Positions 1 through 64,000 of a DNA stretch of 64,000 nucleotides are shown here, one piece after another (position 1 is the first letter of the stretch; each line of letters opens with the position of its first letter). The notes beneath the pieces are model-generated. The model ran no database searches and was not told the origin of the DNA. It worked only from the letters and a program-made list of their open reading frames with translations. A program made the translations under genes and the position numbers. This DNA comes from Candidatus Poribacteria bacterium (GTDB lineage Bacteria > Poribacteria > WGA-4E > WGA-3G). The stretch lies in contig OZ250160.1 in assembly GCA_965237835.1 (NCBI GenBank), positions 2,675,397-2,739,396 on the forward strand, given 5' to 3'.

Positions 1-21
1 CAGACATTTCAGGTATATGCC

Positions 22-720
22 TCACTTCATTTTGAGTCTTCCCCAGGTGGTTGCGAGTTTAGCTTGCGGAGCAACGGGACGTGGTTTTCCGGGTCCGCCA
101 TTAGGGATATTTTCACCAGTAATTTGAAAATCATCAAACCGTGCACGTGCGTTTCCAACGACGAGTCCTGCTTTTCCACCTTCTAATGGGTCATCATCAA
201 TTGCTTTAATAATGAAGTCATTAATTCGGAAGTCGAGTGAACCATCTTCAAAAACGGTGGCTTCCAGTTCATACCATGTATCTATTTCTGCAGTATATGC
301 GCGTACCACACTACCATTACCCTCCGCCCACCTTCCTATTGAGGCGATCTCATTAACGTAGTCAATTAAAAATGCATAACTACTATTTTCGTCACCTCTG
401 TCATGAAGTACCAGTCCGATGTGTGGCGATCCATTCCCGTCCTCAACCATCTTTGCACGGCAGGACACAGTATAGTATTCCCACGTGAATTCACCTGTTG
501 TCCAAAGACTAAAAAAGGGGTTTTCAAAGATTTCTCCAACAGCCTCACCATCATTTATCCACCATTTTTCAAACTGCCGATTAAGGTTAAAGATTTCCCA
601 TTCCCGGATGTCATTATCTTCAAAGTCGTCGCGCCATGTGCCTGCATAGGTAGACAGAGTTGTCAATACTATAGTAGACAAAAAGATGGTACTGATAAAA
701 ACTAATGTTAATTTTTTCAT
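22..720 (-). CDS. Secreted LamG-like jellyroll / DUF1080-family (3-keto-disaccharide hydrolase-like) protein
   Basis: The ORF track gives 22..900, but that N-extension overlaps the upstream gene. An internal ATG at 718-720 gives MKKLTLVFISTIFLSTIVLTTLSTYA, a classic signal peptide, with GGAG 8 nt upstream. The C-terminal GKAGLVVGNARARFDDFQITG resembles the DUF1080/LamG terminal strand. Confidence 0.55.
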   Translation of the reverse strand: MKKLTLVFISTIFLSTIVLTTLSTYAGTWRDDFEDNDIREWEIFNLNRQFEKWWINDGEAVGEIFENPFFSLWTTGEFTWEYYTVSCRAKMVEDGNGSPHIGLVLHDRGDENSSYAFLIDYVNEIASIGRWAEGNGSVVRAYTAEIDTWYELEATVFEDGSLDFRINDFIIKAIDDDPLEGGKAGLVVGNARARFDDFQITGENIPNGGPGKPRPVAPQAKLATTWGRLKMK

Positions 721-730
721 AATTTTCTCC

Positions 731-3700
731 TTAGGATTTGGTGACAATGCAATTTCCCTGTGAATCTGCATAAGGGCAAGAACAACAATGTTCAAGATTT
801 TTCTTATAGTTTCCCTGCTGCAGCGAAATAATTTTTTGTTGCCACTTTTCTGAAATCTCAAGTAAATCCGTACTGCTAAAACACATTTTTTCATAAGCAC
901 TTTGTTCAGTAAAGATATAATTGATTATCACAAGTGGTTCATTTGGATATACTTTGCTTAAAAGCAGACTGTATAGTTCCATTTCTGGTTTATAGTACTC
1001 TAAATCTCGTCCTTTAAAAGTTATGTAATTGAGTCCCTGCCATCCACCTACTTGATCTCTATAAAGTCTGTCTATTCTACCTGAGATGATGTGCCCATTG
1101 ATATTGGCGTGAATTTGATGGTTGGTATAGGAATCAGACGTAGGAACCAAGGTTTGTGCTAACTCAGTATTGCGAAAATTATTGATATGAGTGCGAATCA
1201 CACCTATTACATCCGACACAATTGAACTTTGCCTTATATCAGGAAAATTCCTCAATGTATTAGTAATAAGTCTCTCTGGATTGTCTAAATCTAACGGGTG
1301 TTTGATCTGAGCAAGAACATGGTGAATTAGCGTGTCCATTTCAGTTTCATCCCAATCCGATTGTCCTTCTTCAAGTGGTGGAATTCGTAGCACATGTTCC
1401 AACTGGTAACGTAGAGGGCATCGGGCGTAGTTAGCAAGTTCTAAGACAGAAAAGGATCCCCCGAAATCAGATGACTTTGGCTGAGAGAAAGGAAGTTTCG
1501 GAAAATCAACTGGAGTTGTACCACGAGATACTTTATCTGTATCATCAGTATCGTAAAGTTGTCTGATAATTGGGGTTTGTAGTTGGAAAGACTGGCTCAT
1601 AGTTGCATTATTTGAATACGTTTCCACCGAAACTGGTATACTCAAAGAATCGGCATCTTCACCAATTCCAAGGTATTCGTCCAGCCATTTTAACATATTT
1701 TCGGGATTACCGTACTCATTAAGTGACCCGGATAGAATAAGTCTATCTCTTGCGCGGGTTGCCCCAACATAAAACAAACGTTTCTTTTCGGCTTCGTCTT
1801 TAGCACTAGCATAATCTTTCATCAGAGAAACAATCTCTGGAGCAGTTTTTGTATAATTTTCCTCCGACTTATGTGGACTAAATCCTATTCCAAGTTCATC
1901 ATCAATAAATGGTTCTCTGCCATATTGCCCTTGTCGATTAAGTGAGGGAAGTATGACAACTGGGAATTGTTTCCCTTTGGCAGAATGGATTGTCATAATC
2001 TGAACTGCACCACTGCTATCCTCAATGGGAGCTTGTCCCTCCCGTGGTTCTTCAGTAATTAGGATGTCAAGAAAATCAATAAAATGAGTCAAGGTTTGCT
2101 GGTCCTCATCGCCATCAAAATTTCTGGCAAGTTCTAAGAGTTTCTGGTAGTTCGCCCATTTTTGCTGTCCCTGTTTACCTAATTTCAGTGTTCCGATCAT
2201 CCCCGTTTCATTAACAATGGTTAGAATGAGTTGGTTAATTGACATTCGATGGGCAATCTGCATGTGATGTTTTAATGTGACAATCGCTTTTGTAAGGTGT
2301 TCCGATGGAGATAGATATTTTTGAACCTTTTTCCAGAAACTGTCCTCCTTTTGCCGCGAAATTTCATACAACTCAGTGTCAGAAATCCCGAAGGCGGGAC
2401 CACGTAGAATACCGATAAGTGAGGTATCGTTTTCTTGTGGTGTGTTAAGAAAACTAAGGTAATTCCAAATATCGTAGATTTCTTGTCGTTGATAGAAACC
2501 AACACCACCTGTTGTGAGATAAGGGATACCAGCAGAAAGCAGCGCGTGTTCAATTTCAGGTAAGTGTCTTCTACTACGGATTAAGATTGAGATGTCACCA
2601 TATTCAATTGGTTTGGGAAATTTATCATCACCTTTGCCTTGCACCCATATCTCTTCATTGTTCGTTATCATTTTTTTGATGTGTTGTGCAATGAGTGTAT
2701 ATTCGTTTATTGGTTCATCACCTTTTTGTCCAAGCACGATTTCAACAGCACCGTTACCCTTGGAAGCGCGCGCTTGCGTAAGGGGTTCAAACTGCACTTC
2801 AAATTCATTTTCTGTACCATCTCCCATCAGACGTTTGAAAAAGTAATTCACAAATCCGACAGTATCGCGTAGGGAACGGAAATTTTCTTGGAGTTGGATA
2901 TTCTCACCTACATCCCCAATTTTTTGTTTTGTTTTTTCAAACACACGAACATCAGCCCCACGAAACCCGAAAATACTTTGTTTCGGGTCACCAACAATAA
3001 ATAGATTAGCATCTTGAAGGTCATTTGTGAGCAGCATCACTAACTCATACTGTAATTCATTTGTGTCCTGATATTCGTCTACCATGTAATACTTATATCG
3101 TTCCACCAATTTCTGGCGGATGCTATTGTTATTTTTAAGAAGGTCTCGTGTTTTTAGCTGCAGGTCTTCAAAATCAAGTTTGCCTTGAGAGAGTTTGTTA
3201 TTTTGGTAATCGTTGAGGATTCGGAGATAAAGTGTCAATAGGTAATCTGTTGTGCTAATAAGGAATTGGTCATCTGTTTCGTCATTTTCTTCCGTTAGCG
3301 GTGTGGCTGATTTAATATGTTGTGAAGCAGATGCCAGAAATTTGATTTCATTTGTTAAGCCGCTTATGTCAACTCCCGTTCCGATAAAAGCTGCTTTCGC
3401 AATACTACCACTTTTAGTTGTAATTAATTCAGCAATTTTCCTTCGTAATATGTGTCCTTCAACAGGATTAAAATTTGCTTTGAGTTTTAGACTTAACACA
3501 TTTACTTCTGCAGCATTTTTACCTTTTGCAATATCCAAAACAGGAAATAGGCTATTAATCCATTTATCCGTAATCTGTTGATTCCAGAATTCATATAACG
3601 TTTCGTTGTTTTGCTTCCTATAGGTTTGTGAAATGATTGCCTTGACAGCATCACGTTTCTCTACCATGGTGGAGAATAGTTCTGTTAATTTTTGACGATT

Positions 3701-4171
3701 TCCATACCTTTGTAAAGAACGATGGAGTTCAGTATGATGTTCATCATTTGTATTTGTTGCAATGTCCTGCAGTGTATTTTTAATGGTGTGTCGTAGCAAA
3801 AGTGTCTGGTCAATACCTCGTAGGACACCGAAGTTCGCTGGGACACCGGCTTGAAATGGAAATTCTCTCAGAATGCGTGAACAGAAGGCGTGAATAGTTG
3901 AGATAGGTGCAATGTTCATCTCCTCAAGACACTGTTCCCGATTCTTTAAATCTGTCGCATCCTTGAGGTTCTCTATAACGCGTCCTTTCATTTCTGCAGC
4001 AGCTTTTTCGGTGAAAGTAATGGCAACAATATCACGTGGCGTAACACCATTTTGTAAAATCTTTAGGTAACGGTCAACTAACACAGTAGTTTTCCCGGAT
4101 CCCGCACCGGCAGTAACACAGATATGTTGGCTAATGTTGGATGCTTTTCGCTGATTTGGTGTACGGTTCAT
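731..4171 (-). CDS. UvrD/PcrA-family ATP-dependent helicase fused to a C-terminal RecB-like PD-(D/E)XK nuclease (AddA-like)
   Basis: 1146 aa. Walker A AGAGSGKTT lies near the N-terminus and UvrD-type helicase motifs run throughout. The C-terminal cysteine cluster (CCSCPYADSQGNC) and the RCPLRYQLEHV motif are typical of the AddA/AddB/Cas4 nuclease domain. Confidence 0.8.
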   Translation of the reverse strand: MNRTPNQRKASNISQHICVTAGAGSGKTTVLVDRYLKILQNGVTPRDIVAITFTEKAAAEMKGRVIENLKDATDLKNREQCLEEMNIAPISTIHAFCSRILREFPFQAGVPANFGVLRGIDQTLLLRHTIKNTLQDIATNTNDEHHTELHRSLQRYGNRQKLTELFSTMVEKRDAVKAIISQTYRKQNNETLYEFWNQQITDKWINSLFPVLDIAKGKNAAEVNVLSLKLKANFNPVEGHILRRKIAELITTKSGSIAKAAFIGTGVDISGLTNEIKFLASASQHIKSATPLTEENDETDDQFLISTTDYLLTLYLRILNDYQNNKLSQGKLDFEDLQLKTRDLLKNNNSIRQKLVERYKYYMVDEYQDTNELQYELVMLLTNDLQDANLFIVGDPKQSIFGFRGADVRVFEKTKQKIGDVGENIQLQENFRSLRDTVGFVNYFFKRLMGDGTENEFEVQFEPLTQARASKGNGAVEIVLGQKGDEPINEYTLIAQHIKKMITNNEEIWVQGKGDDKFPKPIEYGDISILIRSRRHLPEIEHALLSAGIPYLTTGGVGFYQRQEIYDIWNYLSFLNTPQENDTSLIGILRGPAFGISDTELYEISRQKEDSFWKKVQKYLSPSEHLTKAIVTLKHHMQIAHRMSINQLILTIVNETGMIGTLKLGKQGQQKWANYQKLLELARNFDGDEDQQTLTHFIDFLDILITEEPREGQAPIEDSSGAVQIMTIHSAKGKQFPVVILPSLNRQGQYGREPFIDDELGIGFSPHKSEENYTKTAPEIVSLMKDYASAKDEAEKKRLFYVGATRARDRLILSGSLNEYGNPENMLKWLDEYLGIGEDADSLSIPVSVETYSNNATMSQSFQLQTPIIRQLYDTDDTDKVSRGTTPVDFPKLPFSQPKSSDFGGSFSVLELANYARCPLRYQLEHVLRIPPLEEGQSDWDETEMDTLIHHVLAQIKHPLDLDNPERLITNTLRNFPDIRQSSIVSDVIGVIRTHINNFRNTELAQTLVPTSDSYTNHQIHANINGHIISGRIDRLYRDQVGGWQGLNYITFKGRDLEYYKPEMELYSLLLSKVYPNEPLVIINYIFTEQSAYEKMCFSSTDLLEISEKWQQKIISLQQGNYKKNLEHCCSCPYADSQGNCIVTKS

Positions 4172-4202
4172 TTTATTAATCTATTTTTAATTATTTCTGA
4201 AC

Positions 4203-4650
4203 TTTTTAGAAGTTGTTGAAGCCCCTGCATAAGTGCTGAGAAACTATGTGGCATCTGTGTTTACACCTTATCCGCAAGCCGTCCTGTCCATTTGAAAAAC
4301 TGACGTTCAACGTCAGTTTTTAAGAGTTGCTGATGCCTCTGCATAAGTGCTGAGAAACTATGTGGCGTCTGTGTTTACACCTTATCCGCAAGCCGTCCTG
4401 TCCATTTGAAAAACTGACGTTCAACGTCAGTTTTTAAGAGTTGCTGATGCCTCTGCATAAGTGCTGAGAAACTATGTGGCATCTGTGTTTACACCTTATC
4501 CGCAAGCCGTCCTGTCCATTTGAAAAACTGACGTTCAACGTCAGTTTTTAAGAGTTGCTGATGCCTCTGCATAAGTGCTGAGAAACTATGTGGCGTCTGT
4601 GTTTACACCTTATCCGCAAGCCGTCCTGTCCATTTGAAAAACTGACGTTC
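4203..4650. repeat. Tandem array of about 3.9 copies of a 114-bp unit, each containing the perfect palindrome AAAAACTGACGTT-C-AACGTCAGTTTTT
   Basis: The anchor CATAAGTGCTGAG recurs at 4228, 4342, 4456 and 4570, exactly 114 bp apart. Copies alternate A/G at one position (GGCATCTG vs GGCGTCTG). Each palindrome is flanked by an A-run and a T-run, which is the geometry of a bidirectional intrinsic terminator. Confidence 0.9.
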
Positions 4651-4709
4651 TCTTGTAGCATCTATCATAAAAATCCTTCCATTGTATCTTGACATTTGCC
4701 GTTCAACAG

Positions 4710-5783
4710 TTAATTATTTATAGGCAATGGGACAATTGCTTTTGGAGATATTGAGATATTAACAGTTTCTCCAGGTTTCTTTGTATCAGTGCCGGGATTA
4801 TGGATGATCGCTTTCAGTTTCAAAGTGTCTGCAATTCTCAATTCGTATTCTTCAACTCTACCTAAATAGGTGACTGCCCTAACTTTTGCGGTTAATTGGT
4901 TTGATGTAGAATTTCCATTTAGATGAATCGTCTCTGGACGAATGGAACAACTGACCTCTTGTCCGGGAGTGAATTTGTGGTGTACACTTTCTGTATGCAG
5001 AACACCTACAGGCGTTTCAATTGTAGCTTTACCATCAACTATTTCTTGGATTTTACCCGATATGAAATTCGTTTCACCCACAAAACTTGCTACAAATGGG
5101 TCTGCGGGGTATTGATAGATTTCACGCGGGGTACCAACCTGAACAAAAACGCCATCTTTCATGATAGCCATTCGGTCAGCCATTGAAATAGCCTCCACTT
5201 GGTCGTGGGTTACATATATGGTCGTAATTTGCGTGCGATTATGAATTTCTTTCATCTCATCACGTAGGTTTTGGCGAAGTGCAGCATCCAAATTGCTGAG
5301 TGGTTCATCAAGGAGTAACACACTCGGTTCAATCACTAACGCACGTGCCAAAGCAATACGTTGTTGTTGTCCACCCGAAAGCGTGTTCACAGGACGATCA
5401 CGGTAATCGAACATCTCAACCATATCAAGAACGGTAGTGATTTTTTCGTTACGGATAGATTTATCAAGTTTTCGAAGTCTGAGACCATATTCTATGTTTT
5501 CAGAAACGGTCATGTGTGGCCACAATGCATAGTTTTGAAAAACCATACCAGTGTTGCGTTGGTGTGGTGGAACGTTATTCATTTCTTCATCGTCAAACCG
5601 AAGTTCTCCACCGTCTGGATGATAAAAACCTGCTATCACGCGGAGCAATGTTGATTTTCCACATCCAGATGGTCCAAGCAAGAAAAATAGTTCACCGGGG
5701 GCAATTGTCAACGATATATCATTGACTGCCAACATGGTATCAAATGCTTTTGTTATATGGTTTAATTGGACACTAACTGACAT
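4710..5783 (-). CDS. ABC transporter ATP-binding subunit (PotA/FbpC/MalK-like, with a C-terminal TOBE-like domain)
   Basis: Walker A GPSGCGKST, Q-loop, ABC signature LSGGQQQRIALARAL, Walker B LLLDEP and H-loop are all present. A C-terminal beta-rich region of about 120 aa follows. No permease gene is adjacent. Confidence 0.8.
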   Translation of the reverse strand: MSVSVQLNHITKAFDTMLAVNDISLTIAPGELFFLLGPSGCGKSTLLRVIAGFYHPDGGELRFDDEEMNNVPPHQRNTGMVFQNYALWPHMTVSENIEYGLRLRKLDKSIRNEKITTVLDMVEMFDYRDRPVNTLSGGQQQRIALARALVIEPSVLLLDEPLSNLDAALRQNLRDEMKEIHNRTQITTIYVTHDQVEAISMADRMAIMKDGVFVQVGTPREIYQYPADPFVASFVGETNFISGKIQEIVDGKATIETPVGVLHTESVHHKFTPGQEVSCSIRPETIHLNGNSTSNQLTAKVRAVTYLGRVEEYELRIADTLKLKAIIHNPGTDTKKPGETVNISISPKAIVPLPINN

Positions 5784-5974
5784 AAATTGGATACCTCAAC
5801 AAATCCTTAATCTTCATACAGTTGTAGGTTTGACATTCCACGAACGGTAGTAGCGGTTTCCTAATCGCTCCGTGTCGGACGAGAAAATCACAATCTACGC
5901 GGTCATCTCAGAATACCCGTGTTTGAGTTTCACTTGCAGTTCAACTCATCCTACAGAATCTATGAATAAAATGG

Positions 5975-6793
5975 TCATTTATCTACATCTTTAACACATC
6001 TGAAACCGATAGTGCTGCCAGAAGTTAGATGATACCATCGATCGGAGACGCGTAGATCGGTACTACTTCCACCCCAGCCGCCACCACGTAATATACGAAA
6101 GTTCTCATGCTTTGGTGCTGACACGTTTCCAAAACGAGGGTTGTTTACTGGTGACATCCTATAGAATTCACCATTATACGCATCAAAACACCATTCCCAG
6201 ACATTACCAGCCATATCGTATAAACCGAAACCGTTCGGTGAAAAACTTCCGACAGGAGATGTGCTTTTCCAAATGTCATTACCACCAATGCCACCGAAAT
6301 TGGCATCATCATGCGTGATAGTATCACCTGATGGATACTGCTTTCCAACAAAATTACCGCGTGCCGCATATTCCCATTCTGCCTCAGTAGGTAGCCTTTT
6401 GTTCGCCCAATTTGCATAAGCAACAGCATCGTTCCAATAAACATTAACCACAGGGTCATTAGGCTTATTGAATTTTGGGTCGTGCCATAGAGGTGGCGGC
6501 GAATGTCCCGTTGCTAACATAAACTGCTGGTAACGGGCATTTGTAACCTCGTGTATGTCAATATAAAATGCATCAATATAAACCTCATGAACTGGATACT
6601 CATCCGCATCTCCAGTGCCTTCAATTGCGTTTCCCATAAGAAAAGTACCGGAGGGTATAAGACGCATTTGTGCACTATCTATATTGGAAACTATTGTTTC
6701 AGCGAATTCCTCTGATGGGACACTGTTTTGAGAAGATTCAGAGCATGCACATAGGATGCATATTGAAAGAAGTAAAATTCCTGTGATACTCAC
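5975..6793 (-). CDS. Formylglycine-generating enzyme (FGE/SUMF1)-family domain lipoprotein
   Basis: Lipoprotein signal MSITGILLLSICILCAC. FGE-sulfatase family hallmarks are present: NVWEWC, RGGSW-like RGGGWGG, and the W/Y/G-rich core. Confidence 0.8.
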   Translation of the reverse strand: MSITGILLLSICILCACSESSQNSVPSEEFAETIVSNIDSAQMRLIPSGTFLMGNAIEGTGDADEYPVHEVYIDAFYIDIHEVTNARYQQFMLATGHSPPPLWHDPKFNKPNDPVVNVYWNDAVAYANWANKRLPTEAEWEYAARGNFVGKQYPSGDTITHDDANFGGIGGNDIWKSTSPVGSFSPNGFGLYDMAGNVWEWCFDAYNGEFYRMSPVNNPRFGNVSAPKHENFRILRGGGWGGSSTDLRVSDRWYHLTSGSTIGFRCVKDVDK

Positions 6794-7248
6794 GACGGCT
6801 AAAGCCGTGTGCTTCTTTTAGCACACAACCTCTCCTATGTGATTCCTGCTTCTACACAGTTTGCCACCCCGCCATGCTAACCGAAGTTACTGACTTATAT
6901 GTGGTCTTATATCTGTTCCACAGGCGTTTATTCTCTCGGTATATCCTACCGCGAGGTTAAAGATTAATTCGCACTTTGCATCTTAAATCTTTTTGATAAG
7001 ATAGCGTCTCGGGCGATGGCTTATCGCAACTTGTCCCTCTGGGGATCCGCCAAGTTGGACTATCTGCACACTTCCCATAACTACGGTGCCAGTGGACTGC
7101 CTTCTGCAGTGTGGGCTTCGGTTCGTCCTACGTTATTTCGCAGGACGCTACAGAGCCTTGCTTGTCTCAAATAATCTAAAGGACTTCTGCACGAGTTGAC
7201 ATGATTGGACCCGAAGTCTAAAGACTTGGGATTGTTAGTTAATTCCCT

Positions 7249-8679
7249 TCATACTAATTTTGAGGCAATCTCATCTGCGGTTTGGATCAACCTTTTCTGT
7301 TCTTTGTCAAAAAGAGTCCGAACATCAAACCACAATTGATCATTTTCAATCCGACCAATGATAGGTGTACTACCGCGTCTGAAATGTTCCGACAGTTTTT
7401 CTACAGAAATCGTTAGTGGCGTAAGCACAACAGCAATGCTTGGCAATGTTTCAACAGGAAGTGACCCGCTACCAATTTCTGATTGCGCTTCAGATATCTC
7501 AATTGAGACTAAGTCCTCGAAAATTACATTGAGTCTGTTTGAAATGTGATTTGCTGTAGTATTTAATTCATCAATAGACCGAGTGTAACGCTGGAGCATT
7601 GGGAGTAGGTCAGTGATAGCGTCCTGATTGAGGTAAGTTTGTAAGGTAGCAGACAACGCAGCTATAGTAAGTTTATCAACACGTAATGCACGCATGAGTG
7701 GATTCTTTCTGATTTGATGGACCCACGCAGCTTTTCCAACAATAATGCCTGCCTGTGGACCACCAAGTAACTTGTCACCGCTAAAGGTGACGATGTCCAC
7801 TCCACAATCAATCCTATCCGCAACAACAGGTTCGTTAGGAAGACCATATTGTGATAGATCAATCAACGCACCACTGCCTAAATCCTCCATCGTTGGGATA
7901 CCGCGTTCGACACCGAGTTCAGTCAATTCGTGTATCTCAGGTGTTGTGGTAAAACCCACAATCTTATAATTGCTTGGATGCACCTTTAAGAGAAGTGCAG
8001 TGTTGTCGTTGATCGCTTCAGCATAATCCCTAAGATGTGTCCGATTAGTTGTACCAACTTCTCTCAGAATCGCTCCGCTTGCTTCCATTACGTCAGGTAT
8101 ACGAAAGGCACCGCCAATTTCAATTAACTCGCCGCGTGATACGATGACCTCTTTTCCTCGCGCAACGGTTTGCAGCGCAATTAATACCGCAGCAGCGTTG
8201 TTATTAACGACTGTTGACGCCTCACATCCTGTCAATTGTTGAAGTAGAGGTTCAGTAATCCGATCCCGATGTCCACGTTTGCCGGTCTCAAGATCATATT
8301 CAAGGTTGACATAATTTTGTGCTGCTTTTTGAAGACTTTTACACGCAGAAGGAGATAACAAGGAACGACCAAGGTTTGTATGTGTTACGGTTCCAGTTGC
8401 ATTAACAACGGTGCGGAGCGGGGGACGGGTTTTTTCAGTAATTTGCTGAAGTACTAATTCAGCATATTCAGATGGTTCGGGGAGTTTCAGATCTGCTTCT
8501 CCACCCAGAATTTGGTCTCGAATATCAGAAACAACTGATCGTAGTGCCTCAATAACAAGTGATCGACCATAAGAATCTTGCAGCTCATGTATCTCAGGCA
8601 GCGATAGAAGTTTTTCTATCGCTGGAAGTTGTCGGAGTAGGTTAGTGTTGTCGTTCTGTGTCTGAGTTTTTATTGTCAA
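7249..8679 (-). CDS. selA: L-seryl-tRNA(Sec) selenium transferase SelA
   Basis: 476 aa PLP-dependent enzyme. The FSGDKLLGGPQAGIIVGK region carries the PLP lysine. Length and overall collinearity with bacterial SelA also fit. Confidence 0.85.
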   Translation of the reverse strand: MTIKTQTQNDNTNLLRQLPAIEKLLSLPEIHELQDSYGRSLVIEALRSVVSDIRDQILGGEADLKLPEPSEYAELVLQQITEKTRPPLRTVVNATGTVTHTNLGRSLLSPSACKSLQKAAQNYVNLEYDLETGKRGHRDRITEPLLQQLTGCEASTVVNNNAAAVLIALQTVARGKEVIVSRGELIEIGGAFRIPDVMEASGAILREVGTTNRTHLRDYAEAINDNTALLLKVHPSNYKIVGFTTTPEIHELTELGVERGIPTMEDLGSGALIDLSQYGLPNEPVVADRIDCGVDIVTFSGDKLLGGPQAGIIVGKAAWVHQIRKNPLMRALRVDKLTIAALSATLQTYLNQDAITDLLPMLQRYTRSIDELNTTANHISNRLNVIFEDLVSIEISEAQSEIGSGSLPVETLPSIAVVLTPLTISVEKLSEHFRRGSTPIIGRIENDQLWFDVRTLFDKEQKRLIQTADEIASKLV

Positions 8680-8879
8680 CTTCTTATTCCAGATTAAGTT
8701 AATGATAGTATGTAGCTTAAAAATACAGAATTTATTTTATTTTGCATTGTGATGAATTTTATCAAATAAACCTTCAGATGTCAAATGAAAAGTTTTTGTC
8801 ACCTTATGCATCAATTTAGGATGTATCGCTCATCGGGTAGAACGAAGCAACCCATAGATGTCAATTTAGCGGTCCTCAA

Positions 8880-9375
8880 GGGCTGGTAGGTGCGGTTTCT
8901 AACCGCACCATAAGCGTCAATTTAAGGAAAGAACTCGTTCGTAGTCGCGCAATTCATTGCGCCTCTTACATTCAAAGAAAAGCTTAGCCCCAACGCGGTA
9001 GGTGCGGTTTGTAACCGCACCGGATTCTGTGGAGTATGTGTGAGATAACGGTTTCCGCGAACGACTCGGTGCGGTTACAAACCGCACCTACCAGCCCTGG
9101 AGGATCACTAAATTGACGCATAAGGTGCGGTTAGAAACCGCACCTACCAGCCCTGGGAAATCGGGATTACCGATTTAAATACTTAAACTTCATCTAACCG
9201 CACCGGACTTATCCAAGGAACGGCAAGCATGTTTTGTAATAGCTTAAATTGACGCTAATGGTGCGGTTAGAAACCGCACCTACCGGCCCTGGTGAAATCG
9301 GGTAGTGTGCGTTTTCTGTGTATGACTCGGTTCGGTTAGGAAACCGAACCTACCGTTCTTGGTTTCTTAAATTGA
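8880..9375. repeat. Cluster of at least 8 copies of a dispersed palindromic element (family 1): AAATTGACGC-nTAn-GGTGCGGTT-n3-AACCGCACC-TACC, in both orientations
   Basis: Copies are visible near 8885, 8995, 9065, 9105, 9190, 9245 and 9330 (the last is a GGTTCGGTT variant). The cluster fills the divergent selA/lepA intergenic region. Further copies lie at about 15330, 27661, 27811, 40921, 41221, 43971 and 63770. Confidence 0.85.
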
Positions 9376-9475
9376 CACCTATAGATTTCGCTTCGCTATA
9401 CCCGACGGACAATAATATTTGTGACAAAACTTCACACCCGCCAACAATCTTTTTATGGCAAATTGACCAAAATTG

Positions 9476-9484
9476 TGGTATACT
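9476..9484 (+). promoter_or_regulatory. Extended -10 promoter box TGgTATACT immediately upstream of lepA
   Basis: TG-n-TATACT at 9476-9484. The ATG is at 9494 and no Shine-Dalgarno lies between them, so the predicted transcript would be leaderless or near-leaderless. A TTGACC at 9463 is only 10 nt upstream and is not a canonically spaced -35. Confidence 0.3.
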
Positions 9485-9493
9485 ATTTACATC

Positions 9494-11299
9494 ATGTCAA
9501 CCAAACTTCAAAACATACGAAATTTCTGTATTTTAGGGCATATTGACCACGGAAAAAGTACACTTAGTGATCGTCTCTTAGAACATACAAACACACTCGC
9601 TGAGAGAGAAATGCGCGAACAAGTGCTTGATTTGATGGACTTAGAACGCGAACGTGGTATCACCATCAAAGCGACTGCTGTTAAACTCCAGTATCGTGCG
9701 GAAGATAAAAAACTCTACGAACTCAATTTGATAGACACCCCCGGACATGTTGATTTTACCTACGAAGTTTCGCGCAGCCTTGCAGCTTGTGAAGGTGCGA
9801 TTTTAATTGTTGATGCAGCACAAGGTGTTGAGGCACAAACCTTGGCAAACGCGTATCTTGCAATAGAAAATGAACTTGAGATAATACCCGTTATCAACAA
9901 AATTGACCTACCAGCGGCGCAGCCTGATGAAGTCAAACGCCAGATAGAGGAGGTAGTCGGCATCCCTGCTGATGAGGCACTCCTTGTAAGCGCAAAGGTT
10001 GGTATCGGTATACCTGCTATCTTAGAGGCTATTGTCAATCGAATTCCAGCACCTATTGGAGAATCTGATGCTCCTTTAAAAGCACTTGTGCTGGATTCTG
10101 TTTACAATAACTATCGTGGTATCATTATATACACCCGTATATTTGATGGAAGTGTTGCACCGGGAGACAAGATTCAACTGATGCAGACGAAACGCTCCTA
10201 TGAAATTGAAGAAGTTGGCATTTTTACACCACAGATGCAACCTACCACCGAACTCAAGACAGGGACAGTAGGCTATCTCATCGCAGGCATTCGGGACATT
10301 GACAACGCAAAAATTGGTGATACAATCACACAACATAAACATCCTACTGCTATACCTCTCCAAGGCTATCAAGAAATTAAGCCGCTTGTATTTAGCGGAC
10401 TCTATCCTGCAGATACAAACCAATTTCATGCGATGCGAGAAGCTCTTGATAAACTTCGACTAAACGATTCTTCTTTCACATTTGAACCGGAGACTTCTGT
10501 CGCGCTTGGTTTCGGTTTTCGGTGTGGATTTTTAGGTTTACTTCACATGGAGATTATACATGAACGTCTTGAACGCGAATTTGGATTATCGCTTATTCGC
10601 ACTGCCCCAAGTGTCATGTATCGGGTTTATCTTAAATCGGGCGAACATGTGTTAGTGGACAATCCTGCACATCTACCGGAAGTAATAAATATTGAACGAA
10701 TCGAGGAACCGTATGTCAATATTGATATAATTGTGCCGCGTGAATATATCGGAAATGCAATGGAACTTTGTCAGAAGCGGCGGGGTATATATAAGCGCAT
10801 GAATCAATTGGATGCGACACGGGTGCAACTGCTTTACGAACTTCCGCTGAGTGAAATGCTTACCGACTTTTTTCCGAAACTCAAATCGCTTACTCGCGGT
10901 TACGGTTCGCTGGAATACGATATTGGTGAATATAGAACAGAGAAACTTGTAAAGTTAGATGTACTCCTAAATGGTAAACCTGTAGATGCGCTATCAACCA
11001 TTTTACCACGCGATATGGCTGAAGTTCGTGGGAAGAATTTAGTTAGCAAATTGAAAAAATTGATACCTCGGCAGATGTTTGAGATTCCTATTCAAGCTGC
11101 CATAGGGAACAAGGTTGTCGCACGTGAGTCTGTCAGAGCACTACGGAAAAATGTAACTGCAAAATGTTACGGTGGGGATATAACACGAAAACGGAAATTG
11201 TTAGAAAGACAGAAGGAAGGTAAGAAGAGACTCAAACAGATTGGTAGTGTTGATGTTCCACAAGAAGCATTTACAGCAATGCTTGCAACAGATGAATAA
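9494..11299 (+). CDS. lepA: Elongation factor 4 (LepA)
   Basis: [24 protein letters not shown], with G-domain motifs DTPGHVDF and NKID. The full-length LepA-specific C-terminal domain is present. The track ORF begins with TTG at 9473; the in-frame ATG at 9494 gives the canonical N-terminus. Confidence 0.95.
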
Positions 11300-11311
11300 T
11301 TCAAATTTACA

Positions 11312-11425
11312 GGGCAAGCTTTCATGATTATGTGGTCAACAGCGGACCAACCTGCAGAGTTGTGGGAAATCTGGAAGGTGATAGGTGACATTCGTTTTGA
11401 TCGAATCGGCAAACTAATCCGATAA
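11312..11425 (+). pseudogene. Duplicated 3' fragment of a signal peptidase I gene (last about 37 codons only)
   Basis: Translates to GQAFMIMWSTADQPAELWEIWKVIGDIRFDRIGKLIR*. This closely parallels the C-terminus of the downstream lepB (QAFMVYWSFENPDAKIWEVWKSIGGIRFNRIGKLIR). The DNA is also highly similar, e.g. GATCGAATCGGCAAACTAATCCG against AATCGAATCGGTAAACTGATCCG. Confidence 0.55.
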
Positions 11426-11482
11426 ATTTTAGAGTATACGATTCTCCACAGTTGTAATGAATACCTAATTGTAAGAAAGGAA

Positions 11483-12292
11483 ATGCCGCTATCTATTGCG
11501 GTTTTCAAATTAATGACTACTGATATCCAATTATCGAAATGGCAGAGATTTCGAAAAACGGTCGCCTGGGAATATACCCAAGTAATTGTTGTTGCACTTA
11601 TCCTTGTTTTTGGGTTTATTCGCCCTTTTGTTGTTGAGGCATTCAAAATTCCATCCGGTTCAATGGAGGATACACTCCTAATCGGTGATAGGATTCTGGT
11701 ATGCAAGTTTATCTACGGATTCAAAATTCCCGGCACGGGTATTAGAGTCTTTGATTTTCATAAGCCTGCCCGAGGAGATGTTTTCGTTTTTATTCCACCA
11801 CATGAAGAGCAGCGAAATTTCATTAAACGTATTGTCGCAATAGAAGGGGATACAGTTCACACTGAAGGTAAAACACTTTATGTAAACGGTCAAGTCGTCA
11901 ACGATAACGGTTACGCCAAGTATGCGGGAAACCGTTTTGTCAGACGAAGTAATTTTCCCCCTTTCCGAAAAATGGAAGAATATATGAGGGGTAATGAACT
12001 ATATGATGATTACACCTTGACAGGTAGTCAGTATAAACGCAAATTCCCCGATGGTAAACCGTTTATTGTTCCAAAAGGATATGTCTTTGCAATGGGTGAT
12101 AACAGAGATCATAGTAGTGATAGTCGAACGTGGGGACCTGTAAATGTAGATAGTATCAAGGGGCAAGCCTTTATGGTTTATTGGTCTTTTGAGAATCCGG
12201 ATGCGAAAATATGGGAGGTTTGGAAATCAATAGGCGGTATACGATTCAATCGAATCGGTAAACTGATCCGTACACAAAATGGACTCAACTGA
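11483..12292 (+). CDS. lepB: Signal peptidase I (LepB)
   Basis: Catalytic boxes GSMEDTL (Ser), KRIVAIEGDTV (Lys) and GDNRDHSSDSRTWGPV are present, along with an N-terminal transmembrane segment. The true start may be the internal MTTDIQ at about 11513. Confidence 0.9.
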   Translation: MPLSIAVFKLMTTDIQLSKWQRFRKTVAWEYTQVIVVALILVFGFIRPFVVEAFKIPSGSMEDTLLIGDRILVCKFIYGFKIPGTGIRVFDFHKPARGDVFVFIPPHEEQRNFIKRIVAIEGDTVHTEGKTLYVNGQVVNDNGYAKYAGNRFVRRSNFPPFRKMEEYMRGNELYDDYTLTGSQYKRKFPDGKPFIVPKGYVFAMGDNRDHSSDSRTWGPVNVDSIKGQAFMVYWSFENPDAKIWEVWKSIGGIRFNRIGKLIRTQNGLN

Positions 12293-14226
12293 TGCACCAA
12301 GATAGACGACACCTTATCATCGGTACTGCCGGACATGTTGACCATGGCAAAACTGCACTGGTTGGCACGCTCACAGGCATTGAAACAGACAGACTCAAGG
12401 AGGAACGGGAACGCGGTTTATCCATTGAGTTAGGATTCGCTTATTTTGACCTGCCTGATAACTCACGTGCAGGGATTGTTGACGTACCAGGACACGAGAA
12501 ATTCATTCGCAACATGTTGTCTGGTGCTTATGGAATGGATATTGTCCTTTTTGTTGTTGATGCCAAAGAAGGGGTGCAAGAACAGACACTTGAACACTTA
12601 GCAATTTTAGATTTACTCGCCATCTCAAACGGCATACTTGTGATGACGAAGTCAGATTTAGCAACCCGTGAAGAATTGGAAGAAGCAACAGAAATGACGC
12701 AAGAAATGCTTGTTGGCACATCGCTTGAAGGCATTCCTTCGGTCAGTGTCTCATCTATCACTGGTGAAGGGATTGATACCTTAAAACAGATGATTGTTGA
12801 ACAAGTAGGCATTGTTACAGAGGCACAAGAACATGATGGAATTCCACGGTTGTATGTTGATCGTGTTTTCACAGTTCAAGGTTTTGGAGTCGTTGTTACA
12901 GGAACACTCATCGGCGGTTCAGTAAATAGAGATCAGAGGATGGTAATTTTACCACAAGGGGATGTTGTCAGAGTGCGAGGCATACAAGTACATAACGAAC
13001 CTGCGAATGTCGCACAAGCAGGACAACGCACCGCGTTAAATCTGTCTGGAACCACTGCTCATGGCATTCAGCGCGGTGATGTGCTATGTCCTATTGAGTT
13101 CTCAAATGTTACTGATAATATAAACGTATCGTTACAGGTATTATCCTCATTTCCGAGAATGCTTGAACATTGGGGACGTTTTCGCGTGTATCTCGGCACA
13201 CGTGAATTATTTTGTCGGTTGATTTTATTAGTTGACGAAGCAATTCTGCCCGGTGACAGAGTCCAAGTCCAACTACGGTTGGAGCAACCTATTTTGACCT
13301 TTAGAGGCGATAGAATCATTTTACGCGATTTCTCCGCACAACACACTGTCGGTGGCGGTGAAGTAATTAACCCATTCGCACCAAAACACAAACGTTTTAC
13401 CCAAGAAACCATTACCATTTTAGCAAAGTGGGAAGAAGCAGGCGACACGCAGGTGGTAAACGCAGTGCTTGAAAATAGTGAGACTCTCTGCGTAGAAGAA
13501 TCTTTCCTCTATTACTATATGCCGTATTCACAAGCCGAGGTTAGAAACATTTTGGACACCTTGGAATCTGAAGAAAAAATCGTGCGATGGGGTAAATCGG
13601 GCAGGACACCACTTATTTCTGATGCAGCACGCACAGCAGACGCTACAAACAAACTAACAGCAGCATTGTCAGGATTTCACGAAAAAGAACCACTCCTTTC
13701 AGGGCAGAATGCATCACAACTGTGCCGTGATCTTGCACTAAATGAGATAGATTTTGAGAAGATTACAGATCACCTAATTAAATCAAAGGAACTTGTGAAG
13801 GATGGGAATTTACTCCGATTGTCTTCACATGAAATAAAATTTTCTGAAGAGGAGTCAACTGCTAAAGAAACACTTGAAAAATTATTTTTGGAAGCAGGAA
13901 TCAACACACCCGGGCTTTCCGAACTGGATACATTGCTGCCAGAGTATACACCCCAAGTGATTGAATCCACGTTTTTTGCGTTATTGAATCTTGGACAGTT
14001 TATAAAAACAGCCGATAATTTCTTTATCCACAGAGAAATCTATGAAAAAACAAAAGAATTATTAACCAATTATCTTCAAAAAAATGATACAATATCGGTG
14101 GCAGAATTTCGGGAACTGGCGAAAACATCTCGAAAATATGCGGTACCGTTCCTTGAGTATTGTGACAGTCAAAATGTAACAATTCGAGATGGAAACGTCC
14201 GCAGATTGTCATCAAGGAAAAATTAA
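12292..14226 (+). CDS. selB: Selenocysteine-specific translation elongation factor SelB
   Basis: GTPase motifs GHVDHGKT, DVPGHEKF and TKSDL are present. An EF-Tu-like domain II and a long C-terminal winged-helix extension of about 270 aa, typical of the SECIS-binding region, follow. The ATG at 12292 overlaps the lepB TGA at 12290-12292 (TGATG). Confidence 0.9.
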   Translation: MHQDRRHLIIGTAGHVDHGKTALVGTLTGIETDRLKEERERGLSIELGFAYFDLPDNSRAGIVDVPGHEKFIRNMLSGAYGMDIVLFVVDAKEGVQEQTLEHLAILDLLAISNGILVMTKSDLATREELEEATEMTQEMLVGTSLEGIPSVSVSSITGEGIDTLKQMIVEQVGIVTEAQEHDGIPRLYVDRVFTVQGFGVVVTGTLIGGSVNRDQRMVILPQGDVVRVRGIQVHNEPANVAQAGQRTALNLSGTTAHGIQRGDVLCPIEFSNVTDNINVSLQVLSSFPRMLEHWGRFRVYLGTRELFCRLILLVDEAILPGDRVQVQLRLEQPILTFRGDRIILRDFSAQHTVGGGEVINPFAPKHKRFTQETITILAKWEEAGDTQVVNAVLENSETLCVEESFLYYYMPYSQAEVRNILDTLESEEKIVRWGKSGRTPLISDAARTADATNKLTAALSGFHEKEPLLSGQNASQLCRDLALNEIDFEKITDHLIKSKELVKDGNLLRLSSHEIKFSEEESTAKETLEKLFLEAGINTPGLSELDTLLPEYTPQVIESTFFALLNLGQFIKTADNFFIHREIYEKTKELLTNYLQKNDTISVAEFRELAKTSRKYAVPFLEYCDSQNVTIRDGNVRRLSSRKN

Positions 14227-14254
14227 AAACTATCTAAATTCGCTTCTACTTTCT

Positions 14255-14348
14255 GGGGGAGGATAGGGTCCGGTGGCCCTACCGGTCTTCAAAACCGGCT
14301 TGTCCATGCAAGTGGATAGGTGGGTTCGACTCCCACCCTCTCCCGCCA
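14255..14348 (+). tRNA. selC: tRNA-Sec (selC), anticodon UCA, with CCA encoded
   Basis: GGGGGAGG-AT-AGGGTC-CGGT-GGCCCT-A-CCGGT-CTTCAAA-ACCGG-(22-nt variable arm)-GTGGG-TTCGACT-CCCAC-CCTCTCCC-G-CCA. It has an 8-bp acceptor stem, a 6-bp D stem with a 4-nt loop, a 5-bp T stem and a long variable arm. This is the bacterial 8/5 tRNA-Sec architecture. Confidence 0.9.
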
Positions 14349-14375
14349 TATAAATGGATTTCCATCCATTGGTTA

Positions 14376-15290
14376 ATGAAAAGGATTATGATCAAATCCC
14401 TTCCGATTCACACCCCAAATTCAGCACAACGTAGACATCCATCATGGATAAAGGCACGGATACCTGGCGGTGGCAACTACGTTGAGCTTAAAAAATTAAT
14501 GCGAGATCTTCAACTTCACACTGTCTGTGAAGAAGCGCGGTGTCCCAACATCGGTGAATGCTGGAACAGTCGCACGGCTACTTTTATGATATTAGGAGAT
14601 GTCTGCACGCGGCGATGCATGTTTTGTGCTGTGAAGAAAGGCAAACCTGGTGGTATCGTGGATACAGATGAACCACGAAGACTTGGCGAGGCAGTTGCCC
14701 ACTTGAAACTAAACCACGTTGTCATTACTTCCGTTAACCGCGATGATCTACCTGATGGCGGTGCGGGTGTGTTCGCAGACTGTATCACCGAAGCACGGAA
14801 ACAGCGTCCCAGTTGTACTATAGAAGTTCTCATTCCTGATCTGGAGGGTAATTGGGACGCGCTTAAGGTTATCGTCCAAGCGGGACCAGAAGTGCTTAAC
14901 CATAATACTGAAACAGTTCAACGTCTCTACCGTCGCGCTCGCCCATACGCAAATTACCAACAAACTCTCTCACTTCTCAAAAAGGGCAAGAAACTGAATC
15001 CAGACATGCTTACGAAGTCAGGACTTATGGTAGGGTTAGGTGAAACGGTAATTGAACTCTTGGAAACAATGCAAGACATACGGAATACAGGCTGCGATAT
15101 TCTAACTATTGGACAATATCTCTCTCCTTCCCCACGCCACCTACCGATTCAACGATACTATACCCCCGATGAGTTTGATGAACTTAAAGAAGCTGGTCTT
15201 GAGATGGGATTCCGGCATGTAGAATCTGGTCCTTTAGTACGAAGTTCATATCATGCAGGTGAACAGGTAAATTCATCCAGTTTATCGTAG
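14376..15290 (+). CDS. lipA: Lipoyl synthase LipA
   Basis: Radical-SAM and auxiliary cluster motifs CEEARCPNIGECW and CTRRCMFCAV are present. The protein is collinear with E. coli LipA. Confidence 0.9.
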   Translation: MKRIMIKSLPIHTPNSAQRRHPSWIKARIPGGGNYVELKKLMRDLQLHTVCEEARCPNIGECWNSRTATFMILGDVCTRRCMFCAVKKGKPGGIVDTDEPRRLGEAVAHLKLNHVVITSVNRDDLPDGGAGVFADCITEARKQRPSCTIEVLIPDLEGNWDALKVIVQAGPEVLNHNTETVQRLYRRARPYANYQQTLSLLKKGKKLNPDMLTKSGLMVGLGETVIELLETMQDIRNTGCDILTIGQYLSPSPRHLPIQRYYTPDEFDELKEAGLEMGFRHVESGPLVRSSYHAGEQVNSSSLS

Positions 15291-15534
15291 AGCATAGTTT
15301 GTGTTGAACAACGTGAAACCCCATAAGTGTCAATTCAGCGATCCGCCAGTCACGGTAGGTTCGGTTTCCTAACCAAACCATAGTTGTCAATTTGGTGTTT
15401 CCTTAGATTTCGTGTTGTTCCATTAGATTTTTATGCGAATTTTTTCAGGAATGTGATATACTAAATGGAAACACATACTTCTATGCCGAAAGGTATCCAA
15501 ATCCACATTTGCCAAATATAACAACAAACAAGTC

Positions 15535-15631
15535 TAATACCAAATTAACTTGATTAGAGACGTCTTCTGATAAAGTCAGCATTGCGAGGCACGGGGACCT
15601 CGCGCTACGAATCGGGTTAATTTAGTATAAT
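15535..15631. mobile_element. MITE-like element (family 2), about 97 bp. Terminal inverted repeats TAATACCAAATTAAC / GTTAATTTAGTATAAT with internal hairpin GCGAGGCACGGGGACCTCGC
   Basis: Near-identical copies lie at 44029-44125, 45674-45765 and 57181-57275. The right terminus ends in TAGTATAAT and sits 12 nt upstream of the dapB ATG. Confidence 0.8.
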
Positions 15632-15643
15632 AAGGAAAAAACA

Positions 15644-16453
15644 ATGATTAATGTCATAATTAATGGCGCATGCGGGCGTATGGGAAGACTAATTACACAA
15701 GGCGTTTCGCAACAAAATGATATGGAACTTGTCGGAGCAATTGAGTTTTCATCTCATCCGGAAATCGGAAATGATGCAGGTGTTGTTGCAGGTGTCGGTG
15801 AACTTGGTGTAGCGATCACAAGTGAACTCAACGATGTTATCGCAAGTGCTGATGTTATAATTGAATTCTCAAAACCCGATGTGACATTGCAGCATCTGCG
15901 ACAAGTTGTAAATGCAGATAAAGCTATGATAATTGCAACAACTGGATTTAGCACTGACGAACTAAACGAAGTCCAAGAACTCACATCAAAGATTCGATGT
16001 GTTATGGCACCAAACATGAGTCTCGGTGTTAACGTCATGATTAAAGCCCTTGAATTAGTCGCCAAATCCCTTGGGGATGACTACGATGTTGAAGTGATAG
16101 AAGCACATCACAACCATAAAGCGGATTCACCAAGTGGGACTGCCCTTCGATTAGCCGAGACTGTTGCCACAGCACTTGGACGAGATTTGGATGAGGTGGG
16201 TGTCTATGGTCGGCACGGGATCGTTGGCGCACGTCCACAGAAACAGATCGGGATACACGCAATTCGTGGTGGGGACATCGCTGGTGACCACACTGTCATG
16301 TTTGCAACTGAAGGCGAAACACTTAGTGTAGTTCATCGCGCACATAGTCCTGAAGCATTTGCGAAGGGCGCGATCCGAGCCGCGAGATGGGTAGTGAATG
16401 CTTCCCGAGGTTTACACGATGTTAGCGAAGTCCTTTTTGGAAATGACGAATAG
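15644..16453 (+). CDS. dapB: 4-hydroxy-tetrahydrodipicolinate reductase DapB
   Basis: N-terminal NAD(P)-binding motif INGACGRMG. The central EAHHNHKADSPSGTA (E(L/A)HHxxKxDxPSGTA) is the DapB signature. Confidence 0.9.
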   Translation: MINVIINGACGRMGRLITQGVSQQNDMELVGAIEFSSHPEIGNDAGVVAGVGELGVAITSELNDVIASADVIIEFSKPDVTLQHLRQVVNADKAMIIATTGFSTDELNEVQELTSKIRCVMAPNMSLGVNVMIKALELVAKSLGDDYDVEVIEAHHNHKADSPSGTALRLAETVATALGRDLDEVGVYGRHGIVGARPQKQIGIHAIRGGDIAGDHTVMFATEGETLSVVHRAHSPEAFAKGAIRAARWVVNASRGLHDVSEVLFGNDE

Positions 16454-18497
16454 ATGGTCATATCATATACTTTCATTCCTATTCCTTTTGATTCTTGTTA
16501 CGATTTTCTCGTTCCTCGGTTGTTCAAACACACCAAAAAATATGAGAGGAGTGTGGAAAACCGTACTGGAAGGTGATTGGAGTGCACATCTTTACGGCGT
16601 CCATTTTATTTCTGAAACGCACGGATGGGCAGTTGGAAATTCGGTTGATGTTTTCTCAAGTCATTCTTTTAGTGATTTTGATGAAACAGATCCATCTTTT
16701 ACTGAAGGCGCAGAGAGCATTATCCTCCATACACAAGATGGTGGTAAAAATTGGAATAGACAAAGTAGTGGGATTTTTGGAAAACCGTTGCGAGATGTGT
16801 ATTTTCGCAACGCATCCGAAGGGTGGTGTATAGGAGATGGAGGGGTTGTCGGACACACAGCTGATGGCGGGAAGACATGGCAGCAGATTGAAATAGGCAC
16901 ACAGAATGATTTGCAAAGTCTATATTTGGGAAAAACTATAGGTTGGATTGTTGGAGATTGGGGAACACTGCTCAAAACAACTGATGGTGGCAAAACATTT
17001 AAAGAAGACGACGGCAGTTTCTTCGGAAAAAAATCATTAAAAGACATTGATTTTGTTGACAATTCCCACGGATGGATCATTACTTACAGCACACCGAATA
17101 GTAGTGAAAACTCAGGATATATCTACCATACAAAGGATGGTGGAGAATCGTGGGAAGAACAGTTCTCGACTAAATCCAAGTTGTTTAGTTTACGTTTCGT
17201 TGATAGGATGACAGGATGGGTGGTAGGAGATAAACGCAGCATATACGTTACGAATGATGGGGGTAAAACGTGGGAATTTGTTACTGATGGAAGTAACCAA
17301 CGCCATAAGGAAAAATACGGACAACCCGATTATCTTGGTAACGAACCCTTACATACGTTCATACTCTATGATGTTGACTTCGTAGATAATCAGCACGGGT
17401 GGATTGTTGGGGATTTGGGTGTTGTACTACATACAGACTCAGGTATCAAGAAAAATGGTAGTAGTGCTTGGAAACATCAGCGCGGAGGACCTCGTTTTCA
17501 TAACAGTGCTGACAATCTCTTATTAGCCGTTGATTTTGTGTCCAAAAATCTGGGTTGGGCTGTTGGTGAAAACGGCACGATTCTACATACGCGAAACGCT
17601 GGCGTTACGTGGGAAGCGCAATCAAGTCCGACACACCTACTTTATGATATATGTATAACTGCGCAAAATAAAGGGTATGTTGTTGGGGACCGTGGCGCGA
17701 TTCTACAAACACACGATGGTGGAACAAATTGGCAGCCACAGGATAGTCGCACCGCAGAATGTTTCGGAGGAACACATTTTGTATCACCTCAAAAGGGGTG
17801 GGCAGTCGCTGAAGCAGGTGTTATTCTGCGGACAACAAATGGTGGTGCAGTTTGGCAGCAACAATCCTCTAATACGAAGCAAGTTCTATTCGCTGTTTTC
17901 TTTATAGATGAACAAACCGGATGGTGTGTGGGGAATGCGGGTGAAATTGTCCATACTTCCGATGGTGGCAAGACTTGGACAAGGCAACAGAGTGGTGTCA
18001 CTTATAATCTATTTGATATTCACTTTACGTCAAAAATGGAAGGATGGGTTGTTGGGTTATTTGGAACATTATTGTACACAGATGATGGCGGTAATCGGTG
18101 GCAACTTTCAACATTAAGTCGTCAACTTACCAAAATGGATAGAAACAAGAATATCTGGTTAAACGCTGTCTATTTTGTTTCTGCTAAAATGGGGTGGGTT
18201 GTCGGTGAAGATGGGTTTATATTCAACACGAAGAATGGCGGAAAAAGTTGGTCTCGTCAAGAGAGTCACACCCAAAACTTCCTTTACGATGTATTCTTTA
18301 TATCAGAAGCGGAAGGATGGGTGGTTGGGAAAGATGGACTTGTGCTGCACACGAAGGATAGTGGTGAAAACTGGAGACCTCAGCGAACCGATACTCGAAC
18401 AGATCTAACTGCAATCCACATGAGTAGCCCCCACAGTGGTTTAGTGGCAGGACAAGGCGGAACGATTTTAAAATATGAGGTAGTGGAATCTGAATAA
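16443..18497 (+). CDS. BNR/Asp-box repeat beta-propeller lipoprotein (sialidase-like / Ycf48-like repeats)
   Basis: More than 12 repeats of the pattern S/TxDGGKTW are present. The lipoprotein signal is ...FLGCSN. The preferred start ATG at 16443 overlaps the dapB 3' end by 11 nt; the track ORF begins at 16398 inside dapB. Confidence 0.75.
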   Translation: MTNRWSYHILSFLFLLILVTIFSFLGCSNTPKNMRGVWKTVLEGDWSAHLYGVHFISETHGWAVGNSVDVFSSHSFSDFDETDPSFTEGAESIILHTQDGGKNWNRQSSGIFGKPLRDVYFRNASEGWCIGDGGVVGHTADGGKTWQQIEIGTQNDLQSLYLGKTIGWIVGDWGTLLKTTDGGKTFKEDDGSFFGKKSLKDIDFVDNSHGWIITYSTPNSSENSGYIYHTKDGGESWEEQFSTKSKLFSLRFVDRMTGWVVGDKRSIYVTNDGGKTWEFVTDGSNQRHKEKYGQPDYLGNEPLHTFILYDVDFVDNQHGWIVGDLGVVLHTDSGIKKNGSSAWKHQRGGPRFHNSADNLLLAVDFVSKNLGWAVGENGTILHTRNAGVTWEAQSSPTHLLYDICITAQNKGYVVGDRGAILQTHDGGTNWQPQDSRTAECFGGTHFVSPQKGWAVAEAGVILRTTNGGAVWQQQSSNTKQVLFAVFFIDEQTGWCVGNAGEIVHTSDGGKTWTRQQSGVTYNLFDIHFTSKMEGWVVGLFGTLLYTDDGGNRWQLSTLSRQLTKMDRNKNIWLNAVYFVSAKMGWVVGEDGFIFNTKNGGKSWSRQESHTQNFLYDVFFISEAEGWVVGKDGLVLHTKDSGENWRPQRTDTRTDLTAIHMSSPHSGLVAGQGGTILKYEVVESE

Positions 18498-18509
18498 GGA
18501 TATCAAATT

Positions 18510-19253
18510 ATGACTGGTGAACAAAAGTATCTATTTGATTTGCAAGGGTTCATCGTTTTAAAAAATGTTGTGCCATCTACAGTTATTGAATCGTGCAACG
18601 GTGTGCTTGATCAATACGAAAAGATGGATCCCAGCGATTATCCAACACCTTTATGCCTCGGTACAGAGCGGACAGAGAAAGAACTTTATATCTCAAACAT
18701 ATTAGAGGCAGATAACGTTTTAAGTGTGCTCGTTGACATTCCAGAGGTTTTAAAAGTCATTGAGGGTGTGACTGGGGGTCCATATCGACTCAATCATACC
18801 TATACAATTTATCGATGGGGTGGTGGTTATACCGGTCTACACATGCACGGAACACCGATTATTCCGAAGTGTCAATATCATTGTAAAAATGGAGAGATGG
18901 TCTCTACGTTGACGAAAGCCGTTTTCCCAATGCTTGATTGTGATGTTGAAGATGGGTGTTTCGCAGCAATTCCCGGCGCGCATAAAAGCAATTTCCCTAA
19001 GCCGTGGGGGAGTCATCCCGATGAAAACCCAGTGCTATCTCCCATCCCTGCCAAAGCAGGTGATGCGATCATTTTCACTGAAGCACTCACACACGGTTCT
19101 GTCATTAATGTATCAGGGAAACCGCGTAGGACTCTCTACTACTGTTACAGCGTCGGTTATATGCCAGATTGGGGTGGTCAAGGATTGAATTTTAGTCCAA
19201 ACGTTATGAATCAACTCAATGAAACACAACAAGGGATTCTTCATCTAAAATAA
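18510..19253 (+). CDS. Phytanoyl-CoA dioxygenase (PhyH)-family Fe(II)/2-oxoglutarate oxygenase
   Basis: The N-terminal YLFDLQGFIVLKNVV resembles the PhyH-family entry motif. The sequence AIPGAHK matches the IPGSH iron-ligand motif. Confidence 0.6.
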   Translation: MTGEQKYLFDLQGFIVLKNVVPSTVIESCNGVLDQYEKMDPSDYPTPLCLGTERTEKELYISNILEADNVLSVLVDIPEVLKVIEGVTGGPYRLNHTYTIYRWGGGYTGLHMHGTPIIPKCQYHCKNGEMVSTLTKAVFPMLDCDVEDGCFAAIPGAHKSNFPKPWGSHPDENPVLSPIPAKAGDAIIFTEALTHGSVINVSGKPRRTLYYCYSVGYMPDWGGQGLNFSPNVMNQLNETQQGILHLK

Positions 19254-19308
19254 AAATTATTAAAATCCTGCCCACCAATATGGGCAAAATATAGGAGAGA
19301 AAACTATT

Positions 19309-20490
19309 TTGATTACACTTGCAGAACGGTTACAAAAACTTCCACCTTATCTATTTGTAGATTTACGTCAGAAAATGGCGGCTGCCAAAGCGCGTGGCGT
19401 TGATGTCATCAGTCTTGGCATCGGTGACCCTGATTTTCCAACCCCTGATCCGGTCGTACAAACCTTGTGTAGTACAATTCAAAATCCAGAAGACTCCGAC
19501 AGACACCGTTATGGATGTGACAGTCCTGTCCCTGAATTTCCACAAGCAGTTAGCGAATTCTATCAACACCGTTTTGGTGTTGCCTTGTCTGATGACCAGA
19601 TTGTAACTACGCTCGGTAGCAAAGACGCAATTGTCAAAATGGCGTTGGGTATACTAAATCCTGGTGATATTGGCATCGCTGCAAGCCCCGGCTATCCTAC
19701 CTATAACATTGGACACGTATTTGCCAGTGCAACCACACACTATGCACCCCTCCTAAGAGAAAATGATTTTTATGTAGACTTTGATGCCATTCCAGACGAT
19801 GTGAAACGTCTCGCGAAAGTCCTCTGGATAAACTATCCAAACAACCCTACAACAGCAACGGCTGATCTGGATTTTTTTGAATGCGCTGTTGAATTTGGAC
19901 GGCAAAACAACATCCTCATCGCACACGACAACGCTTATAGTGAAAACACTTACGACGGTTATCGCTCTCCAAGCATCCTTCAGGTAGAAGGTGCAGAAGA
20001 AGTTGCAGTTGAATTTTTCTCTTTGAGTAAAGCGTTCAATATGACGGGTTGGCGATTAGGATTTGTAGTTGGAAACCCAATTGCTGTTGAAGCAGTGAAA
20101 AAAGTGAAAGATAATATTGACAATGGGTCGCTGCGTGCATTACAATTCTCTGGAGCGAAAGCTCTGTCAATTGCCGACAAAGTTACATCTAAACTCAACG
20201 AAATTTACCAAAGACGGAGAGATACGGTCGTTGATACGCTTACACAAAGCGGATGGGCACTTGAAAAACCTAAGGCAACGATGTACGTCTGGGCACCAGT
20301 ACCAGAACGTTTTAATGGATCAAGTCGTGCATTTGCCACAGAACTTCTTGAAGAAGCAGGTGTTGTTGTAACGCCCGGACTCGGATATGGACAATGGAGC
20401 GAAGGCTATTTCCGAATCTCTCTTACTTATCCTGACCAAGTAATTGAAGAGGCTATTTCTCGAATTCGAGATTTTTCTTCTAAATCGTAA
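19309..20490 (+). CDS. Class I/II PLP aminotransferase, most similar to LL-diaminopimelate aminotransferase (DapL)-type
   Basis: The N-terminus LPPYLFVDLRQKMAAAKARGVDVISLGIGDPDFPTP fits the DapL/ALAT-like subfamily. SLSKAFNMTGWRLG carries the PLP Lys. It starts with TTG. Proximity to dapB is consistent with a role in the DAP pathway. Confidence 0.6.
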   Translation: MITLAERLQKLPPYLFVDLRQKMAAAKARGVDVISLGIGDPDFPTPDPVVQTLCSTIQNPEDSDRHRYGCDSPVPEFPQAVSEFYQHRFGVALSDDQIVTTLGSKDAIVKMALGILNPGDIGIAASPGYPTYNIGHVFASATTHYAPLLRENDFYVDFDAIPDDVKRLAKVLWINYPNNPTTATADLDFFECAVEFGRQNNILIAHDNAYSENTYDGYRSPSILQVEGAEEVAVEFFSLSKAFNMTGWRLGFVVGNPIAVEAVKKVKDNIDNGSLRALQFSGAKALSIADKVTSKLNEIYQRRRDTVVDTLTQSGWALEKPKATMYVWAPVPERFNGSSRAFATELLEEAGVVVTPGLGYGQWSEGYFRISLTYPDQVIEEAISRIRDFSSKS

Positions 20491-20530
20491 TAAGTCTTTT
20501 ATACCGCTTGAAAATATAAGGTGGTGTGTT

Positions 20531-23500
20531 GTGAATCGATTGAAAAATATAATTTTTATCTTAATCTTTACTTTTTGTTGTGGAATCGTTAAATTCGCTG
20601 CTGCCTTTGAACAGATGAAAACCTACACTGTTGCAGACGGTCTCGTAGGTCCCATAGTTCCCGTTATTTTTCAGGATAGCCGAGGGGTTCTTTGGTTTGG
20701 TTCTGATCGGAGTGGCATAAGCCGTTTTGATGGAAATACTTTTGTGCCTTACTCTGGCGATTCAGAGGTCCTGCGTGGTAGAACCAAAAACATTGTTGAA
20801 GATAAGTGGGGACACATTTGGTTCCTGAGTAAACATCCATCAGAAGGCATTGGTGTTATCAGTAGATACAACGGAAATACTTTTGAATTTGAACAAATTG
20901 GTGAAGGAAACTGTATTGCAGTTGATAATGAAGGAGATGTCTGGGTCGGTGGCAACAATACTGTAACCCGATTTACTTCGGAAAATAACCAAGATATCCC
21001 TCAACCCATCCCAATCAGCATCAGTGGACCTTCTGTCTCAAAGATAAACGTAATTTTTCAAAGCCGAGAGGGCACATTCTGGATAGGTGGAAACGACGCA
21101 CAAGGTGTCCTTATTATGAGGTTCCAACACGACAGAGATACGTTCCAAACTGGAAACCTACAACGTATGGATAGCCTGCCGAACCTTCCAAAAGATCGTG
21201 CTGTTCAGGTTATCGTCCAAGACCAGGATAACAACCTTTGGTTTGGTGGACAATCTCTCCTTATTCATTATGATGACACGCAATTTGAGACAGTATTGAA
21301 TACTACAGGTTCCAGTGGGCAAGTCGGAACACCTCAAACACCCAATTTTGCCAGAAATGGGAATGTTTCGGTAAAAAGTGATAAACACGGAAGAATATGG
21401 TTTAGTGATAACAAACAATTAAGATGGTGGGATGGTAAAAGCCTTCAACGATTGAGAAATTTCACGCTGGAAGCAAACCAAAATTCCTATCTCCAAGGAT
21501 CCTTTGAAATTGAAGATGCTTGGGACAAACTTTGGTTTGCAAGTGAAACTGGAGCATATCATTACGAAAATAAATATTTTGAACAAGATACTGCTGACAT
21601 TTTTCAATTGGAGTCACCGCTTACTGATTCACCAGAATTGGCTCCAAGAGTTTACCGAGTAGACGATGGGATCGGTAGTGATAACATCCTAACTATCTTT
21701 GAAGCGATGGACGGTAAAATTTGGTTTGGTCACGATAACGGTGTAACGTCGTTTGAACCACAACCCGTTATCGTTAATCACACCACCCGTGCTAATTTAG
21801 GTAGCAATAGTGTTAGAATGATGTCAACAGATAGCACAGGAACCCTTTGGTTCACTATTCCTGGCGGTGTTGCCCGATATGATGCGAAAGCGGATAAACT
21901 CATTGAATTTCCATTAGGACATTCTGCTGTGCAAAACGAATCTTCCAAAATCGAGATCAAAATTGGAAATCAGCGACAAAATAGACGCACCGATATTATG
22001 AATATTTTTGAAGCGGATGGATATATTTGGTTTCTGGATAGACCTATACAACACCAAGATTCATATACGTTATACAGAATCTTCCGCTATAGAAATGGGG
22101 AATTTGAGAATTTCTCACTGCAAATCCGTGCTAATATTGGCCCAGGAGGTGAAACGAACTACAATGATTCAAAAACGCATATATCATCAGGAACTAATTC
22201 TTGGATAACATTAGGTGGATGGGTTTTCTTGCCGAGGAGCAATGGGTTGCACAGACTTTCACCTGAAGGTGAAATACGAATTTTTGCTTTTGATACTACC
22301 CAATCTTTACCATCACCTACCGATGCAGTAACCGCGTTACACTCTGATAGCAAAAATCGACTATGGTGTTATTTTGAAACAGGCGAAGTAAAACGGTACA
22401 CAAATATTCGTGTCCGAGGAAACCAAGTCGGTGGTGATATACATGTTGAAGTACTTCCGCTGCGATCAGTGGTTCCAGTATTAGGTATTTCTGAAGGGAA
22501 AACTGTAAAGTGGTTTTACAACACTGTAAGTGGACAATTAATGTATTGGCAGAATCCTGACCTTGGGAATACGCCTACTGAACTTCCCGGTGCAGCAAGT
22601 GGTCCACCGCTTTTGACTGTCCAAACTTCCACTGTTGCAACAGAAATGCAGAATGGGAATACTACTGAATCGCCTCAAAAATCATTAGAATTAATTACTT
22701 TTGTTTTTCAGGATGGTATAAAAACATACCAAGGAACTGAGTTGAAGAATGCTGTTTCGGTTGAACTAAATAAGGTTAATGGAGCAATTACTTCCTCAGA
22801 CGGCGATCTCTGGTTAGCCACCTCTCAGGGAGCAATCCGATATGATGGAGTGGATGTTACCACATATACAATCGCTGATGGTTTCCTCGTTGATGATTTA
22901 CGTGATGTGCATGAAGATCATTGGGGTAATCTATGGTTCGCTACGTGGGGAGGCGGCGTAGTCCGATACGATGGCGACTCTTTCCAATCGGTTACTACCA
23001 AGGATGGTCTTATTCATAATAATGTTTCAAGCATTCAAGCATCTAATGAAAAAGATCTATGGTTTGCAACAGAAGGCGGTGCTACGCAGTACCGTCCGAG
23101 TCTTGGGGCACTTCCGTTTTGTCGCATCGTCTCTGTTGATGCTGGAAAATCGTTCACTGAACCTTTTATGGTAGAATCAGGCAAACGTACATTTACTGAG
23201 ATTGAAGAACTACTGCCTGCACGGCTCAAAGACTTGACTATCCATTTTCAAGGTATTAGTCCACTCAGGGATGATGTAGAATACAAATTCAGATTAATAG
23301 GTGTAGATAATAACGCATGGACAAGTGTTTCATCTGACAAGAAACGACTTGATGAAACCACACTTAAAAGTGATGTAAAACAATATTATCAACCACAGGA
23401 AGTTGGAGCATCCAAGAGTTTACCTCAAATTCGCTATGAAGGATTGAAATCGGGGAATTATACTTTTTTGATAAAAGCATTTCGTGAAGGCTGGCCCTAT

Positions 23501-24424
23501 ACACAACAACCTGCTGTCTTGAACTTTACTATTGATCAGCCTATTTGGAGCAGGTGGCGCAATTATCTACCAACGTTGATCTTTATAGCAGCAGTCGGGT
23601 CCTTGCTGTTTAGATTGATTGTGAACCGTAAACACACCGCGCAGTTACGCCTTGAAATGCGTGAAAAAGAAGAAGCAGATATGCAACGAATCCGGGCTGA
23701 ATTGAACGAAGCACAGAATATCCAAATGGGACTCTTGCCTGATGAAGCACCACATACACAAGATTTTGATATTGCAGGGAAGTCAATGCCAGCAACGCAG
23801 GTCGGAGGGGATTTTTTCGACTACTTGACTGTGGCAAACGGGCAAACTGCTATTGCTGTGGCTGATGCTGCAGGAAAAGGAATACGCGGTGCAATGAATG
23901 CTGTACTAACGAACGGAATGTTGCATGAAGTCGCTCGATTTAAATCAGACGCAGATGTTATCCTAACTGACCTTAATGCAGGATTGGCACCACGGATGTA
24001 TGGACCCAGTTTTATCGCACTCAACTTGGCAGTCCTTAACGAAGTTGATAAGCAAGTTGACTACGCAAACGGTGGACAACCTTACCCTATTCTCAAAAGG
24101 GGCTCAGAAATAATCGAAATTGAAAATAGCGATCTGCCTCTCGGCGGCATGAAAGGTGTTCAGTATGAATCTGTCACTGTGGATTTAGAAGAAGGAGATT
24201 TCTTTATCTTCCATTCGGATGGTTTGATAGAAGCTCTTAACGCTGAGCACGATATGTATGGAACCGAACGTTTCAAAGAGTTGGCTGCCCAAATACCTAA
24301 TGAATGCAGTGCTGAAGAGGTGATTCAACGTATCATTGATGATGTTCAAGACTTTGTTCAGGAAGCCGAACAGTACGATGATTTGACGCTTGTTGTTGTT
24401 AAACGTATAACACAATCTGAATAA
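20531..24424 (+). CDS. Membrane-anchored sensor phosphatase: periplasmic two-component-regulator-propeller repeats + Y_Y_Y domain, one transmembrane segment, cytoplasmic PP2C/SpoIIE-family phosphatase
   Basis: Many (N/D)LWFG/ATxxGGxxRYDG-type propeller repeats are present, together with Y_Y_Y-like YKFRLIG and GNYTFLIKAF. The transmembrane segment is YLPTLIFIAAVGSLLF. The C-terminal domain has GGDFFDY...ADAAGKG...HSDGL, which is PP2C/SpoIIE. It starts with GTG at 20531, preceded by AAGGTGG. Confidence 0.8.
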   Translation: MNRLKNIIFILIFTFCCGIVKFAAAFEQMKTYTVADGLVGPIVPVIFQDSRGVLWFGSDRSGISRFDGNTFVPYSGDSEVLRGRTKNIVEDKWGHIWFLSKHPSEGIGVISRYNGNTFEFEQIGEGNCIAVDNEGDVWVGGNNTVTRFTSENNQDIPQPIPISISGPSVSKINVIFQSREGTFWIGGNDAQGVLIMRFQHDRDTFQTGNLQRMDSLPNLPKDRAVQVIVQDQDNNLWFGGQSLLIHYDDTQFETVLNTTGSSGQVGTPQTPNFARNGNVSVKSDKHGRIWFSDNKQLRWWDGKSLQRLRNFTLEANQNSYLQGSFEIEDAWDKLWFASETGAYHYENKYFEQDTADIFQLESPLTDSPELAPRVYRVDDGIGSDNILTIFEAMDGKIWFGHDNGVTSFEPQPVIVNHTTRANLGSNSVRMMSTDSTGTLWFTIPGGVARYDAKADKLIEFPLGHSAVQNESSKIEIKIGNQRQNRRTDIMNIFEADGYIWFLDRPIQHQDSYTLYRIFRYRNGEFENFSLQIRANIGPGGETNYNDSKTHISSGTNSWITLGGWVFLPRSNGLHRLSPEGEIRIFAFDTTQSLPSPTDAVTALHSDSKNRLWCYFETGEVKRYTNIRVRGNQVGGDIHVEVLPLRSVVPVLGISEGKTVKWFYNTVSGQLMYWQNPDLGNTPTELPGAASGPPLLTVQTSTVATEMQNGNTTESPQKSLELITFVFQDGIKTYQGTELKNAVSVELNKVNGAITSSDGDLWLATSQGAIRYDGVDVTTYTIADGFLVDDLRDVHEDHWGNLWFATWGGGVVRYDGDSFQSVTTKDGLIHNNVSSIQASNEKDLWFATEGGATQYRPSLGALPFCRIVSVDAGKSFTEPFMVESGKRTFTEIEELLPARLKDLTIHFQGISPLRDDVEYKFRLIGVDNNAWTSVSSDKKRLDETTLKSDVKQYYQPQEVGASKSLPQIRYEGLKSGNYTFLIKAFREGWPYTQQPAVLNFTIDQPIWSRWRNYLPTLIFIAAVGSLLFRLIVNRKHTAQLRLEMREKEEADMQRIRAELNEAQNIQMGLLPDEAPHTQDFDIAGKSMPATQVGGDFFDYLTVANGQTAIAVADAAGKGIRGAMNAVLTNGMLHEVARFKSDADVILTDLNAGLAPRMYGPSFIALNLAVLNEVDKQVDYANGGQPYPILKRGSEIIEIENSDLPLGGMKGVQYESVTVDLEEGDFFIFHSDGLIEALNAEHDMYGTERFKELAAQIPNECSAEEVIQRIIDDVQDFVQEAEQYDDLTLVVVKRITQSE

Positions 24425-24736
24425 CAAAATAGAGTTTGCCCACAAGGTGCTTCGTCAACTATAACAAGTGTCGTCGATCATCAATGTTCCCGACTGTCTG
24501 TTGCGTGGCTAAGAGTTCACCTCGGTCATTAATGACGAGATGGAGTTTGAACCCATAGAACCATCCGATTAAAGGTGCAAGACCCACTTTGATGGTAAGC
24601 AACAAGTATTGTCATCACCTCACTTTTATGAAGTTTTGAGAGACGATTACGCTTTTTAGATGCTTCGGTATCCTATGACATACTCCCCGAGCTAAAGCAA
24701 CGGGGTTTCTTTCACTGATTTATCAGTGTTCTCTGC

Positions 24737-25275
24737 TCAGGCAGAGCGACAGAGGTGTTGATTGTATCTAACACCAAAGGGGGATGCCAGGTCCCCGACT
24801 ACTGGGTTATTTATTAACCCAGATACTTTGTTGAATATATTTATAGCACCGACACCATCACGATGATATCTAAAATCGCATTGTTTGCAGTGATAGTTTC
24901 GGTTCTTCGGTTTCCTTCTATCACACCTTAAAAGACGGGGCTTTCAAACCGAATATTTGGTAAATGTTGGAAAACCTTCTGTTTTTCATAGTCAATATTA
25001 CAAAAGTTGTATAGTACACAGGGACAAATCAACTATGATTTGTCCCTGTGTACTATGTGTCAACTTAAGGATATATTCTTGTAGGTGAGAAACCTTATAG
25101 GATCAAAATTATTAGTTTTTCCTTTGTCTAAACCAGGATTCACAGGGTGATAGACCCCGCCCTAAAGGGCGAGGCTTCCGCAAGTTTATGCGAAAGCATT
25201 TGTGGTATCAACAAGGGTTGCTTGCTATGCAAGTCTAACACTCTCTCCTCCAAAGGTTGCTACCCCAACCTTGAA
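24737..25275 (-). pseudogene. tnpB: Decayed IS200/IS605-family tnpB (RuvC-like / zinc-finger C-terminal part) remnant
   Basis: The minus-strand translation gives ...CDRRKPKNRNYHCKQCDFRYHRDGVGAINIFNKVSGL. This matches the TnpB C-terminal zinc finger plus RD-x-NAA-x-NI motif. Upstream, in another frame, GWGSNLWRRE resembles the TnpB GWGEFRRQLEYK box. Multiple stops and frameshifts interrupt it, and the N-terminal half is missing. Confidence 0.5.
25011..25056. repeat. Perfect 46-bp palindrome (21-bp stem, 4-nt loop): ATAGTACACAGGGACAAATCA-ACTA-TGATTTGTCCCTGTGTACTAT
   Basis: Read directly from the sequence. It lies inside the tnpB remnant, where it interrupts a VD..YT(SQ)-like stretch. Confidence 0.9.
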
Positions 25276-25764
25276 TTGTAAAATAGATAGAATCAACCAA
25301 GATTCACCATTACGCGTCTTTCTTGGTATATGAAATGCCACAAATGTAAGTTTTTGAATTAGCAGCAAAAATGTTCCGTTGAAGCGTCCAGTCTGATATT
25401 AATTATATCACATTTTTTGACGAAGGTCAAGGTTTTTTCAACAATGGAGGTCTTGGTTTCCGCTACTACATCCCCGCCTTGAAAGGCGAGGTTTTGTAGC
25501 GGAAGATTTGATAATAGGATTTACAAGAATGTGTTTCTGCTGCAGACAACGAATCTTGTAGAATAAATATTGCCGACAACTCCGTTCAAAGGATTTGATA
25601 AAGAATAATCCGGTAATCTTGTAAATTCTGGTTCAGGCAAAAAATCTGCTTAGAAAGTCCTTCCATCAGAAAGAAAACACTCTCAATTGACACCTATGAG
25701 TTTAACACCATGAAACCCGACGACACAAAATCGTTTGCATTCAACCATCAGCGAATTGAATTCA

Positions 25765-27465
25765 TTAAGGGGTAAAAACCTCAAGAGCTTTTGCGGTAAT
25801 ACAACCCGCAATCGTACTCGCCACTTTTCCTTGAAAATCTGCTCTAATTATTGCTACTGCTTCTTCTATAGCCAGGTTTTCCTGACGGAATTTCCGCCAG
25901 AGATCGATACTCAGTCCATAAAGATAGTCATCAATAAGGGCTTCATCTCCAGCATCAAGCCTGGCTAAAAAGGCTGCAGATTCGGCTTCGTATTCACTTA
26001 TACACTGTGCAGAAAGTGCAGTATAGGTAGCATTGCTTGTGCCTGATTCATTTTTAAGTATAGATATCCGAAAATTGTTTGATGGATCAACTTCCATTGC
26101 CACTATCTTATCGCTTAAATAGTTTGCCATTCCACCATAATGTTCATCAATATACTTTTTTGCGATCAAGGTTGATGTAGGCAAATTACCTCGATCAGAT
26201 GTAGTACTCATATCTATAGTTATAAGAAATATCTGATCCAAAATAGTAAACGTTATTTCAGCATCTATTGCCACATAAGACCTTACAATTGACACGGTGA
26301 GAGTGATTGGACCTGGACTTCCCGGCGTTTTTGATGGTGTAAAAGTAAATTCAACGTAGCCGCTTGAATCTGCTCTTGTTGGGGACATGCCCGGTGTAGT
26401 CATATTATTGATATAGCCTATTCCAGATGGAACATTAATCGCCATTCTTGCACCTGGATACGTTTGCAGTATGACTAAATTCGATGTTTCACCAACTCGA
26501 ACAGTCTGATTGTTCCCAGAAACAACTTGCACATTACCGGTTACCTGTTGCTGTTGCTGTTGCGCCGCAATAAGCGGTTCTGATTCTTCCTCAACAAAAG
26601 TAAGCGTTGATTGTTGCAGCGAGTTAGGATCCTCCTGTTCAGTCTGTGTATCCTGCTGTTGCTGCGAGTTGGGATCCTCCTGTTCAGTCTGTGTATCCTG
26701 CTGTTGCTGCGAGTTGGGATCCTCCTGTTCAGTCTGTGTATCCTGCTGTTGCTGCGAGTTGGGATCCTCCTGTTCAGTCTGTGTATCCTGCTGTTGCTGC
26801 GAGTTAGGATCCTCCTGTTCAGTCTGTGTATCCCACTGTTGTTGCGAGTTAGGATCCTGCTGTTCAGTCTGTGTATTCTGCTGTTCAGTCTGAGTATCCT
26901 GCTGTTTAGTCTGAGTATCCTGCTGTTTAGTCTGAGTATCCTGCTGTTTAGTCTGAGTATTCTGCTGTTCAGTCTGAGTATTCTGCTGTTCAGTCTGAGT
27001 ATTCTTCTGTTTAGTCTGAGTATCCTGCTGTTCAGTCTGAGTATTCTTCTGTTTAGTCTGAGTATCCTGCTGTTCAGTCTGAGTATTCTGCTGTCCAGTC
27101 TGAGTATTCTGCTGTCCAGTCTGAGTATTCTGCTGTTCAGTCTGAGTATTCTGCTGTTCAGTTTGTGTATTCTGCTGTTCAGTTTGTGTATTCTGCTGTC
27201 CAGTCTGTATATTCTGCTGTCCAGTCTGTGCAGGCTGTGTGTTAGGATCCGGTTTACCATCGTGAGAGACAACTTCTACAACATTAGCTAATTTACCTCC
27301 GACAAGGATAATATTGCCGGATTCATCTTTCTGATAGACAACTTCTGCATCGTCAAGCACCTCAGCATTTATCACCTTATCAACACTCAAAAGCTGAGTG
27401 AAAGACTTATCACAACTCATGATTAAACATAGTAACAATATCCACAAAACATTGATTTTATACAT
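25765..27465 (-). CDS. Putative lipoprotein with Gln/Thr-rich tandem-repeat region (QTEQQNT heptads and QQQDTQTEQEDPNSQ 15-mers) and a roughly 300-aa non-repetitive C-terminal domain
   Basis: Signal/lipobox MYKINVLWILLLCLIMSC. About 16 heptad repeats and about 5.5 15-aa repeats follow. No recognisable catalytic motifs. Confidence 0.7.
   Translation of the reverse strand: MYKINVLWILLLCLIMSCDKSFTQLLSVDKVINAEVLDDAEVVYQKDESGNIILVGGKLANVVEVVSHDGKPDPNTQPAQTGQQNIQTGQQNTQTEQQNTQTEQQNTQTEQQNTQTGQQNTQTGQQNTQTEQQDTQTKQKNTQTEQQDTQTKQKNTQTEQQNTQTEQQNTQTKQQDTQTKQQDTQTKQQDTQTEQQNTQTEQQDPNSQQQWDTQTEQEDPNSQQQQDTQTEQEDPNSQQQQDTQTEQEDPNSQQQQDTQTEQEDPNSQQQQDTQTEQEDPNSLQQSTLTFVEEESEPLIAAQQQQQQVTGNVQVVSGNNQTVRVGETSNLVILQTYPGARMAINVPSGIGYINNMTTPGMSPTRADSSGYVEFTFTPSKTPGSPGPITLTVSIVRSYVAIDAEITFTILDQIFLITIDMSTTSDRGNLPTSTLIAKKYIDEHYGGMANYLSDKIVAMEVDPSNNFRISILKNESGTSNATYTALSAQCISEYEAESAAFLARLDAGDEALIDDYLYGLSIDLWRKFRQENLAIEEAVAIIRADFQGKVASTIAGCITAKALEVFTP
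26620..27225. repeat. Intragenic tandem DNA repeats: about 5.5 x 45 bp (26620-26868) followed by about 16 x 21 bp (26869-27225)
   Basis: The 21-bp unit CTGTTCAGTCTGAGTATTCTG recurs with C/T variants. The 45-bp unit is GTTGCTGCGAGTTGGGATCCTCCTGTTCAGTCTGTGTATCCTGCT. The overlapping antisense ORFs at 26510-27291 are artefacts of the repeats. Confidence 0.9.
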
Positions 27466-27899
27466 TAATATCTCCTTATTGATATATGCATTGCCTTTGT
27501 TCAGTTTTTAAGACGATACATAATTAAACGACTTTTGCTTATTAACATTTTTCTATCTGTCTCTGAATCAGTATATTGCAAAGGAGCAGATAGTTAATTA
27601 ACTTCACAATAGACATAAATGTAATTTGAGTTTTTAATTCGGCAATTCTTATTTTCTCCAGTCCCGGTAGGTGCGGTTTCCTAACTGCATCGGGTTTATA
27701 CGAGTTGACAGTCAACAATCGGTAAGGCTTCTTTGTGTGAGTGCATTGTAAGCGCGATATATAGGCGTTGAAAGCACTTTCCACAAGAGCATATATTCCT
27801 TCTTGACAATACGGTGCGGTTAGGCGGTTAGAAAACCGCACCTACCGCATTTTGTTGACGGTGTAATGCTTTTCTTAAATTGACGACTCGGTGCGGAAT

Positions 27900-28516
27900 T
27901 ACCCAATTTATTTTTAATCTTCATTAATGTCTAATGCGATTTGTTCCTATTCAACGTATTTAACAATAGATATCATACCACAATTTGCCATATTAAGTCA
28001 ATATAATTTATATATTATTTTAATATATAAATCTAATATTACTATGGTATATAAGTTACTGACGGAAAAGTCAATATAATGATGTAAAGCCAACGGTATT
28101 ATAGGGTTTGGAATTAGTTTTCAATTGTAGGTGAAATTATTGTAGGAAGGATTAGTTATAGAGAATGGATAAATAAAAGCCGAATCTATATTAGTTATCT
28201 ATATTTTTAACGATAATATATTTTATGGCTATATATTACTATAATGCCAATTCCCTTTAAACACTGTATTTATAAGATGAAGATGATAATATTCTTGAAT
28301 GAAAAACGGGATTGTGATACTGTTTTATATTAATTAATGGTATATAGCCTTCGTTGTTCAGTTTAGCAGCGCGAGTATTCATATCACCTTTCAGAACTTA
28401 CCTGATTTTACAACGCCAACTAAATTGAGGACGTATCATTAAATACCTTCAATGAATTTTAAAACTACATATACAATAACTCTTCAAAAGTGTAGAACTG
28501 CATTAGTCCTCCTTAA
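27900..28516. other. Strongly A+T-rich block (about 75% AT) immediately upstream of the 1139-aa ORF
   Basis: Long runs such as TATATATTATTTTAATATATAAATCTAATATTACTATGG. This contrasts with about 42-45% GC elsewhere in the window. Family-1 palindromic repeats lie just upstream at 27661-27900. Confidence 0.8.
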
Positions 28517-31500
28517 TTGCAAACCATGGACTCATTAAAAGATATTATTGAACTTTGTCACCAACGACGTGAAAAACCGTTACAACAACGGAGAACAGTA
28601 GTATCGCACGCGATGTACAACAAATATTCTCCGCATCAATACACAGTCTACTGTGCACATAAGTGTCCAATACTCCTCTCTGACTTTGAACAGGCGGATA
28701 TATCCTTCATGCCAATAGGACATGCACCTAACCATGACTGCGGACCGTGGGATTTTGGTGGCGAACGCTTTTTGAAACGGCAACGTATGATAGACTGGCA
28801 AATGGTTCAATGGGACACGTCTTGGGGAGTACAGATATATACTGGCATTCCTTCCGAACACAACGGTGCCAGATGGAACGACCTCAATTTTACGTATGAA
28901 GTTATTTGTTCCGAGCAGGAAGCAGTTTATGCGTGTATTGAAGGCCTGATCAACGCTGCTGTAAATCCACTATTGACGATCACAGAGTCCGGGGGATTAC
29001 GTTTTTCTTGCAGAATACCGAACTACCTCCATCCAAATACGGATGAGTCAAGGTATTTTATCCATAAGCATACACCGACAGCGGAGAATCCGCATGAACG
29101 ACAGGTATACCTTGAAATTATTGGAGAAAAAGGGTTCAGTTGTTGGGATGCGCGCTATGATATTATCCTTGGAAATTTATTAGATCCACCCGTTATTTCC
29201 GACAATGCGATTTTTGCACATGTTGATACCCTTCGTGATGAACTCCACTCACCTGCATCAACGCAAGAAGAGTTGCTTAATCCTGTTCTACAAACTGTAA
29301 CTGTTACATCAGTCTCTCTGGGTTCTTCCAATCTTGATCTTGCAAAAGCCGCACTGCTGAAACGCGGATTTTCTTATGTGCGACAAGATAATGGGAGACA
29401 CTGTTGGTGCCGTACAAGTGAAGATGCAGACGACGTACATGTATCGCTATGGGAGGATGAAGGTACTGTATGGTTACGTTCCTCTACTCCTAAGGCAGGA
29501 CTTCCTACAGAAGCAACCCACATCACAGAAATTTGGGTTGACACCGGCATTGTTCCTCCGGTAACAGAAAAATTAAAGGCTGTGCGGGAAGGGAAACTCA
29601 GTCCATTAGCTATAAAACGACCAAAACCGGTTCTGCAGAGTTCCGAAAAAACAGAGATAGTTTATGAAACTCTCGAAGAAAATGCAAACAAGATACAGAG
29701 TATATTTGATCGGGATGCGCGTATCCTTGGAATCTTCGCAAATAAGGGAATACGAAGAAGTCATGAAATAGATACATTTCTTCCCAAAAATGGAGAGATC
29801 ATCTTAAATGTCAGTGGCATTGGAAGTGCAAAAGATTTTGAAAGATACTATCAAAGACACGACGTATCTTCGCATCAAATCTGGAAACCTCGAATATATC
29901 AATGGGAACAAGTGCAAGATATACCTATTGAGGTGCGGATGGCAAATCCATTTCAACACGGAAATATGTGTGAGGATGCAGAACGGTGCACCGCTCTTCA
30001 AAAAAAAGGCGGGGAACCACTCAAAAGTATCTGTCCTCAATGCCAAGTCTATACGGAATGCAATGAGAGAGGATATTTAGCACAACATAAGAATTTTCAA
30101 CATACAAAGATAAAAATAATACCAAGCCAAGAACCGTGTTATAACCCAGCTTACGTAGAATTTATGGACAGTATACTTGAACAACCAAAACCAACCGATA
30201 ATGAGAAATCAGGTGAAAGATCGGTAAATAGAATCTGTATCGTTGATGAAGTAAGAACATTCGGACTATTTCCTAAGATTGAAATTTCAATAAACATGTT
30301 AGAGGAGTGGAATGTGTTTTGGCAAGGTAGTGTCTTAGGAAACTTTGCCAAAGCATTGTTAAATGTCTTACAGCTCTGGAATGAAAAGGTTGGTATTGCT
30401 ACCAAACGGGTTCGCGCAACAGTCTACGCGTTTAGAAGGCATGAAGAAGAACTTATTACGCAGATGTGCAGCCTCAATATTAATGCGAAGGTAGTGCCAC
30501 AAGTTGTCGTTGATGCGGAAACAGGAATTGAGTTAGCACATTTTACCGTTCTTTTTGACCGTGGAGTATCCGCGTATATTCCACTTGACAAGGACGCCGC
30601 AAAGATACTTATGGAAAAAAGTCTACCAGTTATTGAACTTAGCGATTTTGCGGTTAACGAAGATATGAAAATCCCAATGCGTATGGAACAAGCGATACAG
30701 TTAGGTATTTTAGATGTGGCAACCGTTGAGAATATTGATACTTTCCCAACAATTTGTTGGAATCCAAACTGGACGACTTGGCACCAACTCAAGTGTTTTT
30801 TTGACTACTACATCCGGGATGAAGACGCACCGATGAAGTGGGATCATGAACTATTAGCATTCCATATACCACCTGTACTGCATCCGAGTGTCAGTCGTAT
30901 ATTATTCATTTCATCTACCCTCTCTGAGCAACACCTAAAGGTTGCGTTTCCAAAAGAGGAAATCGAAACCATTAACATCAAACCAACAGTGTGGTGTCAA
31001 GGGAATCAAATTTTTCAGCTTCGAACAGGCCTCTACGACACCCAAAATATATATGAATATGATACCAATAGAGAGCAAATACGACCAACAAAGATGGGAA
31101 GGCGATTTATCTACGGTATACGGTCAGAAATTGAGAGAGATGCAAACATTAAGCACGCGATTATAACTCATAAAAAACTTACAAACTGGATGGTAGATAT
31201 ATTAGATAAGAAAAACGTCTGTTTTATTAAATCTTTCAGGGCAATAGAAGCGTTAGATAAAGAGTTGGAAGAAACAGATGTCCTTTGGATAATTAGCACA
31301 CCAAACATCGGGCATAGCACAATGTGGCGGAAGGCTCAGATTTTGTTTGGAAATGACGCGGAACCCTTGTCTTACGAGATTGATACAGAGATATTATCCT
31401 ATAAAGATAAAAGGATTCAATGTGTTTACGAAGAAGAAATTTTTGGCATCCTTTCTTCAGCAATTGGAAGCGCGAAGTTGACACACTATACAAACAAAAA

Positions 31501-31936
31501 GATTGTGTTAGGAACGAGTTTTCCACTGCCTGGTGTGACCGAAAGACCTGAAACACTATTATTCGACTGGGAAGATTTGGAAGTTGCTGGAGGGTTAGAC
31601 AAACTCCCTGAAGCGATCGCAACACGTCAACGTTTTGAGGCAGAAAAGGCTACGATCACTGCTGAAACCAGTAGAACAGAGGTAGAACGTATCTTGGGAT
31701 GCTCTTCAAGACAGGCGAACCGAGTCTTGAGCAAACTTCGGGGTGGTAACATTCCCCGAGTTCTCTTCCGTGAGCAGATAATTTCTATTCTCGCTGATGG
31801 TGCGAAAAAAACGTCAGAAATTGCGGAAGCGATTGAAGGACATCCCAAAGCAGTAAATTCTGAACTTACACGACTTGTTGTAGCAGGTGATATTGTCAAA
31901 GTCCGGCGAGGAATGTATGCACTTCCAACATCTTAA
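28517..31936 (+). CDS. Large orphan protein (1139 aa) with Cys/His-rich N-terminal region, central Cys-cluster (CEDAERC...CPQCQVYTEC) and C-terminal tandem winged-helix DNA-binding-like domains. Function unknown.
   Basis: No P-loop. An SGGLRF segment is faintly reminiscent of a primase-polymerase motif but is not convincing. The C-terminus TSRTEVERILGCSSRQANRVLSKL...TSEIAEAIEGHPKAVNSELTRLVVAGDIVKVRRGMYAL looks like two wHTH modules. Confidence 0.6.
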   Translation: MQTMDSLKDIIELCHQRREKPLQQRRTVVSHAMYNKYSPHQYTVYCAHKCPILLSDFEQADISFMPIGHAPNHDCGPWDFGGERFLKRQRMIDWQMVQWDTSWGVQIYTGIPSEHNGARWNDLNFTYEVICSEQEAVYACIEGLINAAVNPLLTITESGGLRFSCRIPNYLHPNTDESRYFIHKHTPTAENPHERQVYLEIIGEKGFSCWDARYDIILGNLLDPPVISDNAIFAHVDTLRDELHSPASTQEELLNPVLQTVTVTSVSLGSSNLDLAKAALLKRGFSYVRQDNGRHCWCRTSEDADDVHVSLWEDEGTVWLRSSTPKAGLPTEATHITEIWVDTGIVPPVTEKLKAVREGKLSPLAIKRPKPVLQSSEKTEIVYETLEENANKIQSIFDRDARILGIFANKGIRRSHEIDTFLPKNGEIILNVSGIGSAKDFERYYQRHDVSSHQIWKPRIYQWEQVQDIPIEVRMANPFQHGNMCEDAERCTALQKKGGEPLKSICPQCQVYTECNERGYLAQHKNFQHTKIKIIPSQEPCYNPAYVEFMDSILEQPKPTDNEKSGERSVNRICIVDEVRTFGLFPKIEISINMLEEWNVFWQGSVLGNFAKALLNVLQLWNEKVGIATKRVRATVYAFRRHEEELITQMCSLNINAKVVPQVVVDAETGIELAHFTVLFDRGVSAYIPLDKDAAKILMEKSLPVIELSDFAVNEDMKIPMRMEQAIQLGILDVATVENIDTFPTICWNPNWTTWHQLKCFFDYYIRDEDAPMKWDHELLAFHIPPVLHPSVSRILFISSTLSEQHLKVAFPKEEIETINIKPTVWCQGNQIFQLRTGLYDTQNIYEYDTNREQIRPTKMGRRFIYGIRSEIERDANIKHAIITHKKLTNWMVDILDKKNVCFIKSFRAIEALDKELEETDVLWIISTPNIGHSTMWRKAQILFGNDAEPLSYEIDTEILSYKDKRIQCVYEEEIFGILSSAIGSAKLTHYTNKKIVLGTSFPLPGVTERPETLLFDWEDLEVAGGLDKLPEAIATRQRFEAEKATITAETSRTEVERILGCSSRQANRVLSKLRGGNIPRVLFREQIISILADGAKKTSEIAEAIEGHPKAVNSELTRLVVAGDIVKVRRGMYALPTS

Positions 31937-31939
31937 AAT

Positions 31940-33874
31940 CTATGCATTTCTAAAATCAATCACAGTTTGCCGATATTCCTCTGGGAGTCCGATGTCAAAT
32001 CGCCTACCCTTCACAACATAACCAGAAAACCCATCTGACTTTCGCAATTCATCTAAACATGATGTGAGTTGAAATTCCCCGCGTTCACGGAAGTTATGTT
32101 CTATATTCTGTTCAAGAAACTCGAAAATCTGCGGTTCTATCACATAGATTCCGAATACTGTGAGGAAACTATCATCCTCCATTCCATCAACATGTAGATG
32201 TTGCCTCGCGTATTCAGGATCCGGTTTTTCGTAAAACTCTGTCACTGAGAGCATTGATGCTTCCTCTTTCCATACGCCCGTAACACATCCAAAGTTCGAC
32301 AGTTCTTCAATTGGTGTTTCCTTTAATCCGAGTACACTGTGCCCCACCCGTTCGTAAGCCTCCAAGACTTGTTTAGCACATGAGTGCGGTTCATCAGAAC
32401 CGTAGAGATGATCGCCTAACATCAACAGAAAAGGTTCATTTCCAACCCATTCACGAGCGCAGTAAACAGCATGACCAAACCCTTCCTGAACGTCCTGAGT
32501 GACGAAAGAAATCCGACTACCTAATTCAATTAAATAGTCACAGTAAGCCTTATTTTCTTTACTAAGTTTATTATAGTGTTCAATACGTGGCGGCATTTTA
32601 AAGAAGGATTCAAAGATGTCAATATCTCTGCTCTGGACAATTAAACAAACTTCCTCAATGCCCGCATTGACAGCTTCCTCAACGATTGCCATGATCGCAG
32701 GTTTGGCACGTCCAGTACGGTCAATAATGGGAAAAAGCTCCTTCTTCATCGCTTTTGAAGCTGGGAAAAGTCGAGTGCCAAACCCGGCGGCAGGGATGAC
32801 TGCCTTTCGGACATGCCTACTTTCCTCAATAACAAGTTTCAGGCAGGACATCTGTAGATCTCTTTCAATGATTCCAATCACTTGTCGTTGACTCTCTTCA
32901 TCTTTTACAATCAATTGTGCTGATCCATCGCCTTGTGAGCCGACCCCTTTACCACCCCAGATATATGGTTGAATTGGTTCATAATTCAGGACTCTGTGAA
33001 GGATAGGTGCTGTCAATTGAGATGGACATGCCGGGATTAGATGTTTATCAAACTCATGTTGGGCGCGTGTCATCAACTTTCCGACTGCTTCGGCATCCCC
33101 TCGTCTTAGTGCTTGGTGAGCAGATTGTGTGATCTCAGCACTCAATGGACCTAAATAGTGTTGAACATCTCTCTGGAGATCGTTTTCGGCAAACGCATAG
33201 CAGTGATTTAATTGACTTAATATCAGACGTGTATCTTTACCTGCCCCTAAGTCTACAATGACCATGTATAGGTTCGTTGGCACACTAAATTCTCGAACAT
33301 CAATATTATCACCATCGAAGTTCATGAGGATAGGATGTTGATATGCACATCCTTGATCCATTCTACCACAACGAGAAGGAGTCTTAATCTCTCCTTGATA
33401 GGCGCATTCCATTTCTCCGCGTGTCGTCATTTTGAGGTCGTATATTCTGTTAAATGCCCGTGCAACCAACACGCAGATTGCAGCACTTGAAGAGAGACCT
33501 TTTTTTACAGGTAAGTCTGTTAGATAGTTATCAATCTCTAACCCTTGGACGCGGTAATTTGTAAGTATCTGATATGCAACCCCCGCAGCATAACTGAAAA
33601 AACTCCCTTTTTCTGCTTCAGCAAGTAATGCTGCTGGTTCCATCGGTAATGTATAGGGACCGTAACGTGTGCCATCACTGAGGCTTGTTTTCAAAATGAA
33701 GTTTGTCGGGTGTGGCTGTACATCGGCGTAGACTCCTTGATTCGTACTTGTGATTAAAGTATAACCCTTTTCAAGTTCTGCATTCGTTCGCCGATGACCG
33801 CCTGCCCAATCGGTGTGTTCACCAAAAAGGCAGATACGTCCTGGCACAAAAAGTTTCATATTTCCTCCTTTCAA
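31940..33874 (-). CDS. Bifunctional sugar-1-kinase (GHMP/GalK-like) / UDP-sugar pyrophosphorylase (GalU-like nucleotidyltransferase) fusion
   Basis: The N-terminal half has PGRICLFGEHTDW (GalK motif GRVNLIGEHTDY) and KGLSSSAA (GHMP ATP-binding motif). The C-terminal half has KAVIPAAGFGTRLFPASKAMKKELFPI (GalU/UGPase signature) and LGDHLY. The true start may be the internal MKLFVPG. Confidence 0.7.
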   Translation of the reverse strand: MKGGNMKLFVPGRICLFGEHTDWAGGHRRTNAELEKGYTLITSTNQGVYADVQPHPTNFILKTSLSDGTRYGPYTLPMEPAALLAEAEKGSFFSYAAGVAYQILTNYRVQGLEIDNYLTDLPVKKGLSSSAAICVLVARAFNRIYDLKMTTRGEMECAYQGEIKTPSRCGRMDQGCAYQHPILMNFDGDNIDVREFSVPTNLYMVIVDLGAGKDTRLILSQLNHCYAFAENDLQRDVQHYLGPLSAEITQSAHQALRRGDAEAVGKLMTRAQHEFDKHLIPACPSQLTAPILHRVLNYEPIQPYIWGGKGVGSQGDGSAQLIVKDEESQRQVIGIIERDLQMSCLKLVIEESRHVRKAVIPAAGFGTRLFPASKAMKKELFPIIDRTGRAKPAIMAIVEEAVNAGIEEVCLIVQSRDIDIFESFFKMPPRIEHYNKLSKENKAYCDYLIELGSRISFVTQDVQEGFGHAVYCAREWVGNEPFLLMLGDHLYGSDEPHSCAKQVLEAYERVGHSVLGLKETPIEELSNFGCVTGVWKEEASMLSVTEFYEKPDPEYARQHLHVDGMEDDSFLTVFGIYVIEPQIFEFLEQNIEHNFRERGEFQLTSCLDELRKSDGFSGYVVKGRRFDIGLPEEYRQTVIDFRNA

Positions 33875-33940
33875 TTCCTACCGATCGGTAGAGACAGTTT
33901 TTTTCTCCATTGTTCCCATATAGGTATATCAGGATGTGTC

Positions 33941-36268
33941 CTACATCTTTCGGGCATGCTGACACCGTTGAATCCAATCTTGTGCGGAAAGATTAGTTCC
34001 CAAAGATAGTGTGTGATCCATCGCAATTGCAGAAAATATCTTTTCAGCAATATTGTAATCTTTCATACGAAATGCGTTGATACCCAATAGCCTCCGCGAT
34101 TCCAATACAATTTGAGGTGGTGTTGTTTCCCTTTTCTTTCTTCCGCTAAGGTCTATGGCATGGTGAAGATATTGTGTGCTTAGTTCCCATGCCTTTTCTT
34201 TATGAAGTAACTCGCCAGCCAAAAAATAGGCTAACCAACCATCAGGTTCAGCAGCAATAACTTGTTGTAGTAAAGTCATTTTTGTTGCACTTCCTACGCG
34301 TTCTTCATGAGTGTTCGAAATAAGAATACGCCGCAGACGATTTTTTGAATCAGATGTATAAGTTTCCGATAGAGCGGCTTTACGTTTGATAAGATTCTGT
34401 TCGACTGTTTCGCGAGGTGCAAGCAAAGCAGCTTCTATATAAGCAGAAAGTGCCTCTTCAGGTTTTTCCTGCAGCCAATAAATATCTCCTAATAGTTGTG
34501 CTGCTTCAGCTCTGTATAGTGCTTTTTCATCAGAAATAATTCGCTTGGCTATGGTTATGGTATGTTCATAATCTCCATTGTGAAATGTGCTATACATCAA
34601 TCCTCGCAGTGTAGAAGAATTATCTGGTTCATCGGAAAGCATCTTTTGGAAGGTTTGAACTGCGGAAACAAAATCCTTTCTGTAAAATGCCTGCCAAGAT
34701 TTGTCTTGCAGTGCTGCCATCTCATGTGCGCACACCTGTTCAAAGATTCCACCGCGTTTTAAACGACGTTCGGCATAGGCTATTTCTGTGTCTTTCAAAG
34801 TCACTTCATTTAATAAGAATTTGAGCCATCCTCCTTCCAAAACGCTCAAATCTTTCATGTAACCTTTAGATAAATTCCCTGTTGGAAAAGCATGTTTCAA
34901 TTTATCTAACCCATAAGTGTCCACAAGGAAACGGATAAATGATCCTGCAAGCAGATAACTTCTTGAACTGGCTTGTGCCCAAAAACCTAATCCCATGACA
35001 CTGGATAGTGGCGGTGCGACATTAAAATGATGCATTGCTTTAGCCCATTGATGGACTGTAAGCCTTCCCTCATCCCAATCTGCTGCAACTGCGATGCCTT
35101 CGTGGACACCTACGTTCAGACTAACTTTCCAAGGTGACCAATCGGCAGTCAACACATGTGCAAGTTCATGTTTTAGAACAGGATGTGGGAAACCTTGTGA
35201 ATTTAGGTGAAAGCCATAACCAAATGGGTCTTCAACATAAGTATTTCCTGCTCCAATTAGCCGTTTTTTCTGTTCAGGTGATGCATACAAATAAGCACGG
35301 ACTTTCCGCGAATTTTGTGTCTGTAAATACTCAGACAACTGCTTATAACGAAACTCACAATCGTCTGCAAAAAGATCAATATCTTCCTCAAGTTCTCTGG
35401 CATAGAATATCTCAAAATGAGGTGTTTCTCTATAACCACCTAACGTTTCAGCGATGTATTTGCGTGATGGTCGAATCCCTAATTTTCCCGAATTAAATTC
35501 TAAACCGATTAATGCCCCAACTAATATACATACAGTTGCGATTTTCCAAACGGAATTCTTAGAAGAAAACCGTATGAGGTTTCGCCATTGAAGTTTTGGG
35601 ACAAAATCTGTTTCTCTGTTAATTTCACACGTGTAGATTAAAATTGTTAAGAATAATATCGCCCATAAAAGTGTTTCTCCGCGTGCTATGAGCAAGGTGG
35701 TTGTGACTGAAATAACGAAATCGTAAATCGGTCCGGGAAAATATCCGAGAATCGGATGAAAAGCAAATACAGGCGGATGAAAAATCAAATTAGTTATGGC
35801 AGGAACACATGATAGAATCAGAAAAGCAAGGTATGCTAAATATGCAAGCCACCGTTTTGCTATCCATACATTAAAGAATATTCCTGCAGCCGAAACGGTA
35901 ACACAACTAATTGCTGGCAATATGAGAAAAAAAAGAAAGCCTTCAATGAAATTGCAGTTTTTAATGCGTAACGCATTTAGCAAAATTATGGTCAGGGATA
36001 GTATTAGTAATGAAGCATTAGATCTTAGTGCCCGGAGGAAACACCTCCAAATTACATGATGCGACAGTCCAGTGAGAGCATCTGGTTGCCGTTTCATTAT
36101 CTGAAATTCGGTCATTGCAACATGGGCACCAGCAATAGCGATCAAGAGAGTTAAACTTGCACAAAACTCAAATGCAAGGATATTAAACAGTGGTACCGTG
36201 GCAAGTACCAATGCCAATACGCCAAAACCTACGAACCACAGCCAATATGAGAAGGTTTTAAATATCAT
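33941..36268 (-). CDS. Polytopic membrane protein with HExxH (HELAHV) motif and C-terminal TPR repeats
   Basis: About 8 predicted transmembrane helices in the N-terminal 270 aa. The HELAHVLTADW motif suggests a zinc metallopeptidase. The C-terminal 350 aa contain TPR-like repeats (e.g. AEAAQLLGDIYWLQEKPEEALSAYIEAAL). Confidence 0.5.
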   Translation of the reverse strand: MIFKTFSYWLWFVGFGVLALVLATVPLFNILAFEFCASLTLLIAIAGAHVAMTEFQIMKRQPDALTGLSHHVIWRCFLRALRSNASLLILSLTIILLNALRIKNCNFIEGFLFFLILPAISCVTVSAAGIFFNVWIAKRWLAYLAYLAFLILSCVPAITNLIFHPPVFAFHPILGYFPGPIYDFVISVTTTLLIARGETLLWAILFLTILIYTCEINRETDFVPKLQWRNLIRFSSKNSVWKIATVCILVGALIGLEFNSGKLGIRPSRKYIAETLGGYRETPHFEIFYARELEEDIDLFADDCEFRYKQLSEYLQTQNSRKVRAYLYASPEQKKRLIGAGNTYVEDPFGYGFHLNSQGFPHPVLKHELAHVLTADWSPWKVSLNVGVHEGIAVAADWDEGRLTVHQWAKAMHHFNVAPPLSSVMGLGFWAQASSRSYLLAGSFIRFLVDTYGLDKLKHAFPTGNLSKGYMKDLSVLEGGWLKFLLNEVTLKDTEIAYAERRLKRGGIFEQVCAHEMAALQDKSWQAFYRKDFVSAVQTFQKMLSDEPDNSSTLRGLMYSTFHNGDYEHTITIAKRIISDEKALYRAEAAQLLGDIYWLQEKPEEALSAYIEAALLAPRETVEQNLIKRKAALSETYTSDSKNRLRRILISNTHEERVGSATKMTLLQQVIAAEPDGWLAYFLAGELLHKEKAWELSTQYLHHAIDLSGRKKRETTPPQIVLESRRLLGINAFRMKDYNIAEKIFSAIAMDHTLSLGTNLSAQDWIQRCQHARKM

Positions 36269-36467
36269 AAGAATTGAACGGTGTTACGGTCGCTTCGGCT
36301 GCGGACAGTATCAGTTCTCCAGTTTTAACAGATTGTAACGACTTAAGGATATATACATATCGGTAATCCACCCTTTCTATTTTAAACAACAATTGGGTGA
36401 ATGTCAATTGAATTTTAGATTTGATTGCAAATCGCACAGTTCATATTCCAATATAAAGTTAACAAGA

Positions 36468-36503
36468 AAAACATGGGGTGAACGCGCTTTCACCGCCATG
36501 TTT
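36468..36503 (-). terminator. Rho-independent terminator downstream of metH
   Basis: On the minus strand, CATGGCGGTGAAAGCGCGTTCACCCCATG forms a stem-loop followed by TTTTTCTTG. Confidence 0.55.
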
Positions 36504-36528
36504 CTTATAAGTTTTTATCGAGTCAATG

Positions 36529-39500
36529 CTATGAAAGCAAAGGTCTCAGCCAACGTTTTGCTGTATCCAGATCCATGCCAGTGTGTTCCGAATAATCTGC
36601 AACCTGATCCTCACCGATTCTGGCAATGCTAAAATACTTTGCCTCTGGATGCGAATAATACCAACCACTCACAGAAGCTGCAGGGAACATAGCGAGACTC
36701 TCAGTAAGGGAAATGCTTGTGTTTTCTGTAGCCTTTAACAGATCAAATAACACGCGTTTTTGATTATGGTCAGGGCAAGCGGGATAGCCAGGGGCAGGTC
36801 GAATTCCACGGTATTTTTCTGTAATCAAAGCATTATTATCCAATCCCTCATCAGCTGCGTACCCCCAAAGTGTGATTCGGATGTACTGATGCATGTGTTC
36901 AGCAAAAGCTTCGGCTAAGCGGTCTGCCAATGCCTTCGTCATAATACTATTGTAATCGTCGTGCTCCTGCTCAAACTCTGCACAGAGTTCGGGGACACCG
37001 ATTCCTGTTGTAATAGCAAACGCTCCGATATAGTCCGGGAGGGATGTGGTCTTCGGTGCGATGAAATCCCCGAGACTAAGGTTCGGCCTGGTGAAAGGTT
37101 GTTCTGTCTGTTGCCGGAGATGATGCAACATGCCAATCACCTTTGTCCTTTCTTCGTCAGCATATATCTCCGTTCCCTCACCGAGACCGTTTGCTGGGAA
37201 GATTCCAACGACAGCACGCGCACATAACTTTTTCTCTTTGACGATTTTTTGCAGGAGAGATTTACCATCCGCAAAGAGTTTCTGAGCCTCCGTTCCCATT
37301 TCAGGATGCTCCAATATTTGCGGATATTTTCCTTTGAACTCCCACGTTGTAAAGAAAGGAGTCCAATCAATATAGTCAACAAGTTTTGACAGAGGATAAT
37401 CGTCAAAGACCTTAATGCCTATCATGTTTGGTTTGGGAGGCAGGTATTTTTTCCAGTTAGGAATGAATTTTCGCTGTTGTGCTGCAGTAAACGGTAGTAA
37501 ATTTACCTGTATCTTATTTTTTGCGCGACGTTCTCGGATATCAGCGTATTCTTCGCGTGTTTGCTCAATAAACCCTTGTTTGTTTTCTGTACTCATCAAT
37601 TTGCTGACGACACCAACACTACGCGAAGCATCTTTTACATGAATCGTAGGACCACTATAGGCGGGTTCAACCTGAACGGCGGTATGTACTTTTGATGTAG
37701 TCGCACCACCAATGAGAAGTGGGACATGAAAATTCTCACGTTCCATCTCCTCAGCGACGTGCACCATTTCGTCTAATGATGGGGTGATAAGTCCACTCAA
37801 TCCAATCATATCAGCATTCTCTTTACGTGCAGTTTCCAAGATATTTTCTGCTGCCACCATTACGCCAAGGTCGATAATATCGTAATTGTTGCATCCCAGT
37901 ACAACCCCGACAATATTTTTTCCAATGTCATGAACGTCCCCTTTTACCGTAGCCATCACAATCTTTCCTCTGGATTGAATGGCACCTTCAGCCTGCTCTT
38001 CTTCAATATAGGGGATCAGGTGTGCAACAGCCTTTTTCATGACCCGCGCACTTTTTACGACTTGGGGTAGGAACATTTTTCCATCGCCGAATAACTCACC
38101 AACCCTATTCATTCCATCCATCAAGGGACCCTCAATCACATGAATAGGACGTTCATGCTTTAGACGCGCTTCTTCAGTATCTGCTTCAATGTATTTGGCA
38201 ATGCCTTCAACAAGTGCGTGACTGAGTCGTTTTTCAACGGGTAATTTCCGCCATTTCTTGTTGACGCGCCTCTTCTTGCCTTTACTTTGCAGTGTGTCTG
38301 CAATGTTAACAAGCCGATCCGTTGCGTCCTCACGTCGATTAAAGAGAACATCTTCTACTGCTTCCAACAAAGATTTTGGAAGATCGTCGTAAACAGCGAG
38401 TTGTCCAGCATTGACAATCCCCATGTCCATGCCTGCACTGATGGCGTGGTATAGAAATGCTGCATGCATCGCCTCACGCACCGTGTCATTACCACGGAAG
38501 GCAAAAGAGATATTGCTAACACCGCCACTGACCAACGCGTGTTGACAAGAAGTTTTGATCCCTCTGCACGCCTCAATAAACGCCTGAGCGTATGCGTTGT
38601 GTTCAGCAATACCTGTCGCTGCGGCAAAGATATTTGGATCAAAAATAATATCCTCTGCGGGAAAATTTACCGTTTCTGTCAATAGTTTATACGCCCGACG
38701 ACAAATCTCCACTTTTCGTCCATAGGTATCGGCTTGTCCCTCTTCGTCAAATGCCATTACGATGACTGCTGCACCGTATTTTCTAATAAGTCGTGCCTTT
38801 TCTAAAAAGTCTTCCTCACCCTCTTTTAAACTGATTGAGTTGACGACTCCTTTTCCCTGAACGCATTCTAAACCTGCCTCTAATACATCCCATTTGCTGG
38901 AATCAAGCATAATTGGCACACGACTAATGTCTGGTTCAGTTGCGATTAGATTTAAGAACTTGACAATTGCGGCTTTTGTGTCTAACATGCCAGCGTCCAT
39001 ATTGATGTCAATAAGTTGTGCACCGTTTTCCACCTGATCACGTGCTACCTCTAAGGCAGTCTCATAGTCCTCTTTTTCTATTAACGTAGCGAAACGTCGA
39101 GACCCTGTTACGTTTGTGCGTTCACCTACGTTAACAAAAAGAGAATCGGGGGTAATGTTGAAAGCTTCTAAACCACTTAACCGACAAGCGGGTTCTTGCG
39201 GTTCGGGTTGGCGAGGAGAGTGTTCCGCTGCAACTTTAGCAATAGTTTTAATATGTTCGGGTTGGCTCCCACAACAACCACCGACGATGTTAACAAATCC
39301 GTTATTTGCAAATTCATTAATCCATTCTCCCATTTCAGTGGGTGTTTGTGTATAATGTCCGAGTTCATTGGGGAGACCGGCATTAGGATAGCAGATGATA
39401 GGTATATGAGCGAGTTTCGCCATTTCCGCTAAATAGGGTCGGATCTGTTTTGCACCGAAACCGCAGTTCAACCCGACAGCAAGTAGGTTTGCATGTCGAA

Positions 39501-40230
39501 CGGAATTCCAGAACGCCTCAACTGTTTGTCCAGACAGGTTGCGCCCACCGCCTCCGCTCCTATCTGAAGACACAATAATAGGTATGTCAACGCCTCGCTT
39601 TTCAGATAGGGATTGTATTGCAAAGAGAGCTGCCTTACAATTGAGCGTATCCATGACGGTTTCTATAAGGAGGAAATCCACACCGCCATCAATCAAGCCC
39701 TCTGCCTGCGTTGTATAGGCAGAAACAAGTTGAGCAAATGTGATGTTTCGGTAGCCAGGATCGTTTACGTTCGGTGAAATGGTACAACTACGATTGGTTG
39801 GCCCCATACTTCCCGCAACGAAACGAGGTTTGGTAGGGGATGACCATTCGTCTACTACCTCGCGAGCAATTTGTGCTGCAGCATAGTTTACCTGATAGGC
39901 TTCATCTTGAAGTTGGTAGTCTGCCATTGACACGGATGTGCTGGTAAAAGTATTCGTTTCAATGATGTCTGAACCAGCCATACAGTAATTTGTATGGATT
40001 TCACGAACAATATGAGGTTGGGTAATAGAGAGCAGGTCATTATATCCTTTGAGTTCAGCGGTATGATTGGCAAACTGGTCGCCACGGAAATCTTCTTCCG
40101 TGAGTCGATAAGTCTGCAAAAGTGAACCCATTGCACCATCAAGGACTAATATCCGTTGCTTTAGTTCATTTTTTAGAAGTGTAATCCGTTCAGACTCTGT
40201 CATATTTTTCTCTTGTTTTTTGATAGACAT
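36529..40230 (-). CDS. metH: Cobalamin-dependent methionine synthase MetH
   Basis: 1233 aa with all four modules. The Hcy-binding N-terminus ([10 protein letters not shown]) is present. The B12-binding [11 protein letters not shown] motif matches DxHxxG. The C-terminal AdoMet-activation domain is also present. The alternative start MTESER at 40203 aligns better with E. coli MetH. Confidence 0.9.
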
Positions 40231-40371
40231 GTATCAGAGGCGCATCGTGACTATTACCAATTTGCAATCTATATATTATACCACGAGCGACGTGATTTGT
40301 CCATTCCATATTAACATTAACAGAATCAACACCGGGAACATTAGAAACACAAAAATTAGGAGACAAAACTT

Positions 40372-40821
40372 ATGTCAAATACAAAAGAAGATTTTGTACA
40401 GAAACAAAATGCTGATATGTCCCTTCATGCCTACAAATACGCTGTCCATTTTGATATCCTTCCAGAAATTACATATCTCAATCAGAAGTTACCTATTATA
40501 ATTGCAGACCTATTACAACTATTTCATGGATTCCCCGATAATTTATGGATATCCCAACAATCAGTTGACGAAGGATTAGATTTTTGTCGTGTGATCTTCT
40601 GGGTTTTTTCGGAATCATCTGATGCACTCAAAACATTTGGTATCTGGTTTCAGGCAATATTTCGTGAAACCCAAATCACAGACACATTGGAAAGTCTCGT
40701 GACATGTTCATTAGAAGAACCAGATGCTATAGAGGTCGCGCTTACTGACTGGACAAGATTAAATACTTTAGAGGCAGATGTTCAGAAAGCAATCCAGACC
40801 GAGATTGAAAAGGGTATGTAA
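40372..40821 (+). CDS. Hypothetical protein (149 aa)
   Basis: ORF only. No recognisable motifs. Confidence 0.35.
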   Translation: MSNTKEDFVQKQNADMSLHAYKYAVHFDILPEITYLNQKLPIIIADLLQLFHGFPDNLWISQQSVDEGLDFCRVIFWVFSESSDALKTFGIWFQAIFRETQITDTLESLVTCSLEEPDAIEVALTDWTRLNTLEADVQKAIQTEIEKGM

Positions 40822-40984
40822 AATTTTTAGCAGAGATCGCCATCTCTTTTTGTAGGGACGGTCTCTATGCCCACCCATTGTTTCCGTAACCGCGACATGG
40901 TGTGGCATGCATTCAAAAAATTGATGCTAATGGTGCGGTTAGGAAACCGCACCATTAGCGTCAATTTAGTGCGTAACGTTAGTG

Positions 40985-41205
40985 CGTCTGATACACCTTT
41001 CGCCTCCCCGAGGCTTTGGTAAATCACATCTTAGCACCAGCGGTGCGACAGGTATATAGAAAACGGTGTCCAACAGTCTCTTGAACCCCAGCGGGGTGAC
41101 AGGTGTCTGACAACATGTGCCCATATACACCTTTCGCCCCGCTGGGGCTTGAGTTTGGTATGGATCGTGGTCTATACACATTCCGCCCCGCTGGGGCTAA
41201 GATAT
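40985..41205. repeat. Iteron-like cluster: 5 copies of about 25-bp motif TATACACCTTTCGCCCCGCTGGGGCT in alternating orientation, about 45-bp spacing
   Basis: Copies at about 40990 (+), 41035 (-), 41093 (-), 41135 (+) and 41177 (+). Family-1 palindromic elements flank the cluster at 40921-40972 and 41221-41270. The three minus-strand ORFs at 40827-41209 are likely artefacts. Confidence 0.7.
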
Positions 41206-41589
41206 CCAAATATAGGTTTATTTCCTTAAATTGACGCCTATGGTGCGGTTAGGAAACCGCACCTACCATAACCTACAAAACAATTATAGATTTCACTATA
41301 CGACCTAAACTTGCAGTTAAACTCATAAAATGAATATTCTTAAAACTAAATAACCCTGTTTATGTTAAAATAAACTTGCTACATTCAGAATGTTACTGTA
41401 TAATCATATATGGACTTACATTATATGATATTTAATTATTTATATTAAGTTCTGACATCAATATTAGTATATATAACGTAGGTTCAATATTTGATTCCGA
41501 GCGTCTGTCCAAAAGATAAAAAGAGTTGGGTTTCACTCATTGAATCTTTTTATCAAACTCACGTTTTAATGCAACAAGGCTAGAAAAAT

Positions 41590-41958
41590 ATGTCAGAATT
41601 CCACAAAAAACTACAAGACCTCCGCCAAAAAACCTTCCGCGCAGATGCCGCCGACCTTGACTTCGGTATCTACCGCATCATCAATTATCGGCGCGATCAA
41701 CTCCAAACGTTCCTAGACGAGGAACTCCCCGCCATCGTTGATAACATCCTTAACGCGCGTGCTGGGGTAGAAGCCGCACAACAAAAAGTTGAGGATATGA
41801 CACAAGAAATCCGCCAGACCCTTAGCGACAACGTCATAGATATATCCGGACACCTCATCAACCGTGCTTCGGACAAAAAACAGTCGTCATTATTTGGCGT
41901 GAAACCAAAGGATGGCAAAAAGAAGATTACGAACGCGATCATCAGTTCATTCCCGTAG
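41590..41958 (+). CDS. Hypothetical protein (122 aa)
   Basis: ORF only. Preceded by a solo family-4 TIR-like motif TATCAAACTCACGTT at 41551-41565. Confidence 0.35.
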   Translation: MSEFHKKLQDLRQKTFRADAADLDFGIYRIINYRRDQLQTFLDEELPAIVDNILNARAGVEAAQQKVEDMTQEIRQTLSDNVIDISGHLINRASDKKQSSLFGVKPKDGKKKITNAIISSFP

Positions 41959-42196
41959 AAAAGCAAGGATTTCCATCAAGGATATTTCTGCTGATTTTTA
42001 ATCCCAAATCAACGCCACGATTCGTGATCGTAGCGGGGCGATATGTTATAGCATCGGGTTGTTATCAGGGTATACCGCACCCGACAAATGACACACTAAA
42101 TTGACACCTATGGATGATGCAGTTGGAACCCAACTGCATCAACTACCGAAGACGAAATTCCTTTCTAAACAACCTGACGTGATATAGGAGTTTATT

Positions 42197-43609
42197 ATGA
42201 GTCGACGTATTCTCAGAAGGTACTATGCACAAGAACGGAAGAAGCGCGCGCTCTTTTTTTCATTATGCCTGCATGGTATCGCTGCCCTCGTCTTTGCAAT
42301 CTTTTTCCTCAAGGGTTTATCCATGGAGATAGAAGATAATTTCGCTGTAGAGCTTATCTATAAAACAGAAACACATCGGCAGCCGGTCATCAAAAAGAAA
42401 AAGATTGAAATACCGCCCACACCCACCGTTAAGACACCAACAACCTTTATTGCTGCCGATCTTAGTAGTCAACGTGAAGCAGTTGCACCTGTAGGTCCCA
42501 TAATGGATCGGAGTGCACCCGCGCTTTTAAACACACCCTCTGAAGACATACCGGATTATAAGCAATTAGCACCCTCCCCTGCCACAATACTGGATGTAAA
42601 ATCGTCTTTGACACCATACCCAAGTGGCACCACAACGGGTAGCGGAACCGGCCCTGGCAAAAAAGATGGTACGGGGACAGGCGCAGTGGGGGTGCCTAAA
42701 GGAAAAGGTACGGGCAGTGGCGGGCTAGGTGGCGCAGCAAAAGCAGGCAACACCGGACAAGATGCTGCGACAAGTGTCCCCGAAACACTGATTACAAGTT
42801 ACGCAGATGAAATCGGAAACAAGCTCGGCAGCGTTATTGATGAATCCGATGGCGTGGTGCGCGGGCATATCCGATTAATACGTCTAAAACATGCAATGAG
42901 CGACTGGTGGCAAGACCCAACAGCTATACCCTCACTGTTGGAATGGATACGCAAGCACAACCCCTCACTGACCGCTGACATGAGTTACGCTGGCGGCGCA
43001 TTACCGTTAACAGACGCACGTATCATGGATGCACCGTTGCTGATTATGACAGGACACGACCAAGCCATGAGTGTCAGCTATTCAAAGTTAAAAGACAGAA
43101 ACACCCAAGCCACTTCGTTCAGCGAGGCGGAACGGGCAGCCCTCCGGAAATATATCCTTGAACATAACGGCATGTTGTTTTTTGATTACTGCGGGAGTGG
43201 CAGCAACGAAAAGTCATTTGCAAACATTGTTGAAAACGAGTTACGCCAAGTGTTTCCTGAATACCCACTCACGACACTTGATAATCTCCGACTTGATATA
43301 TTTCGGTGTTATTTCGAACTCACGAAAACACCTGTCGGGGGTTCAGTGTTCTGGGGTACCGGCTATAAAGGCGGAAATCACAAGTGGCGACACCTTAAAG
43401 GTATCTTTGTGCCAGGAAAGCACGGCAAAGATCGTCTCGGTGTTATCTTTTGTCACTTAGATTATCTATGCAGCATGGAAACCGTAGATATAGATAGCCG
43501 CGCACCGCTTGCATCACGCCGATCGTCAGATGTTTACCGTTTTATGGTAAACATGTTTATTTATCAAATGCGACAGCGTGCAGAAATGCGACAGCTTACA
43601 GAGAAGTAG
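42197..43609 (+). CDS. N-terminally membrane-anchored protein with Pro/Thr- and Gly-rich linker and C-terminal DUF4159-like (glutamine amidotransferase-like fold) domain
   Basis: Transmembrane segment ALFFSLCLHGIAALVFAIFFL. Linker TGSGTGPGKKDGTGTGAVGVPKGKGTGSGGLGG. The C-terminus LLIMTGHDQAMSVSYS...ALRKYILEHNGMLFFDYCGSG resembles DUF4159. Confidence 0.5.
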   Translation: MSRRILRRYYAQERKKRALFFSLCLHGIAALVFAIFFLKGLSMEIEDNFAVELIYKTETHRQPVIKKKKIEIPPTPTVKTPTTFIAADLSSQREAVAPVGPIMDRSAPALLNTPSEDIPDYKQLAPSPATILDVKSSLTPYPSGTTTGSGTGPGKKDGTGTGAVGVPKGKGTGSGGLGGAAKAGNTGQDAATSVPETLITSYADEIGNKLGSVIDESDGVVRGHIRLIRLKHAMSDWWQDPTAIPSLLEWIRKHNPSLTADMSYAGGALPLTDARIMDAPLLIMTGHDQAMSVSYSKLKDRNTQATSFSEAERAALRKYILEHNGMLFFDYCGSGSNEKSFANIVENELRQVFPEYPLTTLDNLRLDIFRCYFELTKTPVGGSVFWGTGYKGGNHKWRHLKGIFVPGKHGKDRLGVIFCHLDYLCSMETVDIDSRAPLASRRSSDVYRFMVNMFIYQMRQRAEMRQLTEK

Positions 43610-44028
43610 TATTACAGAAATCCGCCCTAAGGGCATTAACGTTGATTTGCGGGGCGGATCTTGATACAACCTATATCATATTGTTGAGGTTTTGAAAGCA
43701 AGATTTTCAAGGAGACGTTTACTTAAACAGAAAAGCGTTTGTAGTCTTGCAATTCATTGCACCTCGGACATTGTGTAGGAGCGATCTCTGAATCGCGACC
43801 GTTCGTAGTCTTGCAATTCATTGCGCCTCGGACATTATAGGACGGTTTTCAAGCCCGATAGACAGTCAATCCAAATCAACGCTGCTATCAACATTCTTAT
43901 GGCGAGCTTAGTTTCCGCCACTGTGGAGCAGACGTAAGACCAAATTAACGGGATTTGTCCTATTTTCCGGACGGTAGGTGCGGTTTCCTAACCGCACCGA
44001 TAGATTGGAATCAAGTTAATTTGGTATA

Positions 44029-44125
44029 ATACCCAATTAACGGGATTTGTAGCGCGAGGTCCCCGGGTCCTCCTCGCAATGCTAACCGCTATTAGAAAAC
44101 TTCTAATCAAGTTAATTTGGTATTA
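44029..44125. mobile_element. MITE-like element (family 2), opposite orientation, with an extra solo copy of its 20-bp terminus immediately to the left (44009-44028)
   Basis: The 20-mer AATCAAGTTAATTTGGTATA occurs at 44009-44028 and again at 44105-44124 as the element's own right end. The internal hairpin is GCGAGGTCCCCGGGTCCTCCTCGC. A family-1 hairpin lies at 43971-44000. Confidence 0.7.
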
Positions 44126-44278
44126 CATACCTTTTACTTGAAAAAAGATGTATATTCTGTTAAAATCATAAAAAGTATGTAAAACTTACTTTTCCAAACT
44201 TTAAAAACGGTTAAGGAATGCTTTAATCTATATCCCGCATGATCCGTGTTCCTGCCCTGATATACAACGGAGAAAATT

Positions 44279-45163
44279 ATGGATACTCTTAACGATTTCA
44301 GCTTCAAGCAAAAAAAATATATCCCTATCTTTCCAAAAGCGAGTGGAAAACCGACCATTTACATTGAAGGTTATCCGTTTGAGGACGACGAACCTATGGC
44401 AGCAACCGAATTTCACGGTGAACAGATCAACATTTTTTACGACCAATTCTCACGCTATTTTGCAATTGATGAACACATTCACATCGGTATTGACAACTTT
44501 ATTTATTATCGCGAAGGTGACATTACCAAGTTTGTTGCCCCTGATGTTTACGTTGTGTTTGGTGTTGATAAATATCCACTGCGTCGCAGTTTTTATACGT
44601 GGTCAGAAGGTGCGGTACCTGTTGCTGTTTTTGAATTTCTATCCGATGCGACAGCGAATCAGGATCGGCATGAAAAAGTCGGCGTGTATCTGACTGATAT
44701 AGGTGTTCAAGAATACTTTATTCATCAACCTGAAATGAAAAAACCTGCGGAATTTCGTGGCTGGCAGCGAAGCCCTTCTGGTAACATTATTGAGATTGTG
44801 CCGGATGCGCGGGGTGGTATGTTTAGCGAAGCGTTAAATCTCTGGTTTCGGTGGGAGGACGATCAAACGACGCACGTTAGGTTATTACGGCCGTCCCTGC
44901 CTGATGGCACTCCCATAACAACTTCTATGGAAGAAGAACATCTACGAAAGCAAGAACAACAACTGCGAGAGCAAGAACAACATCTACGAGAGCAAGAACA
45001 ACAACTGCGAGAGGCGGCAGAAGTGATGGCAGCAGAAGAAACTGTGAGGCGGCAGGAAGCAGAAGCACTTGCCAAACAGGAAGTTGAGCGGCGACAGGAG
45101 TTAGAAGTTGAATTAGAACGACTCCGGACACAAATCGCTAACCGCGAAAATGGAACCCCTTGA
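44279..45163 (+). CDS. Uma2-family (DUF820) putative restriction-endonuclease-like protein with C-terminal coiled-coil tail
   Basis: The PD-(D/E)XK-like Uma2 core ...IDEHIHIGIDNFIYY...VAPDVYVVFGV...EFLSD is present. The C-terminus is EQQLREQEQHLREQEQQLRE heptad-like. Confidence 0.75.
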   Translation: MDTLNDFSFKQKKYIPIFPKASGKPTIYIEGYPFEDDEPMAATEFHGEQINIFYDQFSRYFAIDEHIHIGIDNFIYYREGDITKFVAPDVYVVFGVDKYPLRRSFYTWSEGAVPVAVFEFLSDATANQDRHEKVGVYLTDIGVQEYFIHQPEMKKPAEFRGWQRSPSGNIIEIVPDARGGMFSEALNLWFRWEDDQTTHVRLLRPSLPDGTPITTSMEEEHLRKQEQQLREQEQHLREQEQQLREAAEVMAAEETVRRQEAEALAKQEVERRQELEVELERLRTQIANRENGTP

Positions 45164-45344
45164 CATATCCGAGACATAACCATAGGTACACGGCACACCA
45201 GAGAAATTGCAAAGATCCGTAAATCTTTTACCGGGCGGTTTTTGAAGGAGCATCTTGCGTAATGGAAATTCGTTAATTCAAGGTTGGGAAAATGTCTGCT
45301 TTTTATTCAGAGTAGAAACCACGGGCGTTTTTAAAGGCAAAAAT

Positions 45345-45725
45345 ATGAAAAATGTACTGATTATCACCTTATTGATAGTCTCGATTCTGTTTACTCTAAG
45401 CGGATTTGCACAAGACTACATGAAATGGGGAATCCCTGAAAACGCCACACTTCGTCTTGGAAAAGGAAGAATATACGACCTAAAGCATTCACCAAATGGT
45501 AACCTGATAGCAGTGGCAAGTTCTATCGGAGTCTGGATATATAATGCTCATTCTGGCAAAGAAATTAGGGTGCTTCAAAAGCACACCGATTGGGTTAGTT
45601 CATTAGCGTTCTCACCCAACGGCAAAATTCTTGCAAGTGGGAGTCAAGACGGTACGATTTTGATTTGGGACTTATACCCAATTAACGGGATTGTAGTGCG
45701 AGGTCCCCGTGCCTTGCAATGCTGA
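45345..45725 (+). pseudogene. WD40-repeat gene truncated by MITE insertion (signal peptide + about 2 WD repeats remain)
   Basis: The ORF is MKNVLIITLLIVSILFTLSGFAQ...LAFSPNGKILASGSQDGTILIWDL. It then runs into the family-2 MITE, which begins at 45674. The last 16 codons and the stop are MITE-encoded, and no WD40 continuation exists downstream. Confidence 0.6.
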
Positions 45726-45765
45726 CTTTATCGGAAAACTTCGAATCAAGTTAATTTGGTATAAA
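45674..45765. mobile_element. MITE-like element (family 2) inserted into the WD40 gene
   Basis: TATACCCAATTAACGGGATTGTAGTGCGAGGTCCCCGTGCCTTGCAATGCTGAC...AATCAAGTTAATTTGGTATAAA. Confidence 0.8.
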
Positions 45766-45877
45766 ACCTTTGAAAGAAGGCGAACTGCGACGAAGCACAG
45801 GTTTCCCAACCCTCTGGGTTTGGGTACTATGACACTACCATGGCTGTGGTTTTCTCAACTTTTAGTTGATTTTTTAG

Positions 45878-45999
45878 CAGGGCTATTTAGTTCTCCGAAT
45901 ATTTAGATTTTCAATCTAAGACTTTCCCCTGTAGGAGCGATCTCCGAATCGCGACTTTTCGGATAAAATGGACAAAAAACCTAAAACTAAATAACCCTG
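45878..45999. mobile_element. MITE-like element (family 3), 122 bp, with 15-bp terminal inverted repeats CAGGGCTATTTAGTT / AACTAAATAACCCTG
   Basis: A second 122-bp copy at 54035-54156 has an inverted interior. Both share the core GTAGGAGCGATCTCCGAATCGCGAC. Partial cores lie at 43780-43805 and 41341-41357. Confidence 0.8.
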
Positions 46000-46090
46000 A
46001 TTTTTTAGTTTCTGACTTGACGCTTCCCATAAATTCTGTTATATTAAAAAATAACCAATTTGTCGGACTAAGGAATCAAATACTCAACCA

Positions 46091-47074
46091 ATGCGCAAAA
46101 CTCACTCTAAAAAACTGATCGTCGGCACTCTGGTAGCCGAACCCGGTACACAGGTAGAAGGACGTTTATCTGTTGGCTCTTTGCCAGATGGCACCCCGAT
46201 TCGTGTCCCTATTGTTCTCATCAATGGTAAACAACCGGGAAAAACCCTCTATCTCCAAGCTATTAGCGATGGAAATGAACTGAATGGTATCGCTGTTATC
46301 CACGAAATCTTACGCCAGATTGATCCCGCAGAATTAAGCGGTAAACTCATTGTAGTACCGGTTGTCAACGTCCACGCCTTTCACGCGAAGCAAGCATATA
46401 GCCCTGTTGACAACGTCAAAATGAATCGCTGTTTTCCCGGGCGCGCAGAAGGCACATCAAGTGAACGTATCGCGTATCAGTTGTTTGAAAAAGCAATCCG
46501 AAACGTTGACTATTGTATTGACTTGCATCAGGGAGGCGTTCAACCGATGATTGATGAGGTGCGCGTGCGTGTTGGAGAGAAACACCAATGTCATAGTGCT
46601 TGTCTTGCGTTAGCGAGCACCTTCGGTATAGGTTATATTCTCGACCAAAGGGGACCGAAGGGACAACTCGCCCAAGCTGCACCAGATATCGGAATACCGA
46701 CAATTGACCCAGAACTCGGTGGAACACATGGATGGGACGCTATCAGTATCAGCAAAGGTGTCCGAGGTGTGTTAAACGTACTTAAACAGTATCAATTTAT
46801 TGATGGAACACCTGAAATTCCTGAACAGCAGATCGTTGTCCATCGGTTTGTGTCTATCCTCAGCAATAAAGGTGGATTTGTCTACTACAAAGCGAAATTA
46901 TACGACCAACTTGAGGCACAGCAACCGATAGCTGAAATCTGTGATGTATTCGGACATGTATCCGAAGTTGTTCGTGCGCCAATGGAAGGGATATTTTGGT
47001 CACATCCAGTCTATCCAACGGTCGCAAGCGGTGGTATTATCGGTAAGATAGGAACTCCTATCAGTTACCTGTGA
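46091..47074 (+). CDS. Succinylglutamate desuccinylase / aspartoacylase (AstE/AspA) family zinc deacylase
   Basis: Family pattern QAISDGNELNG (HGNE-like) ... CIDLHQGG and the overall size fit. Confidence 0.7.
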   Translation: MRKTHSKKLIVGTLVAEPGTQVEGRLSVGSLPDGTPIRVPIVLINGKQPGKTLYLQAISDGNELNGIAVIHEILRQIDPAELSGKLIVVPVVNVHAFHAKQAYSPVDNVKMNRCFPGRAEGTSSERIAYQLFEKAIRNVDYCIDLHQGGVQPMIDEVRVRVGEKHQCHSACLALASTFGIGYILDQRGPKGQLAQAAPDIGIPTIDPELGGTHGWDAISISKGVRGVLNVLKQYQFIDGTPEIPEQQIVVHRFVSILSNKGGFVYYKAKLYDQLEAQQPIAEICDVFGHVSEVVRAPMEGIFWSHPVYPTVASGGIIGKIGTPISYL

Positions 47075-47143
47075 AGTTTTAAATTGAAAATTGGACTTAC
47101 AAAGTCCGCCTACAAGAATTGGTATCGCCTTTAGGAAAATGGT

Positions 47144-48454
47144 ATGCATAAAAGTAATCGTAAGAAATTTATAGAACAGATGGGTTCCGGTAGTGTTGCA
47201 ATCTTTGCCAATGCTCCGGCTGCAATGCGGAACCACGACACGGAACATATTTATAACCCCGATCCGAATTTTTATTATCTCACAGGTTTTGAAGAATCGG
47301 AATCAATTTGTGTCATCGCACCTGACCATCCAAAATATCAATATATTTTGTTTGTGCTTCCCAAAGATGAAAAAGCCGAAACATGGCACGGCAAACGGGT
47401 CGGTGTAAAGGATGCTTGCAAGCACTACGGCGCAGACAAAGCATATCCAATAGACAAGTTTGAAAAAAAGATAGGAAAATACTTAAAAAAGGCTGAACGG
47501 CTGTATTACACGCTCGGATCCGATGTTCACGTTGATGCTGAAATCCTCACCTGTTTTAAACGCGGTGTTAGATCTCGTATTAGCGCTGGAAAGGGAATTC
47601 ATACATTTGTTGATCCGAGTCCAATTCTCAGTGAAATGCGGTTAATCAAAAATGAGACTGAACTGCATCGTATAAGGCAGGCGGCAGATATTACAGTGGA
47701 CGGTCATATTGCAGCGATGGTGGCAGCGCGTCCTGGGGTGTACGAGTACGAATTAGAGGCGATTGTAGATGCAACCTTCCGTAGCAGTGGCGCGAATGGC
47801 AACGCTTTCCCAACTATTGTCGCAAGTGGCGGAAACGCAACTACGCTCCACTATACAACTAACAACAGTCAGATAAAAGATAACACGCTTGTTCTTATTG
47901 ATGCAGGTGCAGAATATGAACGCTACTGCGGAGACGTAACCCGAACTTTTCCTGTCAACGGCACCTTTACCGATGCACAAAGAGAGATATATCAACTTGT
48001 TCTTGATGCACAATATGCAATTATTGACACTATCCGCCCCGGTGTCTCTATTGACGAACCGCATAAAAAATCGATTGAGTTGTTAACAGAAGGGATGCTT
48101 AGTCTCGGTCTTTTAAAGGGCAAACCGAAAAAATTGATAAAGAAGGAGGCATATAAGCAGTTTTATATGTATCGAGTCGGTCACATGATCGGTTTGGATG
48201 TGCATGATGTCAATTGTGTTCGTGACACAGAGGGTGAGTTCAAAACATTTGAACCCGGGATGGTAATCACAATTGAACCTGGTCTCTATGTTGCGGAAGG
48301 CACGAAAAAAGTTCCTACCGATTATCTTGGCATCGGCATTCGCATTGAGGATGATATTCTCGTCACGGAGTCCGGTTGTGAAGTACTAACTGATACTGTC
48401 CCGAAGGAAATTGATGCAATTGAGGAACTGATGAAACAAGGAAAGGGGCAGTAA
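47144..48454 (+). CDS. pepP: Xaa-Pro aminopeptidase (M24B, PepP)
   Basis: The N-terminal creatinase-like domain is present. The M24 metal ligands are in conserved context: DAGAEYERYCGDVTRTF, HMIGLDVHD and ITIEPG. Confidence 0.85.
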   Translation: MHKSNRKKFIEQMGSGSVAIFANAPAAMRNHDTEHIYNPDPNFYYLTGFEESESICVIAPDHPKYQYILFVLPKDEKAETWHGKRVGVKDACKHYGADKAYPIDKFEKKIGKYLKKAERLYYTLGSDVHVDAEILTCFKRGVRSRISAGKGIHTFVDPSPILSEMRLIKNETELHRIRQAADITVDGHIAAMVAARPGVYEYELEAIVDATFRSSGANGNAFPTIVASGGNATTLHYTTNNSQIKDNTLVLIDAGAEYERYCGDVTRTFPVNGTFTDAQREIYQLVLDAQYAIIDTIRPGVSIDEPHKKSIELLTEGMLSLGLLKGKPKKLIKKEAYKQFYMYRVGHMIGLDVHDVNCVRDTEGEFKTFEPGMVITIEPGLYVAEGTKKVPTDYLGIGIRIEDDILVTESGCEVLTDTVPKEIDAIEELMKQGKGQ

Positions 48455-48480
48455 AGCAAAATATAGTCAAATTTATCGAA

Positions 48481-48633
48481 CTACCGAAATCTTATAACCG
48501 TTCCACGGCCGCCCCGCACACTGGAAGTTTTAATATTAATCTCGACGTTGTACTCATTAGCAAGCCGCTGAATTAATGCTATGAGAAAATCTTCATGGGC
48601 AACATCTTCAACAAATAGATTGATATTACGCAT
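48481..48633 (-). CDS. Truncated TOPRIM-like (DUF4276/DUF4435-type) partner of the upstream AAA ATPase, 50 aa
   Basis: MRNINLFVEDVAHEDFLIALIQRLANEY fits the hhhVEG/D..E..Fh..hh N-terminal pattern of TOPRIM-like partner proteins. Its ATG overlaps the ATPase stop (ATGCGTAA). The ORF stops after 50 aa, only 27 nt from the convergent pepP stop. The track's longer 67-aa version, starting at 48684, lies inside the ATPase gene. Confidence 0.35.
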   Translation of the reverse strand: MRNINLFVEDVAHEDFLIALIQRLANEYNVEINIKTSSVRGGRGTVIRFR

Positions 48634-49948
48634 CAAAGTCCCCCCGTATGATACGTTCAGAAGGAGACAAAGCATCTTCGTCATCCAATGCTACCTCAAT
48701 ATCTGACTTTTTCCACAGGGGACCCGTATTCATCATCTTAAAAGGCGCGATTTCTGTGTTTCCGTTAACCTTGCGACAAACATATAACGATTCGAGAGGA
48801 ATGAGGTCGGGCAAAAGTGATGAATGTGTTGTTACAATGAATTGGATATCTTGGAGAATCATGTGAGTTTCCAAAAAGCGAGCAATGCGACGAATCCTGC
48901 GAGGGTGAATCCCATTTTCCGGTTCTTCAAATCCTATCAACGCAGGAGGTTCTGCGGCTCCAACGAGTGCTAAAAGCCCTAAAATTCGGAGTGTGCCCTC
49001 CGATAAGACGCGGGCAGAAATGCGCTTTTCACCTTCACGAATATCCAATTCAACTTCACCTAATTCATTTACACTAACATTAATTCCCGTTATAGATGGA
49101 ATCATGGTATGGAGTGATTTCTCAATAGATTCAAATTGTCGCTTATTACGAGCTTGCAAGGTATTGAGAAAGGCTGCGAGATCCTCTCCCATTGATCCAA
49201 TATCGTGAACTGCCTTGACCGGATTTGGAAGCCGCATTTGTTCTCTTGGTTCAAGATAGAAAGTAAGCCAGTTCGTTAACTCTCGCTGCATTGCAGTCAA
49301 ATGCGGATAGTGCGGCGGATAGTGCGACCTTGAAAGGATACTAAAGTCAAGATAACGCTCATAATAGAGTGGATGCGCCTGTCCCTCCATCCGCAGATGC
49401 AACCGATTTCCCCTTCGCTCTAAAAAAGGTTTCCTGTTTCGTTTTGGTTGACCCTCAGCACTGAGTGCAGCGAGATATTCATCTGATACACATATAATTC
49501 CTTGTTTAGGATGCATTTCAACCTGAATACGGTATCGCAGATATTTCTCGCTCACAGGTAGACGCCGATCTGAAACAGACTTATTTACACTTTTTGTATC
49601 CTTTTTCGTTGTTTCCCTAATCTCTTGAATACGCTTATTAACACTTTCCATAACAGCATCAGAAAGTTGCACATCTACCTCTATAATGAACGACACACTT
49701 TCTTTTTCGAGGAGGCTCTTAATGCCTTCATCTCCAAAAGTGAACGATTCCAGCGGATGTCCTCGGTACGGAGGGTCAAATGCTTCTTCCAAAGTTTGGC
49801 AGGTCGCCATCCGAGACAGAAGTTGCAGTGCATCAAGGAAATTGCTCTTTCCCGAAGCGTTAGGACCAACGAGCACAGAAAGAGGTTCGAGATTTAGTTC
49901 AAGATCCCTTAGTGATTTGTAACCCTGAATTTTGATTCGTTTCAGCAT
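48626..49948 (-). CDS. ABC-type (SMC/RecF-like) AAA ATPase of the OLD/PARIS AriA/DUF4276-partner class
   Basis: Walker A GPNASGKSN lies near the N-terminus. The Q-loop, Walker B LIGFEEPE and H-loop TTHS are present. There is no fused nuclease domain. Confidence 0.75.
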   Translation of the reverse strand: MLKRIKIQGYKSLRDLELNLEPLSVLVGPNASGKSNFLDALQLLSRMATCQTLEEAFDPPYRGHPLESFTFGDEGIKSLLEKESVSFIIEVDVQLSDAVMESVNKRIQEIRETTKKDTKSVNKSVSDRRLPVSEKYLRYRIQVEMHPKQGIICVSDEYLAALSAEGQPKRNRKPFLERRGNRLHLRMEGQAHPLYYERYLDFSILSRSHYPPHYPHLTAMQRELTNWLTFYLEPREQMRLPNPVKAVHDIGSMGEDLAAFLNTLQARNKRQFESIEKSLHTMIPSITGINVSVNELGEVELDIREGEKRISARVLSEGTLRILGLLALVGAAEPPALIGFEEPENGIHPRRIRRIARFLETHMILQDIQFIVTTHSSLLPDLIPLESLYVCRKVNGNTEIAPFKMMNTGPLWKKSDIEVALDDEDALSPSERIIRGDFDA

Positions 49949-49964
49949 CGCAGCGTACCTCCGT

Positions 49965-50762
49965 TCAATATCCCAAACTCCGTAGGTATTCTCGGTTCAC
50001 CTTTGCAGCTTCAGCAGGTGGTTTTGGTGGATACGGACGGTCAAGTTCAACCGAAACCCATCCATCATAGCCGACAGATTCAAGTCCTTCAAGAACTGCT
50101 TTGACATCAAGCCCAAGGTTTCCTGCACCCAGTTCAGCAAAACGCGCTTTCTCGCCAAAACGTTGCGTTCGGTAATCCCAAGTTTCCGGGTCATCCGCGT
50201 GACAGTCTTTGAGGTGGACATGTCCAATTCGATTACGCAAAAGTTCGCTATCAAAAACTTTCATAGGGTCGCTCCCAGCTGCAAGCATGTGTCCTGTATC
50301 GAACAGTAGCCAGAGACTTGGGGCAACTGCTAAAAGTCGTTCGGCATCATCAACCGTCTCAATCAATGTACCGAGATGTGCGTGGTGGAAGCCTTTTATA
50401 CGATGCGCGTCACAGAAGGCGAGCACATCGTCAAGTGTTCGGGCAGCGTTTTCATAATCTTCATCACTTGGATTCGCACCACCCCACGACCCCCGACCTA
50501 ACGCTGGAACTTCGGCAGCATTATTACCGAGCGTGATATTAAATCTTATCCTGTCAAATCCTGCACCGCCTGCGTTGACGATGTGGAGTCCGAGACTATG
50601 TGCAAACGTCGCCATCTCAACCAGTCCTTCTGCACCTTCAAAAGGCACACTTTCGACGCCTTCCCAACCTGCATCAGCGACTTCGCGCAACACTTTTTCT
50701 GGATTTTCTCGCTGCTCCCCACCAAACTGGATGAGGTGACATGCGAATCTTAATTTGCTCAT
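49965..50762 (-). CDS. Sugar phosphate isomerase/epimerase (xylose-isomerase-like TIM barrel) family protein
   Basis: Family pattern: LGLHIV...GHVHLKD...E.D. Confidence 0.7.
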   Translation of the reverse strand: MSKLRFACHLIQFGGEQRENPEKVLREVADAGWEGVESVPFEGAEGLVEMATFAHSLGLHIVNAGGAGFDRIRFNITLGNNAAEVPALGRGSWGGANPSDEDYENAARTLDDVLAFCDAHRIKGFHHAHLGTLIETVDDAERLLAVAPSLWLLFDTGHMLAAGSDPMKVFDSELLRNRIGHVHLKDCHADDPETWDYRTQRFGEKARFAELGAGNLGLDVKAVLEGLESVGYDGWVSVELDRPYPPKPPAEAAKVNREYLRSLGY

Positions 50763-50813
50763 GAATCAATTCCTTTCAAAATTTGAGAGTATTTACGTAA
50801 AGACCGTAAAGAT

Positions 50814-50948
50814 AACGTGAGTTTGATAAAAACAAGATGTCGGGCTTCTCGTAGGGGCGAGGTCTTCTCGCCCGTAGGGGTTAGGTTACCTAACCCCTAC
50901 GAAAATGTCCGTTTATGTTTAGAATTTGCTATATATCAAACTCACGTT
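50814..50948. mobile_element. MITE-like element (family 4), 135 bp, TIRs AACGTGAGTTTGATA / TATCAAACTCACGTT, internal palindromes CGTAGGGGCGAGG...GGGGTTAGGTTACCTAACCCC
   Basis: Solo TIR-like copies lie at 41551-41565 and 60953-60967, 30-40 nt upstream of the start codons of hyp122 and valS. Confidence 0.7.
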
Positions 50949-50975
50949 AAAGATAGATAAAATTGAAGTCAGCAT

Positions 50976-51953
50976 TTAGAATGGAAGAGGAATGCCAACT
51001 CGTTCAGCAACTATTTTCAACTGTTCCTGATGTGCTTTGCCAACGGGGATGCCGATTTCAGCCCATTCCCGTTCGCGCTCCCATTCTAAGCCGCCGGGCA
51101 GATCTGATCGGTCATAACCCGGTGCCGGTTGCATCTGTCGGGCATCGTAGATATGTTGGTCGATCTCCGCTTTATACTTGTCAATTGGTCGGAACCGGGA
51201 AATGTCAATCGCTGCAATGAAAGCACCTTGATTGGCACCTTCCCAGATTGTTGGAGGATCCGGCGGCTTATCAAATAGCCAGATGCCTGCCATAAACCCA
51301 CCGAGTGCATGACTCACATGACTCAAACCCAACATCTTGAAGAACGCAGCGGGACTCTGTGCAAACGCCTGCTCAAACGGCAGCTTAGCATCAATGCCGG
51401 TTGCCATATCGACAACTATGGGCGGCTGGTTGCCCGCCGGAATCGCAAAACTCATCGGCGAAACTCCAGTTGCGGTGGCAATCACACCGTTGGGGTTATG
51501 TCTAAAACGGTGGCAAGAGACCGCAAACCCAGCGCAATCCGCTTCAAGCGCGAGCCGTGAATACTTGCCAGCACTCCCAAAGTGAAAGTGATTCCGACTC
51601 GTTGCGGCACCTAGTCCCATCTCTTTAGCTTTTTTGACTGCTGCCTTTGCAGCATGATATGAGGCAAAATGTCCCATACCGCCATCGCCGTCGTAGACTG
51701 CCGTTGTCGGGGATTCATCAATGCATCGGACATTTGGACGTGGATTTACTTTTCCATCAAGCATCATCCCTACATATCCCGGTGTTTGGCGCGTGCCATG
51801 ACTAAACACACCGCGCAGATCAGTGAGAACTAACAGGTGAGCCATGTGCACAGCGTCCTCCTCCGAGGTCCCTGCCTTCTGGAAAGCTTCACTGATGAAG
51901 CCTCGGATTGCATCTGGCATAACGCGGATAAATTCTTTTGGAGTTACATTCAT
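50976..51953 (-). CDS. Ldh_2-family oxidoreductase (malate/L-lactate/sulfolactate dehydrogenase type 2)
   Basis: N-terminal region and HFHFG / SHGT motifs are typical of Ldh_2. Confidence 0.75.
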   Translation of the reverse strand: MNVTPKEFIRVMPDAIRGFISEAFQKAGTSEEDAVHMAHLLVLTDLRGVFSHGTRQTPGYVGMMLDGKVNPRPNVRCIDESPTTAVYDGDGGMGHFASYHAAKAAVKKAKEMGLGAATSRNHFHFGSAGKYSRLALEADCAGFAVSCHRFRHNPNGVIATATGVSPMSFAIPAGNQPPIVVDMATGIDAKLPFEQAFAQSPAAFFKMLGLSHVSHALGGFMAGIWLFDKPPDPPTIWEGANQGAFIAAIDISRFRPIDKYKAEIDQHIYDARQMQPAPGYDRSDLPGGLEWEREREWAEIGIPVGKAHQEQLKIVAERVGIPLPF

Positions 51954-52040
51954 TCTTATAGTCCGTTATTTTAGGTAAGTTAATAGATTGAGGTTAGGTT
52001 CCACGAGATTTTCAAGAGGCAAATCGGATTGTGGCATAGG

Positions 52041-52361
52041 CTACTTACTCCAGTCCTCGTCTGGTGGCCAAATTAAGGAACTCCCACCTCCAGCACCCTT
52101 AGGTCCTTCCGCAAACCAATCTTTAACAGTATCACGCCACTTAATGAAGTGCGGTGTTTGCAGATGTGCTTTGAATGCATCCTCATCTACATAAACCTCG
52201 TAGAGCCAAATCCGATTCGAATCTGAACCGTCCTGAATTACATCAAATCTCAAGCAACCGGGTTCATCACGAACTGAACCTTTTGCATCGTCTAACATGG
52301 CTTCGATGAATTCTTCTCTATGACCTTCCTTAATCTGAATCGGGGCGATAATAACAAACAT
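52041..52361 (-). CDS. Antibiotic-biosynthesis-monooxygenase (ABM) domain protein, YgiN-like
   Basis: About 100 aa ferredoxin-like ABM pattern: FVIIAPIQIKEGHREEF...DEPGCLRFDV...NRIWLYEVYVDEDAFKAHLQTPHF. Confidence 0.65.
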   Translation of the reverse strand: MFVIIAPIQIKEGHREEFIEAMLDDAKGSVRDEPGCLRFDVIQDGSDSNRIWLYEVYVDEDAFKAHLQTPHFIKWRDTVKDWFAEGPKGAGGGSSLIWPPDEDWSK

Positions 52362-52537
52362 GTGATAGTTCTCCCATATAGATATTGCGTGATGTCAAAA
52401 TAAGATAATTTCACATCAAAACAAACTTTGTTCCTACCGTATAACTGATAATCTACCATATTCTTATATACATGTCAATAGGGGTGTGTAAAGTAATTGT
52501 AGTTGTAATCAAACTCAAGACAAATATTTAACCCTCT

Positions 52538-53863
52538 TCATTTAAACAAATGCTTCGGTGCCAGCACCGTTAGTGAGATACCACGAGCAATCAACAACAA
52601 AGTAAACGCGCCCCAAAGTCCATGATTTCCATAAGGTATGAATAGATAAACTGCAGTTAAGAATAATAGCATTGAAACAATCATAGAATTCCGTAACGGC
52701 TTTGATGCAGTCGCACCAAGATAAATCCCATCCCAGACATACGCAGCAACGTTGACAACAGGTGCAATAATTATCCAGACAAGATAAGGTTTCGCTTGTT
52801 CAACGAGTTTGAGTTTATCCGTGAAAAGATACAACAACTGCTCACCAAACAGAGCAAATATTAACAGAACTGTGCCACCAAATAGAAATGACCAAAGAAA
52901 AATTTGGTGCGTTGTCCGTTTTAAATTCTGTAAATCCTGCGCGCCTTTGAATTTACCTATCATACTCTCAGCAGCAAAAGCAAACCCATCAATCGCATAA
53001 GACATCAGATTAATATACTGAAGCAGAATTGTGTTGATTGCCAAGAAGGTATCACTCAAAACCGCTGATTTCGCAGTAAAGTAAGCAAGACTAAAGACAA
53101 GACAGAGCGTACGAATGAAGATGTCTCCGCTAATGCTCAAGAATCGCTTCATCTTAGAATACGAAACGATTAGTCGAAGATTCCATGTTGTTATGAGATT
53201 AAGATAACTTCTTAAAAAAAGTGTGATCGCCAGAATGAGACCTACATACTGCGCAATGACGGTTGCTAAGGCAACACCCTCTACCTTCATACCAAGCAAA
53301 TTAACAAATACCAAATTCAACACGACGTTTATGAGATTAACAAGGATTGTCAGCACCATCGGATAATGTGCATTCTGTAAACCGAGAAATACCCCATGGA
53401 ATGCATGTAGGCAGAGAGTAGCAGGGGCAGCATAGATGCGAATATGGAAATACGTACGAGCAAGTTTCTCCACCTCTGGACTCGTATCAATGAGTGCAAA
53501 ACTGACATCGGCAAGAACCCACTGCAGGCTTAAAAGTAAAAAACTCCCGATAACACCTATGGAAAAACTTCGCTGTAGTAACAGACCACATTCTGCGTAA
53601 TCATTTTCTCCGTATGCTTGTGCAGTCAAACCGGTAGTAGCCATTCTGATGAACCCGAATCCCCAATAAATAAAACTAAAGAGCACCGCGCCAATGCCAA
53701 CAGCACCGAGATAGTGTTCAGTTTCCAGTCGTCCCATCAACGCCGTATCCACAGCACCGAGAAGCGGGATAGAGAAGTTACTGATAATGTTCGGGACTGC
53801 AAGTTGGAGGATCTGTTTGTTAATGTTATCAGGTTTAGGCATAAAAGGTTCTGTCCTATTCAT
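52538..53863 (-). CDS. MATE-family multidrug/oligosaccharidyl-lipid efflux transporter
   Basis: 12 predicted transmembrane segments. N-terminal NISNFSIPLLGAVDTALMGRL is the MATE entry motif. Confidence 0.85.
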   Translation of the reverse strand: MNRTEPFMPKPDNINKQILQLAVPNIISNFSIPLLGAVDTALMGRLETEHYLGAVGIGAVLFSFIYWGFGFIRMATTGLTAQAYGENDYAECGLLLQRSFSIGVIGSFLLLSLQWVLADVSFALIDTSPEVEKLARTYFHIRIYAAPATLCLHAFHGVFLGLQNAHYPMVLTILVNLINVVLNLVFVNLLGMKVEGVALATVIAQYVGLILAITLFLRSYLNLITTWNLRLIVSYSKMKRFLSISGDIFIRTLCLVFSLAYFTAKSAVLSDTFLAINTILLQYINLMSYAIDGFAFAAESMIGKFKGAQDLQNLKRTTHQIFLWSFLFGGTVLLIFALFGEQLLYLFTDKLKLVEQAKPYLVWIIIAPVVNVAAYVWDGIYLGATASKPLRNSMIVSMLLFLTAVYLFIPYGNHGLWGAFTLLLIARGISLTVLAPKHLFK

Positions 53864-54034
53864 GTTTTTAGAGTTTACCTGAATTTGTGATGAAAAATCA
53901 AGGTAGGTTCATAGAATAACGGAATTGTTAGTTCTGAGAAAGTGTGTTTCTCAACAATTTACAAAGAAAAATAAACTGTAATGCAACAAAGTACTATCTA
54001 CTGACCGTGAGTAGTTGAATTGCCTAACTTTAGA

Positions 54035-54156
54035 CAGGGCTATTTAGTTTTAGGCTTTTTGTCCATTTTAGCCGAAAAGTCGCGATTCGGAGATTGCTCC
54101 TACAGCGAAGGGTCTTAAATTGAAAATCTAAATATTCGGAAAACTAAATGACCCTG
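54035..54156. mobile_element. MITE-like element (family 3), second copy
   Basis: Same 15-bp TIRs as 45878-45999, with the interior inverted. Confidence 0.8.
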
Positions 54157-54190
54157 AACTTTAGATTTTTCTTTGTAATTTTGCACGAAA

Positions 54191-54201
54191 TTTGGTATAC
54201 T
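54191..54201 (+). promoter_or_regulatory. Extended -10-like box TTTGGTATACT 9 nt upstream of the lpxL-like start codon
   Basis: Same TGGTATACT 9-mer as upstream of lepA. No Shine-Dalgarno before the ATG at 54211. Confidence 0.3.
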
Positions 54202-54210
54202 ATATTTCTA

Positions 54211-55083
54211 ATGAAAGATTGGTGTTATGGATTTACTGCTAAACTGACTGGATACTGCATTTCACGACTTCCGCGTTCGGTGTCATTGGTTCTCGGCGGA
54301 TGGTTGGGAAAAATCGTGTTTTGGTTTGCATCGCAGCAAAGACGGTTAGCATGTGAACATATACGACAGTGTTTGGATCTTGCAGACAAACGCAGCATTA
54401 AAACGATAGCGAAGAAATGTTTTGCAAATTTAGGGAAAACTGTAGTAGAGTTCATGCAGTTTCCGCGCATGAATCTAAAGCAGATTCAACAATATGTCAG
54501 TTTTGAAGGTATTCAGCATGTAGAGGCGGCATTAGCACAAGGAAAAGGAGCGATCATTTTAACCGGACATTTTGGGAATTGGGAACTATTAGCAGCAAGT
54601 ATCAGTGTTAGTGTTGCCCCGTTGACCCCTATTGTTCGAGAATTGCGTTCGCCACGTCTAAACGTTTTAGTGAGCAGTTATCGAGAAAAAGCAGGATATT
54701 CTACCATAGATAGAGATACAGGCGTGAGACAAGCACTCCGATGTCTAAAAAATAACCAACTCCTTGGAATAGTTGCTGATGTGGATACCACCGTAAATGG
54801 TGTGTTTGTTGACTTTTTCGGAAAACCCGCCTATACACCCTATAGTCCCGTTGCTTTTGCCCTTAAAACTGGTGCAGCTATATTACCGTCTTTTATTATA
54901 CGTCAACCCGAAGGTTCACATCGGGTCATAATTGAACCGCCGTTGGTACTAAAACGGTGTGATGTAAAAGAGAAAGAACTTGTCATTAATACACAGAAAT
55001 TTACTGAAATCATTGAATCCTACGTCCGAAAATATCCAGAACAGTGGATATGGATGCATAAAAGGTGGAAAACACGTCCATAG
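54211..55083 (+). CDS. Lipid A biosynthesis lauroyl/myristoyl acyltransferase (LpxL/HtrB family)
   Basis: The HX4D acyltransferase motif is present as GHFGNWE. Family architecture fits. The track ORF starts at 54148; the internal ATG at 54211 (MKDW) was chosen. Confidence 0.75.
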   Translation: MKDWCYGFTAKLTGYCISRLPRSVSLVLGGWLGKIVFWFASQQRRLACEHIRQCLDLADKRSIKTIAKKCFANLGKTVVEFMQFPRMNLKQIQQYVSFEGIQHVEAALAQGKGAIILTGHFGNWELLAASISVSVAPLTPIVRELRSPRLNVLVSSYREKAGYSTIDRDTGVRQALRCLKNNQLLGIVADVDTTVNGVFVDFFGKPAYTPYSPVAFALKTGAAILPSFIIRQPEGSHRVIIEPPLVLKRCDVKEKELVINTQKFTEIIESYVRKYPEQWIWMHKRWKTRP

Positions 55084-55102
55084 TATTGTAAACACATTTT
55101 TT

Positions 55103-55651
55103 ATGTATAAGTTTTTCAAAAATAGATTCACTACAATATTGGTATGTATTTGTCTTGCAGTCGTTATTGGTTGTGAACGTGAAGAAGATATTAAACCTGA
55201 GGAATCACCACCGCTACAGCAGCTTGAAACTTTTTCCACACAACACACAGAGGCTGGTGTCTTAAAGTGGTCCCTTGTCGGGGAGTCCTCAGAGATGCGC
55301 GGTGACGAGACAATCATCCAAAATCCAAAGGTAAAAATTTTTGAAGAAGGAAAAGTTTCACTTACGTTGACAGGAAAAAGAGGACAGTATTTCCCTGTCG
55401 GAAAAAATAAAGATAACCTGTATCTCTACGGAGAGGTAGTCGGTGTCAACGAAAATGGGACACTTTATACAGAGGAATTACATTGGCGAAACAGAGGTGG
55501 AACGATATACTCTCCAACTGAAGTTAAGTTAGTCCGTGGAGACTCCACATGGTATGGAATTGAAATGGTAGCCAATCCAAATTTTGAAACTGTAAAGATG
55601 TCAAAAAATCGTTTCAAACTTTACCCTAAAGATGAGGAAAAAAGTCAATAA
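55103..55651 (+). CDS. lptC: LptC-like LPS export protein (lipoprotein-anchored)
   Basis: Signal/lipobox MYKFFKNRFTTILVCICLAVVIGC. A beta-jellyroll-sized domain of about 160 aa follows. It sits directly upstream of lptA-lptB-rpoN-hpf. Confidence 0.55.
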   Translation: MYKFFKNRFTTILVCICLAVVIGCEREEDIKPEESPPLQQLETFSTQHTEAGVLKWSLVGESSEMRGDETIIQNPKVKIFEEGKVSLTLTGKRGQYFPVGKNKDNLYLYGEVVGVNENGTLYTEELHWRNRGGTIYSPTEVKLVRGDSTWYGIEMVANPNFETVKMSKNRFKLYPKDEEKSQ

Positions 55652-56103
55652 CCCCGCCCTAAAGGGCGAGGCTTGTTCAATACGGCAGCCAAGCCTATCT
55701 GTTGAACAAGGGTAACTTATTGACTACCGTAACATATCGCAGTATCTCGGTATGGCAGCCGAAACAACGGTTAGAAAACGATATACCGAACTGGTAGTAG
55801 GTATTATCTAAGGATGCTCCCAAAGTCTTAACCCACTTGGATACTGTGATCGGTAAGGGGAAACGGACACCTACGAAAGTAGAGAGCCCGCAAGGGTCAT
55901 TACCTGTTTTCTTTCACAGCACCGGGTCAGGTCTATTAGGTGAGTGGTGACAGTTTCACTCAACGAAGCAGCCCACTGGAAAGAATCGCCCACGGGTCTG
56001 TGGCGAAAAAACAACTCGCACCCCTTTAGGGGGAAATCTATAATTTAAAAAGGAGCGGTGTTTCCTCCCCCGCCTAAAGGCAGGGGTTTCCACACCGAAG
56101 ATT

Positions 56104-57123
56104 TTGATGAATAGAAAGAAAATCATCTCTAAAATGAATAGTGATGTGTTTCGGAAATTACCAGAATTCGTTGGGAACTGGTTAGTCTTCTTAGGGGTAG
56201 TAATTTGTTTAACAACCATCCCTGCGTGGGCAGCCGAAGCACCTGACTCAGAAAAGACAGATGATGAAGTTGTAAAGCAAGCTGAAGAAACTCCAGTTAT
56301 TTCGACTGAACCAGATGAAAAAAGTCAAACAATAATTACTGACACAACAACCTTGGACACAGATGAGAAACCTGTGGATGTCAAAGTAACAAAAGAGGTT
56401 ATTACAGGCACCTCAGATGAAATGGAACGGTATGAGAAAACAGGAATTACGATCCTTATCGGGAATGCAAAAACACTCAGACATAACGAGGAAGGTCAAG
56501 AAATCGGATTTCTCAATGCTGATAGAATTACACTCAAAAGTGATCCTGAAACTGGTGAAACTATAGAAATTATTGCCGTTGGTAATGTAGAGATACGCGA
56601 TCAAAAAATCTTTGCCACCTGTGACCACGCTGTTATGGATAACTTAACGAATATCATAACACTAAAAGATAACGTGGTGGTTTTACAAAAAGCAGATAGG
56701 CTTGAAACAAAACTCTTTACCTTCAATAGAACAACGGGTAAACAAACCGGTGTTGGTGACGTTAAATTCAAGGTAACTGTTACACAAGCAACACCAACGG
56801 AGACACCCGAGGAATCTGAAGAAGTCAGTTCTGATAACAAAGATGCGTCTGCAACTCCGAGTAAAACTGACGAGAAAGATGACTCTTCAGAAAAAGAAAA
56901 AGATTCTGATAAAAAATCTGAAGGTGATTCTGACAAACCGGTTTCAGAAGAAAAAACTACACCTTCTGAAACGAAAAAAGAAAAGAAAGAGTCAGAATCT
57001 GAAAAAGATAAAGAGACTGAACCAACCGAATCAGAAGATACTGAACCGACTGAATCAGAAGATACTGAACCGACTGAATCAGAAGATACTGAACCGACTG
57101 AATCACCAGAGGAAAAAGAATAA
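56104..57123 (+). CDS. lptA: LptA/OstA-N-domain periplasmic LPS transport protein with acidic low-complexity C-terminal tail
   Basis: Signal peptide ...LTTIPAWAAEAP. The OstA-like domain is GITILIGNAKTLRHNEEGQEIGFLNADRITL...CDHAVMDNLTNIITLKDNVVV. The C-terminal 100 aa are E/K/S/T-rich, with 4 x (ESEDTEPT) encoded by 24-bp DNA repeats at about 57030-57110. Confidence 0.7.
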   Translation: MMNRKKIISKMNSDVFRKLPEFVGNWLVFLGVVICLTTIPAWAAEAPDSEKTDDEVVKQAEETPVISTEPDEKSQTIITDTTTLDTDEKPVDVKVTKEVITGTSDEMERYEKTGITILIGNAKTLRHNEEGQEIGFLNADRITLKSDPETGETIEIIAVGNVEIRDQKIFATCDHAVMDNLTNIITLKDNVVVLQKADRLETKLFTFNRTTGKQTGVGDVKFKVTVTQATPTETPEESEEVSSDNKDASATPSKTDEKDDSSEKEKDSDKKSEGDSDKPVSEEKTTPSETKKEKKESESEKDKETEPTESEDTEPTESEDTEPTESEDTEPTESPEEKE

Positions 57124-57180
57124 TTGTGGACAGTTGGGAATTTAGGTTACTAACAACACTCTTCTTGATAGCAATATATC

Positions 57181-57275
57181 TAATACCAAATTAACTTGAT
57201 TCGCCGTCTGTAGATAAAGTCAGCATTGTGAGGCACGGGGACCTCACACTACAAATCAGGGTAATTGGGTATAAC
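57181..57275. mobile_element. MITE-like element (family 2). Its right terminus GGTAATTGGGTATAAC ends 5 nt before the lptB ATG
   Basis: TAATACCAAATTAACTTGATTC...GATAAAGTCAGCATTGTGAGGCACGGGGACCTCACACTACAAATCAGGGTAATTGGGTATAAC. The -10-like TATAAC lies at 57270-57275 and the ATG at 57281. Confidence 0.8.
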
Positions 57276-57280
57276 AACAA

Positions 57281-58057
57281 ATGGAGAATATAGGTAGCAA
57301 CAACGTGGCAACAGAATTACAAACACACAATCTTGTAAAAAGGTATACTCGGCGGGGTCCAATTGTCGTAAACGAAGTAAGTCTATCGGTTCAGCAAGGC
57401 GAAATAGTTGGTTTGTTGGGACCGAACGGTGCAGGTAAATCAACAACATTCTATATGGTAGTCGGTCTAATCCGTCCAAATGCTGGTCGTATAACTTTTG
57501 GAGATAGGGATATAACATTCTTACCGATGTACAAACGTGCCCGTCTCGGTATAGGTTATCTTTCACAGGAAACTTCAATTTTCCGTAAATTGACCGTCAA
57601 ACAGAACATTGAAGCGATTTTAGAAGCAAGAGGAATGCCAAAGAATGACAGAGAAACGCGCATCCAAGAATTCACTGATGAACTCGGTATTTCATCTCTT
57701 TTAGATCGCAAAGCATATACTCTATCGGGAGGTGAGTGTCGCCGTGTGGAAATAGCCCGTGCACTTGCCGCACAACCAGACTTCATCTTATTAGACGAAC
57801 CGCTCTCTGGGATTGACCCTATTGCTGTTGCTGATATTAAGCAGCTTATATTACATTTACGAAGTCGTAACCTCGGAATTTTAATAACAGATCATAATGC
57901 TATTGAAACTCTCAATATTGTTGATCGTGCGTATCTCATAGCTGATGGAAAAATTACTTTGGCTGGAACACCTGATGAACTCCTAAATAGCGAAGTTGCA
58001 AGAGAACTCTACTTCGGTCATAACTTTCAATATGCAATACAGGAGAACAAACCGTAG
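57281..58057 (+). CDS. lptB: LPS export ABC transporter ATP-binding protein LptB
   Basis: About 258 aa. Walker A GPNGAGKST, signature LSGGECRRVEIARAL and Walker B ILLDEP are present. It sits in conserved lptA-lptB-rpoN synteny. Confidence 0.85.
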   Translation: MENIGSNNVATELQTHNLVKRYTRRGPIVVNEVSLSVQQGEIVGLLGPNGAGKSTTFYMVVGLIRPNAGRITFGDRDITFLPMYKRARLGIGYLSQETSIFRKLTVKQNIEAILEARGMPKNDRETRIQEFTDELGISSLLDRKAYTLSGGECRRVEIARALAAQPDFILLDEPLSGIDPIAVADIKQLILHLRSRNLGILITDHNAIETLNIVDRAYLIADGKITLAGTPDELLNSEVARELYFGHNFQYAIQENKP

Positions 58058-58157
58058 CCTAACCAAAGCATCGCTCTATCCGTTGAAACTACTTTCAAAA
58101 GACGTTTGCAGGCACAACACTCTAACGTCCCAATAGAGATTTTTGGAGTGCCGCGTG

Positions 58158-59948
58158 ATGAAAATACAACCGAAACTTACGCATATTCAGACTCAACAAC
58201 AAAAAATAGTCATGACGCCTAAGTTGCAACAAGCAATAAAGGTGCTTATGATGCCCCAACTTGAGTTAAAGCAGTTTATTGAACAGGAGTTAAACCAAAA
58301 TCCGCTTTTAGAGTTTCAGGAAGAGCCTGAAACTGCTCTGACTATGGATGAATATGATCCAGCATCCGAATGGAACAAACCTGAGGAGAATATTGATAGA
58401 GAGGATACTTCTGTTGATATTGACTGGCATTCCGTGTTGGATGACATGCGGGTACCTGTTACAAAAGTTAATGAACAGTATAATGATCACGATGCCCCCG
58501 AACCAGACGTGGCTGAAGCACAATCTCTACAGAGTTATCTATACCAGCAGCTCCAATTAGCACCTTTCACAGAGAAAGAACGTGCCATCGGGGAATTAAT
58601 TATTGGGAATTTGAACGATGATGGGCAACTACAGTTGAAACTGTTTTCCCTTCCAATTGAATTTGCTGCCGACTTTGAAAATGGGAGTTTATCAGAAGAA
58701 TTACTGACGATATTATCCAAGAATCTTGGTAATCAAAATAACATTAGTTCAAAAAAAGAAGTTAAAGAACAAAGTTTTGAAATCAGACCGTTAGACACAA
58801 CTACTAAAAGTTCCGAGAATGAAAGAAAATCCAAGAGTTGGCAAATCATTGATACTACTAACAATAAGACATATACGGTCAAACATGAAGGGAATGAACT
58901 CATTCTCTATCAACTCACATTAGAAGAAATCGCGTTAAAGGTAGGTTGTTCTGTTTCAGAAGTTGAGAAGGTTCTAACCACTATTCAGGAAACATTTGAA
59001 CCGATCGGCATCGCTTATAGAGACCTAAAAGAGACCCTTAGTATACAGATTCGGAATCAGGAGACACAACATCTAAAGCAAAATGGTCAGCCATCTTATG
59101 GTAATGAAGTTCCTTTTTGGTTAGTTAAACGAATTGTTGAAGATCATTTAGATGACCTATTCAACAGTAGAATTTCGACTATTTCGCAATATCTTGAAGT
59201 TGAGAGAGACGAGATTCTAAAGGCTTCACAATGGATCGGCACACTATCACCGTATCCCGGTCGTTACTTTTCTGATCCAGCAGTTAAAGATTTGGTCAAA
59301 TCACCAGAAACTGTTCAGGGAATCATGCCGGATGTTCAAATTGTGGAAATTGATGGAGACTACCAGATTTTTCCGATGGACGATTATATTCCGCGTTTAC
59401 GTATGAATCCTTACTACATCAATCTAATGCGTAATGATAGTAAGGTATTGGATTCTGAGGCAAAAAAATGGATACAAAAAAAGTATAACGATGCATCGGA
59501 TCTGCTCAGCAGTGTAGCACAACGAGGACGCACAATTGAACGGGTAACTAAAGCAATTTTTAAAGTTCAATCTGATTTCTTAACGGATGGTCCGCAAAGT
59601 ATTAAACCATTGACTCTGAAAACTATTGCTGATATGGCTGGTGTTCATGAATCAACTGTGAGTCGCGTCACAAGTAAAAAATATGTGCAAACACCGAACG
59701 GTACTTACCCGTTGAAGTTCTTTTTTAGTAACCAATTGGCAACAACACAAGGCAATTCGGTGTCTGCTGAACACGTCAAAGCTGAAGTTAGAGATTTGAT
59801 AAGTAAAGAGGATCCAGCGAAACCTCTTAGCGATCAAGCGGTTAGTTCATCCTTAAAAAAACGTGGTATTGTTGTTGCAAGACGGACTGTTCAAAAATAT
59901 CGTGAAGAACTCGGCATCCTATCTTCCCGTCAAAGAAAAAATCGTTAA
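58158..59948 (+). CDS. rpoN: RNA polymerase sigma-54 factor RpoN (with an insertion of about 100 aa)
   Basis: Region I MKIQPKLTHIQTQQQKIVMTPKLQQAIKVLMMPQLELKQ. The C-terminal HTH and RpoN box ARRTVQKYRE are present. GGAG lies 9 nt upstream of the ATG at 58158; the track ORF begins with TTG at 58143. Confidence 0.9.
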   Translation: MKIQPKLTHIQTQQQKIVMTPKLQQAIKVLMMPQLELKQFIEQELNQNPLLEFQEEPETALTMDEYDPASEWNKPEENIDREDTSVDIDWHSVLDDMRVPVTKVNEQYNDHDAPEPDVAEAQSLQSYLYQQLQLAPFTEKERAIGELIIGNLNDDGQLQLKLFSLPIEFAADFENGSLSEELLTILSKNLGNQNNISSKKEVKEQSFEIRPLDTTTKSSENERKSKSWQIIDTTNNKTYTVKHEGNELILYQLTLEEIALKVGCSVSEVEKVLTTIQETFEPIGIAYRDLKETLSIQIRNQETQHLKQNGQPSYGNEVPFWLVKRIVEDHLDDLFNSRISTISQYLEVERDEILKASQWIGTLSPYPGRYFSDPAVKDLVKSPETVQGIMPDVQIVEIDGDYQIFPMDDYIPRLRMNPYYINLMRNDSKVLDSEAKKWIQKKYNDASDLLSSVAQRGRTIERVTKAIFKVQSDFLTDGPQSIKPLTLKTIADMAGVHESTVSRVTSKKYVQTPNGTYPLKFFFSNQLATTQGNSVSAEHVKAEVRDLISKEDPAKPLSDQAVSSSLKKRGIVVARRTVQKYREELGILSSRQRKNR

Positions 59949-60194
59949 ATATAACATGAGGTAGACTAATACATTTATTGTTTCTTTCGTAGAAATGCTG
60001 AAATTTTCAGATTACGATTGCCCCTGAATACTCTGAAAAATTAAAAATCAAATCGGATAGAATTTACGTTTAATATAGACAAACTATTTATTTTAGTATT
60101 TTACCTCGGAAGAAATTATTATTTATTGCTTGTGATTCCAATATAATCTGTCAGAGTTTTTTGTTTCAAACTTTACATATTTTGCGGGAGGAAC

Positions 60195-60755
60195 ATGATG
60201 AAAATTACCTATTCTGGACAACAAATTAAAATTACTGACGATATACACGATTATATCCTAAAACGTGCAGAGAAGATTGAATCTCGTTTCGGAGAGATGC
60301 AAGAATTTAATGTTATTCTTAAATCAGAAAAACATCGTTTCGAAGCAGAGATAAGGGTCACAGCACCTCGGGTATCATTTTACGCAAAAAACGAAACCCA
60401 TGAACTAATTACTGCATTGGACGGTGCAACGGACAAAGTTATCAGTCAAATTCGTCGATACAAAGAACGTGTAAAGGATAGACGTCATAATGCCCCGCAT
60501 CGTGAAGTAGTAGCACAATTGAATCCGGAAGCAGCAGATACTATCTCAGACGTTGACTCACATGATGACCTAGTCATCGTTCCAGCTGCTGAGAAGTTTG
60601 CCGTAAAACCGCTTACTGTGAGTGAAGCTGCTACTGAACTTCATACCTCCGGCGAAACGCTATTGATGTTTTTAAACTCTGAAACGCGGCAGGTGAACCT
60701 ACTTTATCAATCCGATGATGGTGCTTATGGTTGGGTAGAACCATCCTTTATGTAA
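60195..60755 (+). CDS. hpf: Ribosome hibernation promoting factor (long HPF)
   Basis: 186 aa. The N-terminal S30AE/YfiA fold (MKITYSGQQIKITDDIHDYILKRAEKIE) is followed by a C-terminal dimerisation domain. It sits immediately after rpoN, as in many bacteria. Confidence 0.85.
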   Translation: MMKITYSGQQIKITDDIHDYILKRAEKIESRFGEMQEFNVILKSEKHRFEAEIRVTAPRVSFYAKNETHELITALDGATDKVISQIRRYKERVKDRRHNAPHREVVAQLNPEAADTISDVDSHDDLVIVPAAEKFAVKPLTVSEAATELHTSGETLLMFLNSETRQVNLLYQSDDGAYGWVEPSFM

Positions 60756-60994
60756 CACTCTAAACATAACCCATGTTAACACCTATTTCGCGAGTCCTCT
60801 TGTAGGAGGGGTTTCTAACCCCGATTTACAGTAATATCGTAGGTTGAGTTAAGTTTGCGAAACCTAACCTGTTATACCTATACCCTGACAATGGTTATTA
60901 TGTTGGGTTTCGTATTCGTTCAGTTTCACCTACGATCACACTTTAATCCGTATATTGAACTCACGTTATATTAGGTCTCCTTTCAGGTAAGAAT

Positions 60995-63652
60995 ATGACA
61001 AGTCTCCCAAAGATTTACGACCCTCAAGATATCGAGGGTAAATGGTACCAATTTTGGCAAAGTAACGGACTCTTTCACGCCGAAGCAACTTCTGACAAAC
61101 CTTCCTATGCAATTGTGATCCCACCACCGAACATTACTGGTAGCTTACATATTGGACATGCACTTGACAATACGCTTCAAGATTGCCTTATCCGATGGCA
61201 TCGCATGCAAGGTTATAACGTACTCTGGATGCCCGGCACAGATCACGCTGGTATTGTAACTGAGCTTATAATGGAGCGAAAACTTGCTGAAGAAGGCACA
61301 AGCAGAAATGCTCTTGGTCGTGAAAAGTTTATTGAACGCATGTGGCAGTGGAAAGCAGAATCCGCTGGTTATATCGTCTCCCAACTTCAACAACTCGGAT
61401 GTTCCTGCGATTGGGAACGTGAGCGGTTTACACTTGATGAAGGGTTGTCAGAGGCGGTTCGCACTGCATTTGTAAAACTCTACAATCAGGGGCTTATCTA
61501 TCGTGATACATATATGGTGAATTGGTGTCCACAGTGTAATACTGCAGTGAGTAACCTTGAAGTGGAACCGGTTGAACTTGATGGCAATTTCTACCATATC
61601 AACTATCCTGTTATAGATAGTGATGTTGTGCTTGAAATCGCAACCACTCGTCCTGAAACAATGTTAGGTGATACAGCGGTCGCTGTCCATCCAGATGATG
61701 AACGTTATCAACATCTGATTGGAAAAAAAGTGCTACTCCCTCTTTGCGACAGAGAGATTCCAATAATTGCTGATGAATATGTGGATACGGAATTTGGTAC
61801 TGGTGCCTTGAAAGTTACCCCTGCCCACGATGTCAATGATTATGAAATCGGTTTGAGACATAACCTTGAGCAACGTAACATTTTCACATCAGATGGACAC
61901 ATGAATGAGGATGCAGGTGAGAAATACATCGGCTTAACCCGTTGGGACTGTCGAAAAAAGGTTATTGAAGACTTGGAGAAAGGTGACTTTCTCGTCAAAA
62001 TTGTCCCACATAGACATGCTGTCGGACATCATGACAGGTGCGACACAATAGTTGAACCTGCAATATCATTGCAATGGTTTATGAATGTTCGTCCGCTTGC
62101 AGAACGTGCTATAGAGGCGACTAAAAAAGGTGAAGTTTCATTTATCCCTGAACGCGAAACTGCCCGCTTTTTTCATTGGATGGAGAATATTGAACCGTGG
62201 CCAATTTCACGCCAAAGATGGTGGGGACATCGCCTCCCAATATGGTACTGTAATGCCTGTGAAAAAGTTACTGCTGCGATGGACACACCGGAAAAGTGTG
62301 AGTGTGGAGCAACCGACTTTCGTCAAGAAGAAGATGTTTTAGATACATGGTTCAGTTCAGGTTTGTGGCCCTTTTCAACAATGGGTTGGCCCAAAGAAAC
62401 AGATGAGTTGAAAACCTTTTATCCCACATCTGTGCTTGTCACAGGGTGGGACATTCTGTTCTTTTGGGTTGCAAGAATGATTATGTTAGGGTTAGGATGT
62501 ATGGATGAGGTGCCATTCCGTACTGTCTACCTTCACGGTCTTGTTGCGGATGAGAAGGGACAAAAGATGAGTAAATCGAAAGGAAATAGCATTGATCCAT
62601 TGGAGACAATTGCTACCTACGGCACAGATGCCTTCAGGTTTTCGCTGGCAAATGCAAGCACGCCTAACCCTTATGTCCCACTCCCAGAGTCACAGATTGA
62701 GTCGGGTAGAAGGTTTGCAAACAAGGTATGGAATGCTGCCAGATTTATTCTAATGAATTTGGAAAAGTATCCCATTCCTACAAGAGAGCAGGAAGAGGAA
62801 AAACAGAAACCTTTAGAGGTACAATGGATTCAGAGCCGTCTGAGCCACACGATAAGAACTGCTACAGATGCACTGGAAAACTTCCGTTTCCACGAAGTAG
62901 CACAAACGCTATATGCTTTTCTCTGGCATGAATTTTGTGATTGGTATTTAGAATTCGCTAAACAACGTCTCACTAAAGGTGAACCGCAGGCGTTATGGGT
63001 TGCAGCAGATGTCTTGGAACAGATGATGCGGCTACTACATCCACTTATGCCTTTTTTAACTGAGGAGATTTGGCAGCAACTCCCGCACGGTGGTAATAAT
63101 ACGTTTGCTGATGACAATGCATCAGTGACTGTAGCACCTTGGCCAAAACCTACAACAGAAAATCCAACGGCAGAAACCACGATGGTAAATGTCATGGAAG
63201 TTATAGATAATATAAGAAGTATTCGTGGAGAGTTAAATGTTCCAATAGGAGCAAATGTAGACATACACATTCAATCACCAAATGCTGAAGTTCGGAATCG
63301 GCTTGAAACATATCTTGAACAGTATTTACCAGCATTTACAAGAGTGGATGCAATCATCATTGCTGAATCTTTACCGAAGCCTACTGCCTCAGCAGAAGCG
63401 GTTATTGGAGAACTCGCAATCTATATTCCACTGGAAGGTGTCATTGATCTTGAAGCGGAACAAGCACGGCTAACGAAACGTCATCAACAGACAGTAAAAG
63501 ACGTAGCAGCGGCACAGAAAACATTAGATAATCCGAATTTTATTGAACGTGCTCCTGAAAATGTAGTTGCTCAAAAACGGGAACTACTTGAAAGGCTGTT
63601 GATTGAACAGGAGAAGTTAGAACGGAGTCTTACGATGCTCACACCTACGTAA
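60995..63652 (+). CDS. valS: Valine--tRNA ligase ValS
   Basis: HIGH motif PPPNITGSLHIGHA, KMSKS motif, editing domain and C-terminal coiled coil are all present. 885 aa. Confidence 0.95.
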   Translation: MTSLPKIYDPQDIEGKWYQFWQSNGLFHAEATSDKPSYAIVIPPPNITGSLHIGHALDNTLQDCLIRWHRMQGYNVLWMPGTDHAGIVTELIMERKLAEEGTSRNALGREKFIERMWQWKAESAGYIVSQLQQLGCSCDWERERFTLDEGLSEAVRTAFVKLYNQGLIYRDTYMVNWCPQCNTAVSNLEVEPVELDGNFYHINYPVIDSDVVLEIATTRPETMLGDTAVAVHPDDERYQHLIGKKVLLPLCDREIPIIADEYVDTEFGTGALKVTPAHDVNDYEIGLRHNLEQRNIFTSDGHMNEDAGEKYIGLTRWDCRKKVIEDLEKGDFLVKIVPHRHAVGHHDRCDTIVEPAISLQWFMNVRPLAERAIEATKKGEVSFIPERETARFFHWMENIEPWPISRQRWWGHRLPIWYCNACEKVTAAMDTPEKCECGATDFRQEEDVLDTWFSSGLWPFSTMGWPKETDELKTFYPTSVLVTGWDILFFWVARMIMLGLGCMDEVPFRTVYLHGLVADEKGQKMSKSKGNSIDPLETIATYGTDAFRFSLANASTPNPYVPLPESQIESGRRFANKVWNAARFILMNLEKYPIPTREQEEEKQKPLEVQWIQSRLSHTIRTATDALENFRFHEVAQTLYAFLWHEFCDWYLEFAKQRLTKGEPQALWVAADVLEQMMRLLHPLMPFLTEEIWQQLPHGGNNTFADDNASVTVAPWPKPTTENPTAETTMVNVMEVIDNIRSIRGELNVPIGANVDIHIQSPNAEVRNRLETYLEQYLPAFTRVDAIIIAESLPKPTASAEAVIGELAIYIPLEGVIDLEAEQARLTKRHQQTVKDVAAAQKTLDNPNFIERAPENVVAQKRELLERLLIEQEKLERSLTMLTPT

Positions 63653-63660
63653 AAAATCAC

Positions 63661-63740
63661 TTGTAGGGCGAGGTCCCGTGCCTCGCCATTCCTGGTAAAA
63701 ATAAATCACTTGTAGGGCGAGGTCCCCGTGCCTCGCCATT
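63661..63740 (+). terminator. Two tandem copies of the family-2 core hairpin (GGCGAGGTCCCGTGCCTCGCC) downstream of valS; likely terminator
   Basis: TTGTAGGGCGAGGTCCCGTGCCTCGCCATTCC occurs twice, about 38 bp apart. Each copy forms a 7-bp G/C-rich stem. A family-1 variant hairpin follows at 63770-63800. Confidence 0.5.
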
Positions 63741-63854
63741 CCTTCAACAAAAACAAGAGTAAATTCGGTAGGTTCGGTTTTCCAACCGAACCGGACTTAT
63801 CTCAGGAACGGGTAATTAACTTTTAGTTTAGCACAAACGACATTTAGGATAAAT

Positions 63855-64000
63855 ATGGTAATAGAAAATAACAACCGATGTTTTGTTTGCGGTAAGAAAA
63901 ATCCGTATGGCTTGCAAGTCAACCCGGAAATCAAAGATGCGGGGGCAGAAGTCTACATAGAATGTACACCACCTGATCACATGCAAGGGTGGGCAAACAT
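63855..64000 (+). CDS. Partial (5' end) hotdog-fold thioesterase-like ORF
   Basis: MVIENNNRCFVCGKKNPYGLQVNPEI... resembles the N-terminus of PaaI/4HBT-type thioesterases. It is truncated by the window edge. Confidence 0.4.
   Translation, partial: MVIENNNRCFVCGKKNPYGLQVNPEIKDAGAEVYIECTPPDHMQGWAN

Follow-up and report, generated by a model that had tools for sequence, protein, structure and literature searches.

Selenocysteine genes selA, selB and tRNA-Sec beside lepA and lepB in Candidatus Poribacteria: an ordinary toolkit in an inherited gene order

Introduction

SelA converts Ser-tRNA(Sec) into Sec-tRNA(Sec), and SelB delivers the latter to UGA codons having a downstream SECIS element, tRNA-Sec being the adaptor. 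In E. coli, selA and selB form the selAB operon, which is autoregulated by a SECIS-like hairpin, selC and selD are placed at separate loci, and lepA-lepB is an operon. Mycobacterial selC, selA and selB are co-transcribed (PMC13449736); also described are selCAB operons, and in one arrangement the tRNA-Sec gene sits within selB (PMC8124441). In these arrangements the tRNA-Sec gene is found tens of nucleotides from a same-strand coding gene, as it is in the locus described here, and co-transcription of tRNA and mRNA was reported or proposed (PMC13449736, PMC8124441).

The present locus was analysed in a window of 64,000 nucleotides (64 kb; positions are counted from its first letter) of a Candidatus Poribacteria genome of ~5.9 Mb. 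Its components and their domain structure are those of E. coli: SelB can be aligned with its E. coli counterpart (5LZB) from end to end, SelA matches the E. coli enzyme (8UZW) with 441 bits, and tRNA-Sec has the same 8/5 geometry. The layout differs: selA, divergent and 3.6 kb off, does not share an operon with selB; selC is placed 28 nt behind selB rather than far from it; selB overlaps lepB, whereas E. coli selB follows selA; and no SECIS-like hairpin was found at the selB start. The tRNA-Sec gene stands after selB and before the unrelated lipA, in contrast to the mycobacterial and selCAB types (before selA) and the nested type (inside selB). The lepA-lepB part, same-strand lepA followed by signal peptidase I, is as in E. 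coli and many bacteria; unlike in E. coli, two tandem lepB genes are ancestral in this Poribacteria clade, and the string runs on to selB, tRNA-Sec and lipA.

The region is an ordinary, intact bacterial selenocysteine (Sec) toolkit of Candidatus Poribacteria (selA, selB, tRNA-Sec), and its position beside lepA and lepB is a clade-wide inherited gene order, not a novel type of system. Standard Sec-decoding machinery, a gene order left by lineage history and the expression scheme proposed below together make up the explanation that is probably correct.

Genes of the locus

7249–8679, minus strand: selA, L-seryl-tRNA(Sec) selenium transferase; 476 aa, TTG start
9494–11299, plus strand: lepA, elongation factor 4; 601 aa from ATG 9494
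11312–11425, plus strand: lepB1 remnant, a second, tandem signal-peptidase gene of which the last ~37 codons are left
11483–12292, plus strand: lepB, signal peptidase I; 269 aa, TGA stop
12292–14226, plus strand: selB, selenocysteine-specific elongation factor; 644 aa, stop 14224–14226
14255–14348, plus strand: selC, tRNA-Sec; anticodon UCA, 94 nt including encoded CCA (ARAGORN)
14376–15290, plus strand: lipA, lipoyl synthase; 304 aa

selA: The product was matched over its full length by TIGR00474 (610.3 bits; cut-off 267.9); Pfam domains: SelA (527 bits) and Se-cys_synth_N (N-terminal tRNA-binding, 43 bits). The SGDKLLGGPQAG motif is conserved, and FSGDKLLGGPQAGIIVG is aligned identically with 8UZW; the SGDKLLGGPQAG / FSGDKLLGGPQAGIIVG motif is presumably the PLP lysine site of the E. 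coli enzyme.

lepA: TIGR01393, 976.5 bits (cut-off 533.9); LepA_C (Pfam), 165 bits. The start is most likely ATG 9494 rather than the mechanically chosen TTG 9473; in the source contig the gene is called with 601 aa.

lepB1 and lepB: The remnant contains an open 33-codon ORF (11324–11425) and was matched by tblastn to LepB residues 227–263. A full-length lepB1 occupies the same position in 24 related genomes; the tandem pair is ancestral in the clade, and its first member is a 37-codon remnant in the window. The intact LepB gave 152 bits with TIGR02227 (cut-off 47) and was assigned to Peptidase_S26 (Pfam); the motifs SGSM, KRIVA and GDNRDHSSDSR are present, which we take to be the Ser/Lys catalytic boxes.

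selB: TIGR00475, 351.6 bits (cut-off 242.25), residues 8–639 corresponding to profile positions 1–579 of 581; GTP_EFTU, 122.9 bits; GTP_EFTU_D2, 36.5 bits; Beta-barrel_SelB, 60 bits. The SelB-specific C-terminal winged-helix domains were found by Pfam, namely SelB-wing_2 (30 bits, 457–510) and SelB-wing_3 (66.4 bits, 593–639), and are predicted SECIS binders. Alignment with 4ZU9 shows the GHVDHGKT motif; residues 8–637 were aligned with 5LZB and the C-terminal 51 residues with A. aeolicus SelB.

selC: ARAGORN returned tRNA-SeC (tca), and Rfam RF01852 was matched with 78.1 bits (gathering score 47) over the whole model (1–91). In the minimum-free-energy fold the acceptor stem measures 8 bp and the T stem 5 bp, the variable arm is long and the discriminator is G; among 31 distinct orthologous sequences the stems are kept, as judged by eye, via two-sided changes.

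lipA: TIGR00510, 391 bits (cut-off 310); the cysteine motifs CX4CX5C and CX3CX2C are visible. Relatives are aligned from residue 1 or residue 5, and the start is possibly the second ATG (14388).

On the plus strand, lepA, the lepB1 remnant, lepB, selB, tRNA-Sec and lipA follow one another with gaps of −1 to 57 nt, of which 28 nt separate the selB stop from tRNA-Sec and 27 nt separate the tRNA end from lipA ATG 14376; selA is divergent on the minus strand. GC over selB-selC equals the window average, and the pair is thus without foreign composition. An earlier note on this DNA, made from the sequence alone, had placed selA, lepA, lepB, selB, tRNA-Sec and lipA at these coordinates; the identities are correct by family thresholds, SelA and SelB both lying above their TIGR cut-offs, and the TGATG overlap of lepB with selB and the 28-nt spacer are likewise confirmed. 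Its statement that selB and selC are inserted inside lepA-lepB is wrong; they are downstream of lepB, between lepB and lipA.

selD, selenoproteins and retained function

Of the window ORFs with 120 aa or more, none was recognised as a selD/AIRS-type protein, and no credible TGA-split selenoprotein ORF was detected within the 64-kb window, in agreement with the earlier note, which had placed selD and the selenoprotein genes outside it. The rejected TGA-split candidates coincide with places where unrelated genes overlap or where a gene ends normally. An active selenoproteome is assumed for this genome, and selD and the selenoprotein genes would lie elsewhere in it.

That the genes are leftovers of a decaying trait, in a lineage no longer making selenoproteins, is very improbable. 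Such decay would agree with the failure to find selD and selenoprotein genes in the 64-kb window and with the lepB1 pseudogene remnant within the same string. Against it, selA, selB and tRNA-Sec are intact and all above curated thresholds; of 80 related loci checked, with identities as low as 55%, all but L073 (79) have a SelB free of in-frame stops; the SelA SGDKLLGGPQAG motif and, by two-sided pair changes, the tRNA-Sec stems are preserved; and Sec-containing group 4 [NiFeSe] hydrogenases have been reported in Poribacteria genomes (PMC13582414). All three genes appear intact and selectively maintained.

Gene order across Poribacteria

Wherever a SelB relative bears a source name, that name is Candidatus Poribacteria. 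The order lepB-selB-tRNA-Sec is conserved in 59 other species-level genomes and, being recurrent to this extent, is not due to chance. In these 59 loci lepB directly precedes selB, never with an intervening gene (gap −14 to 237 nt); tRNA-Sec follows selB in 56/56 lepB-linked loci with enough sequence (median gap 37.5 nt), and lipA is within 70 nt of tRNA-Sec in 43/56, the two being split by 0.7–3.6 kb in three loci. Upstream, lepA and lepB are split in nine related genomes by 0.5–3.4 kb, where the ORFs are beta-helix proteins (two loci checked). With lipA included, the order is still found where SelB identity has fallen to 75%.

The unusual layout claimed by the earlier note holds in comparison with E. 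coli, with its selAB and distant selC; a tRNA-Sec gene beside sel protein genes is, however, not exceptional, being seen right behind selB in 78/83 fetched loci, across all Poribacteria clades sampled, and in published cases.

In the neighbour-joining SelB tree the lepB-linked loci form one clade, and the layout therefore appears to derive from a single old rearrangement that was then inherited. The sister clade consists of Poribacteria with the order selA-selB-tRNA-Sec (e.g. L058–L072): selA is directly 5' of selB (gap −8 to 86 nt), the orthologous tRNA-Sec is 29–275 nt past selB and differs from the window tRNA at 6–8 positions, and lepA, lepB and lipA are not nearby. The direction of the ancestral change was taken from the midpoint-rooted tree together with the published record of selA-selB as a common order. 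The pair selB-tRNA-Sec would have parted from selA in the ancestor of a large Poribacteria clade and landed directly 3' of lepB and 5' of lipA, this order being inherited since.

The selA-lepA spacer

8756–8784, minus strand: sigma-70-like promoter candidate for selA (TTGACA-17-TAAAAT with TG); 11/12 consensus positions
8850–9390, no strand assigned: REP-like palindromic repeat cluster; core GGTGCGGTTnnnAACCGCACC, ~48–50 nt units in both orientations

The promoter candidate, recognised by its consensus match only, precedes the selA start by 77 nt. REP-like repeats (repeat families D1–D5 and I1–I13) occupy the whole spacer; exact matches to the GGTGCGGTTnnnAACCGCACC core number 5 versus 0 expected, every one within this spacer. 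The machinery had been described in the earlier note as arranged around lepA-lepB. This is true of the window genome; elsewhere selA adjoins lepA only in L004 (99% SelB identity), and it was absent from the vicinity of lepA in the other 58 lepB-linked loci, for which up to 7 kb upstream of selB was fetched. In L004 the spacer contains a YhgA-like transposase. The selA-lepA neighbourhood is recent, because it is confined to these two genomes and because the spacer carries a transposase in L004 and REP-like repeats in the window. A later rearrangement, with its breakpoint in the repeat-rich spacer that is transposase-bearing in the closest relative, would have placed selA divergently beside lepA in the window genome.

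Proposed expression and shared control

9455–9484, plus strand: putative promoter-like site with extended −10 (TGgTATACT); 9/12 consensus positions plus TG
12290–12294, plus strand: TGATG, lepB stop and selB start in 1-nt overlap (TGA 12290–12292, ATG 12292–12294)

The extended −10 site stops 10 nt short of the lepA ATG. No terminator-like sites were found between the genes on the plus strand from 9494 to 15290, counts being at shuffle level; folding of the junction segments does not surpass that of shuffled sequence (z −0.6 to +0.8), and promoter-like sites in the region (24 versus 20.3 expected) show no excess by the sigma-70 consensus, which may not be that of Poribacteria. Since the junctions yielded no convincing terminator, promoter or hairpin, selB-selC could plausibly be controlled via the lepA operon.

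Operon structure, translational coupling and tRNA excision can be inferred from sequence as follows. Transcription from upstream of lepA would run through the lepB1 remnant, lepB, selB, tRNA-Sec and lipA; ribosomes ending at the lepB UGA would restart on the overlapping AUG, and selB would thereby be translated; RNase P and 3' trimming would release tRNA-Sec from the transcript, thereby parting the selB and lipA messages; and selA would be expressed from its own divergent promoter.

The lepB-selB stop/start overlap is kept in only 28/59 relatives (−1 in 20 other species-level loci, −4 in seven), and stop/start coupling is therefore not essential to the clade. The spacer is 5–237 nt in 31/59 and exceeds 40 nt in 16 of the 59. 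The longer spacers are packed with short palindromic or tandem repeats; a simple scan of 13 of them, which could miss promoters, gave a single consensus promoter match, and others could be hidden in the spacers, which reach 237 nt.

Adjacency without shared control was accordingly weighed, selB, tRNA-Sec and lipA each having a promoter of its own, situated in a short spacer or inside the gene ahead at its 3' end, and the tight packing and 1-nt overlap reflecting neutral genome compaction. It is rather unlikely. The relatives with a spacer instead of an overlap speak for it, as does a promoter-like site within the selB 3' end (13992–14019; 10/12 consensus positions), which could be an independent driver of tRNA-Sec and lipA. 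It is further favoured by the neighbours of selB-selC, which vary among Poribacteria clades; the pair therefore clearly works in several contexts. Separate promoters are opposed by the chance-level number of promoter-like sites in the region, by the near absence of consensus promoters from the long lepB-selB spacers, which are repeat insertions, and by the lack of an apparent Shine-Dalgarno-like motif before the selB ATG (searched by eye). Moreover, lepB and selB were never gene-split in the 59 species, as against nine splits for lepA-lepB and three for tRNA-lipA.

A selected functional link of the lepA/lepB module with selB-selC-lipA is improbable; for example, the GTPases EF4 and SelB would be co-regulated, selenoprotein synthesis would be tied to export, or tRNA-Sec processing would set lipA expression. 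Little credence is likewise given to lepB-selB-tRNA-Sec-lipA as a selected regulatory design, in which the lepA-operon promoter and re-initiation at the lepB stop set Sec-decoding and tRNA excision makes the lipA 5' end; if it were true, excision would set lipA message stability or translation, and selenoprotein synthesis, protein export and lipoylation would be linked in this Poribacteria clade. We know of no biochemical connection of signal peptidase or lipoyl synthase to Sec insertion, which speaks against selection for the link, and no lepB-selB connection was found in the literature searched. Such selection would be in line with the order being kept down to 75% SelB identity though the neighbourhood otherwise accepts insertions, and with a mycobacterial model in which the tRNA-Sec gene directly before selA regulates selAB (PMC13449736). 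Against it, the spacers vary freely and hold no conserved structure, and in the sister and deeper Poribacteria lineages selB-selC is found by selA, a two-component system or other genes.

Genes and tRNA of the sel locus

The string proposed in the earlier note was recovered from the ORF list, with selA on the minus strand and lepA, lepB, selB and lipA on the plus strand; profile scores and cut-offs are in bits:

7249-8679, minus: selA; TIGR00474 (NCBIfam equivalog), 610, cut-off 268
9494 (likely ATG; mechanical start 9473) to 11299, plus: lepA; TIGR01393, 976, cut-off 534
11483-12292, plus: lepB; TIGR02227, 152, cut-off 47
12292-14226, plus: selB; TIGR00475, 352, cut-off 242
14255-14348, plus: tRNA-Sec gene (selC); ARAGORN tRNA-SeC, anticodon TCA
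14376-15290, plus: lipA; TIGR00510, 391, cut-off 310

SelA and SelB, named in that note from sequence alone, were thus matched over their equivalog cut-offs. The note had let the selB assignment depend on C-terminal winged-helix domains; since the SelB-specific beta-barrel and the winged-helix 2 and winged-helix 3 domains were all found by Pfam, the assignment stands. SelB residues 8 to 637 align with E. coli SelB (5LZB); the SelA comparison with its E. coli counterpart (8UZW) reached 441 bits, with conservation of the SGDKLLGGPQAG motif, which holds the PLP lysine; LepB has the motifs SGSM, KRIVA and GDNRDHSSDSR, and both cysteine cluster motifs are present in LipA. Exactly one tRNA, tRNA-Sec, was found by ARAGORN in the whole 64-kb window; Rfam tRNA-Sec model: 78.1 bits (gathering score 47); minimum-free-energy fold: 8-bp acceptor stem, 5-bp T stem, 8-bp variable arm, discriminator G, encoded CCA. 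The genes, selA, selB and tRNA-Sec among them, are canonical members of their families.

The lepB end (AAC TGA) and the selB ATG have one base in common (TGATG, 12290-12294), and 28 nt separate the selB stop (14224-14226) from the 94-nt tRNA-Sec gene, both as first described; lipA starts 27 nt past the tRNA. The mechanical start of the lepA ORF is TTG 9473; the likely start, ATG 9494, gives 601 aa, as does the lepA gene call on the source contig. With only 10 nt between this ATG and an upstream TGgTATACT, which resembles an extended -10 element, the lepA message may have almost no leader.

Gene order among relatives

Poribacteria, a phylum without cultured members, are known chiefly as symbionts of sponges. 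The window proteins were compared by tblastn with 83 loci, and ARAGORN was run on all 83; the window's own genome was present three times among them, and these copies were left out of the counts unless stated, which left 80 related loci from species-representative genomes, the closest SelB relatives among the matches listed. Those SelB homologues that bear a name belong to Candidatus Poribacteria. A SelB sequence identical to that of the window occurs on a metagenome contig of 5.93 Mb (ENA ERZ26167216) and in two short contigs.

In 59 of the 80 loci lepB lies directly upstream of selB, never with an intervening gene, at gaps of -14 to 237 nt (overlap, 28; 0-40 nt, 15; >40 nt, 16). The tRNA-Sec gene comes right after selB wherever enough downstream sequence was available (56/56; median gap 37.5 nt), and lipA is found within 70 nt of it at 43 of these 56 loci. 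SelB proteins 64-68% identical to the query mostly stand in the order selA-selB-tRNA-Sec, without lepB or lipA nearby; at 55-60% identity other upstream neighbours occur, e.g. a two-component system. In the neighbour-joining SelB tree all lepB-linked loci group together as a single clade, whose sister is the selA-linked one. The simplest reading is a single ancestral rearrangement in which selB-tRNA-Sec left its place behind selA for one behind lepB. Base composition gives no support to a recent horizontal transfer of selB-selC (GC 0.38-0.44 across the segment, 0.42 for the window). The locus encodes a standard set of Sec-decoding parts, in a gene order that is specific to the clade and has been stably inherited; the observation of the earlier note is confirmed and its interpretation partly supported. 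Insertion of selB and selC within lepA-lepB, as proposed there, was not borne out: the pair sits after lepB and before lipA.

With the window-genome copies included, tRNA-Sec was found in 78 of 83 loci, as 31 distinct sequences. Judged by eye, its stems are kept via changes on both sides; the anticodon stem, for instance, goes from CCGG/CCGG to CTGG/CCAG. Two relatives, L020 (9597-12608) and L044 (4533-5912), have a gene for a DNA methylase-HNH nuclease fusion inserted between tRNA-Sec and lipA, accompanied in L020 by an AAA_21/AAA_15 ATPase. The position is reminiscent of E. coli selC, where islands insert, but the methylase-HNH and ATPase ORFs gave no integrase-family match.

The lepA-lepB interval

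ORFs are inserted between lepA and lepB in several relatives (L005, 3801-5248; L007, 2908-5908; L021, 2784-5770), those of L005 and L007 being right-handed beta-helix (NosD-like) proteins; the lepA-lepB pair is thus open to interruption in this clade. The window itself has a 33-codon ORF, MIMWSTADQPAELWEIWKVIGDIRFDRIGKLIR, at 11312-11425 (+), the C-terminal remnant of lepB1, a second, tandem signal-peptidase gene. Among relatives lepB1 is full-length in 24, a partial remnant in 4 and absent in 31, so the paralogue is undergoing repeated loss.

The selA-lepA spacer

The earlier note had the machinery arranged around lepA-lepB. For selA this holds here, where it is divergent from lepA, and elsewhere only in L004, the closest relative (99% SelB identity); in the other 58 lepB-linked loci selA is absent from the sequence fetched (up to 7 kb upstream of selB). 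The position of selA beside lepA is recent and local. The spacer measures 815 nt in the window and is filled by one feature:

8850-9390, both orientations: REP-like palindromic element cluster, core GGTGCGGTTnnnAACCGCACC

Five exact copies of the core were counted in the spacer (zero expected), each within a unit of about 48-50 nt, and all five core matches of the 64-kb window are confined to it. An Rfam run at permissive threshold over 6500-16500 gave no family for these repeats and no RNA family other than tRNA-Sec; the only further match, of mir-H3 to the palindromic repeats, was sub-threshold and spurious. Copies of the element, exact or variant, were also seen in a small number of further Poribacteria loci, lepB-selB spacers included. 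In L004 the spacer extends to 2.3 kb and holds a YhgA-like transposase (2452-3654, minus; PF04754, 99.5 bits), which marks it as a rearrangement hot spot; it looks like a recombination breakpoint.

Junctions and expression

No intergenic terminator-like site was found by consensus scan on the plus strand from 9494 to 15290. The scans gave 24 promoter-like sites (20.3 expected) and 6 terminator-like sites (7.6 expected), i.e. shuffle level; an internal promoter may be present, for example at a 10/12 consensus match (13992-14019). At all three junctions (lepB-selB, selB-tRNA, tRNA-lipA) folding did not exceed that of shuffled sequence. AGGA stands a few bases ahead of the lepB ATG, but no motif of this type was seen ahead of the selB ATG in the junction sequence, which fits terminating ribosomes restarting at the overlapping AUG.

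Recoding of the lepB UGA and an autoregulatory, SECIS-like hairpin where lepB stops and selB starts were also considered and rejected. The fold at this point is at shuffle level (z +0.4 to +0.8), and four relatives have TAATG in place of TGATG; with no hairpin after the stop, recoding is ruled out as a conserved feature.

The long lepB-selB spacers of relatives are made up of short repeats, palindromic or tandem, and in 13 spacers a single match to the promoter consensus was found; this suggests that the close-packed junction is the basic arrangement and that the gaps arose by later insertion. Spacers of 75-237 nt with such repeats occur in one subclade (L029, L031, L041, L035, L042, L043, L047, L048, L079); one repeat type resembles agtccccctgataagggggatttagggggtttcttcc, another agttatcagttatcggttatcagttgtcggttaag.

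Given the missing intergenic terminators, the unstructured junctions, the lack of AGGA before selB and the repeat-built spacers, a single transcript from lepA to lipA is favoured. On this inferred transcript selB would be started by ribosomes that terminate at the lepB stop and restart at the overlapping AUG, and tRNA-Sec would be cut out by general tRNA-processing enzymes; excision of the tRNA from a selC-selAB transcript has been reported in mycobacteria (PMC13449736).

selD and selenoproteins

As the earlier note had it, the window is without selD and selenoprotein genes: no SelD-type protein was found by Pfam among its other ORFs of at least 120 aa, and a scan for hidden selenoproteins (all frames, TGA flanked by open stretches, 64 kb) returned 15 TGA-split candidates, none credible. 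Of these, the strongest fall where genes end normally or within overlaps with annotated, unrelated genes; the remaining ones have short open arms. One paper names Poribacteria as one of the phyla with Sec-containing group 4 hydrogenases (PMC13582414), in line with an active Sec trait there.

Relation to known sel loci

Operons of selA-selB are known, with selD rarely contiguous (PMC1273633); in mycobacteria selC lies directly upstream of selA-selB and is co-transcribed (PMC13449736); further arrangements on record are selCAB operons and a tRNA-Sec gene that lies within selB (PMC8124441). In the papers searched, neither a lepB-selB link nor a description of the lepB-selB-tRNA-Sec order of the Poribacteria clade was found. 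One large Poribacteria clade has what looks like a complete apparatus for Sec insertion, with its gene order fixed. That order is convenient as a synteny marker of the clade and gives a further natural example of a tRNA gene set between genes for proteins. Understanding of selenocysteine decoding is unchanged, the parts being canonical and wide variation of sel gene order in bacteria already known; a possible regulatory meaning of the proposed coupling of selB to lepB, and of the tRNA-lipA junction, would be of some interest.

Other genes of the window

The following were also assigned:

36529-40230, minus: metH
54148-60755, plus: lipid A acyltransferase - lptC - lptA - lptB - rpoN - hpf cluster, ordinary
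60995-63652: valS, after the hpf cluster

Large ORFs without a Pfam match at E <= 1e-5: 25765-27465 (-), 566 aa; 28517-31936 (+), 1139 aa; 22-900 (-), 292 aa; 44279-45163 (+), 294 aa. After the last comes a WD40 fragment of 156 aa in a different frame (45255-45725), and the two may be a split gene.

Follow-up and report, generated by a model that had tools for sequence, protein, structure and literature searches.

The gene examined in this study lies on the minus strand of a 64,000-nucleotide stretch of DNA (hereafter the window), starts with ATG and encodes a 566-amino-acid protein in which two classes of near-identical tandem repeats separate a lipoprotein leader from a C-terminal region. 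Its features were as follows.

25765..27465, minus strand: lipoprotein coding sequence, 566 aa plus stop (open reading frame list; homologues match the N- and C-terminal parts in the same frame)
27472..27477, minus strand: Shine-Dalgarno AAGGAG, 7 nt 5' of the ATG (direct sequence reading)
27412..27465, minus strand: predicted signal peptide and lipobox, MYKINVLWILLLCLIMS followed by C, residues 1-18 (PROSITE PS51257; leader alignment)
27232..27411, minus strand: N-terminal non-repeat module, residues 19-78 (alignment with L002, L009 and P0062)
26875..27231, minus strand: 17 x 21-bp tandem repeats, residues 79-197 (codon-level parsing; Tandem Repeats Finder)
26605..26874, minus strand: 6 x 45-bp tandem repeats, residues 198-287 (codon-level parsing; Tandem Repeats Finder)
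26545..26604, minus strand: acidic linker and poly-Gln (Gln6), LTFVEEESEPLIAAQQQQQQ, residues 288-307 (codon-level parsing)
26236..26544, minus strand: putative Big_1-like Ig (beta-sandwich) domain, residues 308-410 (BLASTP; low-confidence AF2)
25768..26235, minus strand: orphan C-terminal domain, residues 411-566 (kept in P0005 and P0006; AF2)

Tandem Repeats Finder reported two arrays, one of period 21 at 26629-27230 (score 568) and one of period 45 at 26612-26969 (score 492, 92% matches), and codon-level parsing placed every 21-bp and 45-bp unit of the window allele in frame. The 21-bp units encode heptads of the form TQT[E/G/K]Q[Q/K][N/D], units 1 and 2 being degenerate. The 45-bp units, each parsed as a 21-bp unit plus a 24-bp insert, encode TQTEQEDPNSQQQQD, with three identical middle units and a degenerate final one. 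The first-pass annotation, made from the letters of the window, had counted about 16 and about 5.5 units, and the 17 and 6 parsed here each fell within one unit of those figures. The order that it proposed (signal, repeats, C-terminus) was borne out, except that a 57-aa module (residues 19-75) sits between the lipobox and the repeats; the globular C-terminal domain of 300 aa that it described is present as a region, but measures 259 aa and divides into the Big_1-like Ig part and the orphan domain. Alternative open reading frames through the array, of 243 aa on the minus strand and of 226 and 127 aa on the plus strand, had no conserved flanks and were rejected, as they are by-products of stop-free repeats. 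The only comparably large array elsewhere in the window was one intergenic 114-bp repeat, and no paralogue of the gene was found within the 64 kb. A protein identical to the 566-aa lipoprotein was on record, on a 5.93-Mb contig.

The gene lies, as had been proposed, between a tnpB relic and an AT-rich island: a TnpB zinc-ribbon relic at about 24739-24943 on the minus strand, adjoining a DDE transposase relic, and a stretch at 27-29 kb in which GC fell to 0.355-0.377. The same window encodes an lpxL-like acyltransferase, lptC/A-like genes and lptB, followed by rpoN and hpf; because of the lpxL-like, lptC/A-like and lptB genes, the host is, by its gene content, a diderm with lipopolysaccharide. 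A recently transferred island spanning the gene was also considered, but divergence formed a mosaic over the entire region (0-4.6% per 500 bp), which weakened that explanation.

Strain-level variation of the repeat array

Six further alleles were obtained from ENA long-read assemblies by cluster look-up and contig retrieval. All six lay at the same chromosomal position as the window gene, and their non-repeat protein parts were 93-97% identical to those of the window protein. The seven alleles carried seven distinct arrays of 321-939 bp, in strains that were approximately 97-98% identical.

L001: array 321 bp; 8 x 21 bp and 3 x 45 bp; 18-bp insert in one 45-bp unit
L002: array 405 bp; 15 x 21 bp and 2 x 45 bp
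Window: array 627 bp; 17 x 21 bp and 6 x 45 bp
L005: array 708 bp; 23 x 21 bp and 5 x 45 bp
L008: array 828 bp; 33 x 21 bp and 3 x 45 bp
L007: array 908 bp; 32 x 21 bp and 5 x 45 bp; one 45-bp unit 3 bp short, and a truncated 14-bp unit with frameshift
L006: array 939 bp; 34 x 21 bp and 5 x 45 bp

Repeats this perfect had been predicted to be prone to expansion and contraction, and the variation among related strains confirmed it: repeat number was not invariant across the long-read assemblies, and all seven alleles differed in their arrays (321-939 bp), including two (L005 and L008) that came from one sample and yet differed in both array and flanks. The arrays of L006 and L007 were not low-coverage artefacts, because their contigs had coverages of 228x (L006, circular, 5.96 Mb) and 122x (L007); the L002 contig was covered 3x. 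Unit variants were common to several alleles in a mosaic order, and in L005, L006 and L008 blocks of heptads occurred between or after the 15-mers. Both patterns were as expected of unequal recombination in addition to slippage.

At the protein level, the stalk formed by the array ranged between strains from 107 to 313 residues, and the changes were in frame except where a unit was truncated. Intact reading frames were retained by five of the seven alleles (566-670 aa). The other two were frameshifted, L007 by its truncated 14-bp unit and L002 by a 7-bp deletion directly after the poly-Gln run, where its (CAACAG)n tract had also gained one unit. An on/off phase-variable contingency locus was rejected, as whole-unit changes of 21 and 45 bp are frame-neutral and both frameshifts arose from a truncated unit or a 7-bp deletion rather than from unit slippage. 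No homopolymer or promoter repeat was visible in the 5' region of the gene.

Within the array (residues 79-287, 209 aa), 73% of positions were Q, T, N or S, 35 were acidic, 7 basic and 4 hydrophobic. The mean scaled hydropathy of 0.21, against an order/disorder boundary of 0.46, placed the array far into the disordered region of the charge-hydropathy plot, and from its composition the window array is expected to be disordered. The strict 7-residue period with its TQT motif, together with a weak similarity in Pfam to PF21300, the antifreeze beta-roll of grasses (E 0.0012, 19.4 bits), could instead be taken to mean that the repeats are structured, either as a polar beta-solenoid with ice-binding-like TxT faces or as a rigid heptad coiled-coil rod. 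We consider this highly improbable. The PF21300 (LbR_Ice_bind) score was under the curated cut-off of 30 bits, and 4 hydrophobic residues in 209 would provide neither a solenoid core nor the a and d positions of a coiled coil, the TQTEQQN heptad having no hydrophobic position at all. Both the ice-binding beta-roll and the heptad coiled coil were thus rejected for the window array, and the Pro-rich units of the distant relative L009, described below, are incompatible with either fold.

Lipobox, conserved modules and distant relatives

PROSITE PS51257 describes a lipoprotein leader by a positively charged n-region, an uncharged hydrophobic h-region and the lipobox [LIVMFWSTAG](2)-[LIVMFYSTAGCQ]-[AGS]-C, with the Cys at positions 15 to 35. 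The leader of the window protein (residues 1-18, MYKINVLWILLLCLIMSC) satisfied this pattern with Lys3 in the n-region and WILLLCLIMSC ending at Cys18, which is the predicted lipidated residue. The leader was nearly invariant in an alignment of the window protein with L002, L009 and P0062; all four of these divergent homologues satisfied the pattern, with Cys at 18 or 19. The lipoprotein assignment made in the first-pass annotation was therefore upheld, the lipobox leader being present by the PROSITE pattern even in relatives that are merely 32-38% identical. The same alignment revealed a conserved motif, V.Y[QE]KDE.GNI.L, in the N-terminal module, for which there was no Pfam match.

HMMER, run exhaustively against 1.84 billion representatives, returned seven matches, of which four were real relatives. 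L009, from a Tara sample, was 32% identical in the C-terminal part and had the same architecture as the window protein, in the order MYKIINVLWILLLFVIMGC-D..., N-terminal module, repeats, Ig-like domain and head domain. Its repeats comprise, in turn, a 48-bp unit, TNNQPKD (three copies), DTTTPD (six or more copies), an assembly gap and TPPPTT (four copies); they are rich in Pro, Thr and Asp and unrelated in sequence to the units of the window protein. A further relative (P0062/L004; 34-38% identity) consisted of the leader, N-terminal module, a short non-repetitive linker and the head, without the Ig domain. A long, acidic, Thr-rich repetitive spacer was thus found in two of the three lineages. 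As judged from these alignments, the parts conserved across the family are the lipobox, the N-terminal module and the head with its Cys pair. Since L009 keeps the architecture with unrelated repeats, it is the spacer property that is conserved and not the repeat sequence; from this comparison, the array behaves as a spacer rather than as a binding surface, the trait that is kept being a hydrophilic, Thr-rich and repetitive character. The earlier suggestion of a mucin-like spacer stalk gained accordingly from two sides, from a distant relative with the same architecture and non-homologous repeats, and from an array deep in the disordered charge-hydropathy zone.

Searches of other collections were negative in their respective scopes: two JGI metagenome scans found no relative, a GTDB genome scan found only the Big_1 domain of an unrelated autotransporter and no close relative, and a plasmid search gave no match. 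By sequence, the protein represents a new, very rare and small family that belongs to none of the families compared here.

Structure prediction and remote-homology searches, which had been proposed as a check on the C-terminal region, gave a divided answer, in that the Ig-like part could be related to Big_1 and the orphan part had no match and a weak model. In BLASTP, residues 308-410 matched an autotransporter from Lysobacteraceae (L003) at 42% identity (E 7e-9), over a stretch that Pfam recognizes as Big_1 and whose opening motif, VVSGNNQT..VG, they share. The Pfam Big_1 profile (PF02369) itself gave no match to the whole protein at E <= 1 or to residues 308-410 alone at E <= 10. In an AF2 model built from seven sequences (mean pLDDT 60.8), a beta region was followed by a helical bundle, and pLDDT reached 80-90 for the helices only. 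The Ig-like region was modeled as all-beta at a pLDDT of just 50-63, with non-significant Foldseek matches to Ig-like structures, and residues 411-566 were modeled as short beta elements followed by the helical bundle. No match to this orphan domain was found in Pfam, NCBIfam, PHROGs, PADLOC or PDB sequences; a Foldseek search of PDB and BFVD with the AF2 model returned nothing significant, and a PDB sequence profile search returned no match at E <= 10. Neither the protein nor its domains could be credibly assigned to a family with Pfam, NCBIfam, PADLOC or PHROGs, and we dismissed as compositional the sub-threshold matches to TopJ, a YSIRK lipase, SMC and the antifreeze beta-roll. The sole cysteines of the mature protein, Cys488 and Cys555, both fall in the orphan domain and are invariant across the family, including P0005 and P0006, a pattern that points to a disulfide and, with it, to a place outside the cytoplasm.

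Selection and possible roles of the stalk protein

The non-repeat parts of the gene differed between strains nearly exclusively by amino-acid changes. Synonymous and nonsynonymous differences stood at 1:19 (window and L008), 2.5:37.5 (window and L002) and 0.5:25.5 (L002 and L006). In a binomial test with a neutral expectation of 0.77 (nonsynonymous sites over all sites), these three pairs gave p values of 0.001-0.04 on small counts. Comparisons with L002, a 3x contig, showed a nonsynonymous excess over the neutral expectation (p 0.001-0.03), and in most pairs without L002 neutrality was not rejected. Part of the excess lay in clusters of adjacent changes (AKKY/LRSV at 435-438; AK/RV at 558-559), each of which may be a single event, and divergence over the region was mosaic. 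Flanking genes of the same genomes had a dS of 0.05-0.11 and a dN/dS of 0.04-0.26, and the contrast with the lipoprotein gene was significant (Fisher p from 0.002 to 1e-5). On these counts, purifying selection of the usual strength was excluded for the lipoprotein gene. Diversifying selection is favored over relaxed constraint as the reading of these substitutions, and relaxed constraint is a live alternative because most pairwise tests without L002 did not reject neutrality.

If constraint were lost altogether, the gene could be a decaying, lineage-specific orphan in which repeat number drifts while the rest gathers neutral changes and frameshifts. Two of the seven alleles were frameshifted, one of them (L007) at 122x coverage, dN/dS was not under 1, transposase relics lie around the gene, and in L002, L005 and L008 it is bordered by insertion sequences or rearrangements, all of which would suit decay. 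Five of the seven alleles were nevertheless intact at 566-670 aa, and the architecture, lipobox, N-terminal module motif and Cys pair were kept down to 32% identity; moreover, the nonsynonymous excess of the L002 pairs above neutrality (p 0.001-0.03, from the 3x contig) is not expected of drift alone. We regard decay as quite unlikely.

The location of the protein within the envelope bears on its role. Asp follows Cys18 at position +2 in the window protein, and Asp or Glu occupies this position in all four divergent homologues. In Enterobacteriaceae, Asp at +2 acts as a signal for inner-membrane retention, so that the sequence itself does not imply exposure at the surface. The main rival to a surface role, owing to this conserved +2 residue, is a periplasmic tether like RcsF, NlpD, Pal or LpoB: a lipoprotein that stays in the inner membrane or faces the periplasm from the outer membrane, with a stalk that serves Lol sorting or allows the Ig-like and head domains to contact a partner through the peptidoglycan. 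A linker conserved independently of its sequence, as in the disordered-linker lipoproteins of Escherichia coli, would also fit a tether. In a housekeeping tether, however, it would be unusual for stalk length to vary threefold between strains that are approximately 97-98% identical, as would amino-acid-changing divergence and knock-out alleles. In addition, the disordered linkers of E. coli come straight after the lipidated Cys, whereas here a conserved 57-aa module stands in between, and the family is very rare, with seven matches among 1.84 billion representatives. The tether is possible though somewhat doubtful, and we placed it below the surface reading because of the threefold length range, the amino-acid divergence and the loss alleles.

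With moderate confidence, we take the product of the gene for a lipid-anchored protein of a diderm envelope that is probably exposed at the surface, has a disordered stalk of variable length and is under diversifying or relaxed selection. As its signal sequence suggests, the protein would be exported by Sec, acylated at Cys18 and relieved of its signal peptide. The mature protein would then comprise a membrane-proximal module, an acidic, Gln/Thr-rich disordered stalk of about 210 residues, the Ig-like domain and an orphan head that is probably disulfide-bonded. The stalk would gain, lose and reorder its units, with replication slippage and unequal recombination as the presumed causes. The stalk itself would act as a sequence-independent spacer that sets the distance to which the head projects, possibly O-glycosylated on Thr, and the head and N-terminal module would be the functional, ligand-contacting parts. 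Such a protein would most likely stand at the cell surface, visible to phages, grazers or a host, and exposure to these external agents would account for the hypervariable length, the excess of amino-acid changes and the occasional knock-out alleles.

A more specific version of this surface reading is unlikely, if worth stating: the protein as a hitherto undescribed interface determinant of a marine diderm, uncultured and possibly living with a host, in which stalk length is retuned from strain to strain by recombination of the repeats and the N-terminal module and head are positively selected for escape from phages, grazers or a host, with frameshifts as escape by loss. Should that be true, the Thr-rich stalk, kept in kind and not in sequence, would amount to a mucin-like, O-glycosylated bacterial shield; to our knowledge, none has been described in this lineage.

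In practical terms, long-read metagenomes resolved strain-level polymorphism of stalk length, even for two populations in one sample, where short-read assemblies fail at the repeat region, as in the Tara scaffold of L009 with a gap of Ns inside it. The locus could therefore serve as a strain-tracking marker for an uncultured lineage, and the lipoprotein is a candidate for a cell-surface molecule recognized by phages, predators or hosts. Because the head and N-terminal module have no Pfam or PDB relative, a structure or binding partner would be new information.

Comparison with known repeat and linker proteins

The conceptual gain is modest, since variable-number tandem repeats in surface and envelope proteins are well known, and the protein can be set against several such systems. 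In architecture, it resembles E. coli RcsF, NlpD, Pal and LpoB, in which a disordered segment likewise separates lipid anchor and folded domain in a diderm. In E. coli, the sorting of about half of the outer-membrane lipoproteins depends on a disordered linker at the N-terminus, whose length and disorder count and whose sequence does not (bioRxiv 10.1101/2021.01.05.425367). In RcsF, NlpD, Pal and LpoB the linker, a non-repetitive segment of some tens of residues, starts directly after the Cys and does not vary within the species, whereas the stalk described here spans 107-313 residues, is encoded by near-identical DNA repeats, is hypervariable and comes after a conserved module.

Among invasin/intimin-type adhesins and autotransporters, the likeness lies in the Big_1 domain (PF02369), to which residues 308-410 may correspond by their 42% identity and opening motif. 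Unlike those adhesins, the protein would have one such domain and no array of them, and a lipid anchor in place of a beta-barrel.

The Vlp proteins of Mycoplasma hyorhinis, Vsa of M. pulmonis and Vsp/Vpma of M. bovis and M. agalactiae carry a conserved leader with a type II signal peptide. Their in-frame repeats vary in copy number by strain or clone, so that an exposed region of hydrophilic, low-complexity sequence differs in size. PMC3720590 and PMC10535464 are examples of papers on mycoplasma variable surface lipoproteins. The present protein is likewise a lipoprotein with in-frame repeats that vary in number between strains. Membership in Vlp/Vsa was rejected, as there was no paralogue in the window, no 5' homopolymer and no Pfam or NCBIfam family match beyond compositional noise. 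In the mycoplasma proteins, moreover, the bulk of the protein, toward the C-terminus, consists of repeats; their genes come in multigene families, which promoter homopolymers or site-specific inversion turn on and off. The present gene is single-copy by the content of the window and belongs to a diderm; its repeats form an internal stalk that separates the N-terminal module from the C-terminal domains, and it has no sequence similarity to the mycoplasma genes.

The alpha C/Rib and Ser-Asp Clf/Sdr stalks of Gram-positive bacteria and the Pro/Thr linkers of glycoside hydrolases are hydrophilic, repetitive spacers that are often glycosylated. With these stalks and linkers of secreted glycoside hydrolases, the protein shares near-identical DNA units, strain-variable unit number and a spacer that projects a binding domain, the latter being predicted here; its relative L009 has true Pro/Thr repeats. 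It differs from these proteins, which are anchored by sortase and LPXTG or have no anchor, in its lipid anchor, its Gln/Thr/Glu heptads and the other type of envelope. By analogy, then, the protein is nearest in behavior to the mycoplasma lipoproteins that vary in size and to the stalks of Gram-positive surface proteins that vary in length, and nearest in architecture to the disordered-linker lipoproteins of diderms.

REP-like copies upstream of the lipoprotein gene

Six sites in the window, all of them intergenic, carried the REP-like palindrome GGTGCGGTTAGGAAACCGCACC(TAC), compared with zero expected by chance; the element was frequently adjoined by TTAAATTGAC.

9335, 15355, 27667, 27827, 41248 and 43974: intergenic copies of the REP-like element

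Two of the six copies were positioned immediately upstream of the lipoprotein gene. When positions 1-163 of L005, an allele of this gene with its flanks from another strain, were compared with window positions 41101-41263 and 27824, the upstream flank of the lipoprotein gene was found to be fused to window position ~41263, where a REP-like copy is located. The junction, read from a contig of only 1x coverage, points to a rearrangement of ~13.4 kb between REP-like copies.

Mobile elements and a conserved gene

The 1.3-kb gap downstream of the lipoprotein gene contained two mobile-element relics, one a zinc-ribbon/RuvC-III fragment of TnpB, YHCKQCDFRYHRDGVGAINIF, and the other a DDE transposase fragment, GWFYGFKLHLVINDRGELL.

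24459-24943, minus strand: TnpB and DDE transposase relics

The gene was flanked by an IS4-type transposase in L002 and by IS630- and IS3-like genes in L008, both alleles from other strains. A long ORF was unusually conserved between strains relative to surrounding genes, with 99.5% nucleotide identity and a dS of 0.012-0.014; the sole similarity found for it was a weak one, to an AbiEi-type winged helix, and was confined to its extreme C-terminal end.

28517-31936, plus strand: 1139-aa ORF

Tandem repeats and their assembly

L009, a related gene on a Tara short-read scaffold, carried a run of Ns at ~2130-2230, precisely within its repeat region, indicating that such arrays are lost or collapsed in short-read assemblies; the lipoprotein family is therefore probably under-sampled.

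Short in-frame tandem repeats were also present in two further coding genes of the window, and an intergenic array was bounded by genes for a UvrD/PD-(D/E)XK helicase-nuclease and for an ABC ATPase, its complete units terminating in the hairpin CTGACGTTCAACGTCAG followed by TTTTT.

4203-4650: intergenic 114-bp repeat, 3.9 copies, 97% identical
44931-45013: about four 21-bp units in ORF 44279-45163, encoding heptads of the EQQLREQ type
57011-57105: C-terminal (EDTEPTES) x4 of an LptC/A-like ORF, 24-bp units

Selenocysteine cluster and a candidate defence gene

The window also encoded selenocysteine machinery; between selA and selB lay lepA and a gene for signal peptidase I. In addition, an ATPase matched HEC-01A, a candidate defence family in PADLOC, at E 2e-60.

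7249-14348: selenocysteine cluster of selA, selB and tRNA-Sec (tRNA-Sec at 14255-14348)
48626-49948, minus strand: AAA_21/AAA_15 ATPase
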